This document shows, one piece after another, positions 1 through 64,000 of a stretch of DNA of 64,000 nucleotides. The notes beneath the pieces were generated by a model that saw only the letters and a list, made by a program, of their open reading frames with translations, had not been told where the DNA came from and searched no databases. A program made the position numbers and the translations under genes. Source of the stretch: Schmidtea polychroa (lineage: Eukaryota); contig CM097888.1 of the NCBI GenBank assembly GCA_044892525.1, positions 8,990,001 through 9,054,000 on the forward strand, in the 5' to 3' direction. Each line of letters starts with the position of its first letter. The stretch's first letter is position 1.

Positions 1-12
1 ATTCGCTTTATT

Positions 13-470
13 AACCATTTGAACATGCTAGACCTTTAATGAGACCTAAGAAGGGGTTAGGGAACGTTTAAGGGATTTATTTGTTACTAACAATTAACGC
101 TCGCATTAACGATATATTAATCTATAAACCAGCTTGAAATGTGTAGTAGGATTTGTGCAAGCTATATTTCTGATTCAATTTAAAATAAAAGTGGGGCATG
201 GTGTATTATTTTTTGATTGTTGCTAAAGGAGGGGGCGCCTGTTGATCCAGGTTGCCATGTGTATTACCCGGCCGATTAGTTAAAATATCATGTGAAAATC
301 ATTTTTAACGTTTAATCAACCATTTGAACGTTTCGGGGATTTATCTGTTACCAACATTTAACGCTCGCATTAACGATATATTAATCTATAAACCAGCTTG
401 AAATGTGTAGTAGGATTTGTGCAAGCTAGATTTCTAATTTAAAATAGGGGGGGGGGGCTTGGTGTATTGT
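13..470. repeat. Local direct duplication (about 100-150 bp core, two copies about 265-305 bp apart)
   Basis: The core gggatttat.tgttac.aaca.ttaacgctcgcattaacgatatattaatctataaaccagcttgaaatgtgtagtaggatttgtgcaagcta is present at about 72-165 and about 336-430. Confidence 0.85.
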
Positions 471-1950
471 TTTGGTTACTGTTTGTTACCCATCCGTAAT
501 ATATATTTTTTATTGGATATTCATTTTATTGTATTTTTGCTTTATTAACTAATTAAATAACTAGGAATACAGTATAATATTTGTTTTCTTGCTTGGTTCC
601 AATGAGGAGGGAGCGGGGGGCATTGTATTAAGCTTTTGGATCACGATTTTTTTGGATCCAACCGTTTATTGCCTATTAACTAAACGAACAAGCTTGAATA
701 CATAATTTTACGAGTACAATTTTGATTTCTGAACCTTTTAATATTACTAAATTTTCTTCATCATCTTACTAATCTCATTCACTCTAGAGACGAGCTCACC
801 CTTGAATATATGTGAATATTGCATGATTATAGCATAGGTTATATAAGCTTCCTCCAAATTCTCAAAAAATATTTTCAATTATGCACTTTTCTTTTTTCAA
901 TAACAAACTACTAGGAATTTGAAGATCGTAGAGGAACATTCAAATATGGACACATTAAATCAACGGAAATGCCTTTTCTTCTGTAAAGCTTCTCGATATA
1001 ATATAATTGCGACTCAATTTTTTATTTATTATGGATTTCACAATATGGATTTTTTATAATATAATTATAGAATTATTCAATCAATATTTATTATGAAATT
1101 TAAAAATTTTTTTTAATACATTTATTTAATGCATTTGTAATAATGTATTTTGAAATTTCAAATATTCACTATTTGATTACCTGTCAACTTTTGATTGCTT
1201 TTGTCAAATTTACTTCATTTCCTTCACTTCTTGATTCAATGACATTTTTTTTTACCTTTTTTTAAAACTTTAACGAACAACTTTACCTATAAAATGTCAT
1301 TGTGCAAACTGATCTGATTCAATGAAGTGGAAAGGAATTTACAATAGGATTTGTACACCATTTTCGGATCTTGTTTATTTAATTGAATATTTGCTTTTAA
1401 TAATTTGAATACACAATATATCATTTCAATTGTATACAGCGAGAAGAGATTGGAATGTCAATAACACCTTTAACCAATTTCTAAAATATTGACACATGAA
1501 TACTTTACATTTATAAGTAGCAATAAAAAACTAAATTTTATTTTAAATCAAAGAGGCAATTACAATATCAATTACAACAACAAGAATTTGATTTTTTTCA
1601 CTTATAAATAATAAACTTGTCGAAATCATTAAAAATCATAAATCGAAAATGATTAAAATCATGAAACAGCTAAATAATATTAATTAAATATATTGATTAG
1701 AAATAAGTTGATTATAAATTAATTATATTGATTTAATTAGGAATTAAACTAAATACAATACAGAATAAATTAATAATTAATTGGTTTAATATCCTATACA
1801 ATCAGTCTTGTTCAATATGTACGTGTGGGGCACCAGAGCTTCGCGTGTTGTAATTCCGTGTACTGTAAACATCCGAAATGGATTGGATATAAAATACTAA
1901 AATATGAATATGCTAATTTCATTTTTCCTTTTATGAATTAATCAAAGATT

Positions 1951-2458
1951 CTAGCAATTCATTAGATGAGTTGCAATGCATAAAGCCTTTTCTACTAGAA
2001 TATCTATAGAAACCCTTATTTTTCTGCTTCTAGACTCGTTAAACCAGCTAAATAAAACTTCCTCTAAATCTTCAGTTTTCCCCAATTTGATCTGTCGTTT
2101 CTTAATTAAAAGATTCTCGGGAAATCCTTTCTCGAATTCCATATTCAAAAGCTTATTAACTAATTCCAGAAGTCTCTGGTTTTTATCCATCTCTTTTTTC
2201 ATTTTTTCCTGCAAAATGTCAAATTTTTTCTATTTTTTATGTTAGTCACGTTTTTTGTTCATATTTTGGAGTAAATATTTGAAGTATAAACACAATTTTA
2301 TCATATTTTTAAAAGAAAATCGAATTTTGTGTTCATTGTACACAATTAACAGTTAATGTGAGCAGCAGCTAAATTATAGGATAAAATGATGTGACGATTC
2401 AAAAATATCGATTTGGATTATAATTGACAGTGTTCATAGCAGACAGGGCTGACTGTAT
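1951..2458 (-). mobile_element. Tigger/pogo-family DNA transposon relic (left end plus CENP-B-type HTH fragment)
   Basis: ORF 1951-2214 contains KTEDLEEVLFSWFNESRSRKIRVSIDILVEKALCIATHL, an HTH_Tnp_Tc5/CENP-B-like pattern. Upstream on the minus strand is a Tigger-like end, TA-CAGTCAGCCCTG, at about 2458. No DDE domain or right end was found. Confidence 0.6.
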
Positions 2459-3116
2459 ATTCTTTGAATTGTTCAATACGTCTCCATTCCCTTCGGTCAT
2501 AGTATGAGAAAGACTAGGATGCCTATATATCTTTAACTAATTTCGATATCTCTGTTTGTCAACATAGTGCAAATATTGACAAACCATTACATATAAACAA
2601 AAATTATATATAATTCAATTACGGTAATTACGCGTCCCACAATATAACAAAAGACCATTTTAATAATATTATTTCATAAATGATTCATTACAATCGGTTT
2701 TTTAATTTTTTGTTTAAAGGGTGAAATATGTCAATAAACACAGTAAAATCAATATGTAACAGATAATATCGATAAAATATTTAATTTTACTCAGTCCTTG
2801 CTTTTTGTTTATGAGAATTATTACATTTAGTTATGCGATTACCAATGATGATTTTTTAAAACAAATACATTAATTTTTGAGATTTTTCTCAGTTAATTAA
2901 TTTTCTAATAAATTATGTCATTAAGAAAGTAAATCGGAAATAAAGCTTTCTAATATCATTCATTATATTAATTGGATCGATGTGTATGACTAATTATAAA
3001 GATACGTAACCTTTGAGTTTGTGCTCTTAAATTATCTTGCTAAAAACAATTAAAAGTTAAATGTGAAGAATTTATTTTCTATTTTACTAAACATTCATTG
3101 ATTGGTTGGTTTGAAG

Positions 3117-3664
3117 GAAATCGACCAAATCATTGAAAAGGCTTCCGAAAAAGGTTATAACGCACTTATTGAATTTGGAGCCAAAGGAATTAATTTCGCT
3201 GCAAATACTGTTCTCACTACTGCGGTTAAAGGTCAACAGTTATTGGCATCAAGGAGTTTGAGTTTAGGTGATTTATCCATTTCTCACCAATCAAAGTCTT
3301 ATGTTCCATCAGAGGACAACATCGATGATGTGTTTGATGAATTAGACACCGCCATATCAGGTGAAATCTTTCCCTGAATTCAATCAATTGAATAATACAA
3401 AAATCCTTTCCTATAGGGCATGGAGATGAACCTAATATCAGAATGAGGCAAAAATCTCGGAAAAAACAATCATATGACACTGGGACGTTTCCGAGGCGTC
3501 GTGGCAAAGGTTTGTGGAATTTCAATATTACCTTCAATTCACCCTATAACAATACCGCCGAATAATATAAATATCACTATTAAACCTATTTAATCATTAT
3601 CACAGGGACCATATCACAGAATACAGCAGTAAAATCCATTTATAATCTATATGACCAAATTTAG
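3117..3664 (+). CDS. REEP: 3' exons of a REEP1-4 (TB2/DP1/HVA22) ER-shaping protein; exons 3117-3360, 3417-3509, 3606-3664
   Basis: After the acceptor tttgaag, the exon reads EIDQIIEKASEKGYNALIEFGAKGINFAANTVLTTAVKGQQLLASRSLSLGDL. This matches the REEP1-4 post-hairpin region (EIDxxIxxAKERGYETMVxFGxxGLNxAAxAAVTAAVKxQ...RSFSMxDL). GT-AG introns lie at 3361-3416 (56 nt) and 3510-3605 (96 nt). The 5' exons are not in the window. Confidence 0.85.
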
Positions 3665-4652
3665 AAAAAAATCAATAAATATCCTATAAAATCACTTGTA
3701 ATCGAATTTTGTATCGATTCGATAAAATGATCAATTTAAATAGGAATTCGAATTCTCATTGATTTATTGAAATATCTGTATTTCTATTGGTTGAAGTCAA
3801 TGATTAGTCGTTTATGCAATGATGCATGCTGCTGGTCTATTTATTATACTTATTAATTTTACTGATTGTATTATTGAGCATTGGTTAATTAATGCTCTAT
3901 AATTTGTTTATCAACACCAATTGATTTTATCTTTCCTATATATATATATATATTTAGTTGAAAATGAACTGTTTTTCTAATAAATCATTTAATATGATCA
4001 ATATTGGGAATTTGGAAGTAGGAAAAGTAAAACCGCGTTTAACTCATACACAGTCATACACATTGAAGTATTGACAAATATTGTAAAATGGCTACTTATG
4101 AATCCATTTGCACACTTCATAAAGTGCCCAAATAATGTTTTTGTGTGATTTCTTGTTTATTTACACGGGAAACTGATTTTATTACACCAGTAAGATATTC
4201 ATAAACAGTAGTTATTCCCATTGATATTCTTTTCTAATTGATATAATATTGATACATTATTGCTATAATATATGATATTATTTTATAATTTATATAATAT
4301 TGATCTTTATTTAGTATTTCTCTATCGATTTTGTTATATGTATTGAATATTTCAATTTTATAAATTTGTGATATAATCAATATTATCAATAATTAAATAA
4401 TTGTGAAAATAGAAACTTTACAATCAATACATGCTATCTTATATTTTGGTTTGACTAGATCCCGAACATTTTTTGCCAAAAATTTAGCCCCAAAAATCCC
4501 TAAAAACTATTCACAAGCATAAATGATAAATATATTTTTTTCATTTCGGATGGCAATTAAAATCGTTTTCATCATTTATCACAGTTTTCCTCGGTGTTTG
4601 TTAGTACTAATGATTATTTCTGTATGACTTCTGTTAGTCGTGTTTATTTTAG

Positions 4653-4801
4653 ATCACTCGTTAGCTATTCAAACTTTTGACGAATTGAATCCTGATCTTG
4701 ATTATTCTCCAGCTAGTAGCTATGTGACGTCTTCAATCACTTGTAGTGTTTGTTCACAAAGGGGTCACAATAAAAGAACTTGTACTAGAATGGCAGATTA
4801 G
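4653..4801 (+). other. Isolated terminal exon or transposase tail encoding a CCHC zinc knuckle
   Basis: After the acceptor ttattttag, the frame reads HSLAIQTFDELNPDLDYSPASSYVTSSITCSVCSQRGHNKRTCTRMAD*, which contains CX2CX4HX4C. Confidence 0.55.
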
Positions 4802-6419
4802 GCTTTGTAGTGAATAAACTCAGTTTATCCATCTCTGTCGCATTGTAATATCTGTAGAAATCTTTTAAATGTTAATCTGTAAATCGTATTTGTTTCTTAA
4901 TACATTTTTATTTGTCGTATATAGTAATTATCGCTTTTTGTTATTAATAGTATTAATAGAAAAACTTGTGTTTGACGGTTTATATTGATTATATATACTG
5001 TTGCGTGTCATGAAATTTAAAGTCCTTGTGCTAAGAATTAAAAAGTGCCTTGAAAAAAGTTAAAAATCATATAGGAAGGAAAACTTTATAATATAAGTTT
5101 GAAAATTAACAACAATCCACATAGCCTCAAATTTTCACGCTTTGCGCAATAATTTCCCGATCTAACTATTTGCTGGGGTTCAACTGGACAAAAAATGAAA
5201 ATCACAAAAACCAGATAAAAAATTAATAAAAAATCAAATACAAAATAATAATTAAAGTGCATAAATTAAATAAAAATTATCGAGAATAAAGGAAAACCAG
5301 AGATAAAAAGTAACACGACTTGAATTTAAAATTGATAAAATTACCAAGAGGAAAAAGAGTTATGTGAAAACAACAAGATCTCCAAATTAGCAAACTAATT
5401 AGGAAAGAAAATGTAAATAAAATTAAAAACCTTTGCCAAAAAAACAATATAAACGAAAAGTGAATTCAAATACGATATATCGGAATTGACATTTTCGATA
5501 AGACAATTTGAAGAAATTTTATTTACGATTACTAATGTATATTACAGTCGTACATAATTCATTCCTATGAAGTTAGTGTATTAAGATTTATATAATATAT
5601 AATATCTAAAAATTAGTTCTTCAGCAATTTAAGTACATAAAGGAAAAGCAAAATCTTCATTCTTATAATAACAGCAACAGTCACGCTCAACCGTGTGATA
5701 TCTCAAGGTCAACTTATAAGGATCGTCTATCAAATCTCTGATGGTATTGTTGGGATAATGAATAAAGGCACATAATAAAACGAAGCATAATAAAAATCAA
5801 TAAAAATACCAATATAACAAAAGTGCAAAAATTAATTAAATATTTATCAAATGTGAAAATTAATATTGATCGGAGAAATTTAAATGGTTCAATACTAAAT
5901 CACGAGACGAAGCCAAAGACAATAATGGAAATTTAGTGAGGGGAACCTAGAGAAACTTATAATAAAATAACAAGCTAATTAAAAATTAATTAATCGCTAA
6001 TGGAAAGCCCGAATCAACGGAAAACCTGAACGATGAGGAAAACCCAAAGCACACTAATTAGACAATCCCTAAAAAATTCTACCCAATTTAACCCAAAATG
6101 TAAAGGGAAAAGTTGAGAAGAGTTGAGTCGCCAGTTGGTTGAAAAAAAGAATATCAGAGGGTGTTTACGAAAATCCTAGATAAACTAAAGAGAAAATTCA
6201 AGTAAAGATAGAATTATAAATTATCATATACTATGTTGCGATAACAAACATCTACGAAAGAAAGTTGCAAATCTAGCGACTAATTGTAATTGTGGTAAAA
6301 TTTAAATAATCCTGTTCTGAGTTTGGTTTTTAGATATTTGTTTGGCGAATAACACGAGGAGTCAGAAAAAAACCGACTTTAATAAAATATTAACCCAAAC
6401 ATGTACTCGCTACGTAATA

Positions 6420-7665
6420 CAGGGATTTTCAAAATATTTAATCCTCTTTTCAAAATATTTAATCCTTTCAAATAATTTAATCTTATTTTAAAAAGACCCA
6501 TAAATGAGAAATAATATTACTCTTTCAAATGACATTAGAAGAATAATTTGCCAAAAATATGAAGCGGGAAAGACAGCAATTCAAATTTCAAAGGATTTAG
6601 AGCTCAAGTATAAAACAGTGGTATCTGTTCTGAGAAAATTCAAAACCACCAGCAAAACTGATTCGGAAAAATCAAAGGCGGGTAGAAAGAAAGTACTGAG
6701 CCTTCCTGGAATTTCATTAATTAAAGAAAAGATAGGTGAGGATGTTTCGATAACTTTAAAAAATATTAAGACAGCGCTGGAGCACGATTTAAATATTTCG
6801 GCGTCGGTTTCATCAATATTTAGAGCTATCGATAATTTTTCATATACTTTTAAAAGACTCTCCTTGATTCCCGAAGCAAGAAACAACACTGCGAATATTG
6901 CAAGAAGAAAGGAGTATGCCTCACAGTTTATGCTTTTAAGCATTGATAACGTGGTCTTCTTGGATGAGATGGGCGTCAATTGCAGCATGAGAAGATCATA
7001 CGGGAGGAGTTTAATTGGGACAACTCCAAAAAAAAACCGTGAGATCCATCAGATCTAAAAATTATTCGATATCGGCAGCAATCACAAGACAAGGAATTTT
7101 TCACTTCGAAATACAGGATCATGCGTATAATGGTATTGACTATCAATCTTTTATTAATAATTTGATCACAAGATTCGAAATAAATGGGCTAGAGAATAGG
7201 ATTTTTATAATGGATAATTGCTCTATGCATAAGGTTATAGGAGTAAGATCTTTAATTGAAAAATCTGGTCATTCTTTAATTTTTCTTCCTCCTTATAGTC
7301 CCCAACTAAATCCGATTGAAGAGCTATTTTCAGTATGGAAGGGGCTAATTAAGGCGAGAAATTGTATGTCTGTTGAAGAGTTATATGACTCCATTAGAAC
7401 TGTCCATGATGAAATATCGGCAAGAAATTGCATTTCTTATTATGATCATATGCTTTCTTTTATCGCCAAGGCATTAAGAGAGGAAGATTTTTAATTAAAT
7501 AAAATATAGTCTTATATTCTTGATTATTTACGAATTTTTTTTTGCCTCACATTGATTCCGAAAATATGATTTAATATTTCGAAATAGGATTAAATTAAAT
7601 AAGATTAAATTTTTTGAAAGGATTAAATATTTTGAAAAGAGGATTAAATATTTTGAAAAACCCTG
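6420..7665 (+). mobile_element. IS630/Tc1-mariner superfamily DD34E transposon, full length (1246 bp), TA target duplication
   Basis: TIRs of about 70 bp (CAGGG(A/T)TTTTCAAAATATTTAATCCTC...) lie at 6420 and 7665, each flanked by TA. The transposase has an N-terminal HTH, VVFLDE, IMDN and PYSPQLNPIE with 34-aa D-E spacing. Confidence 0.95.
6504..7494 (+). pseudogene. DD34E transposase split into two ORFs (6504-7058, 7015-7494) by one extra A in an A9 run at 7028-7036
   Basis: Removing one A joins ...GRSLIGTTPKK to TVRSIRSKNYSISAAI... and gives an uninterrupted transposase of about 329 aa. Confidence 0.85.
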
Positions 7666-8519
7666 TAATAGAATTTAATTACATTTCCCCACACTTTCAT
7701 TTGTTGATAAGAATAATTACCGATCGTTATTTATTTTGTCTCTAAACATCCACTCCTAAATACAATGGCAATTTTTTAACCCTCTTCTACTTTTTTCTTT
7801 TTCCCAGTAACTTAATAGCTTGTGTATGCGTTCCAGTTTCATAGTTCATAAACTGTGTTTATGGTTTACCGTTGAATTGGCCAAATTTTCATTTCTTTTG
7901 ATATTTCAATAGATACAGGCAAACATATTTTGTTAATTATTGATAATAGGGTTTTTTGAGATCTATCTGGATCAATACACATATATTCTTTACATGATTA
8001 CATATATCAACCGTAACAAAAACTCATATTTCATCACTGCTGGAGGTTCCCCTATGATTTTTAGGTTTGTGTCTATTTGTACGATTTTCAAAACTAAAGC
8101 AATAATAAAACCAGCACCACAGTATTAACAAAAGTTTTAAGGTCTAAATAATATTTTGTTACACAGGAACCTGATCTGACAGATTTTGTATTTTTAAATT
8201 TACTACAAATGGGATTCATACACTTACAGGAATATTTATCTTTTTGTCTATTGTGTTGAACCTCAACCATAGTCAGTAAACAATAATTACGAGTTACTGT
8301 ACTTCTTAAGATTCGCAATTATATTTGCTGGACCTCCATTACTTTTAAAATTAGATTTCTAAAAAAAGACATTAATAATAAGATTAAAACACGATTTATT
8401 TGATAAATTTGTGAGGTAAAAATCAGTTAATTTCCAAAATTTTTTTATAATTTCAAATTATTTTCTCCATCTTCAATTTTTTACTTATATTTTACTTTTT
8501 CAATTTTATGTGATGTTAG

Positions 8520-8602
8520 AGCTCAATATGGTTTTGGAGGAAGATGGTGGATCCGATACGGAACTTTATGAAAAGAAAAAGGAGAAATTCAAAATTTCTC
8601 AG
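8520..8602 (+). other. Candidate orphan internal exon (LNMVLEEDGGSDTELYEKKKEKFKISQ)
   Basis: A GC-richer island bounded by a pyrimidine tract plus AG and by CAG|gtattt, with one open frame. No partner exons were identified. Confidence 0.3.
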
Positions 8603-9334
8603 GTATTTCGACCTCAATTTAATTTTAACTAATATTTAACTTTTAAAGCGTTTCATTTTCTATTTTTATCTTTGCTTTGCTACCATATAAAAATACCTTA
8701 ATTGAATTATTAAAAATGAGTTTTTCTTAAACTGATATAAAAATTTATAAACTTTAATATTTTTGCAAATTCATAAATCTTTTTTAAAAAACCTAATATA
8801 TTAAAATGCATTGTTTATTTTAATGGTAAAAATGAAAATTAAGTTTTTTTAAATAACAAAAATTTATGAACGGAGTCGTGTGTTCAAATCTCACTTCTGA
8901 TAACATTGGCGTATTTTTACAGGCACCCACACTTTTATTGTATTTCAAATCATACAATTATTTACTGCCTAATGAGCACACGATGGACATTTATTTTATT
9001 TAACCAGTTAATTCTCAAACTTGCCAACATTTCAAGTCGCGATGTGTCAATCTTGAAAAGTATATTTTCGATGATTCTAATGCTAATCATTAATATTCAC
9101 AAACTCTTGATACTAGAAAACATTAAGCAGTTTCACGAATTATTAAAAACCAACGAGATGCCACATCAAAACTCATCAAACTGTATACTGAAAAAGAAAA
9201 ACTAAGAATAAACATGCCATTTAACTAGTATATATAATAGCTCATTTCTCAATATTTTTTAATTGATTATAACATCCACTAAATAATAGCATTACCGAAT
9301 ATTCATTACCGAACACAATCTTAGTAGAAATCCA

Positions 9335-9736
9335 CTAAAAAATCGAAGTTAAAAAATAGGAATTAGAAACCACCTTACAACATAGAATACACAACTTCTT
9401 GTTTAAAATATTTACACAGACTGTATAAAATTCCAAATACGAAAATGTAAACCTAAACATAAAATTGAGTTTTCTGATACAAATCAATTTCCACAAGCGA
9501 CAGTTATCAATAACTTGAGAACGAAGATGACGGGTAGTCATTTCAATGTATTGCACCAATGAACATATATATTCATAATTAAGATCTGAAAACAATCTAA
9601 GCAAGAATCGAAATAGATAAGCTTCACAATTTGTATCACACATAGCCAATCCACCCATTGATAGTTTTTCTTTCATTAATTTTTTACATCTCTTCACCAA
9701 TTCCAAAGTTCTTCTATTGAGTATTGGAAAAAACAA
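9335..9736 (-). mobile_element. Non-LTR retrotransposon (L1/Tx1-like) post-RT relic
   Basis: KEKLSMGGLAMCDTNCEAYLFRFLLRLF resembles the GGLxL...A...kxLxRL motif that follows RT in L1/Tx1 ORF2. Confidence 0.35.
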
Positions 9737-11958
9737 AGTATAACTTTCAAATTGATTATAATGATTAATGATAATTAAAATTGATTACAATTAGTTATTG
9801 AAATGTCGATTTTATTTAGATTTATTAATCATTATATTATTTAATAAATCATTGTGCGACATAAAAAATATTTATAATAATACGTTTTTTCTTCTATTGG
9901 AAACATGTCATTTTTCAGTCGTTTTATTTTTTAAAATTAAACACTGATTTTGTCTTTGTTTGTTGCCAGTTTGTTGTCTGTAGTTTATCAAATCAATTAC
10001 TACTGTCAGACTCCTAGTGTGTTTTATTCATCAACAATAACGAATTCTAAACAAATATGACTTTATTGAATACCACAAATGGTTATAACGAGTACAACCC
10101 TTCGGGGGGAATATCACTTTGGGAACTACCACTTAACATTTGATCCGGTTGCTTTCTTTCCTTTATTTAGGGCCTTACGATTTATGCTTCCTAATTTATT
10201 ATCACTGACTTTGTGATTTAACGATTATATTTCATTTTCTACTTCTCCTTGGCTAATTCGTTTTAACTTTTATTAAATACGGTTTCACTTATTCTCTTCC
10301 AAATTCTCAATAGTCCGTTTTCCATAATTCTCTCTCTAATTCTGCTTCTCTAAATAAATTTTCTTATGTCCTTTGCAATTTGTGTCTTACTTGTGTATCT
10401 TGCCATTTCCTGACACTTGTAGATAACCAGCATATTCCTCTGGACATTCCTAATTCCTGCATTACCTCTGACATCTGTCAGGGTATATCATTGTGTTTCA
10501 TTTCTCCATTTTTATTTTCCCGACTGCTGCAGTGATTTATTCATTATCTCGTGTAAATTCTAATGATAAGGAATTTCATTCCCAAATTGTTTTTTTCATT
10601 TTCATTTGGACTTTTTTTGAATTAAGAACAACCTCGTCACGTTTCAATATTTTATTTCATTGATTTTTCGCTCTATCTATATTGTTTTTCAATTTCCTCG
10701 CTTCATTCGCTTTCCCTGAATTTTTTGAGAACACGACATCATTTATTTTAGCTTACGAACTTGGACACTCGATCCGGAAATTCGCAAGTTATCTTTTTAC
10801 AATGTTATCTGTTATTAGGTGTTTCTTGATTTGCTCTGGCTGTCAATGAAAAAATAGAAAGAAAATTTTTATTTTATTTGTGCTGATGCATCTCATTGTG
10901 GTTAGTGAATTTTTTTCCGTCTATGCATCATAATTTGCAGCAACAATTGTCTGCGTGAACGCAGTTGACATGGTCAATATTCTCAAGTGTCTGACTGAAT
11001 CTCTACTCTGTAATTGAAATGAAATGAGAGCTTATGAAGTCAGGGCATTGTGATATTAACACAAATTAGGTTGAGTGTGTAACGCATGGACCACATTTTC
11101 ACTGATAGATATAATATAACCAGTTGATCTAACGGGCTGATTAAACTATAATTTCATCTATGATCTACTACTAGTTGCATATCGATTGGATCATTCCATT
11201 GGTGCGTGCACTCGCATTNNNNNNNNNNNNNNNNNNNNNNNNNNNNNNNNNNNNNNNNNNNNNNNNNNNNNNNNNNNNNNNNNNNNNNNNNNNNNNNNNN
11301 NNNNNNNNNNNNNNNNNNNNNNNNNNNNNNNNNNNNNNNNNNNNNNNNNNNNNNNNNNNNNNNNNNNTTTTCTCGCAATTTTCAAGAGATTTATTATAAT
11401 TTATTATCATGCACATTTTTATTGATACTATTAATCAATATATGATAGTAATGATCACTTCATTCATTATCTGGATTTTTGAAAATTGTTTTTTCACAAT
11501 TAAATTGATTTTATCGTTTTTATAGATAGACAATTTTTCCGGCTGATTTTTATATCTCATACAAAATAGTTAATTTCTAACTTATATTTTGTAAATTTCC
11601 GTTAGAAAATATTGAATAATTGGAATTTTATGATAAAACACAATTAAATCAATTAAAAGTCAAATAATTTCAGTCGACAAAAAAATGATGTGAACATTTT
11701 ATAACTGAAAATATTTAGTTTTGCTAATTAATTATCTTAATTTTTTGTTTTATTGTTTTGATTTAATTGTGTTTTATTATAATAATAAAATCATTCAAAA
11801 TTTTTTAACGAAAATTTACAAAATGTAAGTTTGAAATTAAGTTACAAATCTTATGCATTTTACAAATTATCGACAATTATTATTTTATAATTGATAACAA
11901 TTAATTTGAAAAGTAAATGAATTTATAACATTTGTAAACAAATCATTAAAATCAATTT

Positions 11959-12365
11959 TCTAATAAATATAATGTCAATTGAAAAGAATTCAGAGGTGAA
12001 AATTGAAAAAAGTTATGTATGATGTCTGTAAAAAATCGTTATTTTAATTTTAAGAAAATTAAAATATTAATGATTTCTTATATTATAAGAAAGCGCCAAA
12101 CACCTCAAAAAAATCACACCCAGATTTTCTCAAACATGGATCCTTAGGATTTTCAATAAATCTATCAACAGTCTCTTCTGTCATAATGAATAAAAAGAAG
12201 TTAAAAATATTAAATTAACAAGGAATTTTTTGAAAAATGTTCGATTTTGTTAAGAAATTGTATGTATATTGTACAAATACTTTTGAAAATTCAAGTGCAT
12301 TTAATAAAATATAGCAATTCACTATACGAATTATGTGCCCCAGCAACGCCGAGTAGCACAGCTAG
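11959..12365 (+). mobile_element. Non-autonomous Helitron-like element (3' end clear, 5' end approximate); partial second copy at about 13190-13250
   Basis: The 3' end is an imperfect GC hairpin (ccccagcaacgccgag) followed by CTAG|T at 12362-12366. The segment aatg(t/c)caattgaaaagaa(t/a)tcagaggtgaaaat is shared between about 11971 and about 13203. Confidence 0.5.
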
Positions 12366-13331
12366 TTTTTTATAAAATGTAAGGAAATCTCGAGCTTGTA
12401 GTAATCTTGTTACAATTGTGTATTATTGTCTATTATAGTTCATATTGGTTACCAAATAACAAAAGTACATTTTTCCAAGTCTATTTGAGGTGATTCTTTT
12501 TTTCGTTTTTTGGTGGAGTTGGCAACATTTCAATAAGCCAATTAGAGTATTTCATTGTATTTTTAATTTATAAATTTTATTATAAAAACAATTTTTTAAA
12601 ACAATAATAAAAATATATTTCTATCAAATAAGATTAATTTATTTTAGCATTTTTTTTCATTATTCTTATGTAATAACGCGATTTATAGGTATATCTCAAT
12701 GCAATATCGAGAACAAATCCTCCACATTATTCTCGGTCACAGTCAGACATGACTGAGGATAGAATTCACGCTAAACCTCCTTTATATCGTTCTCAAAGAG
12801 ACTAAGTATAACATCATTTTGCATGAAGCTGTTTAAAAGTGATATAGCATTAGTATGTTAAATATGGCTATGTATGGCTATATTTCTAAAATTTTAGCCG
12901 CGAGGTAATGACATCAAATATCCTATTCAAAACCCTTATAAACCAAAATATAGAATGCAAAATACTTAAATTCAAAAAATAGAATAAATTGAAGAACCAT
13001 GGTAGAACTTTAAAAACTTGAAATTTGTAGAAGTATAGGATTAAGTGACGGTTACTGATTCCTTCGATATCTGTTGCCATTTTTAACTTACCAAATGCCA
13101 TTAATATAAGCCTACAGTATTGATAGATCTTTTGATTGATTTATTCTATTTTTGAATTAAGATATTGATTTATTCTATTTTTTGAAATGTCCGTATATAT
13201 ACAATGCCAATTGAAAAGAAATCAGAGGTGAAAATCGAAATAAGTTACTATTATATACATACATACATACATAAAATTACACACCAACACATATTAGGTA
13301 TAACATAAAATGATTTACTTATAATATATAC

Positions 13332-13769
13332 CAGGGGTGCCCACTAATTTTTCTAGGAGAGCTACATTCACATCCAAAATGTGTATGCGATCTACTTTTT
13401 TAATACTTACATAATATTTACCTACAATGCAATAAATTCATCACAATAAAACAAATATATGTCAAAATATGGAAAATTAAAGTATATAACTATTTATTAT
13501 AAAAAAATGTAACTTAGGAAATCAAATTTAATGAAAATTATTTTTATATAGAACTTTTCGATGTTGATGCTCTACATTGGGTTGAATCCACTAGATTTTT
13601 GTAGTTTGGGATATAAGTGCTAAGAAATGTTATTTAGTATTACCATAGAAATGGAACACAGAACATGAAAATTAGCAAAAAAATTTAAGCATAAAACAGA
13701 AATGAAGATCTACTAAAAAATCCTTCGCAATCTACCGGTAGATCACGATCGACCTTATGGGCACCCCTG
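13332..13769. mobile_element. hAT (Charlie/Buster-like) MITE, 438 bp
   Basis: TIRs CAGGGGTGCCCA / TGGGCACCCCTG; perfect 8-bp TSD ATATATAC (13324-13331 and 13770-13777); subterminal palindrome atctaccggtagat. Confidence 0.93.
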
Positions 13770-13851
13770 ATATATACTATAACGTCAGTGTATGATATCA
13801 CATTTTATCTTTTTCAAGACCAAACTATAAACAAATCCCTATGTTAATTAT

Positions 13852-14770
13852 TGTTGGGTTAATATCCGGGTCAAATATCTGAATAACAATAACAAAATAA
13901 CAATTCTCACACAATATAAACCTTTATTGATTATCACAATTGATTACACGAATTATAATAACATGATCGATTAAATACTCAAACTGGAAATTATACAGAG
14001 CTTATTACGACAATACATACTCGTTACGACACTCTACTCGTTTAATTCCCAATTACTGAACAATCACCAGCCGCTGATCTGACTCAATAGTTTGTCAAAT
14101 TGAATTGAATTTCCTTTGCTTTGACTTGAATTTATGCAGTATACTTTAAACTTTTATTATTGAACTCAATCATATCGCAACGTTTAGTTACAATATTTTC
14201 TCTTCTTTCCAATTTCTAATTTCTCTAATTCTGAATTATTTCTCGACTCTTTTTAGTCTTTCATTCTGCCACTAAATTTTCTCTGATTCCAATAACAAAA
14301 CCTTTGCTTTTATAGTCCGTACTTGTCCGACATTTGTGATAAATAATTTTTTTCAATTCTTATGTCTCTCCATAATTTGTACAGCTCCTGTGTTAATCAC
14401 CGACGTTCGGCACAAGCGAGATAATTTGACATTTTTTCCATTACTGCATTTTGCATTTTTTTTATTTCCCACGTTATCTAAATAAGTTTAGAGTCGCCGA
14501 TTTTGCTTCCATGTTTTGTTTTTATTTTTCTATTTCGGAATTCCTTTTTGCTTGTACTTAAGTTGTTGTTGTATTTTTTTTTGTTTTGTTATTCCTTCCT
14601 CATTTCTCAATTTTTTGCTGTTCTGTTTTCTTCTCCAAGTTTCAGAGTGCTATACCAATCACCCTATCGGTTTTCTCCCAAGTTATTCTTATTAATTTCT
14701 AAAGGTTAGCGAACTTAAGTTAGATCGAGGCAGACAAAGACAAGTGTTAGGTTAGAGAGAGTTATCTTGT
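13852..14770 (-). mobile_element. LTR-like/retroelement relic; related ends at about 30340-30390 and about 49560-49645
   Basis: Begins TGTTGGGTTA on the plus strand (ends TAACCCAACA on the minus strand; compare TAACCCAATA at about 49640). The motif acaatataaac(c/t)tttattgat.a.cacaattgattac is shared with about 30348-30385. The body is strongly strand-biased and purine-rich on the minus strand. The right boundary is uncertain. Confidence 0.4.
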
Positions 14771-15609
14771 GTAACTATTGTAAATACTAAATATCATTTT
14801 TAATTAAAAGTAAATAAATTTTCATCAACAACTTAAGAATTCGAAACAATATAGCCTATAATGATCTAGTTAGGGTTCCACAATCTTCTTAATAAGTGAA
14901 TCAAATTGTTAATCCAAAAAAACCAAAAACCGAAGCTTATTGGTGCATCCATTTATCCATTGAGTATAAGATTTGGCATCAATTGACTCTCACTCCTTCA
15001 CCTCATTCCTTGATACCGATTGCATGTGTACTATATAGATTTGCCTGAAAATATACTCTCATGTTGATATGCTAAGATTTATGGGAAATAATTCATATTC
15101 CAGACTCATATTACTAATCAACGTCATCAGCCAATCACGAGATCCAATACATTTTCGAATTGACCTTTCAAACTTATCATCGAATCTCAAGTATGATGCT
15201 CCTAAACTCGAATGCTTTCAAATGCTTTATTTTCACTCGTGATTGCAGATAACATTAGAATTGCGCGTTCAGTTGATTATTTATTCTGTTAAAGCAAGAT
15301 GGAACATTTTTGGAAGCAAATTATTGATTTTTTTCGGTCTATTTTTGTTGAAATGTAGAGATGTAAGCAAAATATATTTAATTTTTGTATTTTTTACGTT
15401 TTATAATTCATATTCATATTCATAATAATAATAAACATTAATATATATCATTGGATTGGTGTTTTGTTTGAATCTCACTAAGCTGGAGACCTTTCCAGTT
15501 GGCGTTTGTTGATATTTGGATACAATGATTAACCGATGGAACGGTAAGATTTCGTGAGATTCGACAATATTGGTAGGGTTTTTGGAAATTGCATTTTTGC
15601 ACCGGATAT

Positions 15610-15999
15610 ATTGGAGCAATAATTTATCAGGAAATTGTCATTATGGGAGACATAATATATCAGAAAATTATCATTATGGGAGCGATACTTTATCAGGAAA
15701 TTGTCATTATGGGAGCAAATATTTATCAGGAAATCATCATTATGAGAGCAATAATTTATCAGGAAATTGTCATTATGGGAGCAATAATTTATCAGGAAAT
15801 CATCATTATTGGAGCAATAATTTATCAGGAAATCATCATTATGGGAGCGATACTTTATCAGGAAATTGTCATTATGGGAGCAATAATTTATCAGGAAATT
15901 ATCATTATGGGAGCAATAATTTATCAGGAAATCATCATTATGGGAGCAATAATTTATCAGGAAATCATCATTATTGGAGCAATAATTTATCAGGAAATT
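15610..15999. repeat. 33-bp minisatellite, about 12 units (consensus ATGGGAGCAATAATTTATCAGGAAATCATCATT)
   Basis: Head-to-tail units with no spacers. They explain the three overlapping 11-aa-repeat ORFs at 15529-16086. Confidence 0.97.
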
Positions 16000-18900
16000 C
16001 GTAGCACCATTCCTAGTTTGAAATATTTGTTGAGTTTTCAAATAAATAAATATTAAAGTCGGTGTTTCTGATTCAACGTGTTCCAAACAATTCTCAACCT
16101 ATATTTGTATTCAAATTCGTATAATCTACAATTTACAAAACTCCGAATATCGCAATAAAATGTCTATTCAGACTATTCAATAATTTTCGCTGTGACCACT
16201 TTAGTTTTGTACTTTTTACAATAATAATTACCTCTTTTCGTTAATCCTTTGATTTAACTTCCGTTAATTCTATCTAAATCTAATAATCTTCGTTTTGTTC
16301 GACCCTACCTATCACCTAATCACCTTTATCTTTACCTCGCGGGCTTTATCATTTTTTCGTCGTTCAAGGAAATAATTAATTTCCCGTCTCCTTTATGATA
16401 ATCTTTATCCTTTTGCCCATTACTCATGCTGTCATGATAATGGTTTTCCAACATATTTGTTTACATCTGTTTTTGAACATCTTACATTTCGATAAATCCA
16501 TTTGTGCCACGATCTTCTCCATCATTTCATTTTTATTTACTCATTTTTCAAATTTAAATTCAATGATTTCTTGATTTTCAATTTTCCAATATTCCGTGGA
16601 TTAATTAATTACATGGAAATTATAATAATTTTATATTTAACAATATAATAATGAAGAGACCAAGGAATTGAATGTTAACGCCTTTAAATGAGTTGGTCAA
16701 GATTACAAAATGCCCTGTAATATGAAGTAGATAAGGACTCAGATAGTTTAGTTATCTTTTCGGTTGAAATGAGTGTTCAACTGGGCGACAGTCTTAAAAC
16801 TGGAAACGTTTAATTTCTTTACCTTGACTTCTTTATGAGCTATTCATCAATGTTTTATTCAAAAATTTTAAGCGTAAGATTTCTGTTATTGATGTAAAAT
16901 TATGTTTTTTAAATTTTTTTCACGGAGAAAATTATAATATTAATGTCCAAAAATATTTAACTGTCAAGATTACCGTTTGATTACAAAAGAAATAGGATAA
17001 AAGCGAAAAGTTTGAATAGATTAAAAATGAAAATGATTTTGAAAAGCAAAACAAGAAAGTCAGGGATGACAAAGAACAATTTGCAATTTCAACTAACAAC
17101 CTAATCCTTTCTAAGGATTCAGTTGAATGATTCATTATCAGTTCAAAGTCATAGAAAGTAAGTGCTTGGAAACAACGATGAAGATAACATTGCACCATAT
17201 ATTAATGAACAAAATTTGAAGGATAAGATATAAAAATCATTGAAATTTCTTAATTGAAAATTCTCCAGTTCTAAGTTTCAGTCATGTTTACTTTAGAGGA
17301 GTTACGCTGTTCTTGTCCATTTTGCTCATTAATAACTGCATAATAGAGCTTTCATATTTCTGATCTTTGATAAGTCAACAACTTTTTATATCTTAAACAG
17401 CCGCAATAATTTTTCTAATAATAGTAATAGGTATCTAGCTGTCATTCTTTTGGTATATTAAAAAAAATATTTTTTAGAAATATAATCACCTGCTCGAGAT
17501 CTAAATGTTTCCAAGCCATTATTGGATCATCTGCTAATCAGTATGGGAACACTAGCTCTTGATCAGTTATGAAGCCCCCTCAAAATATATTTCCTTTGAT
17601 ATATTTAAAATTTTCTTTGCTAATTTTCAAAACTTTTCCAGATCATATATTTTCAGTGGTGTCCGGATGGCTCATTCCCGGAATGTGCATCTCATTATCA
17701 ATGGCACATGACTGAAGTCGTCCGAGTTCAGCTCTTAACACATTAAGATTATAAATAAAATGTTATTAATAGTAAAATATAAAAATAATATCGAATTAGA
17801 ATATATTGGTATAAAATAAAAATAATAAACCTATAGAATGTACATTCCAATTATGAACCATCCAAGAACCCCTTTTTATATCATGGTTCGATCAGAGTCA
17901 AATTACTATACCAATATATTTCCGTATAGAACGAAGAAGCTTGGATAATATAGGCAAGTTTATTTGCGTTCTTAACATTGTCAAGAAAGTGAGCTTTTAG
18001 TCTGGGTACAAAATTGTCACAACTTTTGATATCATATTATGAAACATTATTAATATCGTTTTTTTCGAAAATTATTGATTTTTAAGTGCAAGATTGTGCG
18101 AGGAAGTGCTAATTAAGTTTACATGTAGACTATAATGTAGTAATATGAGCCACGTCAAAGTGCTGACTTTTAAGTGAATTATCGATTTTAGATGTGCAAA
18201 GGTGTAATAAAATGCAAAAATATTTTTTAATTTAAATTTCATCAAATTTTTGTTGATTCACGCTGAGGACTAGAGAATCGATTTCCAAGTGTTAGACTTT
18301 ACAGATTTTAAATTTGTATATCTTGTTTTAATCGGAAATGTATGTCCATAAGATAATTAAAAGATCTTTTCATAGAATATTAATTTTCGCTTTTTTCTAT
18401 TTTTTCCACCAACCAAGGCAACCAAAATGTAAACGAAATTATTTTTAGTTCAATATTTTTCATTCTTTGCCGAAAATGCGGGTTTCATTTTTGAATCGTC
18501 TAATCATTCAACTTGATAGTATGTACTAACGGAATTGTGTATTAAAATATACAAGTGTAAAGGAAATGGCAAACAATCAATAAAATCAAACAATAAAATA
18601 CGACAAGGTTGTTCTTAATTTACAAATACAAATTAATCAATGGAAAACCGAAACAGAAAAGCAAAATTGAAAAATCAATTATAATATCTTGACAGTTTGT
18701 CCGAGACAAAAAAATGGATCACAAGGGAAGTTTAAGTATAAAATATTTTAAAATTGAATTTCGCACAGCTAAAAGATAATAGAAAATCTAGCAAATATCT
18801 AAGAGAATGTCATGAAAATAAAAATAAGGAATTTAGATCCATTTAAAACGTCAAACGTTTCTTTTGTATTAGATATTGAGGAAACAAATCGCTCTGTTAC

Positions 18901-21607
18901 TAAATTAAATTTGCTAAAAACATATTCAAATTCTTATATCATATTTTCTTTTTAATACACCAGTGGGGCATTTCAGGAAGATTCGCATTTCTCTAGGATT
19001 CCACTTCCCTAATAGATATACTAATTTGTGTCTAAGCTTAATGACAATATGAGCTCGGATATTAATTATTCCGTGTTATACTAATTCTGTTTTTACAATA
19101 TTCCATTTATGGCTCATAAACATATTTCCGCATTACTTATTCAGTTTTTCTCTTATTTCTATATTTTTATAATCATATTTCCTGTTTCTATATCATTTAT
19201 TTCATAAGCATCATTCACATTCATTTTTAAATAAATTCAGAATTTCTTTAGAAAGTTTTAATGACGTTAGGAAACGCCCCTCTAGTCATATAAGCCTCCA
19301 CTACTTTGCAAATATTACCTAAACTACCATTTAGATTTACTATTTCTATTACAATTGTTTCACTTCTAGATCAAATATTTGCAGTACGTTTTCAAATGTT
19401 TTGAATAAATCGTATTCCAATATACACCATCAAACATCCGCATCGTTCCTTTTATTTATTTATGATTAAATGGTTATATTTAATGGGGCAAATTTTAGAA
19501 TTTTCTGATTTATTATTACAAATATCAGCGTATTTATTTCCCCTTGCATGTGACATATGAAAATTAATTTATTAAATAATTATTGTTATTATAAATATTC
19601 ATTACAAGTAAATCATTCACAATTTTATCGGAAATATTCAAAATTAAATTACATTCATTCACATTCACATGAATAAATATATTCAAAATCATTCAAATTC
19701 AAAAATATGTTAGACGTTTAAAACAAAAAATAAAAAGAAAGTAAAATAAATTTTCACATTGTTTTTATTTGACGGAGAATTGAAATATAATAAATAAAAA
19801 ATAAATAAAATTTAAACAAACCGTAATCGTGAAAGCTAGATAAGAAAGACAAGAAAATCGAAATTAATTACAAAAGTACTTAAAGAATTATTTCCTAAAA
19901 TAAGTTCAAAAACAAGCATTTTTACATTGGAGAAATGATTTTTGAATTGATGTTGAAACAGGTAAAAAAAGAGGAGCTTAAAGAGAAATGGATGACACAA
20001 AAGCCTTAAGAAAAACTAATTTTTAAAAATGTTTGTTGATTAGTTGGTATTTCAAAACATTGTTTTACTGGCAGAATCGTCTCGCCATTAAATTTCCCTA
20101 ATCGTTGAGTCCTTATTGGCATTTACAGCAAACATTTTAATTGTTTACAATTTATTTAACAATTTTGGAGCTGTGTTATATTATGTTTTGTAAATTGTAT
20201 TGTCAATAACTTTATATAGTTTTGGGAGTTTTATTTCGATTTGATACCAAAGAACACTATTAGAGTCAATATGAAATTATACAACTTATCACTATTGTTT
20301 TTATTAAAAATCAAACAAATATATTGCAAATAATATTACATATATTTAGTTCCTTGCTCCTATCTGTTGTTAAAATATTGGAGGAAATTGGTTTGGTTCG
20401 TTTTGTCTGTAAATCACTTGTACTCATCTCCGAAAGCAGCCATACATCAGAAACTTTGGAATCTGCGTGAATGTTCTGTTTAACACTGATGTTTAAAATG
20501 CTAATTTTTATGAGAGTAATTGCACTGGGAATTTTGATAATTTAATCTTAGGTGACCCTCTTCTCTGAAGGCTCAACAATGTTGAGTCAACATCTCTTTG
20601 GAAGAGTAACAGCATTTGAATACGAATTCTTTCCATTCATTTGATTAAATTTACTTGAAATTCATTGTTGATTTACTTTAAACTTTCATTTGATTTTTGT
20701 CAATTTGGAGATCTTTGTAATCTGTTTTAACAGAATATTTAATCTTATCCGAAAGACATTCAAAAATTGTAATACTAAAACAAAATGATTTTCAAATATA
20801 TATGATAATTTTTATTGAATATTAATAATATTCTGAGCGATGTCATGATTCAATTTCAACACACCACAAACAATAAAAAAATATTTAAATATTTATAAAT
20901 ACAACTCACATCTACTTATTTATTATTATTAGTTAAATTGCCATAATTTTGTGTTACATAAGGTAAATATTTGATCTATAGTCATAATGAAAATAAATGA
21001 AAGGATAAAAATTAATTAATTATAATATTAGCCAGAATATCAGACGAGGTTTCTCCCAATAAAAATCATTAGGCGGTTTATATTCGGACTAATACGGTAA
21101 TTAGATAAATGAAATTCATGTTTCGTAAGTGAGAAAAACAAAATATCAAGGAATAAGAAAACCCATATCTTAAAAGTATTTATTGTTTGAATAGAGTATA
21201 GTTGTAAAGTTAGTTATACCATTTGCCAGTCTATTTCGTGTTTTTGCCAATGAATTTCGTTTTTTCATAAATATAGATAAAAGTATTTCTTTTAAATATA
21301 TAATAAAAATTAAACAATTATATTTTGTTTTTAATATAATATTAAATTAATTATGTTGTTGCATTTTTTATTTTGAATTTCAGTATATCTTAATCATCGT
21401 TAAATAACCCATATGTCTGAAAATAGAAGAAATATTGAAAAAAACAAATCTGTAACTTATGATAAAATTGCTAATGCTTCTAGACAGAATTTAATTCGTT
21501 TTGTCTTCGAACAAGGCTCAGTGTTATAGATGCAGCTGCTATTGTTCAAATTAAATATTCAACTGCTTTGTCAATTGTTAAAAATTATAAAGAAAATAAT
21601 AGCTATG

Positions 21608-24197
21608 TGTTGTACCCGGTAATTTAGCGGCTTTTGACATTCGATTAGAAACAGGAACACTTTCATTAAAATAGGTTATTGAATCCGCAAACTTTTCTTG
21701 CCTATCACACAAAAATAATGATGATTTCTTCAATGCAATTTTCCCAATTTTATTCATGGCTTAATTAAACGTAAATAATAAATTGAATTAATCCACTACA
21801 AGTTTTATTTTAAATTCCAAAATTTTTAATTTGAAATACAAAAATTTACAGATCTAAGTAAAACAAAAAAATATATCATTCGATAAAAAATAAACAGATT
21901 TTTAAAAATATATAATTTAAAAAGCTTAACGATTTTATAAAGTTCGCGTAAGAATTTCAAATAGTCAATTACTAATAAATAAATGCAAAATAAACAAATT
22001 TAGGTTTTTATATTATTGTTAGGATTTGTTCCGTATTTCGCGAATTGTAATGGATGAGGGTGTTGGTCTATGAGAGCCAACACTAAAACTATTGGGAGCC
22101 GTATACAGTTACTCTTGATCATGATAACATGGCATCGAATTTGCTTTACTCTTCTGAGATTGATTAATAGAGCCTGATTGATAAGTAGAAGTATTAGCTG
22201 ATCGCACGAATTTTGATTGACTGTTATTGTGTTCTGTTTGGTCCTTAGTCGCTGGTGACCGCGCATTTATATATATAATATAATATCGTATAATATAATA
22301 TAATATAGTATAATAGGTATATAGATATTGTTAAGGCCGTGTAACGGCTCACTACATCAGCCCCACGGGAAGTCGCGGAGCGCACAGGGACTCAAGAATA
22401 GAGATTGATGAAAGATCTACTAGAAACAAGATGTAAGTCGAAAAGTAGTGACAATTTATCAAAGGTAGATAGTGTCTAAAAAGGAAATCGGCGATTGATG
22501 AATTAATTGATCACATGGAATAAAGTTAAGTGAATTTCAGCATCAGATGTGTCAAATTTTCATTGGAATAGACTCTGGCAAGTCTTGGAGGTTTGGAAAT
22601 GTCTTCCCCAATTTGGCGCACCCAAATCTTATCACTATGTTTCACATTTTTCGCGGTTCGCTGCTTGTCGGGTTTCGAAACAATTGAGCGAAGATTTAGT
22701 GGATTTGTTGTTGCTGAATGTGTATTCAATGTAGCTAAATTTTCATCGCGTTGGTAGTTTGTGATCATGGTACGCGCGATTTCGTTTGAGTCCGTGGCCG
22801 GTTCTACTGAAAGGTTTTCGTTCGACGTAGTTGAAATGGGTTCGACTGAGACTTTCTCTAAATCAGAGTGAAGTTTGTCCTCGTCCACGTCATCAGAAAT
22901 CATAAAAGCCGGTTTAAGTCGGCACAAATTTATATTTTGGGTAACACCGTTAATAACGATGTGAGCATTGTTATCCTTAATGTCGATCAATTTGTAAGGC
23001 CCCGAATATCTCGGTTTGAGACCTGAATCCGTAATATTACGAAGATAAACGTGAGTTGCATCCTTGAAGGACTTTGGGACGTACGGTGTATATGAGGAAG
23101 CATAAGAAAACTGTGGGTTGCTATCGATCGAAAGAAAATGATCTCTAGCCATATCTAATTCCTCAAAGGTAGGAGCGTTATCAAAATCAACTAATTCGTT
23201 AGGTAACGATGTTGAAGAACCGAAAAGTAACTGTGCCGGTGTAGTTCCGGTAGTCCTGGAGGGTGTGTTACGCCAACCAAGAAGGACAAAAGGTAAAGCT
23301 TTAGTCCAATTAAGTCTCGATGAAAGTATTCCAAGAGAGGTCTTCAAAGTACGGTGAAATCTTTCGATCATGCCGTTTGTCTGAGGATGGTAAGCAGTTG
23401 AACGGAGGTGTTGTATACCGAGCTTTTCAGTTAGCTGTTGAAATAACTGGGATTCAAACTGAGATCCCCTGTCTGTGATTATTGATTTCGGAACACCGTA
23501 TCTAGAAATCCAATGTTGCAAAATTGAATTTGCTACAATTTCAGCAGAAATGTTTTTCAGAGGAATAACTTCAATGCAATTTTCCCAATTTTATTCATGG
23601 CTTAATTAAACGTAAATAATAAATTGAATTAATCCACTACAAGTTTTATTTTAAATTCCAAAATTTTTAATTTGAAATACAAAAATTTACAGATCTAAGT
23701 AAAACAAAAAAATATATCATTCGATAAAAAATAAACAGATTTTTAAAAATATATAATTTAAAAAGCTTAACGATTTTATAAAGTTCGCGTAAGAATTTCA
23801 AATAGTCAATTACTAATAAATAAATGCAAAATAAACAAATTTAGGTTTTTATATTATTGTTAGGATTTGTTCCGTATTTCGCGAATTGTAATGGATGAGG
23901 GTGTTGGTCTATGAGAGCCAACACTAAAACTATTGGGAGCCGTATACAGTTACTCTTGATCATGATAACATGGCATCGAATTTGCTTTACTCTTCTGAGA
24001 TTGATTAATAGAGCCTGATTGATAAGTAGAAGTATTAGCTGATCGCACGAATTTTGATTGACTGTTATTGTGTTCTGTTTGGTCCTTAGTCGCTGGTGAC
24101 CGCGCATTTATATATATAATATAATATCGTATAATATAATATAATATAGTATAATAGGTATATAGATATTGTTAAGGCCGTGTAACGGCTCACTACA
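21608..24197 (-). mobile_element. Ty3/gypsy LTR retrotransposon, internally deleted (5' LTR 24197-23569 truncated, integrase fragment, 3' LTR 22356-21608)
   Basis: TG...CA termini (minus strand TGTAGTG...CAACA); 5-bp TSD CTATG at 21603-21607 and 24198-24202. The LTR segments 21728-22356 and 23569-24197 appear identical (offset 1841). Confidence 0.95.
22526..23575 (-). pseudogene. Gypsy integrase fragment (rve core plus GPY/F module), 5'-truncated
   Basis: IEVIPLKNISAEIVANSILQHWISRYGVPKSIITDRGSQF...STAYHPQTNGMIERFHRTLK...LKPRYSGPY. The first catalytic D, the zinc finger, gag, protease, RT and RNase H are absent. Confidence 0.93.
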
Positions 24198-25439
24198 CTA
24201 TGCACCAAAGAAAAAAGGCGGAAGCGTTAAGTCAGTTATTACGCAAGAAGTAAAACTATTTATAGAAAATGAAGCCTCATTAAATTCAGCAATTAGTAAA
24301 AAAGAGCTTAAATTAAAGACAGAAAGTCAAATTGAAACTGATTTTACAATTTCAATTTCTAGCATTAACAAATGCTTGCAGGAATTAGAGATTACGATGA
24401 AAATGGCTCATCGGGAGCTTGATATCGTTAATCATCCTGATAAAATTATATTACGAAAAAATTATGCATTGTGGTTCAATAATCATTTTAATAACGATTA
24501 TTCTCATGTAATTTTTATAGATGAATCTTTGTTTAATCGTTTAATCTAAGAGGTACTAGAGCAATTTTAAGAGTGCCAAGTATTAAAGGCAGATCAATTT
24601 CTTTGATTGCTAGCATGTCAATCAATGGCATGGTGATATATTTTGTGAATATTTAACAGAGTTATGTATTTATTTGAGAGATGTTGCTCATATATCAAAT
24701 GCATGCCTTATTCTAGATAATGCTAGAGTTCACAAGAGAGTTGATTTGGAAAGAATTACTTCTGAGTTTAATTTTGAATTTAATTTTCTTTTACCTTATT
24801 CTTACATGCTAAACCCAATTGAAAACGCATTTTCAAAAATTAAAAATGGGGTTAGATCACGCTTGCGCAGCGGGGTTACAGAAACACTTGCGAATATTAT
24901 GCTTGAAGAAACTAATAAAGTTACATCAAATGATTGCATTGGATTTTTTAATCATATTCAGCGTAATATTACAAATGCAGCTGCCGGATTAGAATATATA
25001 CATTATTAAATATATTTTTTAATTTTTTTAGTTATTGATTTTCTTATATTAATTATTTTTTGAGCTTATTATTTCAATTAAATTTCTTTTATTTCTGAGA
25101 AAACGAAATTCATTGGCAAAAACACGAAATAGACTGGCAAATTTTTAGCACACAGCGAAAGCTCGAAGGGAAGGTTATATAGAGATAAACAAAAAGAGAT
25201 CATTGAGCCATTAATTAAAAGTGTCGAAGATACCAAAATAATAAAATTAAATGATTATTAAAGTGAGGAAAATGAGTTGGTGGAAAATATATAGTATGTA
25301 GTTCAGGATTATGAGAAGTAGAACCAAGAGGAAGAAATAGAAAAGTGTAAAGGAAATGGCAAAAAATCAATATAATCAAACAATAAAATACGATAAGGTC
25401 CACTACTTCGATATCCTTAGAGGCGTCATGACTTCTTGC

Positions 25440-26270
25440 AGGCTCAAGCTTAACGAATGATGCTTACAAATGTCATTCTGTTACTTTAGCAGATTGTTAA
25501 TTTCATAAATTTTTCTAAAAACTGAATCAAGATTTTGTTATCAGTTCAAATCTATCATTGACAGAGTTATTAGCAGTATCAAGAACTCCAAAGTAAAAAT
25601 GCACTTTAAATTTTCGATAGGGTTCTTGATCAAATGATGTTGTTCTTTATATGAAAATTGCTTTTTATTAGAATTTGAACTCTTTCCGGTTAAAATTCCA
25701 CTGTAAAGTTAATTTTTTTAGGAAGCTCATAAGCGCCTACTAATGTACTACCAAATCGTCAATCGCCCCTTAAATTCTCTAATAGCAACTTAACATCTTC
25801 TATTTGTTGGATAGCAGAATGAATATTTAAATTTGATTCTGGGAACATTTTGCTAATTATATTAATTTCAAAAAAAATTGTAAATCTCGAAATTATATCA
25901 GTTAAACTTTGTGCCTCTGAACTGCCTGCTGTAGCATCATCAGAAATATCTACGAGGGCATCATATTTGTTTCTTAGCTGGTACTTAATTGTGCTACTTA
26001 ATTGTTTTACAGTTAGAGACTTTACATAAGCGTTGAGCTTGAGAAAAACAATTATATACACTACAAGACATCAAAATATTTTACCACCTTTATACAACAC
26101 TATACATCATCAGTAACCAAATTTATTGAAATCGCATTGCAAGGCACATATAAAACCAAAAGATCGATGTATAATCTTCTCTTTAGCAACCAATTTTTCT
26201 TTCCTTTCACGTAGCTGCTTAACATTCAACAGCATGTCGACGGTACGAAACTCTTAATGATGTCCTTAAT
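25440..26270 (-). mobile_element. hAT transposase relic (ZMYM1-like)
   Basis: ORF 25759-26061 (...NKYDALVDISDD...EAQSLTDIISRFTIFFEINII...AIQQIEDVKLLLENLRGD) follows the post-RW helical region of hAT transposases. It is disrupted by stops and deletions. Confidence 0.5.
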
Positions 26271-28340
26271 CTTAGTTGACCCACTTCTCTGAAGGCTCAA
26301 CAATGTTGAGTCAACATCTCTAAACATTTATTACTATCCATTAATTTTCTTATATCTACAAGCTAACGATAACCGTCAGTTGCTCAAAATGGATTATATC
26401 TGACATACAATCTAGTTATTGAAAAATATTTTTAAGTCAATGTAATATTTTTATGTTGTAAATTTTATATCGATAAATCTATATATTGTTGAGTTGGTTG
26501 ATTTGATTCATTAGAACACGAGTGGAATCATAAATAAATTCAAAAAATATTTAATCATTAATTTAAAAAATATTCAAATAATTTAATTCCAACATTTGCT
26601 AGCTCGATTTCTATTTCGACTATATTTTCAACCTTCATATGCGCCAGTTACCTACATTTGCTTTTCTAAAAATTTTGTTCAAAATTTTTAATATTCATAG
26701 TTCAATTTAAAATACTTTTTATCGTTTATAAACAATTGAATCCGCATAATAAATTTACAAATTAATTTAGTAAACTAGTTTAAATATTTAATCACGCAAT
26801 TTATTACAATTAATATTAAAACAACACATTTAATTATTATTTAGCTCAGAATAATTGTCAATATATGAATATTGTAATAAGTGAATAAAGCTGTGTGAGA
26901 ATGTAATTAAGATTATTAATTAAAGTGATTAATTATAATTATTGATCTTTTAATTAAAGATTAAGTAAATCTATGTTGCGCGTTGATGTTGTTTGTTGAA
27001 TTTTTTTATTTGTGCATTATTATATTGAAATATTTTTATCGTCAGATTTTTTAATTATGGATACTGCTAATTCAAAAAGCAGTGTTGCTACTTATGATTA
27101 TAGTAATCACAACAAAAAACAAAATATTATAATTAATTAATAACCAGACGTTTGGGACCTGTACAATATCCAAGGGTAATAATTCCTTTAACCATCTTGG
27201 GTTATTAATTAATAAGTTAATCTCGGACCCCTCGCCTTCCCTTTTTTAAACCAAAGACTAAGACCATAAAAGAAAAAATTTATTAACTCAATTCAATTTT
27301 CAAAATTGTCACAATAGTTGAACATTTTTGCACTTAACACTGATAAACCAATGGCCAATCGCCTTTTCTGATACGTTTATACTAACGATCAACTAGTAAT
27401 TCGTGTCATTTTAGTTTTCTTTTTATAAAGTTATTGAGAGGATAATTAAATATGGCATTTAGCAATTATTTTCGTATTTCGAAGCTAATTGTTAAAACAA
27501 ACAAATTTTATTGGCCCATTTTTTGCCTCTCGTTTTGATTATTTTATCATTAATCGTTCAACCAACTACAGCGTTATTTCATTTTAATTATTTTGTTATT
27601 TCGTTATTATTTTAGAGTAAGAACCCTCAATGAATTTTAATTATTATTTCTGGACTTGTCTGAGAATTTGGCGTTCAACCATACCCGTTTTCATCGATCA
27701 ATATCAATTTTGCACGTTTATTATTTTTGATATTTTTATTTATTTTAACTGTGCTTCTATTTTATTTTATGCCTTCCTATATTAACCCGAACAAACATAA
27801 AAGAATATTTGCTTTATAACTACAAAATACAGGACACAAATTGTACCTAATATATGTTTTATTTATATATGTAATTTTTGTTTACAATTATTACAATTAC
27901 ATCAGTAAATACAAATAAATATAAAGTTAGAAAACTGATAATATCCAAAATAAGAGATTTTTTTCTGAGAAATGTTATGTTGTGGAATGGTTGACTAATT
28001 CTGAAACATTTAGGAATGATTTTACATTATTTAACTCTTTATTATATATAAGTTCGCATGGGCCCGAGAGTTTCATATACCCCCCCCCCATTTCTATATT
28101 GTCTCCATTCAATTTTGAAACATTCAAATGACAAGATTTAAAATTTTATTAATGAATAATAGAAAAATTATCGCAAGATAATATTTTCTTCCTCAAACAC
28201 ATAATTGAACACTGAAAACTTTTTCAATGACTTTCGCAGTCCAGAAATAATTATCTATAGCGAGGCATAGATAGATTATTATTCTCATTGTTGATGGAGT
28301 CCCGGGATTCTTTTTTTTGTCGTGTCCAAGCGAACAGTCA

Positions 28341-29582
28341 TTAAGAAATAAATTTGTTAATTTTATTTTCAATGGGAATCGAATTCGAAACATTTGGATA
28401 AATAAGATCGACGACCAAAGGATCTCTCAAAATGAAATTTTTAATAATGAATCTAAATCTCAAAATTGCGTAACGAGAAATATTTCGGAAAAATATTCTC
28501 CTCTCCAGTTTCCGATAGACGGAACAATATTTTTTTAACCGTTTTGATATATAGCGACTCGCGGGTGTCTTCGGTCTTTTCCGGTGGAAGAATTTCCTTC
28601 GCTTAGAGAACGGCAATTTGAACAGTAAGGAAATTAGGATGAAAAAGTTGTCGGAATGTGAACTTTGTTTCGGATTAAATGAATCCTTTAATCGATAATA
28701 GTTTCTTAATTTTTCATTGTTTAAATTGTTATTATTGTTTTGAATTGCGACTAACTTCACCAGCCGAGTACGGCCTTTATGGAAAGGATTCACTTTACTG
28801 CTCTTGAAGTTTAAGTTAATTTGTTTATATTTTAAAAGATCAACTACATCTCCGCAAGCATCTGTCCGCCGAGGGAAATATTCGGCAGAAATTCTTTCCT
28901 TTTCTTTATATATATCTTTATCGAAATATCTATTATGATGTTGCCTTATAGAAATCGCTATCGACGGCTTTAGTGAATTACAGAACCACGAAAAAGCTCT
29001 TAATATAGACTGTTTATCTCTACTAATAAACCTATATGCTCGACTATAATTTCCACTTCTCGAATAGAAACAATCGGATATGTCGACCTTTATGTTGAAC
29101 TTACATATCGTTGCATTTGTTATTCGATTCCTGTGTGATCGTGCACTTTCCAACATTAATTGAAACTTTTGCCCACTATTGTACCATCTATGCTTTATGC
29201 AATATTCCAGGAACAAAGCGCGATTCCCGATTTCATAAATTGGTATCCTATGGATCTCGATGAAATCCTGCATTGACATTGTCGTTTCCGGTACCCAAAA
29301 TGTATAATAGTAATAACCGGCTTCAATTTGCATTCCGATTTGATATCTGACCATTATGGAATTGTCAATTGTCATCTGACGATCCACGCCATAATCTTCG
29401 ACGTTTTCAAAATCTTTTTCAGATATTGATGATGTACTCGTAAAAGAATTAGGAGTCGTGGATTCAGCTCTGTCCTGAGATACATTAAATATCATTTCAT
29501 TCACAGAAACCTGGTGGGAATTCTCAGAAGAATCTAGACTACTTGAAGATATTCTTATAGGCTTGTAAAAGCACGAGCCCAT
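28341..29582 (-). CDS. Intronless 413-aa hypothetical protein with N-terminal MGSC acylation-like motif and a very basic C-terminus
   Basis: An uninterrupted 1.24-kb ORF in roughly 70% AT DNA is unlikely by chance. It starts gccATGG. No family is confidently recognised. Confidence 0.75.
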   Translation of the reverse strand: MGSCFYKPIRISSSSLDSSENSHQVSVNEMIFNVSQDRAESTTPNSFTSTSSISEKDFENVEDYGVDRQMTIDNSIMVRYQIGMQIEAGYYYYTFWVPETTMSMQDFIEIHRIPIYEIGNRALFLEYCIKHRWYNSGQKFQLMLESARSHRNRITNATICKFNIKVDISDCFYSRSGNYSRAYRFISRDKQSILRAFSWFCNSLKPSIAISIRQHHNRYFDKDIYKEKERISAEYFPRRTDACGDVVDLLKYKQINLNFKSSKVNPFHKGRTRLVKLVAIQNNNNNLNNEKLRNYYRLKDSFNPKQSSHSDNFFILISLLFKLPFSKRRKFFHRKRPKTPASRYISKRLKKYCSVYRKLERRIFFRNISRYAILRFRFIIKNFILRDPLVVDLIYPNVSNSIPIENKINKFIS

Positions 29583-31302
29583 GGCATTATAAGCATAAAA
29601 TAGACATTAAAAGGCGCATATATTCATTTGATTCTATTAACATTTATTACAAAATGCTGAAAGATTTTATACATTTTCAATCAATATTATCAAAATGTTT
29701 ATTATAATAAATAATTTTTATAGTTGTTCATGATTCAATTTTCTGACAATATCGTAAACTCTAAATGACGGGGGGAGGGGGTTAGGTTTATGTATAAAGC
29801 GTATGTATAAGGAAACTCACTTTTGGGGATATCCATTCTATAAAACCAAAAATACAATTGTCTGTCTGTTAAAGTAAATCTTCCCAAATAGTGAACAGTG
29901 GCAGTCACATTTGTACATGACATTATCACAGGCTAGAATTTTACAGTTGAGTTCTTCTCTTTAATTGTCAGCTGTATTTTAGAATGTGAAAAGTAAAGGA
30001 TCTCTAAACATTTTCAACATTGCTGATGATCAACAAGAGATTAAACATTGTATTTAGCCAAATATTGGAATAAATTTGTAATAATGCGATGATTAAAATT
30101 AAATATTATGAATAAATAATGAGTTTGAATCTGTCCCAGGCAAAGTCGAACAATAATGCTAGTTATACAAAATAAGGGATTATCCCATAAAAATGAATAG
30201 CTGTTTTGACATTCTAATTACTGAAATATTTTGTTAACATTTATAATGAATTAATTAAGTAAATTATAATATTTTGAGGCTCTTAGTGAATTTCAAAATT
30301 AAAAATCATTGATTTAACTCCAAAGCGTGCCTAGGTTAATAACAATAACAATATAAACTTTTATTGATCAACACAATTGATTACCAATTTATAGCAACAC
30401 CAATAATTCAACATTACAACTTTGAGCGCTTATTGAAACCCTTCAGGAGAAATAGCATGTTTGTAACACAACTCGGAATTCACAACGACTTAACTACTGT
30501 TTCTGTTCCTTTGAAATTACTTAATACTCGCAATTAAATAGTTTAATAATTTTTTCGAATTTCTTTTTTGACCTGACAACATTTTTATCCAATAATTCCA
30601 TATTTCACTTTGTAACCGCATTCGCGTATCTGTTTTCTCGTCCGTCTGTTTCTTTTTAAAATTGTGCTTGACTTTTCTTTACGGATTAATGTCTCCTTTT
30701 CTTCTTTTACATATTATTTCAACTTAAAAATTTTAAAAAATGTTATTTTTTTGACGTTACAGGTGAAAAATTTATTATTTTGGACAATTTATCGATATAA
30801 TTCCATTCTTCAATTTGTTTTTTTTGTTTCTCGGTCCTAATTTACACTTATTGATTAAGAACGACATTTTCATATTTCATTGTTTAATTTTATTGACTTT
30901 GTTATTTTCCTCTATTTCTTAATGTATTTTTCGCACTTTTATTCCTCAGCATTCTGAAACAACCCATTCTCCATTTCATACATTTCTCCATTGATTACTT
31001 TATTCATTTAATAATTATTTTATTTTATTATTTAGTTATCCTCCAAAATAATTAGTAAATGTTTTGATGCAATGACAACATTACAGTTTAATGCAACTGA
31101 ATCCAAATTAATTAATCATTATCTGTTATAAAAATAATTAAAAACATTAGCGATTTTATTATAGGAACAGGACGCAGGTCAAAGTTCATATGTCGCGCAT
31201 ATTTGAATAATATGTCCAAAGGTCACCCATTCATTTCAATCATACCAATGTTTATGTACAAATTTATATATAATTGAAGATTTGCTACAGATTTTATGAA
31301 AT

Positions 31303-33947
31303 ATGCTTTGGAACATTTTTATTATTTCACTTGCGGTGTCAAGTAAAATGAATTTGTTTTTTTTTCATTTTGAAAATCTTTTTTTATAAAACAGGTTTTA
31401 AAGTCAAGACTGAAAATTTGAATAATCAGCAAAAGCCTTCCGTTCTGATTATAGGTTTATAATTGGTCTTTGAGTATTATATGGAATTATATATAATTTA
31501 GGATCATCAGTACCAGCTCTAACTGCGGCTTTAGAACTCACGGATCGCAATATTTCGGTCACTCTTTTGTATTCTACCAATGAAATTGACAACCAAATAT
31601 CTCCTACAACGACTTCAGTAAAAAATGTCATCTATCGGTTACCTANNNNNNNNNNNNNNNNNNNNNNNNNNNNNNNNNNNNNNNNNNNNNNNNNNNNNNN
31701 NNNNNNNNNNNNNNNNNNNNNNNNNNNNNNNNNNNNNNNNNNNNNNNNNNNNNNNNNNNNNNNNNNNNNNNNNNNNNNNNNNNNNNNNNNNNNNNNNNNN
31801 NNNNNNNNNNNNNNNNNNNNNNNNNNNNNNNNNNNNNNNNNNNNNNNNNNNNNNNNNNNNNNNNNNNNNNNNNNNNNNNNNNNNNNNNNNNNNNNNNNNN
31901 NNNNNNNNNNNNNNNNAATAAACTTATATTTGCTTTTTCAAAGTTTCTATCGTTTATGAACAGTTGCAAAGCAATTCTCGTAAATATATTTTGAATTAAC
32001 CTAATATCTCATATATATATAAATATATAAATTTTTATTTTAAATTAGCAATTTTCGAAGGATCTGATTATACGAAGAAGTTATTTTCAAGATTTGGAAA
32101 TACGTTTTCTGTTCTAAACAAAATAGACCTACTGCTCAACAACAACAAGATTTTATCCATTTCGTCAAACGAATATGTAATGAGTAAGTTGAAATTGATT
32201 TAAATAATTTAATTAAAAATTTTTAAATATATTCTTTTAATCATTCCATTTTTGGCTAACTCGTAATATAAATTGAAAATTTAGGCGAATATTTTTAAAC
32301 AAATACAAATAAAATAATTAAATTATTAAAATATATCTTTCTAAATCAACCATATTTTACATAATAAAAAATTTAATTAAGTACATATATTAAAACAAAT
32401 AAAAATAATTAAATAAATAATAAAATTATTATAAATCTCCAAACAATTTTTTAAGAAAAATATTAATCTAAATTTAACAATTGCAAATTATTTCCGAATT
32501 CTCTACATTTCTTTTCTTTTTTCTTTTTTTAATTCCATTAGAATTTCAATTACTTCATGGTCGTTCGTTTTAAGTGTTCGCTCTTCAGATTCAAAGTGAA
32601 AATTACAAATGAATATTACAATAATATTACCAATTTCCCACTGAATTGTAATATAAATATAACTTTCTAATTAAAATGTTATACAATAATTTTTTATGTA
32701 GCTTTGGTCTTCAATGCATGGAAAACCGGATGCATTAGTTTTAAAAGTGTAACTGAAATCCATAAGGTAATTTCTGCAATCAAATGGTACAATCCGGTCA
32801 GTGACAAATTGATGTAAATGTTTAATTAACCCACTAAAAATCTGTACATAATGCTTTTCAGGTATTCCAACATTACGCTTGAGGAATTCGGAAAATTGAT
32901 AGGAGCACCTTCCGATTTCATGTCATGTTTCTTCAAATGGGCAATGACGGATCTCGGTTCACAAGTGGAAACTATCAATGCTGCTGATGCCATTTCTAGA
33001 ATGCAATTTTATTATGTAAATACAAAGAATGGATTAAGATCCTATCATGTTCGAAATCCGTATACTTCGAAAAATAATTCCAAACTTCTCGTTGATCAAA
33101 TAATTTCTCAATTGAAATTGAAAAATACAANNNNNNNNNNNNNNNNNNNNNNNNNNNNNNNNNNNNNNNNNNNNNNNNNNNNNNNNNNNNNNNNNNNNNN
33201 NNNNNNNNNNNNNNNNNNNNNNNNNNNNNNNNNNNNNNNNNNNNNNNNNNNNNNNNNNNNNNNNTAAGCCTTTTGCTGTAAATAATATATTTAATAGAAA
33301 TGAAAAATTTTCGATTATAAGATAGCTCTTGTCAATTTCTTAGATTTATTTTCTATTTTGAAAATGCCTTTTGATCTTCTCTTTTATTTCCTCTTTCTTA
33401 AAAATAATAATAAACTTTTTTTCTAAGGAATTAAAAATTAAATTTTTTTTTAATTAAATATACTCTAAAATTCAAATCGAAACACTAACAATTTTTAAAA
33501 ATTTTAAAGCTTCTATAATTACCTCATATAAACCTCTTTTAATAAATAATATCTTAAAATATTTATGAAATATAATTTCCAATTTAAATATTTTAAAAAA
33601 TGTTTCTATTTTGATTATTATTCCTAATGATCTTTTAAAAGTATATTTCCTTAAAATTTGATCTATTTTTCTATTTTATTTTAAATTATTATTTCTTAAA
33701 TCGATGTCTTTGATATATTTATTGATTTATAGTCTCCAAGCTCTTTTTAATAAATTCAATGGAAAAAAATCAGTGGTGAAATTGGAAAAAAAATTTCTTA
33801 TAATATTATTATTTTTTAATTTATTTTTTATTTTTAAAAGCTATTCTCAAGGTCAATAATGAAACTGATGATTTCATTGATCTCTTCTTTAGTGTTGAAT
33901 GTTGGCCGTCTGTTTATGATGAGAATGGCATCACTTTATAATAATAA

Positions 33948-34017
<70 letters not shown>

Positions 34018-37000
34018 TAGTAAAATAAAATGAAAATGATAAGTAAAAATAATATAAAGAAATTTAAAAAAGAAAATAAAGAATATGAAGAAAATTATCG
34101 GGAGTATGAAATCAACAAATTATATTGTAAATTTAAAATAATTTACATTGATAGGGAACATAAATAAAAGTAAAGAATACCTAAAATTAAATAACTCGAA
34201 GGTCAATTTCGATTAGCTAGTACATCTGGATTGAATGGCAGGCCATGGTCAACAAGACAAAATTATTTTCAGTTGTTGCGATCAATTTCCTGATTATCTT
34301 CACAGTGGACATTGATCGAAATTCTTAATGAAAAGGATAAAAAATAGAAAAGAGTGAGCGGGGAATTAGTTTAATTATAGCGATGGGAAGTGATACTAAG
34401 ACAGCCACTATCGAAGTCTGCTTGGAGTAATTATAACTCAATTAAACAATTGTAATTGCCCAAAGTAAATGAAATAGAGATTTTTCCCTATCAATTTTAG
34501 TATCAATATATTTCATGTATTGTTGGAAGTGAACCGTTATAGAGAGTATGAAATAAGTCAGAATATTAATTAACAAAAACAATTACTGACTTAGTTAATT
34601 CAACGAAAGAAAAAGAAAGGATTGAATTATGTTCAATCGTCATACGTTTTGTTTCAAGGAAAGTTGATAAGCTTAACTGATTATATTTGTTAATGAAGGT
34701 TGTAAGGAGAATATTTGAATCCGGTTTGTTGGTTGTTGAGAGGAGAATTTGATATTGATATTGTTGCTATATTAAAAAAACGGGTAGGACCTGATTATGG
34801 TAATAATCCTACAAAATTTCTTGATTAATTTAACAATTATAGCAAATATTCAATCGAATTGACCATTTCCAACATTATAAAACTCGTATGAAATTCATAA
34901 CTTTCTATGATGATATTTCATCGATTTAAACAATTAAATTATTTTTATCGCAAAAATTAAAAAAAAATTATTTTGGTTTAATATATAAATTTTGGAATAT
35001 AATATAAATATTTTTCATTAACAATCTTTATATTTTAATTCTAGATTTAAGCCGAATTATACATTGGAAGCGTTTTATGTTGATTCAGCCACCGGTAAGA
35101 TTCTGGGAGACATCAACAACAGAACCGTTCACTACGACTACATTATATTGGCAGACAACCTTGAAGAATCTCGGCGTATTTTATCCACCACTAAATCCTA
35201 CAATAGTGGAGATCCTAAAATATTTCTTCCATTGAAAAAAGCGCTCGACTCCATGAACCAATATTCAAATGCCTCGAATAATTTAGTAAGTAAATAGTTA
35301 ATTAAAGTTAAAAGAAAAATGTTTCTACTTTTTAGAGCATGAAATTATGGTTTTCTCACATAGATGGTGAAACCGAAAACCCGATATTAGAGATCACCAA
35401 TAGCCCTTATCCTTACAGCATCCAGTCAATACGACAAATTCATAAATTATCTGGAAGCGGAAACAATGGAACTATTTTAGAACTTATCGTTACCGGATGT
35501 ACTTCCACATCAAATGTCAATTGGTATAAGGTAATTTGTTTATTTATCTTTTGTAATCCTATTTTTTGGATAACACATTNNNNNNNNNNNNNNNNNNNNN
35601 NNNNNNNNNNNNNNNNNNNNNNNNNNNNNNNNNNNNNNNNNNNNNNNNNNNNNNNNNNNNNNNNNNNNNNNNNNNNNNNNNNNNNNNNNNNNNNNNNNNN
35701 NNNNNNNNNNNNNNNNNNNNNNNNNNNNNNNNNNNNNNNNNNNNNNNNNNNNNNNNNNNNNNNNNNNNNNNNNNNNNNNNNNNNNNNNNNNNNNNNNNNN
35801 NNNNNNNNNNNNNNNNNNNNNNNNNNNNNNNNNNNNNNNNNNNNNNNNNNNNNNNNNNNNNNNNNNNNNNNNNNNNNNNNNNNNNNNNNNNNNNNNNNNN
35901 NNNNNNNNNNNNNNNNNNNNNNNNNNNNNNNNNNNNNNNNNTGTTATGTTTCTTTACTTTTTCTTCTTTTTGCGGCACCGATTGTATCACTTAATTTTTT
36001 ACTATTTTACTAGTTTAAATTAATACATATTTATAAATTAATTACCTTTTGTTAACCTGAAATTAAATATAGAATAATCAAATATTATATTTATATATTT
36101 TATTTAAACAATACATTAATACTCTGTCACGTAAATAAATGAGATTGGATAGCTTGTTAGCAAGAAATTTGTTGATTAAATAAATAGGACACTAGTAATT
36201 CAGAAAAATAAGAAATGAAAAGTTGACTTAATAAAACAGAAACTTTAATTTATGGAATTGAAAATGAGAACTTACACTTAAAAATTAATTTTTGAAATTG
36301 AAAACGCAACAAATTTTAACATTTGGCTAATTCTGTCAAATTCATACACAAACACAAAGTTATCATTATTAATTAAACAATATCAATATAGCCCTCGAAT
36401 TCATATAAAAGAAGCAAACTACGCTCTAGTACAGCGACGGCGAGCCTATGACCCACACAACGAATTCAAACGATGCACAAGTTGTTTTGGTTTTTAATTA
36501 TAAAATAATAATCATGTGAATTTGTTCGAATATATATCTAATTAATATATAATAAATGAAATCATATTATATTTACATGAATTTTTGTTAAGTTTTTAAT
36601 AACTAAAATAATACTTGACCCGTAGGTTGATATTTCAAAAAATAAATTCAATTGTGACTCCCTTGTCAAAAAAGCCATCGCTGCTATAGTGCAAAAATAT
36701 TTGAAAAATATTATTTGAATATGAATGATGATATTTTTTAATATTAGTTTTACATTTGTGAGAATAGAAACAGAAATTAATACAATCGTGATAATTTTGC
36801 ACATAAAATGATTACAGAAATAAAGGTATACCACAGAGTTTGTAAATAACGTACGTATCAAGGCAATAACGCAATGAAAATTAAACACACTTTTTCCAGA
36901 ATATCTTATCTGCATCGCGTTGCCAAAAGAAAATAAATAATTAGATTAATTAAGCCATTCAGAAAGTTATTATTAATTACTTATGTTTTATATGAAATTA

Positions 37001-38319
37001 AATTTTTAACTAAATTCAGAAACAAGTTCCATTTTTACCCAACATAATACAAATCACATGAGATTATGTAAACATCCAGGAGACAATGTCGTCAAAATAA
37101 CTTAAAAATATACACATCCGTATTATAAATAATATACAAAATAACATCAAGTGAATAATTGCATATTAATAAATTTATATTTCAATAACAAAATCTATTT
37201 CATTAACTTATTGTATTTCGGGAAATCAACCAATGATATCATTAGTTATCGCCGGTCTTTTTAATTTTAAGTTTCGAAATTCTATAACACAAATATTTCC
37301 TTCCCATTCAAATGACCTGATAGCACAATAAAATTTTTTATAAAGGATTCGGTTACTATGTCTTTATCCTTTCGATCAGATGAAGCAGCGCTACCACCGC
37401 TCAAATTACAAGCTGAATTTGTAGGTTTTTAGAATGAAGATTTCTTATAATAATTTACTTGTTCTAATTCTTCCTATTTTTTTACTGCTTTTATCGATCA
37501 AAATATATTATAAAAAAATATTTATTAATTAATTGTGTTGGAATAAATTAATCGTTGATTTATACTTTATATTCTACAATAATTGATCTAAATAAAACAA
37601 GTCCTAATATGGTTAATAAACAGCAAAAGAGCTCAATATGCAATTTTTTCCAAATTACTATCTAAAAGTACACAACATTTTTTTACAGAAAAGAAATGTG
37701 ATGAAATAAATTAAGCTTCTTCAAAGGATTTTCAAAATCACTTGAAAAAGGCTGTTCCGAAAATTATGAATATCAAAAAAAACATCGATATATTTACTGA
37801 TTCTTAGTAAATGTTTTAATTAATATAATGCCAATTAATCATTAAGTAATCATTAATTAATCATCGACCCTTACAAGGCTTATAATATGTTTCTATTTTC
37901 TTCAACTAGCTCCTTCAATTCAAAAAATGTTTTTAATCATATCTGAGATCTTTAAAGTGCAGACATCAAATAAAAAGTTAAAGATCTATATTGCCAAAAG
38001 GTTTCCTTATAAAATGCTGTTAAAGAAATTTATATTTTAGATCATAACAGAATTAAAAAATATATTTCCTGAAATGGGAAACTACGATTTAGAACGCTAT
38101 AGATATGATCCGATTGATTTGGGAGTTTCCATGGATAAAAAATATGGAAATAACAGATTGTCGACTTCAAGCATCATCAAATTTGGAATACCTAATCTCA
38201 TCCTTGGCGGAGACTGGGTGGACATAGGCGACTCTATTGCGAATGATTTAGAAAAGTCAATTATCATAGGAACTAAAGCCGCTAATGATGTTGTCAAATA
38301 TTTAACTTATAAACATTAG
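31303..38319 (+). CDS. Secreted flavoprotein-fold protein, CrtU (carotenoid phi-ring/isorenieratene synthase)/amine-oxidase-like; exons 31303-31342, 31395-31454, 31502-(gap), 32049-32183, 32702-32813, 32862-(gap), 35045-35285, 35336-35530, 38041-38319
   Basis: Phase-consistent GT-AG introns of 52, 47, 48 and 50 nt plus larger ones. Motifs occur in the CrtU/ZDS order: SVLIIGSSVPALTAALELTDRNISVTLLY (Rossmann beta-alpha-beta), NAADAISRMQFYYVNTKNGL, YDYIILADNLEESRRIL, MKLWFS...GTILELIV, IITELKNIFPEM, IPNLILGGDWV...LEKSIIIGTKAANDVV. The N-terminus MLWNIFIISLAVSSFKVKT is signal-peptide-like. Two exon ends fall in N-gaps. Confidence 0.8.
33952..34012. repeat. (TA)n microsatellite
   Basis: About 30 TA units read directly. 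Confidence 0.98.
34200..34800 (+). mobile_element. Highly decayed hAT transposase relic inside an intron of the CrtU-like gene
   Basis: The fragment ELCSIVIRFVSRK resembles the hAT E.LSI.vRyV motif. The region has many stops. Confidence 0.3.
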
Positions 38320-38596
38320 GATACCTTTGACACTCGGTAATCTTGAACTGCTAAAAATTATATTATTCGTCATAATTGTGATTTTAAATAATAATGTAAA
38401 ATATAAAAAGGATTTCTACAAAAAAATATTTTCTGAAAGTTTAATTAATTATTTATTGCATTTTTCATTTCCCGTGCTGATTGAAAATGAAAACAAAAAA
38501 TTGAATATAGATAAAATCAGGCCTGGCGTGAGGCGGGTACGATGCGTGAAATTGTACAGAAATTTGTTATTTTCATAACAATTTCCATTCTATTGT

Positions 38597-38804
38597 TTAA
38601 TAACTAGTCCAATTAGAACAATATTGTTCCATCTGTGAAGAATATTTTTGTTTTGTATGCATTTATCGTTTTTTTTACTCTTATTATGGAATGCAAAGGC
38701 GGTAATATGCAATTTTCACACATCATCTGAAACTCTAGCGCCGGTGCTGGATAAAATAGTTCATTCGAACGTTGATTAAGATCGAAACTAATGAACTTTC
38801 GGTT
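38597..38804 (-). other. Candidate terminal exon pair of an unidentified gene (38804-38679; 38632-38597)
   Basis: A phase-0 126-nt exon (NRKFISFDLNQRSNELFYPAPALEFQMMCENCILPPLHSIIR), a canonical 46-nt GT-AG intron, then MEQYCSNWTSY*. Upstream exons may lie in the gap at 39151-39452. Confidence 0.35.
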
Positions 38805-39559
38805 CTACACTTATCAAATTTAGATATGAAATTATATTCAAAAATTTCCATTATTAATCCAAAAAAAATTTCAACTCCAGCAATTCGAATATTCAAACGC
38901 ATTTCAATATATAAACAAACCATAATATAAAAAACTAAATATTTTGAAATATAAAATTAAAAAAATACAAATAAATTCTAAATTTTTATAAATTACTGAA
39001 GTAACTTTTCGTTATCGAGACACTATTTTAATTTACACTATATTAATTTACTTTAATTTATTATGAAAAACCGTTTTTATGTTTTGTTATTAAAATAAAA
39101 ACGGTTTTTCATAATAAAATTAGTGTCTCGGAAACGAAAAAGTTAAACTANNNNNNNNNNNNNNNNNNNNNNNNNNNNNNNNNNNNNNNNNNNNNNNNNN
39201 NNNNNNNNNNNNNNNNNNNNNNNNNNNNNNNNNNNNNNNNNNNNNNNNNNNNNNNNNNNNNNNNNNNNNNNNNNNNNNNNNNNNNNNNNNNNNNNNNNNN
39301 NNNNNNNNNNNNNNNNNNNNNNNNNNNNNNNNNNNNNNNNNNNNNNNNNNNNNNNNNNNNNNNNNNNNNNNNNNNNNNNNNNNNNNNNNNNNNNNNNNNN
39401 NNNNNNNNNNNNNNNNNNNNNNNNNNNNNNNNNNNNNNNNNNNNNNNNNNNNCAATAAAATGATAAAATAAATACAGCACATTTAATATTATTAATGATT
39501 TCAATAATAATAATATTTTTAAAGATCATAAAAATAATAAGTAACTAAACAAATAAAAT

Positions 39560-40103
39560 TTATTGAATGTTACGATACAGTTTGTAGCACAAAATAATAA
39601 GTCCGAATCCTAACGATAGTTTGATTATTTTCTTCATTGTCGCAGCTTTTTCTTTGGTTGTTGTAAAATGTTTTTGGATTGCAAATAGCTCGTCCCATCC
39701 ACAATTAGATTGGACCCATGGTAAAACCTTATATTCAATAATCTGTAAAAAATAATATTAATAATAATTAAAAGATAAATAAATAAAATACTTCTACAGA
39801 CCATTGAAAGAAATTTTCAAAATCCGAGCCTGATTGCAATATGATGTTCTTCATGTAAGCAAAGCCTAATATCACTCGGCTCCATTTTATTTTATTATCG
39901 AAAAGGATTTGGAACACTTGTTGGTAACATTTTCTTTTCTCTTCAAGCGAGCTTAATTTCAAAATGGTCATGATATCGAGCTGGTCTTTTGATAAGGCCT
40001 CGACATTTTTCACCAGCAACTACAAGTTCTTGACGACTTCGCAGCTTTCTTCGTTGGAAATTAATCCATTTAATAAAACGATTGAAAAATTAGTTTGATT
40101 CAT
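39560..40103 (-). pseudogene. Bcl-2 family gene (BH1, BH2, C-terminal TM), 2 exons (40103-39792, 39742-39560), with one in-frame TAG at 40022-40020
   Basis: BH1-like YQQVFQILFDNKIKWSRVILGFAY; BH2-like VLPWVQSNCGWDELF; tail anchor IIKLSLGFGLIILCYKLYRNIQ*. The 49-nt GT-AG intron is phase 0. The product would be 164 aa if codon 28 (TAG) were a sense codon. Confidence 0.85.
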
Positions 40104-40513
40104 TTTATAAATAAAAAAAAATGTTTAAATTGTTTGTCCTTTTATATTTATTTAGAAATGCTACTTTTATTTCATTGGTTAAATTGATATTAAGCATAAA
40201 CGCGCGTGTTAAAAAGGACTTGTGCAATAGATGTGCATGATTAACAAAGGCATGTGCAATCCAAGTGCATGATTATTTTTCTGTACAGGCACACACACAC
40301 ACACTTTTAACCTAAAAACATATAATTGTGATAAATTTTATCCAATTTATGTGTTTCATTAAGAATTTCATGATTTCACTCCTAATTATTGCCCTTTACA
40401 CACTTTCATGCACACAGTCACTTTTCCTACAGCCATTTAGTGTGTATGGCATATGTTTAATTAAACTATATAGACTTGTATAAGTAGAATTAGGAGTTTA
40501 CAACCTTATAGAA

Positions 40514-40730
40514 ATGTCTCAATCCAGCAGCCACAGTGAGGGGGAACAAGACAATTAACTGATAACTCGGCTCCGGACCCGATACATTTGGTTTAAGATA
40601 CACGAGTGGAACCAGGGACGAGATCCCAGCCCAGCGGCAAGCAGAAGCGAGGGGAACCCCACTGGGGGAAAACGAAGTTGAAGAAGCGGCCCTAAAGAAA
40701 CGAGGGAGGCCACGAAAGCCTAAATTATAA
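40514..40730 (+). pseudogene. Small AT-hook protein gene relic (ITRLRTRYIWFKIHEW motif; C-terminal KKRGRPRKP)
   Basis: MSQSSSHSEGEQDN*LITRLRTRYIWFKIHEWNQGRD..., with one frameshift to ...EEAALKKRGRPRKPKL*. A homologous motif lies at about 63940-63995. Confidence 0.55.
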
Positions 40731-41039
40731 ACTCGACAGTGATTTCCAACTATCGATGGAGTGTTGTGACTTCAATAATGACTCCATGTGATCATATTGT
40801 TATTTAAATTTCTTAATCTCCTTTTGTTTGTTTAATTTTATATTAGTTTTGAATGATCTCCTATTAATAAAATATTATGTTATTAATTCACTGACTTCTC
40901 TAAAAATCGAGGGTTAAATGTTTGACAATAAATACAGAGACTGTTTTGTGTAACCCGTTTGTCGCAAACAAAATTTTTGTATCTAATAGATGACTAGTTC
41001 TGTCCAACGTGTATATATAAATATATTTATTTCCCATCA

Positions 41040-41258
41040 ATGTTCAAGTTATTCGAAAATCTGAGGAAGGATCGGGAGCAAGCCCAGAATTGTACGTGGT
41101 TTAGCCCGGCCGAAATGAAAAAACGGACGGCCCAAATCTTGCAATTTCAGTCTCAAACAGAACAAGATAAAATCGAAATTCGCGCGCTGAAGATTCAGAT
41201 ACGTGCATTGGAGACTCAGTTGAATCAGCGGCTCATCGATGTATCAACAGTCGTGTAG
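41040..41258 (+). CDS. 72-aa coiled-coil protein of the TWFS-motif family
   Basis: MFKLFENLRKDREQAQNCTWFSPAEMKKRTAQ...IRALKIQIRALETQL. It shares TWFSxxxMK with the relics at 51088 and 61525. Confidence 0.5.
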   Translation: MFKLFENLRKDREQAQNCTWFSPAEMKKRTAQILQFQSQTEQDKIEIRALKIQIRALETQLNQRLIDVSTVV

Positions 41259-41829
41259 ATCCGCCCACTGCCAACCGAGCTGGCCGAAATCTACCCACCA
41301 GCTCTTTAGGATTACGTACTTTGATTTCGACAATGATGTGATTATATTTTTTTACCTTAACTGTTTAATTTCTGTGTTTGTTTGATTTTTTTTCATTGGA
41401 CGAACTTCCCTCAAAAAATTATTATGAGATTTGATAATTTGGTTCACTGTCTTCTTTATAAATACGATTTTGAATAACAAAGAGACTACATTACGTAACA
41501 CCTTCATCATAAATGAAATTTCCTTATCGAATAAATGATTATTTCCTCACTACGTACACGCATGTATATACTAAAAAAAATCAAATTGTATTATAATTAA
41601 CAATAAGGCCCGTCGGTCGTTAGGGGAGAGATTCTTGACCCTTCTGATGTCTGAAGCTTTTGAGTAGATACCTGCGAACGCTGTGCCGGGGCTCGAGCGT
41701 TAAACGTGTGATTTGAGAGGTTTTGATTGATTGAGGTTTGAGAGCTTCCCGAGACAAGCTCTATTTTGGATGTAATAGGAATAGTGGATACAGTTATGCA
41801 TTGAAATACTATACTATATATAAGATATT

Positions 41830-42165
41830 ATTGGTGAGTTTTGGTTGTGGTTGAAGGGTAGGGGTGTTGTTGAGATGTAGTGGTTGAAAGGTAGTGGTAG
41901 TGGTTGAAAGATAGGGATTGAGAGGTAGTGGTTGAAAAGTAGAGTTTGGTGGTTGGAGGGTAGAGGTTGGTGGTTGAGATGTAGATGGGTGGTTGCAAGG
42001 TAGGGGTTATATGTTAGTGGTTTGAAAGGTAGCGGTTGAAAGGTAGTGGTTGAGAGGGATTGGTTGAAAGGTAGAGATTGATAAGTAGAGGTTGAAAGGT
42101 TGTGATTGAATGGTTGTGGTAGAAAGGTTGTAGTGGTGGTTGTTGAGAGGTAGAGGCTGTGGCCG
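41830..42165. repeat. Degenerate G-rich minisatellite (about 14-16 bp, GGTTGAAAGGTAGT-like)
   Basis: Repeated (g/t)ggttga(a/g)aggtag units read directly. Confidence 0.8.
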
Positions 42166-42199
42166 AGAGTTTTGTAGATATTAATAAATTACTCAAAGA

Positions 42200-42850
42200 C
42201 AAAAACAAATAAAACGTTGCAGTAATATGAAAAAGACAAATAAGTCAATATGGCTTTTTATGTTGTATTGGTTTGACTGATTGTATGATTTGTTTGAGTA
42301 TGAATTAGACTGTTTGTCATTCATATCTAGGGTGGTCTGTATTTGTATTGGTGATTTGATTTTGGATCATAGAGATCTTCCATTTAGTAGGTGTGTCCGT
42401 TTGGAGATTTCCAAGATAATGACGATATGATGAGGCAGTAGAGGTTGGGAGAATTGGATGGATAGGTTATAGGGTATGGATCAATAGTTTGAATATTGTT
42501 TGGGTTGTTTGCTTATCATATCTCGTAGGGTCTGTATTTGGATTGGTGTATTGAGTTTGCAACATTGGTGGCTTCTGATCAGTATGTGCTTCTGAGTGTT
42601 GTTCAATAGGTGTTGCTTCAGGAGCAACAGCTGTGGATGTTTAGAAAGATGATGGTTTTTGAGGTAGAGTCTGGGTGTTGGTGGGTGTTTGTTTGGATGT
42701 TGGCGGTACTTGGGTCTTCAGGTGAGTATAGTTTGGTGGTGGATAACTTTGGAGTATCGAATATTGAGGCAGGCAGGTCCTTTCTGATAAATAAAGTTGG
42801 TTGCCCGAAGAGGTGTAAGGTGCATGTTACTAGAATTATTTATTTCAGTT
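42200..42850 (-). mobile_element. RTE-like non-LTR retrotransposon, APE endonuclease relic
   Basis: Minus-strand fragments PTLFIRKDLP, TIIFLNIHS and SWKSPNGHT resemble the RTE endonuclease motifs (GV.ilirk, i.NiYaP, TWxSPxG). The region is heavily disrupted. Confidence 0.45.
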
Positions 42851-44926
42851 AGATTTTAAGATATTTCTCTTTTAAATGAAAATGTTACTGCTTTTATTTT
42901 TATTATTAAGATGGGTAGTTATTATTGTTATCAGTATTATTATATCATGATTGTTATTATTATTATTTTTAATATTATTCATCATTGTTACGAGCATAAG
43001 TATTATTACTGTGATTAACCATTGTTTAGTATTANNNNNNNNNNNNNNNNNNNNNNNNNNNNNNNNNNNNNNNNNNNNNNNNNNNNNNNNNNNNNNNNNN
43101 NNNNNNNNNNNNNNNNNNNNNNNNNNNNNNNNNNNNNNNNNNNNNNNNNNNNNNNNNNNNNNNNNNGTCCGCTAGATCACGACTGAGCTGGATCACATAC
43201 CGCCTCCTCCCCTTCCCCCTAGGGGAAATTTCTTAAATTCTTTTCAATGTGCACTACAGATCCAGATAACCCCTACTTTTTGAAAATTTTTTAAAAAGGT
43301 CCCCGCCCCACTTTCTTTTAATTTTTTTATATTATCGATTATGTAATAATTTTAATTTTATTTAAATCATTGATTACATCATAAATTTTAATTTTTTATA
43401 AGAAATTTTTTTATGTCAATATACTTGAAATTTAATTCTCTATTAAATGAAACTATGATGTAATCAAAATTCTGAAATTTCATTTTTAGTACACCATTTT
43501 TGAATTTACACATCTTTTTAAACAAATCTTTCTCATTCATTCATTTTTATTGGAATATTTACAAACCAACATGTTTTAGTTACAAAAAATAGTTATCAAT
43601 AAATCGAATAAGGGTAGGAAATTATTTAGAATCAATAAGTAACACACAGACGATAAAAATCAGGACAAGGCAAAGTTTATGCATTTAGTATTGCCAGGCC
43701 TAATGAGCAAAAGTTTCTGTGCCTGAAAGACACGGTGGATATTTGTTCGCGTCCACAAGGGTCGTCTGTGCCTCCCCAAGTGGGGTCAGAAGAACCTGGG
43801 CATTATAGTTCTCCGTACGGAACATTACGCCTAGCATGTCAGGGTAGTCAACTACCAGCACATTCGAAACGTATTAAAAATATATTTCAAAATACATGAC
43901 AATACGTCATTGGCACTAAAACCAAATTAGTTAATGTTTTCACTAACAACAATATATATTTACAGAGGCTTCTCACTAGTTGGATTACAACCGCCCACCA
44001 CGACGATCAGCTTGTAAATATTTATTAATTAAGGGATAAAGAGGGCCCCCAACCCTATTATATTTAATTTACAAAATAATGTTTTCACTAATGCTCTCCG
44101 TCCGTTTTCTCACTCTTCTGAATTTTCTCTGGAATTTTTCGGTAATCTAGCATTATTATTATTATAATTATTAGTATTATTATTAATTATTATTTATTAT
44201 CATTATTATTATCATTATTTTTAAGATTTTATTCTGAGAACAAATCCTAATAATATCAACAAATTTGTATTTATTTTTTCATATAATTATTATTATCAAT
44301 TACTTAGTTGGCAAAGTCCTAAACAAAGAAATCTATTGAACCATCTAATAAAACAGAATATGAGCATCCTTTAAATTAATTAATAAAATATTTTTATTAG
44401 GATAAAGAAATAAACCTAGTTCTTTCCGAATTTCATTCATATATCAAGAGCTAATGACAGTAAGTTGGATTCATCTATAAATTTATATCACATTATTTAT
44501 TATTTAAAGTTCAACTACCCATTAATGACTGAGATAAAGTTTCGCAAACAATAAACTGTAGTTCTCTGGATAGAAACGAAAGAATTTTCAAAAAAGTCAC
44601 TAAAATTTTATCACAAATAATATTGAATAAATAATTTTGAAATTCTGTTCTAAGATAGAGTTATAAAATTATTTTATATACAAATTAACTTTACTTTGAA
44701 TTTAAAAAACTAATTATAAATTTGTTTTTATATTTAAACAAAGTTTTAAACAAGTTAAAATCAAATTATTTTTCGTAAAAATGATTATTTAAAGATGATG
44801 AACTATAAAATAAATATTATTATTACTTGAAAATATTTTTATTTGTTATTGGAAATTTAGTTTTCATACATAAATTATTACCAAAAAAAAATTTAATATC
44901 TTTATAAAAATATTTAAGCATAAGTA

Positions 44927-47309
44927 CCGTATTTTAGCGCATATAACGCGCGCGTTATACGCATTTTTACAAACCGCGCACCCCCCCCCCCCCCATGCGC
45001 GGTATCTGTGGGTGCGCGCTTTATGATTTATATTTTACACGTGGCGGCATTGCCAGTGGAAATATTTTTATGATGTGACAGTAACCCTACCATCGGTTTT
45101 AATGTTACGTTTGATTGCAACCAGATTTACTTTTAGTTAAACAAATTATTTTATTTTTATAATATTAAATAATAATTTGCTATTTATTTCTGTTATGTAG
45201 CAATGTTTCAGATACCGAGTTTGTGTTTAATATGGATCGAATGGCGCCAGCCGGAGTTGCATTGTTCGTATTGACACGTCAGGAAAACAAATAGAAATAA
45301 AGAAATTATAAATTTTAATGTTCACGTTATCTTATATTAAATTTTTTTATAGATATAATAAATAAAACTTCGATGTTTTTTTATTTATTTTTGATCCCAC
45401 ATGTCATTTCAGTAACTTGTTGCTGTTTTAATCTCCGCCATCCTCAAGCTCTTCTTCGCCATCACTCTCCTGGAAACCTTCGAAGCTCTCGTCATCTGAA
45501 CTGGCCTGAAACATGTCCATGACTCGCTGTAGGCGCTCTTCTTCGATTGCCACATCATTTCCCTCTGCTTTTGATGCTTCACTGTCTCCCTCTCCATCTG
45601 TCGAGTCATTGGCGCCAACATCGGGAACGTTACTGGGCATAATTCCACACTTCTTGAATCCATTTGTGATTGTTGTCACCTTCACTTTCTCCCATGCAGT
45701 TATGACCCACTTGCATACTTCAACGTATGTGGCACGGCGTTGTCTACCAGCTGGTGTGTATGTGTGGGACCCAGTTGAAATCCACTTGTCCCACTCCTCA
45801 CGAACAAACGTCTTGAATGGTCGATTTACAGCGACATCCAGTGGCTGAAGCTTGCAAGTGAGGCCACCCGGGATGACGGCGATATGGGCGCCCGCTGCGT
45901 TTATCTTCTTTTGAACAGATGACTCTTTGTGAGCTGTCATGGCATCAAAAACAAGGAGAGATTTCTTTTTGAAAAATCTGCCTTTCCTGTTGCGGAAGCA
46001 TCTGTCTGTCCAAATCCCCATGACGTCCGTGTTCATCCAACCCTTTTTATTGCATGTAACGACAACACCACTTGGAAGCTGTTCACGTGGCATTGTCGCA
46101 CGTTTGAAGATAAGCATTGGCTTGAGTTTCTGGCCTCCAGCGGTGCAGGCTAAGACGACGGTAAACGAAGTTCTTTCATTTCCTGTCGTAGCAACAGCGA
46201 CCGTCTTAACCCCGACTTCAGCAACTGATCGCGTTGGAGGGATATCAAAGACCATGGGCACTTCGTCCATTTTGATGACGTCATTTGGTGAGAGATCGTG
46301 TTGGCTGATTTCCTTATGAACAAATTCTCTGAAATCATCCAACTTCTTTTCCCAATCATCCGGAAGTCGCTGGCCGACTGTTGTTCGAGCACGCATCGAC
46401 AAATTATTGCGCCGCATAAATTTGTAAACCCAATTGTACGAGCCACCTTTGAAATCATCTAACTTCATTTCAACGGCCAACAATCTTGCTTTTGCCTTAA
46501 TTGCCACCGTCGATACAGCTCGATTATTCTCTCTCTGAGCCAAAATCCACTTCACCAAATTCGCCTCCAGATGTGGCCATCTCGCCTTGCCGCCACGCCT
46601 TGCTCTTTTTCTCGGATTCATACTTTCCAGCTCTGTCTCGTCCTTCCTCCACTCTCGAACCGACGTCTCACCAACACCAAACTCCCGACCCGCCGCTCTA
46701 TTTCCCTTCTCCTTCGCATACTTAATCACCTGAAGCTTAAAATCAGCTGTGTAAGACTTTCTTTTAGGCATATCGAATAATTTATGATGGGTTTTAAAAT
46801 ATCATGAGTTTATATTGTGCTATGAGAACAGAGAATTCGTTGTTTTATTTTGTCAGCCGTTGGAGTAAGACCAATAGTTTTAAACGGATCTAACCACGTG
46901 GCAATTTATCAGGCTGACGACGTCATCACACGCCGACAACCCAGCCAATAAAATTAAACGAATTTCACACGTGGTTTGTTACATCGCTGAACTTTAAATT
47001 TATGACTCGGCTTGTTTTGTCGCGGAGTCTCGTGATTATTAATACGTGATGCAAACAGCAACAATAAACAAACACGGAATGTAACGCTGTTTAATATTGA
47101 GATTATGAATTATTTTACAAACAAAATTTATGGAGAATAATTAATAAGTATACTAAACCGCATTTTTGGAAATTTACCAGCATCAGGTAGGTGCGCGCTA
47201 TAGGCCAGGGCGCGTTACACAAATTTGTATTTACACATACAATAAAATCCGCGCGGTATACAGGGATACGCGTTATACGCGGGGGCGCGCTATATCCGCT
47301 AAAATACGG
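44927..47309 (-). mobile_element. pogo-superfamily DD35D transposon (Passer/POGK-like), full length 2383 bp, TA TSD
   Basis: TIRs CCGTATTTTAGCG(C/G)ATATA at 44927 and 47309, both flanked by TA, enclosing an intact transposase ORF. Confidence 0.95.
45428..46771 (-). CDS. pogo transposase, 447 aa (Brinker-type HTH, CENP-B HTH, DDE_1), uninterrupted
   Basis: KSYTADFKLQVIKYA (BrkDBD); WPHLEANLVKWI...FKGGSYNWVYKFMRRNNLSMR (HTH_Tnp_Tc5); catalytic KMDE, LVFDAMTAH and LQPLD with 35-aa D-D spacing. Confidence 0.95.
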   Translation of the reverse strand: MPKRKSYTADFKLQVIKYAKEKGNRAAGREFGVGETSVREWRKDETELESMNPRKRARRGGKARWPHLEANLVKWILAQRENNRAVSTVAIKAKARLLAVEMKLDDFKGGSYNWVYKFMRRNNLSMRARTTVGQRLPDDWEKKLDDFREFVHKEISQHDLSPNDVIKMDEVPMVFDIPPTRSVAEVGVKTVAVATTGNERTSFTVVLACTAGGQKLKPMLIFKRATMPREQLPSGVVVTCNKKGWMNTDVMGIWTDRCFRNRKGRFFKKKSLLVFDAMTAHKESSVQKKINAAGAHIAVIPGGLTCKLQPLDVAVNRPFKTFVREEWDKWISTGSHTYTPAGRQRRATYVEVCKWVITAWEKVKVTTITNGFKKCGIMPSNVPDVGANDSTDGEGDSEASKAEGNDVAIEEERLQRVMDMFQASSDDESFEGFQESDGEEELEDGGD

Positions 47310-47399
47310 TAAATAACATTAATTAAATTAATCTTAATTTTAATTTATATTTACTAACAACAAGTTACCGTTTACTTAGTACAAGATATAAACAACATC

Positions 47400-47900
47400 A
47401 ACAACCGGATACCTACAACTAGATACCAACAACCTGTCACCAACTATGTATTACAAATGGCTACCAAGTACTAACAACTATCTACTAACAACTATCTACT
47501 AACAACCAGATACTAACAACCAAGTACTTACAACTAGACACTAACAACTAGATACAGTTTACATAGTACAAGATATCAACAACAACAACAACAACTGACT
47601 ACATACAACTAGATACCAACAACCTGTTACCGAATAGGTACTAACAACTATCTACTAACAACCAGATACTAACAACCAAGTACTTACAACTAGACACTAA
47701 CAACTAGATACAGTTTACATAGTACAAGATATCAACAACAACAACAACAACTGACTACATACAACTAGATACCAACAACCTGTTACCGAATAGGTACTAA
47801 CAACTATCTACTAAGTAGCAACCTAAATTCAATCACCCACCAAGTATTTTCAACTACTCACTAACAACTACCAAGTACTAAGCACTTACAACTAGGTGTT
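47400..47900. repeat. Higher-order tandem repeat: about 13-15-bp ACTAACAAC-type monomers organised in a 156-bp unit (at least 2 copies)
   Basis: gaataggtactaacaactatctactaa recurs at 47632 and 47788 (period 156), and the intervening blocks match. Confidence 0.9.
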
Positions 47901-49640
47901 AACAAATAGATTTAAAAGAAACTTGTTCTTCATTGAAGAAAATGATAATCATTGAATGAAAATAATAATAATAATAATAAAAATGCAACTGATTGACTGA
48001 ATTCAAGGTACCAGTACTTGTAAAATCTCAAATAACTAGGTAAAAATTGATGAAATTATTGTAAAAATAACATGTAAAACATTTAAATTATTCAAAACAT
48101 AGTAAATAAATATCATAAAAAGTCAATTAATGGACAAGAAAGAACTTGAAATTATAGTCATTGATAATCCAGTAAATATTTATCTTAAATACTAATCATT
48201 CAAGTTATTAATAAAGTAATTTTAATGATTTCAAATTGATTGACTGATTGCTCATGTTATTCAGAAAATTCAGTATAAATTCATTACAAATTATCAAAGT
48301 CGTCAATCTAGACTAAAAATATCTAAGTAATTATCATTAATTTCCAAAGGAAACTGATATGTCCACTAATGATAACATCTAATAAACCAGTAAATTCATT
48401 TATATTACAATATTTTACCATTCTTTTTATATCCAAGTGAATTCTCTACTAAAATCATCTAAAAAGCCTCAAATTTTCTTAAAATATCTATCTATCCATT
48501 CTCATTGATTGAAGAAAACTTCGATAAAATTATTCTCAGATGCTAAGAATCTTCATTGAAATAGAATTATTCATAAAGGATGGAAAACTTAATTGAGATA
48601 GTGTCTACTGGTATAATTGCTAAAGGAAAATACACTGACAAGTGATATTGAAATGTTTTTAATGAAAGGTTGACGTATAAGAGTGGAGATTTATTTATAG
48701 TATTTATTTATAGTAGGTGGTAGTGAGCTCCCCAGACCTCATATATCCCCTCCCTCCCCCCGAGGAAAAAAATTTAAATATAAAAGTTCAAGGTCAAGGT
48801 CATTTCTTTTTTTAATTAATTGGTCCAGAGGGCTCATACTTTTTTTCATCCCAAAAATTAATGTTCCCGCCAACAGATTTTATATCGTTCAATAAAATTT
48901 GACCATGACCTTGAACTTTTATTCTTTAATTTTTAATTCCTTATCTCGACAGCTTGCCGGTGATAATAGAATTGATGGGAGAAGGCGGTCGAACAAGAAA
49001 GGAAAAAGGGAAAAAACAACTTGACAGCTGTCAGAGATAAAAATGGGACAATCGGGGAAAGCAGGAGATGGAAAGTGGATAACACTCGATTATCTGGAGT
49101 GCCACAAGAGAAGTGAACTATATAAGGGAAAACTGGTGAACATGAAATCAGAACAAATTGAGAGCAAATTAAGACAAATTTGGAGCGAAAAGTAGAACGG
49201 AAACAGAACCAAGTTGAGAGCAAAACGAAACGAAATTAGAGGCAAAAAGTAGAGTAAAATTAGAGACGACAAGTAAAAAGGGGAATCAAAACAGAGTGAA
49301 AAGAGAAGTTAAAGAATCTTTTATAAAATTGAATATAAAGTAAAGGTGGAGTAAATAAATTGTGTGGTCAAAGTAAATAGAACAATCGATCAACATATTC
49401 TGTAATTGAGTAGTAGACGGCTAGTGATTATTGCTGTGATTACAGAAAGGGCTATTCTTCACGTAGTGTCGAAATAAGCTCTGTGTGATAAATTGGTTAT
49501 AGTTAATTGGTTGTAATTGAAATTTGTACTATTACGTGTGGATATTAATAAAGCTTATTGTGTTCGAGTGTTGAATTGCGAATTAATAAACACGCTTTGG
49601 AGCCAGATTAAAAGTTTGAATTTACAAATATTGTCACCAA

Positions 49641-49651
49641 CTCAATAACCC

Positions 49652-49709
<58 letters not shown>
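49641..49709. repeat. (TAA)n microsatellite, continuing after the solo LTR at about 50800-50815
   Basis: Read directly. Confidence 0.95.
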
Positions 49710-49710
49710 T

Positions 49711-50790
49711 TGTTAAGATCGAAAAAAAACGGGGATTACTGATCTCAACACAATGACTCCAATAAATAAAAATAAGTATAAATATAATATATTTAATGTG
49801 GTTGCGCGTATAAGTTTAATATGATGAATAAAGAACAAACTCCTTTCTCTTTATGAAACTTTTTATTTAACAATTTACAAAATAATAATTTACAATTATT
49901 GTACAGATATATAAGATAACGTATCTGTTAATCCCTGCTGTTTATCTCAGCCTGCTAGATATCGATGGCTCCTGTGTAGCACAACGATCGCAAAATAGAT
50001 GAAAGAGTTGGGCAAGCAAGTTGGAATTATTTTGGGGCTCCAAGGGAAGTTATCAATACTTTGTATTCGCTTTAAATTATTTACTCTCACCAGGATAATA
50101 ATTTATCTTTCAAATCAATAATTTTACATTTTTGAAAATAATTCGTCGACCAATAATTTGAATCTGTTCTTCCTTGAACACTAATACAATTGAAATTTTC
50201 TCACAGATCTGCTCTAACCAAATTTTAGTTTCTTCTCTCTCTGATTCTGAACTGCTCTCGTTAGCAATTTATATTGAATTCAAACGATCGAAATTTGAGT
50301 CGAATTCTTGTCGCTCTAATTTACACGTTCTCGTGTTTAATTCAACTGGTCGAAATCTGAGTTGAATTCTTATCACTCTAATTGAAATGTTCTCGTATCT
50401 AATTCAACTGATCGAAATTTGAGTTGAATTCTCTTAATGCTCTAATTGAGATTTTCTCGATGATTTCTAATCACGTTTTTTCGCCTAGTACTACTAATGT
50501 TAAATTATTCTCGAAATGATTTGTCTCTAAATTATGCGTCCCTGGTTCTCGTTTTGAACCAGTATTTATAATAAATATTATTGATTTAATATATTATTAG
50601 TAATATTATAATTACTATTTATAGTAACAGTATAATTAAATATTACTATATACAACTTATTTCTATTTATAGTAATTAATTAACTCTATATTTTATCTTC
50701 AGTAATTCTTCATTATTTTAATTTACACCATTTCTAATTATAGTAATTTTTATTTATTTTACAATCAAGGCTCCAGGCCTATCCCTAACA
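49711..50790. mobile_element. Solo LTR (1080 bp), gypsy-type
   Basis: Inverted termini TGTTA...TAACA; 4-bp TSD ATAT (49707-49710 and 50791-50794); internal repeats of about 40 bp (ttcaact..tcgaaat.tgagt.gaattct); no coding sequence. Confidence 0.75.
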
Positions 50791-51087
50791 ATATTACTTT
50801 AATAATAATAATAATTTGTTCATGTGAAGATTCGATCACTTTTGGTATCTTGGGTCATGATGATGGAGAAGATCTTACGATAGATCAGAATTGATGTGTT
50901 GCATTTCCCTATTGTTAACTACCATCCATACGTTCTACCCCATCGGAAAGCCTTGGTTAAATCCCTCTTAGCAATGGAGGTAGAGACTTTCACAGATGAT
51001 TGTCACCGAATTATTATTCATGTTCATAGAATATCCTTTAAATCTAAAATTGTAATCACAAATTATTGTCTCTAATTTTCACAGATT

Positions 51088-51841
51088 ATGGCTACTAATT
51101 CTACTCCCAAATCTGCAATACGACCCTACTTTCCGTATGCCGATAGAAATGCGGCTATCCAAGGCCTACAAAAGCCCAGATTGCGGCGTTGAAGCAAAAG
51201 ATTGATTGGTTAAAGGGTACTTGGTTTTCCCGACCCAAATGAAAGAAACACAGAAAAATCTATTCCGTAGTGAGAATTGCCGGAATAGTTTAATAGAAGA
51301 AATTCTGCCTCAGCGTAAAGCCCCACAGGCGACGGTGACCAAGAAGGTCTTAAACATCCCAATAGCCGAGGAAGAGAATGTATTTCCTGTTCACCATGAC
51401 CAAACCCAGGACAGGTACCGATCCACAGGAAAATCCTGCCAGGGGTGCGTAGATGCAGATCTCTCGCCTATAACCTCCCAAGTTATTTTCATGGGCACTA
51501 GAAGGGTGAAGCCCAAAACTACTCAACCACCCATGGCATCCCGCTCTTCGACTCAACAGATAAAACCCAAGCGCTGGCAATTATCACGAGCTGAGCGCAA
51601 GAAGTGTCAGAAATTGCGAGTCATTGAGAAAGAGAATAAGCGAAATACAAGTACCGTGCATGACAATATCGAAGTAGCTCCAACACTCCTATCGAATATC
51701 GTCACGCAATGTCGCGTCATCACGGCTGCTGGCGTAACCTGGGAAGACAACGCCTCTGAACTTTTCGACCTAGAAGCTTTGTTCGAGGAAGCCGAAGGCC
51801 GACAGACAATTAAATATCGCCTGCAGAAATATATGACTTAA
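51088..51841 (+). pseudogene. TWFS-motif family gene, frameshifted copy
   Basis: Across frameshifts it reads MATNSTPKSAIRPYFPYADRN...QIAALKQKIDWLKGTWFS/..QMKETQK...ENCRNSLIEE...LSRAERKK...FDLEALFEEAEG, colinear with 61525-62300. Confidence 0.6.
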
Positions 51842-53756
51842 TGTGATTCTCTGATTAGACTATTATAGCTTGATCTGATTGTTTGTACCGTATCCCTCAA
51901 TTTTTGTTGTAATTTGGTATAGTATTAATAAATATTGTTGTTCTGTAAGGTATTCAGTAACTTTAAATCTTATTTATTGTTTTGTATCTTCCTCAAACTC
52001 TACTTTAATACAAAATTGTAATTTTCATTTATTTAGATTTCATTTTATTTACATTTTCAAACATTTCTAGGAGAACGTCAGGAACAGAAACAGTTTGACA
52101 ATTCAAGGAAGATATATCCAGACTGTCACATTCGAGTTATTTAAGTCAGAAACTACGTTAACTACACCGCAGCCTACTTGAACTGAAAAACTATTAGTTA
52201 TTTGGGGTACTACCTCGTCGTCATCACTAATATTTAAAATCTCATTATTTACTATCTCGTCGTCACTATCGTCACTAATGGTTTATTATTTCAGATTTTT
52301 TCATCTCTTTTTTTGTGGGAATGTCTGAACCTAGTTCCATCTGCACGGTGATAGCGCAGTTGGTGGCAATTCATCCACCTGGACAACACGTCAGTCCAAA
52401 AAAAGGAAACGGCCAAAGAAAACTCAAGCGGACCCGCCTAGTAAGCGCGGCCACCCCGAACTGATCTTGAAGTTGTGACCGTGTTTCGAATAAATATAAT
52501 GTTTGGAATGTGATGATGAATATATTGAGGAATATAACATAAATATTATATTATCTATTATAATAATCAAGCTTAACAAATTTTAGAATTGTGGAATATG
52601 TACGACGCACATACTACATATGCATCATTTACACACTCACTCACGGATTAAGTATGCAAATCAAACATTCATCATGTAGTATGTGTGTGAATCATGAGAT
52701 GTCTTTATCGTTTAACAAAGACACTATGTGACTAGTTAACAAAGGCAATACGTGACTGGTTATTTGCAAATAATAAAATTTAAAACATTTATTTAATTTT
52801 TTAAATAATCAATAGCACAACACAAATTCTTTATAGGCACACATAGTATGTTCTCTATAAGGACATGAAATATTATCCGGAACTCCTTCCTTTCTTTTAA
52901 ATTATATTTTACTAATCTCAAAGATGCGAAATACTTCCTCAATATTTGTAGATTATTTTCATACAAATATTAATGATATATTAAAAAATTTTTTATGTTC
53001 TAAATTTTTAGTAGAGCATATAAAATTTGTCGTTATTTTCATTAATTATATATTTTTGCCTAACTAATGTTCTCGGGGTTTCGATGTAGTTGAGACCACT
53101 CAGCCTTATAATCTCTGAATATTTTTGTAACAATAAAACTAATGTATTCAATTTTGCTGATGGTCCAATAACTCCGACATTAAATTAGTCAACTCGCCCA
53201 AAAATTCAACCTAACTATTGAATTTTGAGTTAATATTAGCGAGATTTAAAAATAAGACACACAGAAACGTCTAACACGACGTTTTTAACATTTTCGAAAT
53301 TAATTAGAAATGTATTAGCAAATATTCTCAAGAGGCATAAGATCACTCGAAAAAGAGCATAAAAATAATAGAAGCATATGTCCACTCAACAAGAATAAGC
53401 GCGTAATAATAACATACACATTTTGTTTTGGAGGTTTTGACCATTTTTGCACCGCCTGGTTTCCATTTGTTGTGGTGACAGCAATGGAACCTGAAAAATT
53501 ACATTTATGTTACTTTGTGTTATTTTGTACATTTAAAAGACACTTGTTTTTTATTTAAAAGGAATTTCCTAATTAAATTAAAAATTTGTAAAAATAAAAA
53601 ATATTTGAATATTTTATGTGTGTTTTAATAACGTATAATTGGATTTTTGCTGATGAACTTTGAATTTGCAAATATAAATATAATTTGGAGTTTAATTCTT
53701 ACACATTTGACATAATTAATGTTAAGAATAATATTTTAATTAAGGTTAATATAATA

Positions 53757-53876
53757 CCAGTCAGAGGGGGAATGGCATTTACCTCTGACTGGCAGTTTGT
53801 TTGGTGGGTTTTGTATCGCGTCTGTGCGCGCGGTATGATTAGACCGAATCTTGTAAGTGTGTGTACACAGACGCGA
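53757..53876 (+). other. Two-hairpin structured module, copy 1
   Basis: Stem CCAGTCAGAGG/CCTCTGACTGG (11 bp, perfect), then stem TCGCGTCTGTG/CACAGACGCGA enclosing an inner CGGT/ACCG. Confidence 0.85.
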
Positions 53877-53979
53877 GAAGTAGGTTTTTATTTTGATAAT
53901 ATAGTTTGATATTGATTTTTAGAATTTGATTTGATTATTGGTTTTCTGGAAGAACGGAAGATTTGTTTGAACGGGTTTT

Positions 53980-54831
53980 TTTATGTGATGACTTCACAGA
54001 TAAAACAATGACAGTTGTGTTGGATCATTTTTCTAATGTTAATACAGAAAATCCTCTTCTTAGTATTAATGTTTTCTTGAAACACCGAGAATACCATAGA
54101 AGTTTAAAGGTTCAAGACGATTATTTCGAAACTGCTGGAAAAAGTCAGCTAAACGACATCAAGTTTTAGATAGACCATCATATAATCACAAAGGTTATTA
54201 CAGTTGGTTTCCCTCTATAATTTCAGCCATAGAATATTCGTATTCAATAAACACCATCCCAAATTGGCAGTAATTGGGGAGCTGACCGAAGCACTTCGAG
54301 ACTAGTGGCAAAATTATATGGGAAAATTCCTTTACTATTAAAAATGGTTCCCCTAAATTCTGATCGTGTTATCGGTAAATTATTTAGAGTTTTAACAACG
54401 TCACTTTAACGAACTATTAATAAATTGACAGGAATCGATAAATTTAATAATTAAACCACCTATTCTCGCAGATAATGTTAAGAACTTTTCAGTTGTCGTT
54501 GGAATGCGTGAAACATTCCAAGATTTAAAGCCACTCAATCCATATTTGAGGATATGATGAAGATATGATGAACGCTCGCAAGTTATGGTAAACAATTGGA
54601 AATTCATATCTTGAAGAGAATTATTACAAGTTGAACAAGCTGCTTCTAAATATATACTAGTAAAGTGATCATGATCTTTAATCGGGTTTACTAAAGTTTT
54701 CTTGTAAAGATAACACATAACTGCGGAAGAAAAAGAAATAAGGTCAGCATCTGTAAAAATTATTTTCTTTTTCGAATTTTTATAAAAATAAGGTAAAACT
54801 GTTTGCATACCAATGTTTTCAATTTCTTTAA
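53980..54831 (-). pseudogene. Polinton/Maverick-type protein-primed DNA polymerase B relic, 3' part (EndoVII-like DHDH..C..CN, exonuclease region, KGIFPY)
   Basis: IKDHDHFTSIYLEAACSTCNNSL, IPTTTEKFLTL, FIDSCQFINSSLK, SKGIFPYNF and LCDYMMVYLKLDV..LADFFQQFR occur in the expected order, with frameshifts and stops. Confidence 0.75.
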
Positions 54832-55035
54832 CACTAGATTTATGAAACCCGTCAATTTGACGGGTTTCAAATTTCATATCTATTAAATTAATAAAATGAA
54901 AGATTTTTTTTATTATGTTGGAAATTATTGGTTTATTGATATGAATATATATTCTATTTTATTTTTCGTTGGCTATCCTAAGTTCAAATATCGGTATGTG
55001 GTATACCTATTTCCCCGAAAATCCGTCTGTTTCGA

Positions 55036-55145
55036 CCAGTCAGAGGGGGATTGACTCTGGACTGGCAGTTTTGGCTTTTTTCTATCGCGTCTGTGTGCGC
55101 GGTCTGGTTAGACCGATTATTGTTGGTGTGCGCACACAGACGCGA
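55036..55145 (+). other. Two-hairpin structured module, copy 2 (inside the piggyBac 5' region)
   Basis: CCAGTC-AGAG/CTCT(G)GACTGG, then a perfect 16-bp stem TCGCGTCTGTGTGCGC/GCGCACACAGACGCGA with an inner GGTCT/AGACC. Confidence 0.85.
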
Positions 55146-55562
55146 GCAATGGAAGTTCGGTTGTTTTTGTTAAGTAGGTTTGATTGTTAATTGTAATCTT
55201 TTATAAATTTTTTTTGTAGAAATTATTGATTTAGTGGTGAATTCGATTAATTTGTGGATTTTTTTGCTGTGAATTCTGGAATTTTGGTTTGTTTTATTCG
55301 ATTAAAGTTGGTGTGGGTTTAAATTGGATTTTGTGGAAATTATGATGAATTTCATTATCTTCTGATCTTGAACTGGACAAAATGTTATTGTTCAAAAATG
55401 ATCCACGTGCACCTTTGGAGAACAATAAAACTGTTCATCTTGCTCTTAATCAATTTGACGGGTTAACTAATTTCAATATAAATTATTTATTTATTTGCAA
55501 TTTAATTTTGTGAGCATAGATTTAATTTTTCAGGGTAAGTTCAAAATATTTTCATAATAAAT

Positions 55563-57940
55563 ATGTATATATTATCTAGTTTTCCTAAATTGAATAGGGC
55601 TATTATGAGAAAATCTCGTAGGATTGCTGAATTATTACAAAAAATTACCGGTATAAATGAGAACTGCTCCGATTCTAGTTTTGTTAGAAATGAGGTTGAG
55701 CTATGTGAAAGCGAGAATGAAGTACAGTATTCTGATTCTGAGGAAATCGAACTCTCAGACACTGAAGAAGAAAGTATTTCTAATGTATGTCGCGGCAGAA
55801 AAAGATTGCGAATTCTTTCAGAAACGGACAGCAACGTTGAAATTCCTGGTGAATCACAAAAACGAGACATAGAAAATGGAATATCTGTTGATGGGACCAT
55901 ATGGAAAACCCTAAAAAAAAGTGTAAGTAGTGGCAGACCACAATTTTTCAATAAATTTACAGATGTAGGAGTGACCAACGGCTTACGCCAAAAGGAATAT
56001 TATGCTAGGTAATGTAACTAGCGCATTTGAACTGATAATTGATGAAAGTATGTTGGAACATATAAAAATTTGCACTGAATTAGAGGCATTTCGAATTTTG
56101 AAAAAAGAGTGGAAAATATCAAAATCGCAGTTACGCGCTTTCATAGCAATTTTATATGCGCGAGGAGCTTACGAAGCAAAATCTTTGAAGGCAGTGGCGT
56201 ACCAAGGATTTCTGGGGCCCTTGTGCAGATTTTTGGACGCACAAAATATTTGTCGAACGAAGTGATCCGAGGAACCAAACCATAGGCAGGCTTGGGGGAA
56301 GGTGATTAGCAACTCTCTGAGTAAATTTGCGCATTTTAAAACAGAAATAGTAGCGTTTCGGGTTGGTTTGAAAGGATATTTTGTTACTTCTCGGTATTCT
56401 CTGTATATAGAATGGGCACATGCCAGGTACCATCATGATATAATGAACAATAATTGTTGTTATTGTCACTAATTTATTAACACATAATTCTTAGAAAAAA
56501 CTCAGATCATACGCTTATTTCACCATAATATAAAATTGAATCACATGATAAAAAGAAAGAACAAATCAAACATATGTGACATATGTGGTTTACAACTATA
56601 TCCAATATAGATTCCTAATAATATTAAATGTATAAACCGTCCAAACTGTAGTTGCTGTCTTAATAAAAACAAAACAAACGCCAAAGCGATGCTTGGTTTG
56701 ATGACAATCGGGGAATTTATAATGCTCGAACGTTTAAATTTTACTAATTTTTCGTCCTGGGCACTTGTGCCGTGCACAACCTATTGCTACGCCACTGTTT
56801 GAAGGCATCATATTTATGGTCAAAGAAATGGGGACCGAGTTTTTTCACAGACAATGAGCAGAGACAAATTTATGGAAATTCTCCGATTCATACGGTTTGA
56901 CAAACGATTTGAACATAGTCAACGTTTACAAACTGATAAGTTTGCGTTAATTTCCTATACATGCAACAAATTTATTGAAAATTGTCAAGCCTGTTATAAG
57001 CCTGGTGAAAACATTACCATTGATGAACAATTGTTCCCCACAAAGGCTAGATGTCGATTTACGCTATATATGCCAAATAAACCAGATAAATTTGGTATAA
57101 AAATTTGGTTGGCGGCAGACGTAAATAGTAAATATCTGCTAAATGGCTTACCGTACTTAGGTAAAGACGAAACTCGGGGATCAGTACCTTTGAGCGAGTT
57201 CATAGTGCTCAAACTTGCTGAACCGTATTTAGGACGTGGAAGAAATATAACGACAGATAATTTTTTACGAGCATTCCACTTGCAAATAAATTATTTGCAA
57301 AAAGAACAACTTTGGTTGGAACTATACGAGCTAACAAAAGGGAATTGCCAAAATCAGCTTAAAATAAGAAAGATAACATGAAACGCTTCTCTACACTTCT
57401 TTACAAATCTGGGTCATGTGTTCTAACGATATATAAAAGTAAACCACAAAAAAAGGTTTTACTACTCAGCTCAAAACATAAATTTGTAAAAATTGAAGAT
57501 AATAATAAACGTTTGCCAGAAACTGTTTCTTTATATAACCAAACCAAATTTGGTGTTGATGTAGTCGACCAAATGGCACGGAAATATAGCGTAAAATCAG
57601 GGTCTCGTAGATGGCCTCTACAAGTCTTCTACAACATTTTAGATTTGTCGGGAATTAATGCTTGGGTGCTATACAAGGAAACCACGGGGGAAAATATATC
57701 CAGAAAAAAATTTCTTTTTCAATTGGCTGATGAACTTACAGCGGAATATCGAAGTGAATACCAAAAAGGTTCTAACCCATTATCGTCAATAGAAAATAAG
57801 TCTAATATACGCAAATCCTGCCAAATCGGACACTGTAAAAAAACAAAACCAATAATATTTGTATTAAATGTAATAAATATGTTTGTGGTAAATGCACACA
57901 AAAAATGATATATGTATGCAAAAAATGTGTTGAATAATAT
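55563..57940 (+). pseudogene. piggyBac (PGBD) transposase, multiply frameshifted and interrupted by a MITE
   Basis: MSRDKFMEILRFIRFD, ITIDEQLFPTKARC...KPDKFGIK, NITTDNF and YNQTKFGVDVVDQM (the DDD triad), plus a C-terminal Cys-rich domain. Confidence 0.93.
56192..56797. mobile_element. hAT MITE (606 bp) inserted in the piggyBac transposase
   Basis: TIRs CAGTGGCGTA / TACGCCACTG; perfect 8-bp TSD TTTGAAGG (56184-56191 and 56798-56805). Confidence 0.95.
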
Positions 57941-58134
57941 GTTGAAAAAAAAATATTTTGCTTTTAAATGAAATAAATTATGAATATATTCATCTATGTT
58001 TTTTCTATTAAATCAGTTTTGTAAAATATATATTTTTTTCAATAAATTTTGCTCAATACAAGCATTTTAATGTATCCGTCAATATGACGGGTTTCAGTAA
58101 AAATAGGTATGTAATTTCGTCCGTAAATCTAGTG

Positions 58135-59147
58135 TTAAGGAAACTAACAATACAATCTAACCCTAAAAAGACGCATCGGTAAGTCAGAAGGATCAAAAAC
58201 TAGATCAGACAGATTATAATTACTAATTCAATTTCTATGATTACTATCAACGACGTCGTATTTCAAAATAGCTTAAATCCTATAGATGAAACACAAATCA
58301 TCCGTATTGTTGATATTTATTATGCAGTGTTTATTTAATAATGATTTAGGAGTTGCAAGAGAAACCCTCCCACTCAATCTATTTATTTGAGAAAATTTTA
58401 TAATAACAAAATGTATTTCTTTTATTTTATTAATAATCCAAGTACTTCCCTTTAAATAAAGTAATTTTCTCATTACGAATAGCAACACCTTTATCTAAAA
58501 AGGTATCACTCATTGGTCTTGCAGAATTTGAAATGACGAAAGATTGAAATTGTCCGTCTTTTTCAAATTCCACTTCGATACAAAATTGAATCTTTACACA
58601 ACCCATTTCTCTGGTAACATTATTAAATTTATTAATTAAGGGTTTAAATTTAAATTTTCATCTATCATTTTAACTATTGCATGTGATTTACGTAAATCAT
58701 AATTTACAATCGGTTCTAATATTGTATCGTACTATCATTAATTATTTCATCATCAGAGTCGGAAAGAGTTATTATATCAACTTCATTTTGAGAGTCAGAT
58801 AGAAAATCTATATCCACATCATTTTCAAAATCAGAAGTTACCATATTATTTAAAACAACATCATCGTCTTCAGAATCCGAGAGAGTAATAATTTGATTAT
58901 TATTATTATTTAAATTTTTAATTTTAGATGGACGAGGGTTACTTATAGGCAAATCAGATATCCTTTTATTAATTGAAAAATAAATTGGTAATTTAAAAAT
59001 TTCTTTTTTCTTTAAAAGATAAAATCGATTTAAATGATCTTTATGTTGATCATAAAAGTTAGAATAATTTAATTTTTCAGTTGAATTACAAATGGGGCAA
59101 ACAAAATAAATAACACGGTAATAGGGCTGGCCATAATATTTTTCCAT
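58135..59147 (-). pseudogene. 5' part of the Polinton-type PolB gene relic, with an upstream Cys/His- and acidic-rich ORF (58716-59147)
   Basis: LKGSTWIINKI...TPKSLLNKHCIININNTDDLCF matches the GSgW...P..l..k..iiN..N.D..CF N-terminus of this family. GLDCIVSFL|KEIENIG reads through once the piggyBac and one TTAA are removed. Confidence 0.65.
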
Positions 59148-59259
59148 AGTTTTATGACAATTTTTGTCATGAACGGATGAATTGCAAAACTTTAGATATA
59201 AGATACCTAAATTTCAAAATAAATTATAAAAAGATTACATTATAAATAAAAATGAATAT

Positions 59260-59457
59260 ATGACAATCGACATTTGGATGATAAATGACAACACCACACA
59301 CGAACAATGTTTTAAAGCTGCAACAAATCACGTATGTTATCTGAAACCCGTGGAACAAGAAGTACCAGCTACAGGAGCCCCTAACTTTATCTTACAGCGA
59401 AAGCTAGAAGACATGGTGAGGAATGACACAATATACATAAAAGGTCGAACAGAGTAG
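59260..59457 (+). CDS. 65-aa hypothetical protein
   Basis: A GC-richer ORF island between AT-rich spacers. No family recognised. Confidence 0.3.
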   Translation: MTIDIWMINDNTTHEQCFKAATNHVCYLKPVEQEVPATGAPNFILQRKLEDMVRNDTIYIKGRTE

Positions 59458-59661
59458 AAAGGAGATAATTTTCTATATAAAAAATTGTAAATACTGGTGT
59501 ATATACTCAAACAATTTTCATATATAATGAAGTGCCCTAAGTACTATAACAATAAATTAAAGCGAAAAATGAATTAAAAATCTAAAATAAGTTAATAAAA
59601 AAATACAAAACCTATGTAATATTTATTTAAACCTATTTAATAATGTATATAATTAAGAAAA

Positions 59662-60177
59662 ATGACGCAAGAGAAGACAGGAGACAACAATTGCCCACCC
59701 ATAACAACCCAAATCAACGACGAAATTAAGAGACAATGGAGCAAAGTAATGTATCAATTAATGAACCAAACAAGAGCTTACATGGAAGAAGCAAGGGAAT
59801 GGGATTTCCACCAGTCACAATGGCTAACCCAAAATCTAAGGGCAGAAGCCGAAGCATGCAAACGAGCGGCTAAGATTACAGAGCGAAAATGTACGATGAA
59901 AATATAAAGAATCTGGAGAAAGAACTGGAAAAATGGGAAACCAATGAGAAGATAGAGGGACTAGAACAAATCGAAGTGAGAGATTAGGAAGCCAGATACC
60001 TCTCCTACCTCATTGATGAAGAGCTAAACATTTCGAGAGCACTAAGAGATGAAGTGCACGAACTGAGAGCACATATTCCTAGATATTACGTACCTCATGA
60101 TCCAATAGCCGTACATTTCGAATCGTCAGTAGAAAGTGACGAAGGGAATGGCGGGCAAGAGGAGACATTTGTGTAAA
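59662..60177 (+). pseudogene. Coiled-coil hypothetical protein relic (one frameshift, one stop)
   Basis: MTQEKTGD...RAAKITERK, then a frameshift to MYDENIKNLEKELEKW...RALRDEVHELRAH...GQEETFV*. Confidence 0.45.
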
Positions 60178-61524
60178 GTAAAATTAGTGAAAAAATAAAA
60201 ATTCAAAAATGCGGGAACTGTATCCCAAATAAAAAAAATTAATGAGTATAAGTTTAATATTAAAGGGACTGTAACCCTCTAAATAAATAGGAACTGTATT
60301 CCAAAAAATATTTATAATTGTATACATACAAGCAGCACTGTAACGCACTAATAATCACTGTAAATATTGTAGAAAATGAGAACGAAAATTGAGGAATAAG
60401 ATAGATCACCAACAAACGAACTAGGAGAAGGAGAGATCGAAATAGAAGTGATAGAAAGGAAGATAACTATTAAAGAAGAGTGGAGAGAAGAAAGACAAGA
60501 GAACGAAAGACTAATAAAAAGATGGAGAGATAACCGAAATGAGGTTCGTTATACTTGAAATGATCAGTTTCACGACTTTTATCCAAGTTTTCCAGCAATA
60601 ATTAGACGAACTCCCATAGAAATATATTTTCGTCGAGCTAGCATAGGTTTTAGGTTCTTCAGTCAGTTTTCTTGATCTCCAGCGAATGTCCATCGTTAAT
60701 AAACATCCGGCCAAATAAACATCATCAGCTGGTCGTCACGATCACACATTGACTAAACGATTCCACTAAATTCATCGACGTTGCTTATGCATAAAGCCAA
60801 AATGATTTTGATTAGATAAACAAGAATGCGAATAGTCAAGGATAGCGTACAAATTTTTCGAGTTGTTATCTAATATTTCGAGGAAGAGTCGACACAATAC
60901 ATACCAACCCATTTACAATCAGCGTAAATCCGGTATCGGAATGATGATATAAACATAGTCCTATTTTTCAAGAAGCCAGATTTCTGACCGCCGTAGTTGT
61001 AAACAAAAATTCACAAACTTTAATGCGAAATATAAACATTATTTAGATTATTTAATAGACATTTTTTCATAGTAGGAATTTATAGATTTTGATAATTAAC
61101 AGTATGAATGATTTTATTTTAAACCTAAACAATCGAATTGCCGACATGATAATTAATCAAGTTTGATGACTGAAAATTTTTCAAACCTAAGACAACGGGT
61201 ATTAATTAAAGTAATTTCCCTTCCGAAAAATCGCAAATCAGTAAAATACCTACATTTAACACTTTTACTAAATAAGTTCTGAAATACTCTCCTATTTGCT
61301 TGTAGAATAGACGATTTCGATAGGGTTTTCTAAAACCAGGGACGAATTCACAATAATTTTGATCAAATCCCACCCTTGATAAACATCAACGGGACAACTA
61401 AAATCACTAGATTTAAAAATAAATTCTAGAAATGAAATTGAGTGAGTGACATGAGTGGTGGTTGATTCTGGAATGTGTTAATAAAGTTTTCTTGCACTTG
61501 ATAATTTTCCTAATAATTCCAATA

Positions 61525-62300
61525 ATGTATGAACCAAACTTGCCTCAGCGCGGCCCGAAACCTTGTTTTTCGTGCGCCGACAAAAACACTGATAAGAAGA
61601 AGCTACATGAGCATATTGGGGCTCTGAAAAATGCATCGAGACGTTGGATCACACGTGGTTCTCCCAGCCACAGATGAAAGAGGAAAGGCTAGAACATTGT
61701 CATGATAGCCTCCTGGAAGAGAGTCGTTGTCAACGACTAACAATCAAAGCTCAATCGGAAGCGCTGCATCAGGTTTACTCCGAATCAGAACTGAGAAGAC
61801 GGGTTAGGGAATACCCAATAAAATATGGGACGAATGTCTTCGCGCTACACCATTGACCGGACGAACTTAATACCTCATCTTCGTCGAACTGCATGGGACA
61901 CGGATGAGAACTCTCACCTATTGTCGCACCGGTCCTGAATGGAACATCCAGCAGCCACGTTCTTTCTGAACCTGTACCTAGTGGGTCGTCTCATATCCCT
62001 CCAACAATTCGATCTGAGGACTCCATAAAAGTCAACCCGAAGAAGAGAAAGCGCCCATCCCGCGCCGAACAGACGCAGAAACGACGTAACGAGATCGCGG
62101 CATTAGAAGCTTCGTTATTTGCCGCTCAAGCAGCGAGTGCCTCGATTCCCAAAAATAGTCTAACTGTACAACCAACTACTTATCCCATAATTTCCTCCAC
62201 CACATCTACTCTCCAAGATAATCCATGGTTAAAGGTGGACATTGATGCCCTGTTAACCGAAGGAGAAATGGCGCAAGAAACCAAGGCCACGATGAAATAG
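61525..62300 (+). pseudogene. TWFS-motif family gene, disrupted copy
   Basis: MYEPNLPQRGPKPCFSCADKN...HIGALKN/ETLDHTWFSQPQMKEERLEHCHDSLLEE...KKRKRPSRAEQ...WLKVDIDALLTEGEM...MK*. Confidence 0.6.
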
Positions 62301-63899
62301 TAACCACAATTAGTACCCGTCTTGCCGACGTTTGTTTAGTATAATTGATTATCATTGACATGCAACTGTAGTGTGATTTAATGAGTAAATTAAAATTCGT
62401 TTGTTTTAATAAAATTTGTTCGAAGGTTTTCATGTCTCTATTGGTATGCTTCATTTGTATAAAGGTGAGGATTTGTATGTCTAAATTAGGATATCGGTAG
62501 ATGAAAGTTAGTGTCGTCTCATTGGACCCGAGATGTAAGAGATCAGTGAGCAAGAGAGGTAAGTCCTTTTATTTGCACTCAGGAACCCATATTGTGTATG
62601 CTGCGAGTAGTCTTAACTCAGGGGCTCATCTGCTCGCAAGTTCCGACCTGCGTGCGCATTACCAACATGATCCATCATCATGGGCACACGTAAAGGAGAT
62701 TGATGACAAGTCATGAAGGAAACCTAGGGGAATTGAACTGAGTTTAAAATTATTCCCCCTAAGTAACCAACATTATTATTAAAATTAATTAATTAATTAA
62801 TTAAATTACTTGGAAGTCTCTCTAAAACATGAGTTCTTCCATTATCCCGAGGACAATTGAATTATGTCAAGTCTAAATCGCAAATTAAATTATTTCGACT
62901 GAAGTCGGAAAAGTAAATTGAATTATTTCAACTAAGTCGAAAACGACAAAAATTCATAATATTATTATATTACCTGTGTGAATTATAACCGAGTGGTTAT
63001 CACATTCATTGTCATCATTATAGTATTCGGGTTCAAATAAATGTATGACTTTTTCTTATATAATTATAATACAATAAATATATATATCTATAATACCCAT
63101 ACAAATATTACTTAATACAGTATATCCTGGGATAATTGGCTTGGTTTATACTCCTCACTTGTCACTACTCTCCAAGTAATAAAGAAAAACCCACAAAGGA
63201 TTATAGAACAATCTTAAGTCAGAAATAGACAACCAACATAGCCTACCAGACAACCTCAGAGAATATAAAGAAGCACTAACGAAAATCATTCCAAGATGAA
63301 ACAAAATAAAAGTGAGTGATCCCATAGAAACTTATTTTCAAAAAGATTCTTAAAAACCCCAGCAAATTAGGATTAATTAGAAATAATTAGGAATACTCCA
63401 GTACAATTTAAGCAAAGTAAAACAAGAGTTATCGAAACATATAATAACGTTAAGTTACGAAATTTTACCCTTTTCAATTTTTACTTTATCCACCCTTAGT
63501 TTGTTATATCTAAATTTGTTAATTCGGAAATTAAATATACAAACTTTAAGTTAGTAATTTATAACTTATAAATCCTTAATTTAGTAAATTTGGTAATTTG
63601 TAACTTATAAATCCTTAATTTAGTATTTTTCAAACTAACGTAAGTTAAATCGAAAAATTTAATACGGAAACCAAATAGCGGTTGGAGTCTACTTTAAATA
63701 ATAAAAATCATTATCTATTTGATGGAATACGTATGATGCTCGGATTCAAAATGTAACAGTGTGCCTAAACGTTTTTGATTTTACCAAACTAGAACGCATG
63801 AACAAAGATTCGATTTAAATTTTCAGGTATGCTTAATAGCAATCGAAAATACGAACAAGCGAGCTCGTCATCCTCTACATCGGACCTTAGAGAAATCCA

Positions 63900-64000
63900 A
63901 GAGGGGCAGACGAAGCCACCAGGCTGGGCCAAGAAGAAGAGATCACCCGCATAAGGTCTCGGTGGATATGGTACAAGATCCATGACTGGACCTACCAAAA
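63900..64000 (+). pseudogene. Second IWxKIHxW-family gene fragment (truncated by the window end)
   Basis: EEEITRIRSRWIWYKIHDWTY aligns with ITRLRTRYIWFKIHEWNQ at about 40560-40615. Confidence 0.6.

What the first reader, a model, noticed from the sequence alone, without database searches (positions are those of the whole stretch)
31303..31645. The CrtU-like protein looks like a secreted pseudo-enzyme: signal peptide gained, FAD motifs lost
Seen in sequence: the N-terminus MLWNIFIISLAVSSFKVKT is signal-peptide-like, with an in-frame stop just upstream of the ATG. The Rossmann GxGxxG is replaced by GSSVPA, the acidic residue ending beta-2 is replaced by Y (VTLLYS), and the following xGG motif is missing (NEIDNQI). 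The surrounding residues (SVLIIG..ALTAALEL..R.ISVTLL) are kept. Established: these motifs bind the FAD pyrophosphate and ribose in this superfamily. Inference: the fold has been repurposed as a non-catalytic extracellular protein, for example a carotenoid/lipid carrier or a mucus or adhesive component.
Basis: partly seen in the sequence, partly recalled or inferred. Interest (0 to 1): 0.7.

Follow-up and report, generated by a model that had tools for sequence, protein, structure and literature searches.

The report
CrtU-like gene with degenerate FAD motif
An intron-containing animal gene related to bacterial aromatic-carotenoid synthases (CruE/CrtU) really has lost the three N-terminal motifs that normally hold FAD and begins with a short signal-peptide-like segment, but whether it is a secreted, cofactor-free "pseudo-enzyme" is still unproven.

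Summary
An in-frame TGA lies 6 nt upstream of the ATG. Aligned to 29 cyanobacterial CruE proteins, GxGxxG reads GSSVPA, the acidic residue ending beta-2 is Tyr, and the GG motif reads DN. The flanking residues are kept.

The family call is supported only at full length. Single exons hit nothing in Pfam, NCBIfam or PDB. The spliced model scores 18.6 bits (E 3e-8) against a CruE profile, and shuffled controls reach at most 4.2 bits. CruE fills the top five places among 67 cyanobacterial amine-oxidase-locus ORFs, and a weakly supported tree places the gene beside CruE.

The gene is not decaying. All visible exons are open, and the last exon is under purifying selection in three other sequences.

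- CruE proteins already carry an N-terminal twin-arginine export or anchor segment, so the signal need not be a gain.
- The C-terminal FAD motif (GDW...E...G..AA) is strictly conserved.
- No orthologue N-terminus or RNA read could be obtained.

The gene lacks CruE's Rieske insertion.

Verdict: a real, unusual variant. A pseudo-enzyme is plausible (about 0.45). Secretion is inferred only. The scan noted the same gene as s1-217336.

The parts
31297..31299 (+). In-frame TGA stop, 6 nt upstream of the start codon
31303..31342 (+). Exon 1: start codon and the signal-peptide-like hydrophobic segment (residues 1-13, plus the first base of residue 14)
   Evidence: donor GTAAAA
31343..31394 (+). Intron 1 (52 nt, GT...AG, 15% GC)
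31395..31454 (+). Exon 2: linker FKVKTENLNNQQKP, Rossmann strand beta-1 (SVLII), and the first base of the only glycine kept from the motif
31455..31501 (+). Intron 2 (47 nt, GT...AG, 19% GC)
31502..31645 (+). Exon 3, which runs into masked N. It holds the degenerate dinucleotide-binding motif GSSVPA (to 31518), helix ALTAALEL, strand ISVTLL, Tyr in place of the acidic residue (31570-31572), and IDNQ in place of lGGk (31585-31596)
   Evidence: Atlas features resemble FAD Rossmann N-termini
32049..32183 (+). Exon 4 (model)
   Evidence: in-frame splice, acceptor TTAG, donor GTAAGT
32702..32786 (+). Exon 5 (model; the donor GTACAA is the least certain junction)
32862..33130 (+). Exon 6 (runs into masked N): substrate-domain segment, collinear with CruE and with the ~500-aa family
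35045..35285 (+). Exon 7: contains ...VHYDYIILAD and runs unbroken across the place where CruE carries its Rieske [2Fe-2S] insertion
35336..35530 (+). Exon 8 (model)
38041..38319 (+). Last exon with stop codon: conserved C-terminal FAD-proximal motif NLILGGDW (GGDW at 38206-38217), LEKS (Glu at 38251-38253) and G..AAN

Best explanation
The stretch is the 5' end of a real gene with at least 9 exons (31303-38319, about 500 residues) in an AT-rich animal genome. The gene belongs to a small family, conserved in flatworm-type sequences, that derives from the CruE/CrtU-like 'GDW' branch of the flavin amine-oxidase / phytoene-desaturase superfamily.

Compared with its bacterial relatives the protein differs in three ways:
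- It has no Rieske iron-sulfur insertion.
- Its N-terminal ADP-binding beta-alpha-beta unit has lost two of the three glycines, the ribose-binding acidic residue and the GG motif.
- It starts with a short eukaryote-style hydrophobic segment that should direct it to the ER and secretory pathway.

Most likely it no longer holds FAD in the canonical way. It would then act as a non-redox protein, binding or carrying a hydrophobic ligand or playing a structural role, inside the secretory pathway or outside the cell.

Shown: the gene structure from sequence, the motif losses, the family relationship, and purifying selection on the last exon. Inferred: loss of FAD binding, cleavage of the signal, secretion, and any ligand.
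For: - Splice model: canonical GT-AG introns and open exons, with exon GC 34.8% against intron GC 18.6%.
- Motif replacements appear in a significant alignment to CruE. All 29 CruE and every sampled amine-oxidase ORF keep the signature.
- Family relationship: collinear tblastn hits with E 0.002-0.008. The CruE profile scores 18.6 bits, E 2.8e-8, against at most 4.2 bits in 500 shuffles, while a PDS profile scores -1.7 bits. The top five phmmer hits are all CruE. Profile-profile comparison of the last exon gives probability 93% against CruE and 95% against the ~500-aa family. A tree places the gene beside CruE with SH-aLRT 89.
- No Rieske-like exon was found, and exon 7 is unbroken across the insertion site.
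- The N-terminus has 11 uncharged, mostly hydrophobic residues followed by A-V-S-S.
- The gene is kept by selection. Three other sequences share the last exon at 48-80% identity. DNA similarity stops at the exon edges, and pN is 0.27-0.33 against pS 0.73-0.82.
- Runs guessed to be RNA hold 15-20% of the words of a stretch that is 22% exon.
Against: - The C-terminal FAD-proximal motif (N-L, D-W, L-E, G, A-A) is invariant in four flatworm-type sequences and in CruE. That is what a working flavoenzyme would show.
- The third glycine is also Ala in a bacterial relative that still matches NAD_binding_8 (Rufibacter protein), so that one change means little.
- No signal-peptide predictor, structure model or FAD docking could be run on the spliced protein.
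- The hydrophobic stretch is short and has no basic n-region.
- Sequons are not enriched, and cysteines are few.
- No orthologue N-terminus was found, so constraint on GSSVPA is unknown.
- The exon junctions are not confirmed by reads.
Confidence: 0.45

Rival explanations
1. It is still a flavoenzyme. FAD, or another dinucleotide, is held in a non-canonical way, mainly by the conserved C-terminal motif and the intact fold. The N-terminal hydrophobic segment anchors the enzyme to the ER or another membrane, as the twin-arginine segment is expected to do in CruE. The enzyme would act on a hydrophobic substrate such as a dietary carotenoid or isoprenoid.
For: - The GDW...LE...G..AA motif is invariant across four flatworm-type sequences and CruE.
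- There is strong purifying selection on that exon.
- The first glycine and the whole helix and strand pattern of the Rossmann unit are kept.
- GxGxxA occurs in a bacterial relative.
- CruE relatives carry an N-terminal anchor or export segment.
Against: - The central glycine of GxGxxG, the acidic residue and the GG motif are all replaced together.
- None of the 29 CruE or other sampled relatives lacks any of them.
- The Rieske insertion present in every CruE sampled is missing.
Confidence: 0.3
2. It is a gene-model artefact. The true mRNA uses another first or third exon, hidden in the masked runs or not recognised, which supplies a normal GxGxxG...E...GG. One candidate is an internal GTATTC donor just before the Tyr codon, or an upstream exon that skips exon 1.
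For: - No reads could be laid.
- The mask starts right after exon 3.
- An out-of-frame ATG lies 7 nt upstream of the chosen start.
- A GT lies at the Leu-Tyr codons.
Against: - Exon 3 aligns without gaps to CruE from beta-1 through the position of the GG motif and on to ...fkm/YRL.
- No GxGxx[GA] exon exists anywhere in the unmasked window.
- Only about 5 residues are missing between exon 3 and exon 4 by comparison with CruE, which leaves no room for a second Rossmann exon.
- The second genomic copy encodes the same exon 3 protein and has identical DNA in the compared stretch that includes exons 1-3.
Confidence: 0.1
3. It is a decaying pseudogene, a relic of a transferred or ancestral desaturase gene in which the FAD motifs are simply eroding.
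For: - Several catalytic motifs are lost at once.
- Each exon on its own falls below every Pfam or NCBIfam threshold.
Against: - About 480 visible codons in nine exons have no stop or frameshift, in a 30% GC genome where open frames are short.
- All splice sites are intact.
- The last exon is under purifying selection in three other sequences.
- Two near-identical copies exist.
Confidence: 0.05

Closest known systems
CruE, the cyanobacterial beta-carotene desaturase/methyltransferase (chi-ring synthase; sll0254 type). It is the counterpart of CrtU in green sulfur bacteria (PMC7395447) and is described as containing a Rieske 2Fe-2S centre (PMC6553663)
   Same: - It gives one of the two best pairwise scores, the higher profile score of the two nearest families, and is the sister group in the tree.
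- Matches are collinear at the Rossmann unit, the mid region, the ...DYxILAxD strand and the C-terminal GDW...E...G..AAN motif.
- Both have an N-terminal hydrophobic targeting segment ahead of the Rossmann strand.
   Different: - The window gene has no Rieske insertion.
- GxGxxG, Glu and GG are lost.
- It has no twin-arginine motif.
- It is about 500 rather than 645-680 residues long.
- It has spliceosomal introns.
- Identity is only about 21%.
CrtU (phi-ring synthase of green sulfur bacteria and actinobacteria)
   Same: From general knowledge, it is a CruE homologue without the cyanobacterial features.
   Different: It was not compared here, because no CrtU sequence was available through the tools. 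The label 'CrtU-like' therefore rests on CruE.
Uncharacterised cyanobacterial amine-oxidase family of about 502-512 residues (GAGWAGLGATYHL...; loci L215-L221). It has no NCBIfam equivalog, and its best partial hits are HpnE, ZDS and PDS
   Same: - The length is the same, and it has no Rieske domain.
- It gives the longest alignment to the spliced model (294 columns, E 7.5e-6) and to the last-exon profile (76 columns, probability 95%).
- It gives the best single phmmer score, 22.5 bits.
   Different: - It has an intact FAD signature and no N-terminal hydrophobic segment.
- In the tree it is the next group out from CruE plus the window gene.
Plant phytoene desaturase PDS (PDB 5MOG) and the Pfam family Amino_oxidase PF01593
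   Same: It shares the overall superfamily. 5MOG is the nearest solved structure to CruE. The C-terminal motif aligns at the homologous place.
   Different: - The PDS profile gives no significant score (-1.7 bits).
- The window exons do not reach the Pfam threshold.
Rab GDI / REP (general knowledge, not tested here)
   Same: This is a precedent for this kind of FAD-binding fold being kept as a cofactor-free lipid- or prenyl-binding protein.
   Different: It is an unrelated branch, cytosolic, and has no sequence similarity to the window gene.
Secreted flavoenzymes with a signal peptide ahead of the Rossmann fold, such as L-amino-acid oxidases (general knowledge; PDB examples listed)
   Same: They have a signal peptide followed directly by an amine-oxidase fold. 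A signal does not therefore argue against FAD.
   Different: They keep GxGxxG, Glu and GG.

Membership tests
Pfam Amino_oxidase (PF01593) | Score above the gathering threshold (19.8 bits) | tested here: not met
   Single exons give no hit. The locus is not among the 20 genome matches at E<=10. The spliced protein could not be submitted, because no reference exists for it.
CruE/CrtU-like amine oxidases | Collinear full-length similarity, specific to this branch | tested here: met
   - CruE profile: 18.6 bits, E 2.8e-8, with shuffles at most 4.2 bits; PDS profile: -1.7 bits.
- The top five of 67 ORFs are CruE.
- Sister to CruE with SH-aLRT 89, on a long branch.
CruE/CrtU-like amine oxidases | N-terminal ADP-binding signature GxGxxG ... 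acidic residue ... GG | tested here: not met
   The window gene has GSSVPA, Tyr and DN at the aligned positions. The signature is present in 29 of 29 CruE proteins.
CruE/CrtU-like amine oxidases | C-terminal motif NL..aGDW ... (M/L)E ... G..AAN | tested here: met
   The motif is invariant in the window, P0004, P0001, P0002 and two CruE proteins. hhalign gives probability 93%, E 2.9e-7.
CruE (cyanobacterial type) | Rieske [2Fe-2S] domain inserted before the ...aDyyIlAtD strand | tested here: not met
   Exon 7 is unbroken across the site. No window piece matches that part of the CruE profile within the gene. CruE has a Rieske domain by Pfam.
CruE (cyanobacterial type) | Twin-arginine N-terminal signal or anchor | tested here: not met
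   There is no RR in residues 1-30 of the window protein. 28 of 29 CruE proteins have SRRxxLK. The window protein has a plain hydrophobic segment instead.
CruE/CrtU-like amine oxidases | Desaturase/methyltransferase activity on beta-carotene | not testable with these tools
   This needs enzyme or complementation assays.
Eukaryotic secretory proteins (cleavable signal peptide) | N-terminal h-region of at least 7-8 hydrophobic residues, followed by small residues at -3 and -1 | tested here: inconclusive
   A heuristic check only. The maximum mean hydropathy is 2.4-2.7 over 9-11 residues, and A-V-S-S follows. There is no basic n-region, no predictor was available, and sequons are not enriched.

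The most novel reading that the evidence does not exclude
A bacterial-type aromatic-carotenoid synthase gene (CruE/CrtU lineage) became resident in flatworm genomes and acquired introns. It lost both redox cofactor sites: the Rieske insertion and the ADP-binding motif for FAD. It has since been kept by selection as a secreted, cofactor-free binder or carrier of carotenoids or other isoprenoid lipids.
Probability: 0.3. Interest if true: 0.75.

Novelty: new variant of a known kind. Interest (0 to 1): 0.55.

Why it matters
CruE/CrtU-type enzymes are known from bacteria, where they make aromatic carotenoids that are used as geochemical biomarkers. The literature searches made here found no report of a conserved, intron-bearing relative in an animal.

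If the protein has given up FAD and the Rieske centre but kept the fold under selection, it would be a clear example of an enzyme scaffold turned into a non-redox protein in an animal. It could also be a route by which flatworms handle dietary carotenoids or other lipids.

If it still binds FAD, it would show that the supposedly essential central glycine, acidic residue and GG motif can all be dispensed with in this fold. Either outcome can be tested with one recombinant protein.

Tried and rejected
- Pfam, NCBIfam and PDB sequence searches with single exons gave nothing significant.
- Searches of the window's own genome for PF01593 and HpnE did not pick up the locus.
- The exhaustive profile-free search with the last exon gave only two fragment homologues and one spurious repeat protein. 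The word-indexed search added P0004.
- Word-indexed searches with exon 3 and exon 6 found no candidates.
- Scans of bacterial genome contigs and of metagenome contigs for relatives of exon 3 and of the last exon found none. No contig was on record for P0004. The contigs of P0001 and P0002 are 735 and 1030 nt and hold only the last exon. Orthologue N-termini could therefore not be examined.
- tblastn against plasmids gave one weak hit, a Rufibacter FAD-dependent oxidoreductase.
No letters of 33801-33844 were sent to any database or collection search afterwards. Three local scripts read the whole window file offline.
- The second genomic copy is unmasked where the window reads N. Those letters were neither read nor used. 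Only flanking identity and coordinates were computed.
- Literature searches for CrtU-like or phytoene-desaturase-like genes in planarians found nothing relevant.
- Rejected: a paralogue with an intact Rossmann motif in the same genome. Only the two near-identical copies exist.
- Rejected: a hidden Rieske exon.
Full report
**Setting.** The window is G000:C4:8990001-9054000 of a 781-Mb genome in 1012 contigs. It has 30% GC and six N runs. The region is eukaryotic: short ORF pieces on the + strand are joined by GT-AG introns. Transposon-type ORFs lie elsewhere in the window. The genome's size and composition, together with the flatworm-like homologue fragments, suggest a freshwater planarian. The tools code the organism's name, so I did not verify this.

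**The observation.**
- The ATG is at 31303, preceded by an in-frame TGA at 31297-31299.
- Exon 1 is 31303-31342, exon 2 is 31395-31454, and exon 3 starts at 31502 and runs to 31645, where a masked run begins.
- Introns 1 and 2 are 52 and 47 nt, GT...AG, with 15-19% GC, against 32-39% GC in the exons.
- No other exon with hydrophobic residues plus GxGxx[GA] exists in any frame of the unmasked window.
- The rest of the gene can be followed in frame through exons at 32049-32183, 32702-32786, 32862-33130, 35045-35285, 35336-35530 and 38041-38319.
- This gives about 480 visible codons without a stop. Three short gaps fall in or near masked runs. The gene extent agrees with the scan's other note on this gene (s1-217336).

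**What family it is.**
- Taken one exon at a time the protein is unrecognisable. There are no significant hits in Pfam, NCBIfam or PDB, and the locus does not appear in genome-wide searches for PF01593 or HpnE.
- Language-model features gave leads only. The last exon resembles Amino_oxidase C-terminal fragments (0.93), and exon 3 resembles FAD Rossmann N-terminal fragments (0.88-0.91).
- The link came from searching a profile of the last exon against cyanobacterial genomes. The weak hits fell in 646-671-residue proteins with Amino_oxidase plus Rieske domains. This is the CruE type, described in the literature as the beta-carotene desaturase/methyltransferase of cyanobacteria, counterpart of CrtU, with a Rieske centre (PMC7395447, PMC6553663).
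- tblastn of two CruE proteins against the window gives four collinear same-strand matches at exon 3, exon 6, exon 7 and the last exon. E is 0.002-0.008 for the two ends.
- A profile of 29 CruE orthologues scores the spliced model at 18.6 bits, E 2.8e-8 for one comparison. The best of 500 shuffles reaches 4.2 bits. A profile of 60 phytoene desaturases scores -1.7 bits.
- Among 67 ORFs from amine-oxidase loci of five cyanobacteria, the top five phmmer hits are all CruE, with E from 7e-7 to 4e-4.
- A wider search found a second near family: proteins of about 502-512 residues without a Rieske domain and without an NCBIfam equivalog. Its pairwise and profile scores (best 22.5 bits by phmmer; 16.7 bits by profile) are similar to CruE's. 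It also gives the longest profile alignment: 294 columns for the spliced model and 76 columns for the last exon, with probability 95%.
- A quick maximum-likelihood tree puts the window protein beside CruE (SH-aLRT 89), with the ~500-residue family next (SH-aLRT 80). The branch is long, at 3.4 changes per column, and the best identity is 21%.
- 'CrtU-like' is therefore a fair label. Strictly, it means the CruE/CrtU-like GDW branch. Bona fide CrtU was not available for comparison.

**The motifs.** In the profile alignment the CruE consensus vvvGaGlaGlacayelsqrGfkvtllekspqlGGki faces SVLIIGSSVPALTAALELTDRNISVTLLYSTNEIDNQI.
- Only the first glycine of GxGxxG is kept. The central glycine is Ser and the third is Ala.
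- The acidic residue that ends beta-2 is Tyr.
- GG is Asp-Asn.
- All 29 CruE proteins and all sampled amine oxidases keep the signature.
- One bacterial relative (Rufibacter, 753 residues) has GxGxxA and still matches NAD_binding_8, so the third-position change alone is not telling.
- That these motifs bind the pyrophosphate and ribose of FAD is established knowledge for this fold.
- The C-terminal FAD-proximal motif is fully kept. N-L, D-W, L-E, G and A-A are invariant in the window, in three homologues and in CruE.
- The Rieske insertion that every CruE carries is absent. Exon 7 runs without a break from ...GKILGD... to ...VHYDYIILAD, and nothing in the gene matches that part of the profile.

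**The N-terminal segment.**
- Residues 2-12 are uncharged and mostly hydrophobic, with mean hydropathy 2.4-2.7. A-V-S-S follows, which fits the -3/-1 rule.
- The stretch is too short for a typical transmembrane helix, so a cleavable signal is the likelier reading. No predictor could be run.
- 28 of 29 CruE proteins start with SRRxxLK plus a hydrophobic stretch about 25-35 residues before the same Rossmann strand. From general knowledge, this is a twin-arginine signal of the kind Rieske proteins use as an export signal or anchor.
- If the gene descends from a CruE-like ancestor, an N-terminal targeting segment is inherited in kind, not gained. If it descends from the ~500-residue family, which has none, it was gained. 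The data do not decide between these.
- Sequons (8 against 7.7 expected) and cysteines (3) say nothing about secretion.

**Is it alive?**
- The exhaustive search of 1.84 billion representatives with the last exon found two homologous ORFs (58% and 53% identity) on short AT-rich genomic contigs from other samples. A third, 81% identical, came from the word-indexed search.
- DNA similarity to the window stops at the exon's edges. Synonymous sites are saturated (pS 0.73-0.82) while pN is 0.27-0.33. The family is therefore under purifying selection.
- The genome holds a second, inverted copy 1.2 Mb away with 99.9-100% identical DNA, and no other paralogue.
- Four runs guessed to be RNA hold 15-20% of the sampled words of a stretch that is 22% exon.

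**Reading.** The gene is real and the motif loss is real and exceptional for its family. A canonical FAD desaturase/methyltransferase role is unlikely, since both the ADP-binding motifs and the Rieske domain are gone. The best single explanation is a cofactor-free, non-redox protein routed into the secretory pathway (0.45). The conserved C-terminal motif keeps alive a non-canonical flavoenzyme anchored at a membrane (0.30). A wrong exon model (0.10) and a pseudogene (0.05) are less likely, for the reasons given under the rival explanations.

**Limits and compliance.**
- N runs were left as they are.
- The unmasked second copy was not read at the corresponding places. Only flanking identity and coordinates were computed.
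Three local scripts read the whole window file offline.
- The spliced protein has no reference, so it was used only inside scripts. Structure prediction and family scans on the full length were therefore left out.

Noticed in passing
window 31296-31298: An out-of-frame ATG lies 7 nt upstream of the main start. In the spliced mRNA it would open a 17-codon uORF overlapping the start codon. The main ATG has the better context (A at -3).
   Followed up: partly
G000:C4:10234123-10240788 (minus strand); loci L002, L007: A second, inverted copy of the whole gene lies about 1.2 Mb away, with 99.9-100% identical DNA including introns. It is either a recent segmental duplication or an assembly duplicate. 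It is not masked there, and the places that are N in the window were not read.
   Followed up: partly
L139-L167 (cyanobacterial CruE loci): 28 of 29 CruE ORFs begin with a twin-arginine motif (SRRxxLK) plus a hydrophobic stretch ahead of the FAD Rossmann strand. This suggests Tat-dependent export or anchoring of this carotenoid enzyme.
   Followed up: partly
L215-L221 (cyanobacterial genomes G484, G502, G504, G536, G602, G476, G488): A conserved amine-oxidase family of about 502-512 residues (GAGWAGLGATYHL...) has no NCBIfam equivalog. It scores below cut-off on HpnE, ZDS and PDS. It is the second-nearest relative of the window gene.
   Followed up: partly
G000:C1:61374308-61375597 and G000:C3:64850331-64851719: Two apparently intronless, full-length Amino_oxidase ORFs (444 and 482 residues in open frame) stand out in a genome whose other amine-oxidase genes match exon by exon.
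   Followed up: no
window 45431-46771 (-) and 22529-23521 (-): An intact-looking Tc5/pogo-type DDE transposase ORF (447 residues; DDE_1 E 3e-28) and a retroviral-type integrase fragment.
   Followed up: partly
window 28344-29582 (-): A 413-residue open frame directly upstream of the gene, on the opposite strand, has no Pfam match. That is unusually long for this AT-rich genome.
   Followed up: partly
window about 33950-34010: A (TA)n microsatellite lies inside the roughly 1.8-kb intron between exon 6 and exon 7.
   Followed up: no

Follow-up and report, generated by a model that had tools for sequence, protein, structure and literature searches.

Three broken TWF gene copies in a Schmidtea polychroa locus belong to a family carried inside the LTRs of giant Burro-type retroelements

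INTRODUCTION

Retrotransposon LTRs are usually treated as non-coding. A gene within an LTR is known from MMTV, whose Sag is encoded in U3, ahead of the start site, and HIV Rev, HTLV Rex and foamy virus Tas are small spliced regulators with basic helices. Among gypsy elements, passages of PMC10309623 describe CERV of Cer1 from C. elegans as a protein that is made from a spliced mRNA and needed for gRNA export. Cer1 has been placed sister to a flatworm errantivirus in a study whose main text makes no mention of Burro, Smed or Schmidtea (PMC13524379).

The Burro/GYPSM1 elements of planarians are 30–36 kb long and encode a polyprotein of ~4900–5000 aa, with gag, an in-frame fusion glycoprotein, PR-RT-RH-IN and ankyrin, as well as accessory RING and TRAF/MATH ORFs. 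The elements analysed here are the same in all these respects, and their layout matches that described for Burro in section 7 of PMC6431247. The text of that section, as distinct from Fig. 2A, names accessory ORFs and describes neither an LTR-internal gene nor splicing; the present elements differ in their LTR gene and its predicted splicing.

RESULTS

The window, a stretch of 64,000 nucleotides from S. polychroa (contig CM097888.1), contains three plus-strand loci, here called A, B and C, for which a preliminary description had quoted short protein motifs. All of these motifs were confirmed at their places (Table 1). As judged from their sequences, the three copies are dead, decayed LTR fragments of three different subfamilies (A-, B- and C-type). 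Locus A has lost ~20 codons ahead of TWFS, shows a DNA gap at 41086–41094 in comparison with A-type LTR loci, carries an in-frame stop at 41256 and is truncated. The ATG at 41040 is probably not its native start because relatives have a splice acceptor at that position. The neighbouring remnant of A1, the first gene of the two-gene A-type cassette, is also broken, with its middle deleted and two tblastn pieces in different frames (HMM E 6e-14). Locus B has two frame changes, near 51171–51180 and 51230–51236, and the AG of its predicted acceptor lies 3 nt upstream of the ATG. Locus C has one frame change near 61626–61635 and two in-frame stops, and a deletion at 60540 has brought its LTR fragment up against the internal region, the junction being read in the sequence. 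The TWF gene of a further A-type cassette, which starts at the right end of the window, falls outside it at C4:9054360-9054698 (ORFs of L026).

Table 1. Coordinates of TWF loci and associated features, numbered from the first letter of the window
Feature	Position	Strand	Evidence
A-type LTR decayed fragment with remnants of the two-gene cassette	40497..41304	+	74–93% DNA identity, in pieces, to L141/L142/L153
A1 (first A-type LTR gene) remnant	40514..40731	+	tblastn to intact A1 of L136
Locus A, A-type TWF gene (A2) remnant	41040..41304	+	72% aa to L041, residues 1–108
Locus A motif start	TWFS 41094	+	
B-type LTR fragment, ~1 kb	50943..51954	+	75% identical to L143 at the DNA level (1058 columns)
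Predicted splice acceptor of locus B (pyrimidine tract and AG)	51065..51084	+	sequence; family-wide conservation
Locus B, B-type TWF gene	51088..51841	+	three tblastn pieces in three frames, 44–52% versus L019
Locus B motif starts	RPYFPY 51121, TWFS 51219, QMKE 51236, ENCRNS 51272, SRAE 51584, DLEALF 51767	+	
Predicted poly(A) signal AATAAA 3' of locus B	51927..51932	+	sequence; position conserved in family
Burro 3' internal ORF remnants (TRAF/MATH gene and two accessory ORFs)	59236..60539	+	tblastn 46–67%, blastn 64–71% to young elements
C-type 3' LTR fragment	60541..62805	+	85–88% DNA identity to L101/L145
Locus C, C-type TWF gene	61525..62300	+	63–74% aa to L093; translation
Locus C motif starts	KPCFSC 61558, TWFS 61653, EHCHDS 61692, SRAE 62058, DIDALL 62238	+	
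Predicted poly(A) signal AATAAA 3' of locus C	62408..62413	+	sequence
Start of further A-type cassette (A1 remnant)	63829..64000	+	tblastx 40562 versus 63942

The spacing of about 10 kb, to which the preliminary description had drawn attention, proved not to be periodic. Immediately to the right of the window there are two further TWF ORFs (C4:9054360 and C4:9061301), and the gaps between successive copies are about 10, 10, 3 and 7 kb. The spacing is an accidental nesting of insertions; a regular 10-kb array or tandem cluster is ruled out by the three subfamilies, the unrelated flanks and the copies 3 and 7 kb further on. Loci B and C are likewise ruled out as the LTR pair of one element by the 38% amino acid identity between their types and by LTR DNA that cannot be aligned.

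The divergence of the copies at the DNA level was borne out by a self-blastn of the window, which gave no match among the three loci. For protein comparison, the loci were translated straight through, with X placed at breaks, and each score was compared with 2000 shuffles. B versus C scored 155, which none of the shuffles reached (maximum 69), A versus C scored 49, marginally above the shuffle maximum of 48 (0/2000), and the score of 35 for A versus B was reached by 344 of the 2000 shuffles and is not significant alone. The colinear motifs proposed for all three loci thus stood against shuffled controls for B and C, stood marginally for A and C, and did not for A and B. The relationship of A to B and C is nevertheless firm because intact relatives link the profiles. 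The A-type and B/C-type profiles align over 80 columns (HH probability 96.9%, E 1.4e-10), and the B/C HMM scored all 12 A-type rows at 14.2–36.1 bits, where shuffled sequences got no higher than 11.3. On this sequence evidence, the A-, B- and C-type TWF genes make up one family. Between B and C types the protein is 38% identical and RT-IN 97%; the other accessory ORFs are 27–79% identical in the same comparison, so the fast divergence of the TWF gene is not special. Across B, C and A, the LTR DNA is nearly unalignable while pol is 82–97% identical.

As had been proposed, the TWF gene is an accessory gene of large mobile elements, and each of the two LTRs of giant gypsy/env elements carries it. 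Of the two kinds of carrier suggested, giant LTR elements were found to be the correct one, and Polintons occur only as separate neighbouring insertions; a Polinton origin is ruled out by the position of the gene within LTR pairs and not within Polinton terminal inverted repeats. Both LTRs of young elements contain the entire gene; these LTRs are 4.1–5.9 kb long and 99.75–100% identical, and a tRNA-Pro primer site and 4-bp target duplications are present. The young B-type element at C4:71395250-71425589 has LTRs that are 99.976% identical over 4149 columns with the ORF in both, TG...CA ends, a TACC target duplication and the primer site TGGGGGCTCAGCCGGG. The LTRs of the young C-type element at C3:125878431-125908950 are 100% identical (ACTT duplication), and those of the A-type element at C1:152226197-152261976 match at 99.75% over 5204 columns. 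Total lengths of the examined elements were 30.3, 30.5 and 35.8 kb, with LTRs of 4.15, 4.19 and >5.2 kb. All three types share one Pfam order (PF03732/PF00098, PF24664, PF00077, PF00078, PF17917, PF00665) and encode, in one polyprotein, gag with zinc knuckles, an env-like fusion protein of Monjiviricetes type, and then protease, RT, RNase H and integrase, together with ankyrin, RING and TRAF/MATH cargo; in the A-type copy analysed the polyprotein is interrupted once. For BIR and BCL2-like motifs, Pfam gave no match in these elements at the thresholds used. Assignment to Burro is by layout and domains.

Purifying selection in intact copies (dN/dS < 1), raised earlier as a check, was observed. 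With no sequence reused, pN/pS was 0.12–0.56 in 15 of 15 pairs and Fisher p < 0.01 in 14 of them, for copies that were picked as intact frames and are related, so that these counts are not independent events. The core and the basic block are the most constrained (median omega 0.05 and 0.06–0.14), the acidic tail of B and C is also kept under selection, and a shifted-frame control within B and C gave omega of 1.0–2.9. Synonymous sites are saturated. The window loci are almost certainly broken copies of a Burro-carried LTR gene that is under purifying selection in its intact relatives.

The LTR is predicted to read as a complete gene, with a TATA box, a short exon, a long retained intron, an acceptor, the ORF and AATAAA. 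Of 50 B/C contexts, 48 have an acceptor YAG at most 13 nt from the ATG (null 28%); 14 others had been dropped before this count for lack of an ATG where one is expected. A-type contexts have an in-frame AG/TG, the slash marking the junction, in 24 of 30 cases, 23 of them exactly 114 nt upstream of TWF. The donor A/GTAAGT is present in all 30 young A-type copies, with the preceding base toggling, and diverged A-type copies show 10 distinct exon ends, all ending in A (donor present in 20/26 rows). No conserved rival donor was found in the 900 nt upstream of the A2 acceptor in 11 cassettes. In A-type, splicing is predicted to put the start codon together from the exon-terminal A and TG. The last exon base of B-type is G in 23/30 and A in 7/30; the B-type ATG is independent of the splice junction, unlike the start codon predicted for A-type.

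Behind the stop, AATAAA is found at +105..160 in 15 of 21 cases (0.68 expected), and a young C subfamily without it accounts for five of the six misses. There is no ORF within 1.5 kb 3' of the donor in 60/60 copies, and the distance from donor to ORF is 3.2–24 kb in 19/19 matched copies. Spliced retro-copies were absent among the 60 copies; genomic copies retain the predicted intron, and copying would therefore go via unspliced RNA. A gene in U3, like MMTV sag, is disfavoured by the TATA and donor motifs upstream of the gene. Contigs from four presumed-RNA runs covered a B-type LTR patchily, with no GT-AG junction where splicing is predicted, an outcome that is uninformative.

Intact proteins are about 249 aa (B-type) and about 254 aa (C-type) long, with TWF proteins overall at 145–255 aa, and structure prediction gives a long helical hairpin. 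Of the architecture first described, the basic block is kept in all types, but the acidic tail belongs to B and C only, A-type proteins ending after the basic block. Nearly all intact proteins have 9–12 K/R per 20 residues in this block, which is predicted to be helical (helix 177–196), and an NLS-like KRKR motif is present. A nuclear regulatory role is possibly indicated by the conserved basic helix. The tail of B and C is conserved as [FV]D[LI][DE]x[LM][LF]A[DE], most B/C proteins having a net charge of -4 to -7 over the last 20 residues; on inspection by eye, we take this pattern to look as much like an activation motif as a leucine-rich nuclear export signal. A1 has a W-x-W-x-KIHEW motif and ends in KRGRPRK, presumably AT-hook-like.

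The earlier statement that no known family is recognizable was upheld, as Pfam assigned B, A2 and A1 to no family, with one sub-threshold AAA_13 row only, and A1 had no Pfam match. A word-index search of the B/C alignment against 5.8 billion clusters (lengths 130–447 only) left 0 of 5661 candidates at E<=0.001. A profile search of 1.84 billion representatives gave one match, an unnamed A-type protein on ENA contigs of 549–638 bp. In structure searches, Foldseek found nothing at E<=0.001 in PDB and BFVD, the best ESM Atlas match (0.84) is a lead only, and VIA-align reached a best Z of 10.5 to generic hairpins, with no informative fold match. No sequence or fold link of the TWF protein to Rev, CERV, Tat or Tas was found, the matches being to generic helical hairpins only.

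DISCUSSION

Three subfamilies with unalignable LTR DNA all keep the same LTR-internal gene, its predicted splice acceptor and mostly its predicted poly(A) signal. We tentatively favour, while giving it somewhat less than an even chance, a mechanism in which a spliced LTR-only mRNA encodes a Rev/CERV-like regulator of the unspliced RNA of the element. Transcription would start at the TATA box 0.35–0.65 kb into the LTR, and the short exon would be spliced to the acceptor at the start of the ORF, the junction creating the start codon in A-type from the exon-terminal A and TG. Polyadenylation ~130 nt behind the stop would make R ~3 kb long and place the whole gene in R. The TWF protein would then keep the full-length RNA from being spliced or polyadenylated early and, in a putative export role, allow it to leave the nucleus unspliced, with the basic helix as candidate RNA-binding part and the helical hairpin as candidate oligomerization part. 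A-type proteins, which are without the acidic tail that is the candidate export or activation motif of B and C, sit uneasily with a Rev-like role.

CERV resembles the TWF protein as a lineage-restricted gypsy-element protein from a spliced mRNA (predicted for the TWF gene), and, according to PMC10309623, has a helix-hairpin domain, a KRKK-type NLS and a Cys-rich part. CERV as described there differs in having 517 aa, exons shared with gag, and M and G domains, whereas the smaller TWF protein is LTR-encoded. The predicted position of the TWF gene, unlike that of MMTV Sag, is behind the start site, in R/U5, and a solo LTR would therefore be a complete gene. It is rather doubtful that, beyond this, Burro LTRs are spliced genes in their own right, with everything from the promoter and intron to the ORF and poly(A) signal in a multi-kb R, and that each of thousands of solo LTRs could make a Rev-like switch governing spliced versus genomic RNA of full elements in trans, with the start codon of one lineage arising only after splicing and alternative acceptors choosing the AT-hook or the TWF protein. 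If a Rev-like role is true, RNA control in the style of complex retroviruses has a second example among gypsy elements, after CERV, with the control gene at a position that is new to the genome plan, and the many solo LTRs of planarian genomes are potential trans-acting genes. The full-text literature covered held no report of a protein gene in Burro LTRs, a scope outside which lie Grohme 2018 with supplements, the Repbase report and figures that may bear on novelty. As a small target within reach of RNAi, the TWF gene offers a way into the dominant repeat of an animal used as a regeneration model.

A close rival of the Rev/CERV-like regulator, although somewhat unlikely taken by itself, is a Tas/Tat-like transactivator of the element's own LTR, whose basic helix would bind LTR DNA or nascent RNA and whose acidic tail would recruit transcription machinery, with A1 as A-type partner supplying an AT-hook. 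The selected acidic hydrophobic C-terminal motif of B and C and the KRGRPRK end of A1 fit such a protein, and LTR DNA that has diverged so far beyond pol is what co-divergence of the protein with its cis target would produce. However, A-type TWF proteins keep the core and basic block without the tail, Pfam finds no DNA-binding domain, and export of intron-bearing LTR RNA is left unexplained. It is unlikely that the protein instead acts on the host, against piRNA/PIWI silencing or cell death, like the RING, TRAF/MATH and putative BCL2-like cargo: the core signal is strongly purifying and not diversifying, and similarity to known host-interaction domains is lacking, even though accessory ORFs diverge fast and solo LTRs could supply protein in trans. 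Burro is described in section 7 of PMC6431247 as having ubiquitination and apoptosis modules, and knock-down of smedwi-2 raises BURRO1 RNA according to passages of PMC8532177, both of which favour a host target.

The predicted long helical hairpin and the unusually long predicted strong-stop region would suit a structural or packaging helper, its coiled coil attaching to Gag particles or, in minus-strand synthesis across a 3.5-kb R-U5, to the long 5' RNA. This is improbable, as the NLS-like KRKR and the predicted separate small mRNA suit a nuclear regulator better and nothing links the protein to capsid or nucleocapsid folds. That there is no functional protein, the frames being open by chance or a domesticated host gene family, is very improbable and already largely refuted: all three window copies are broken, but purifying selection is seen at saturated synonymous sites and the copies move in the LTR pairs of young insertions.

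The three window loci are broken LTR fragments

The window DNA (C4:8990001–9054000 of the assembly) is AT-rich, eukaryotic and crowded with transposon debris, and every motif quoted in the preliminary description of a TWFS-motif coiled-coil (TWF) gene at loci A, B and C was found where that description had placed it. Loci B and C are related, with an alignment score of 155 that 0 of 2000 shuffles reached, whereas the membership of locus A was upheld only marginally against C (0 of 2000 shuffles, one point over the shuffle maximum) and not against B (344 of 2000). As had been noted, the loci are diverged, without any DNA match to one another. All three gene copies are broken. The proposed spacing of about 10 kb is not a pattern, two further TWF cassettes lying directly beyond the window edge, and reflects nesting within a repeat-rich region.

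Location of features, in window positions unless a contig (C) or numbered extract (L) of the assembly is named
Location	Strand	Feature
41040	+	Locus A, TWF gene copy in a 0.8-kb LTR fragment
51088–51841	+	Locus B, TWF gene copy in a 1-kb LTR fragment
61525–62300	+	Locus C, TWF gene copy in a 3′ LTR fragment still joined to remnants of internal 3′ ORFs
55.1–57.9 kb (+), 6415–7670		Broken transposons, presumably piggyBac-like and Tc1-like
15609–15999		33-bp tandem array with open frames
21221–25142		Tc1-like element, 53-bp inverted ends
30289–64000		Inverted duplicate at C4:10.205–10.242 Mb (L147–L150), 1.2 Mb off, 98.7–100% identical
41856–42156, 47461–47814		Two 14-bp arrays
45428–46771	−	Uninterrupted 447-aa ORF, presumably a pogo-like transposase
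54401–54958, 58174–59213		ORFs taken, by motif, to be Polinton/Maverick-like
C4:9.068–9.081 Mb (L027–L029), C2:151.42–151.435 Mb (L031–L032)		ORFs taken, by motif, to be Polinton/Maverick-like
C158, C4:46237542–46290506		Three TWF gene copies in equal steps of 20.5 kb or 26.2 kb
C1:134269228–134315506 (L062, L071–L075)		A-type element without env/pol, carrying a 10.3-kb insert
L021:4636–4706, L116:4980–5058 (B and C types)		Predicted first intron
L024:3400–3441, L119, L074, L139		Sequence directly before the 3′ LTR

The TWF gene lies within the LTRs of Burro-type elements

Within the 781-Mb assembly, one young element of each LTR subfamily (A-, B- and C-type) was examined tile by tile. The LTR pair is 99.976% identical over 4149 columns in the B-type element (target duplication TACC) and 100% identical in the C-type element (ACTT), and the A-type LTRs, 30.6 kb apart, match at 99.75%. 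LTRs of all three types begin TGTTGGGC and are directly followed by an identical primer site, TGGGGGCTCAGCCGGG, which we take to be that of tRNA-Pro. The internal order of RING ORF, gag, Monjiviricetes-type fusion protein, PR, RT, RNase H, integrase, ankyrin, TRAF/MATH and accessory ORFs is the plan of the already known Burro elements as set out in section 7 of PMC6431247. Judged by these elements, the host is probably a planarian. The TWF gene, suspected to be an accessory gene of large mobile elements, sits entirely inside each LTR and ends 380–570 nt upstream of the LTR 3′ end; A-type LTRs carry an extra gene, A1, directly upstream of it. Full-text searches of the accessible literature listed no report of a gene located inside Burro LTRs.

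The sequence before the 3′ LTR has no plain polypurine tract and shares the motif GCAATTTT...GGG(T/C)CCC(C)GAGTG among the three types. The RT-RH-IN proteins of the B and C elements (L023, L118) are 97% identical (pS 0.64–0.90), whereas their LTR DNA is unalignable, reflecting either LTR turnover or swapping.

First-look searches gave 3530 (B query), 3853 (A), 3912 (C) and 6679 (intact A-type query) candidates, totals that are not copy numbers; nearly all of the 150 scored per locus query matched, with a separate set of relatives for each locus. Many B and C matches are paired, 26.0–26.5 kb apart, with open frames of 250–265 aa. The equal-step gene copies on C158 and C4 are tandem element arrays with shared LTRs.

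The TWF proteins form one constrained family

A-type and B/C-type profiles aligned without gaps over 80 columns (probability 96.9%, E 1.4e-10), and reciprocal HMM scores exceeded all shuffles in 12/12 and 21/21 rows, establishing a shared family. K33, E40, T42, W43, F44, M49, K50 and E69 are invariant in an 18-row alignment. Among sequences picked for intact frames, pN/pS was 0.12–0.56 in 15 of 15 independent pairs, significantly so in 14, bearing out purifying selection; constraint is strongest in the core and basic block, and shifted frames have no such deficit. The structure model comprises helix 13–40, a TWFSP turn and helix 46–98 (pLDDT mostly >85), followed by a basic helix (177–196), with the remainder disordered. 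Fold searches with this model returned generic hairpins only and no Pfam family matched the protein, in line with the first impression of no known family; one unnamed match, on a short contig, was found beyond this genome.

Predicted gene structure of the LTR

The A-rich 5′ part of the LTR is followed by a TATA box, and short exons with GT(A/G)AG donors are predicted there. Among the 50 B/C contexts having an ATG (14 others were dropped), 48 show a pyrimidine tract and YAG ahead of the ORF (null 28%), and a tract with acceptor occupies this place in 24/30 A-type contexts. AATAAA occurs 105–160 nt downstream of the stop in 15/21 B/C genes (0.68 expected) and is absent in the young C subfamily. 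Because the A-type acceptor is an in-frame AG|TG, no conserved ATG lies upstream of it, and exon 1 ends in A in 30/30 young copies and 10/10 distinct diverged contexts, we predict that splicing creates the A-type start codon at the junction. By contrast, the B-type, which does not need an exon-terminal A, has G at the exon end in 23/30. No conserved closer donor was found in the A-type, and 0/60 copies had lost the predicted intron. At the DNA level, these signals point to a putative gene structure of TATA box, splice sites and poly(A) signal, with a junction start codon in the A-type. In the B and C types, the 3′ end of the predicted first intron repeats exon 1 despite unrelated sequence, and exon and repeat co-change within subfamilies.

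Possible roles of the TWF protein

If the LTR holds the predicted intron and poly(A) signal, one promoter would have to give two RNAs: a short, spliced RNA and an unspliced read-through RNA by which the LTR would be regenerated. The spliced RNA could encode a small basic protein that promotes the unspliced one. Such a scheme follows the logic of Rev, which CERV has been shown to apply in the gypsy element Cer1 (PMC10309623). By this proposed likeness, the TWF protein may tentatively be viewed as a Rev-like RNA regulator; the analyses support the LTR-gene architecture, and the regulator activity is putative.

A transactivator is a somewhat weaker candidate, and an antagonist of the host is unlikely. 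A structural role seems improbable, and an ORF devoid of function scarcely credible. The Rev-like regulator is the reading we would put before these.

Other elements in and around the window

Among the Polinton/Maverick-like ORFs on C4, on C2 and in the window, one copy is inserted into a B-type element. The Tc1-like element contains a small gypsy with two 629-bp repeats, 100% identical. The 14-bp array at 41.9 kb is similar to DNA close to the 3′ end of the A-type internal region, and the inverted duplicate is either a segmental or an assembly duplication. The 10.3-kb insert on C1 encodes a Ulp1-like protease and a non-LTR-type RT and is flanked by 589-bp direct repeats, 100% identical.
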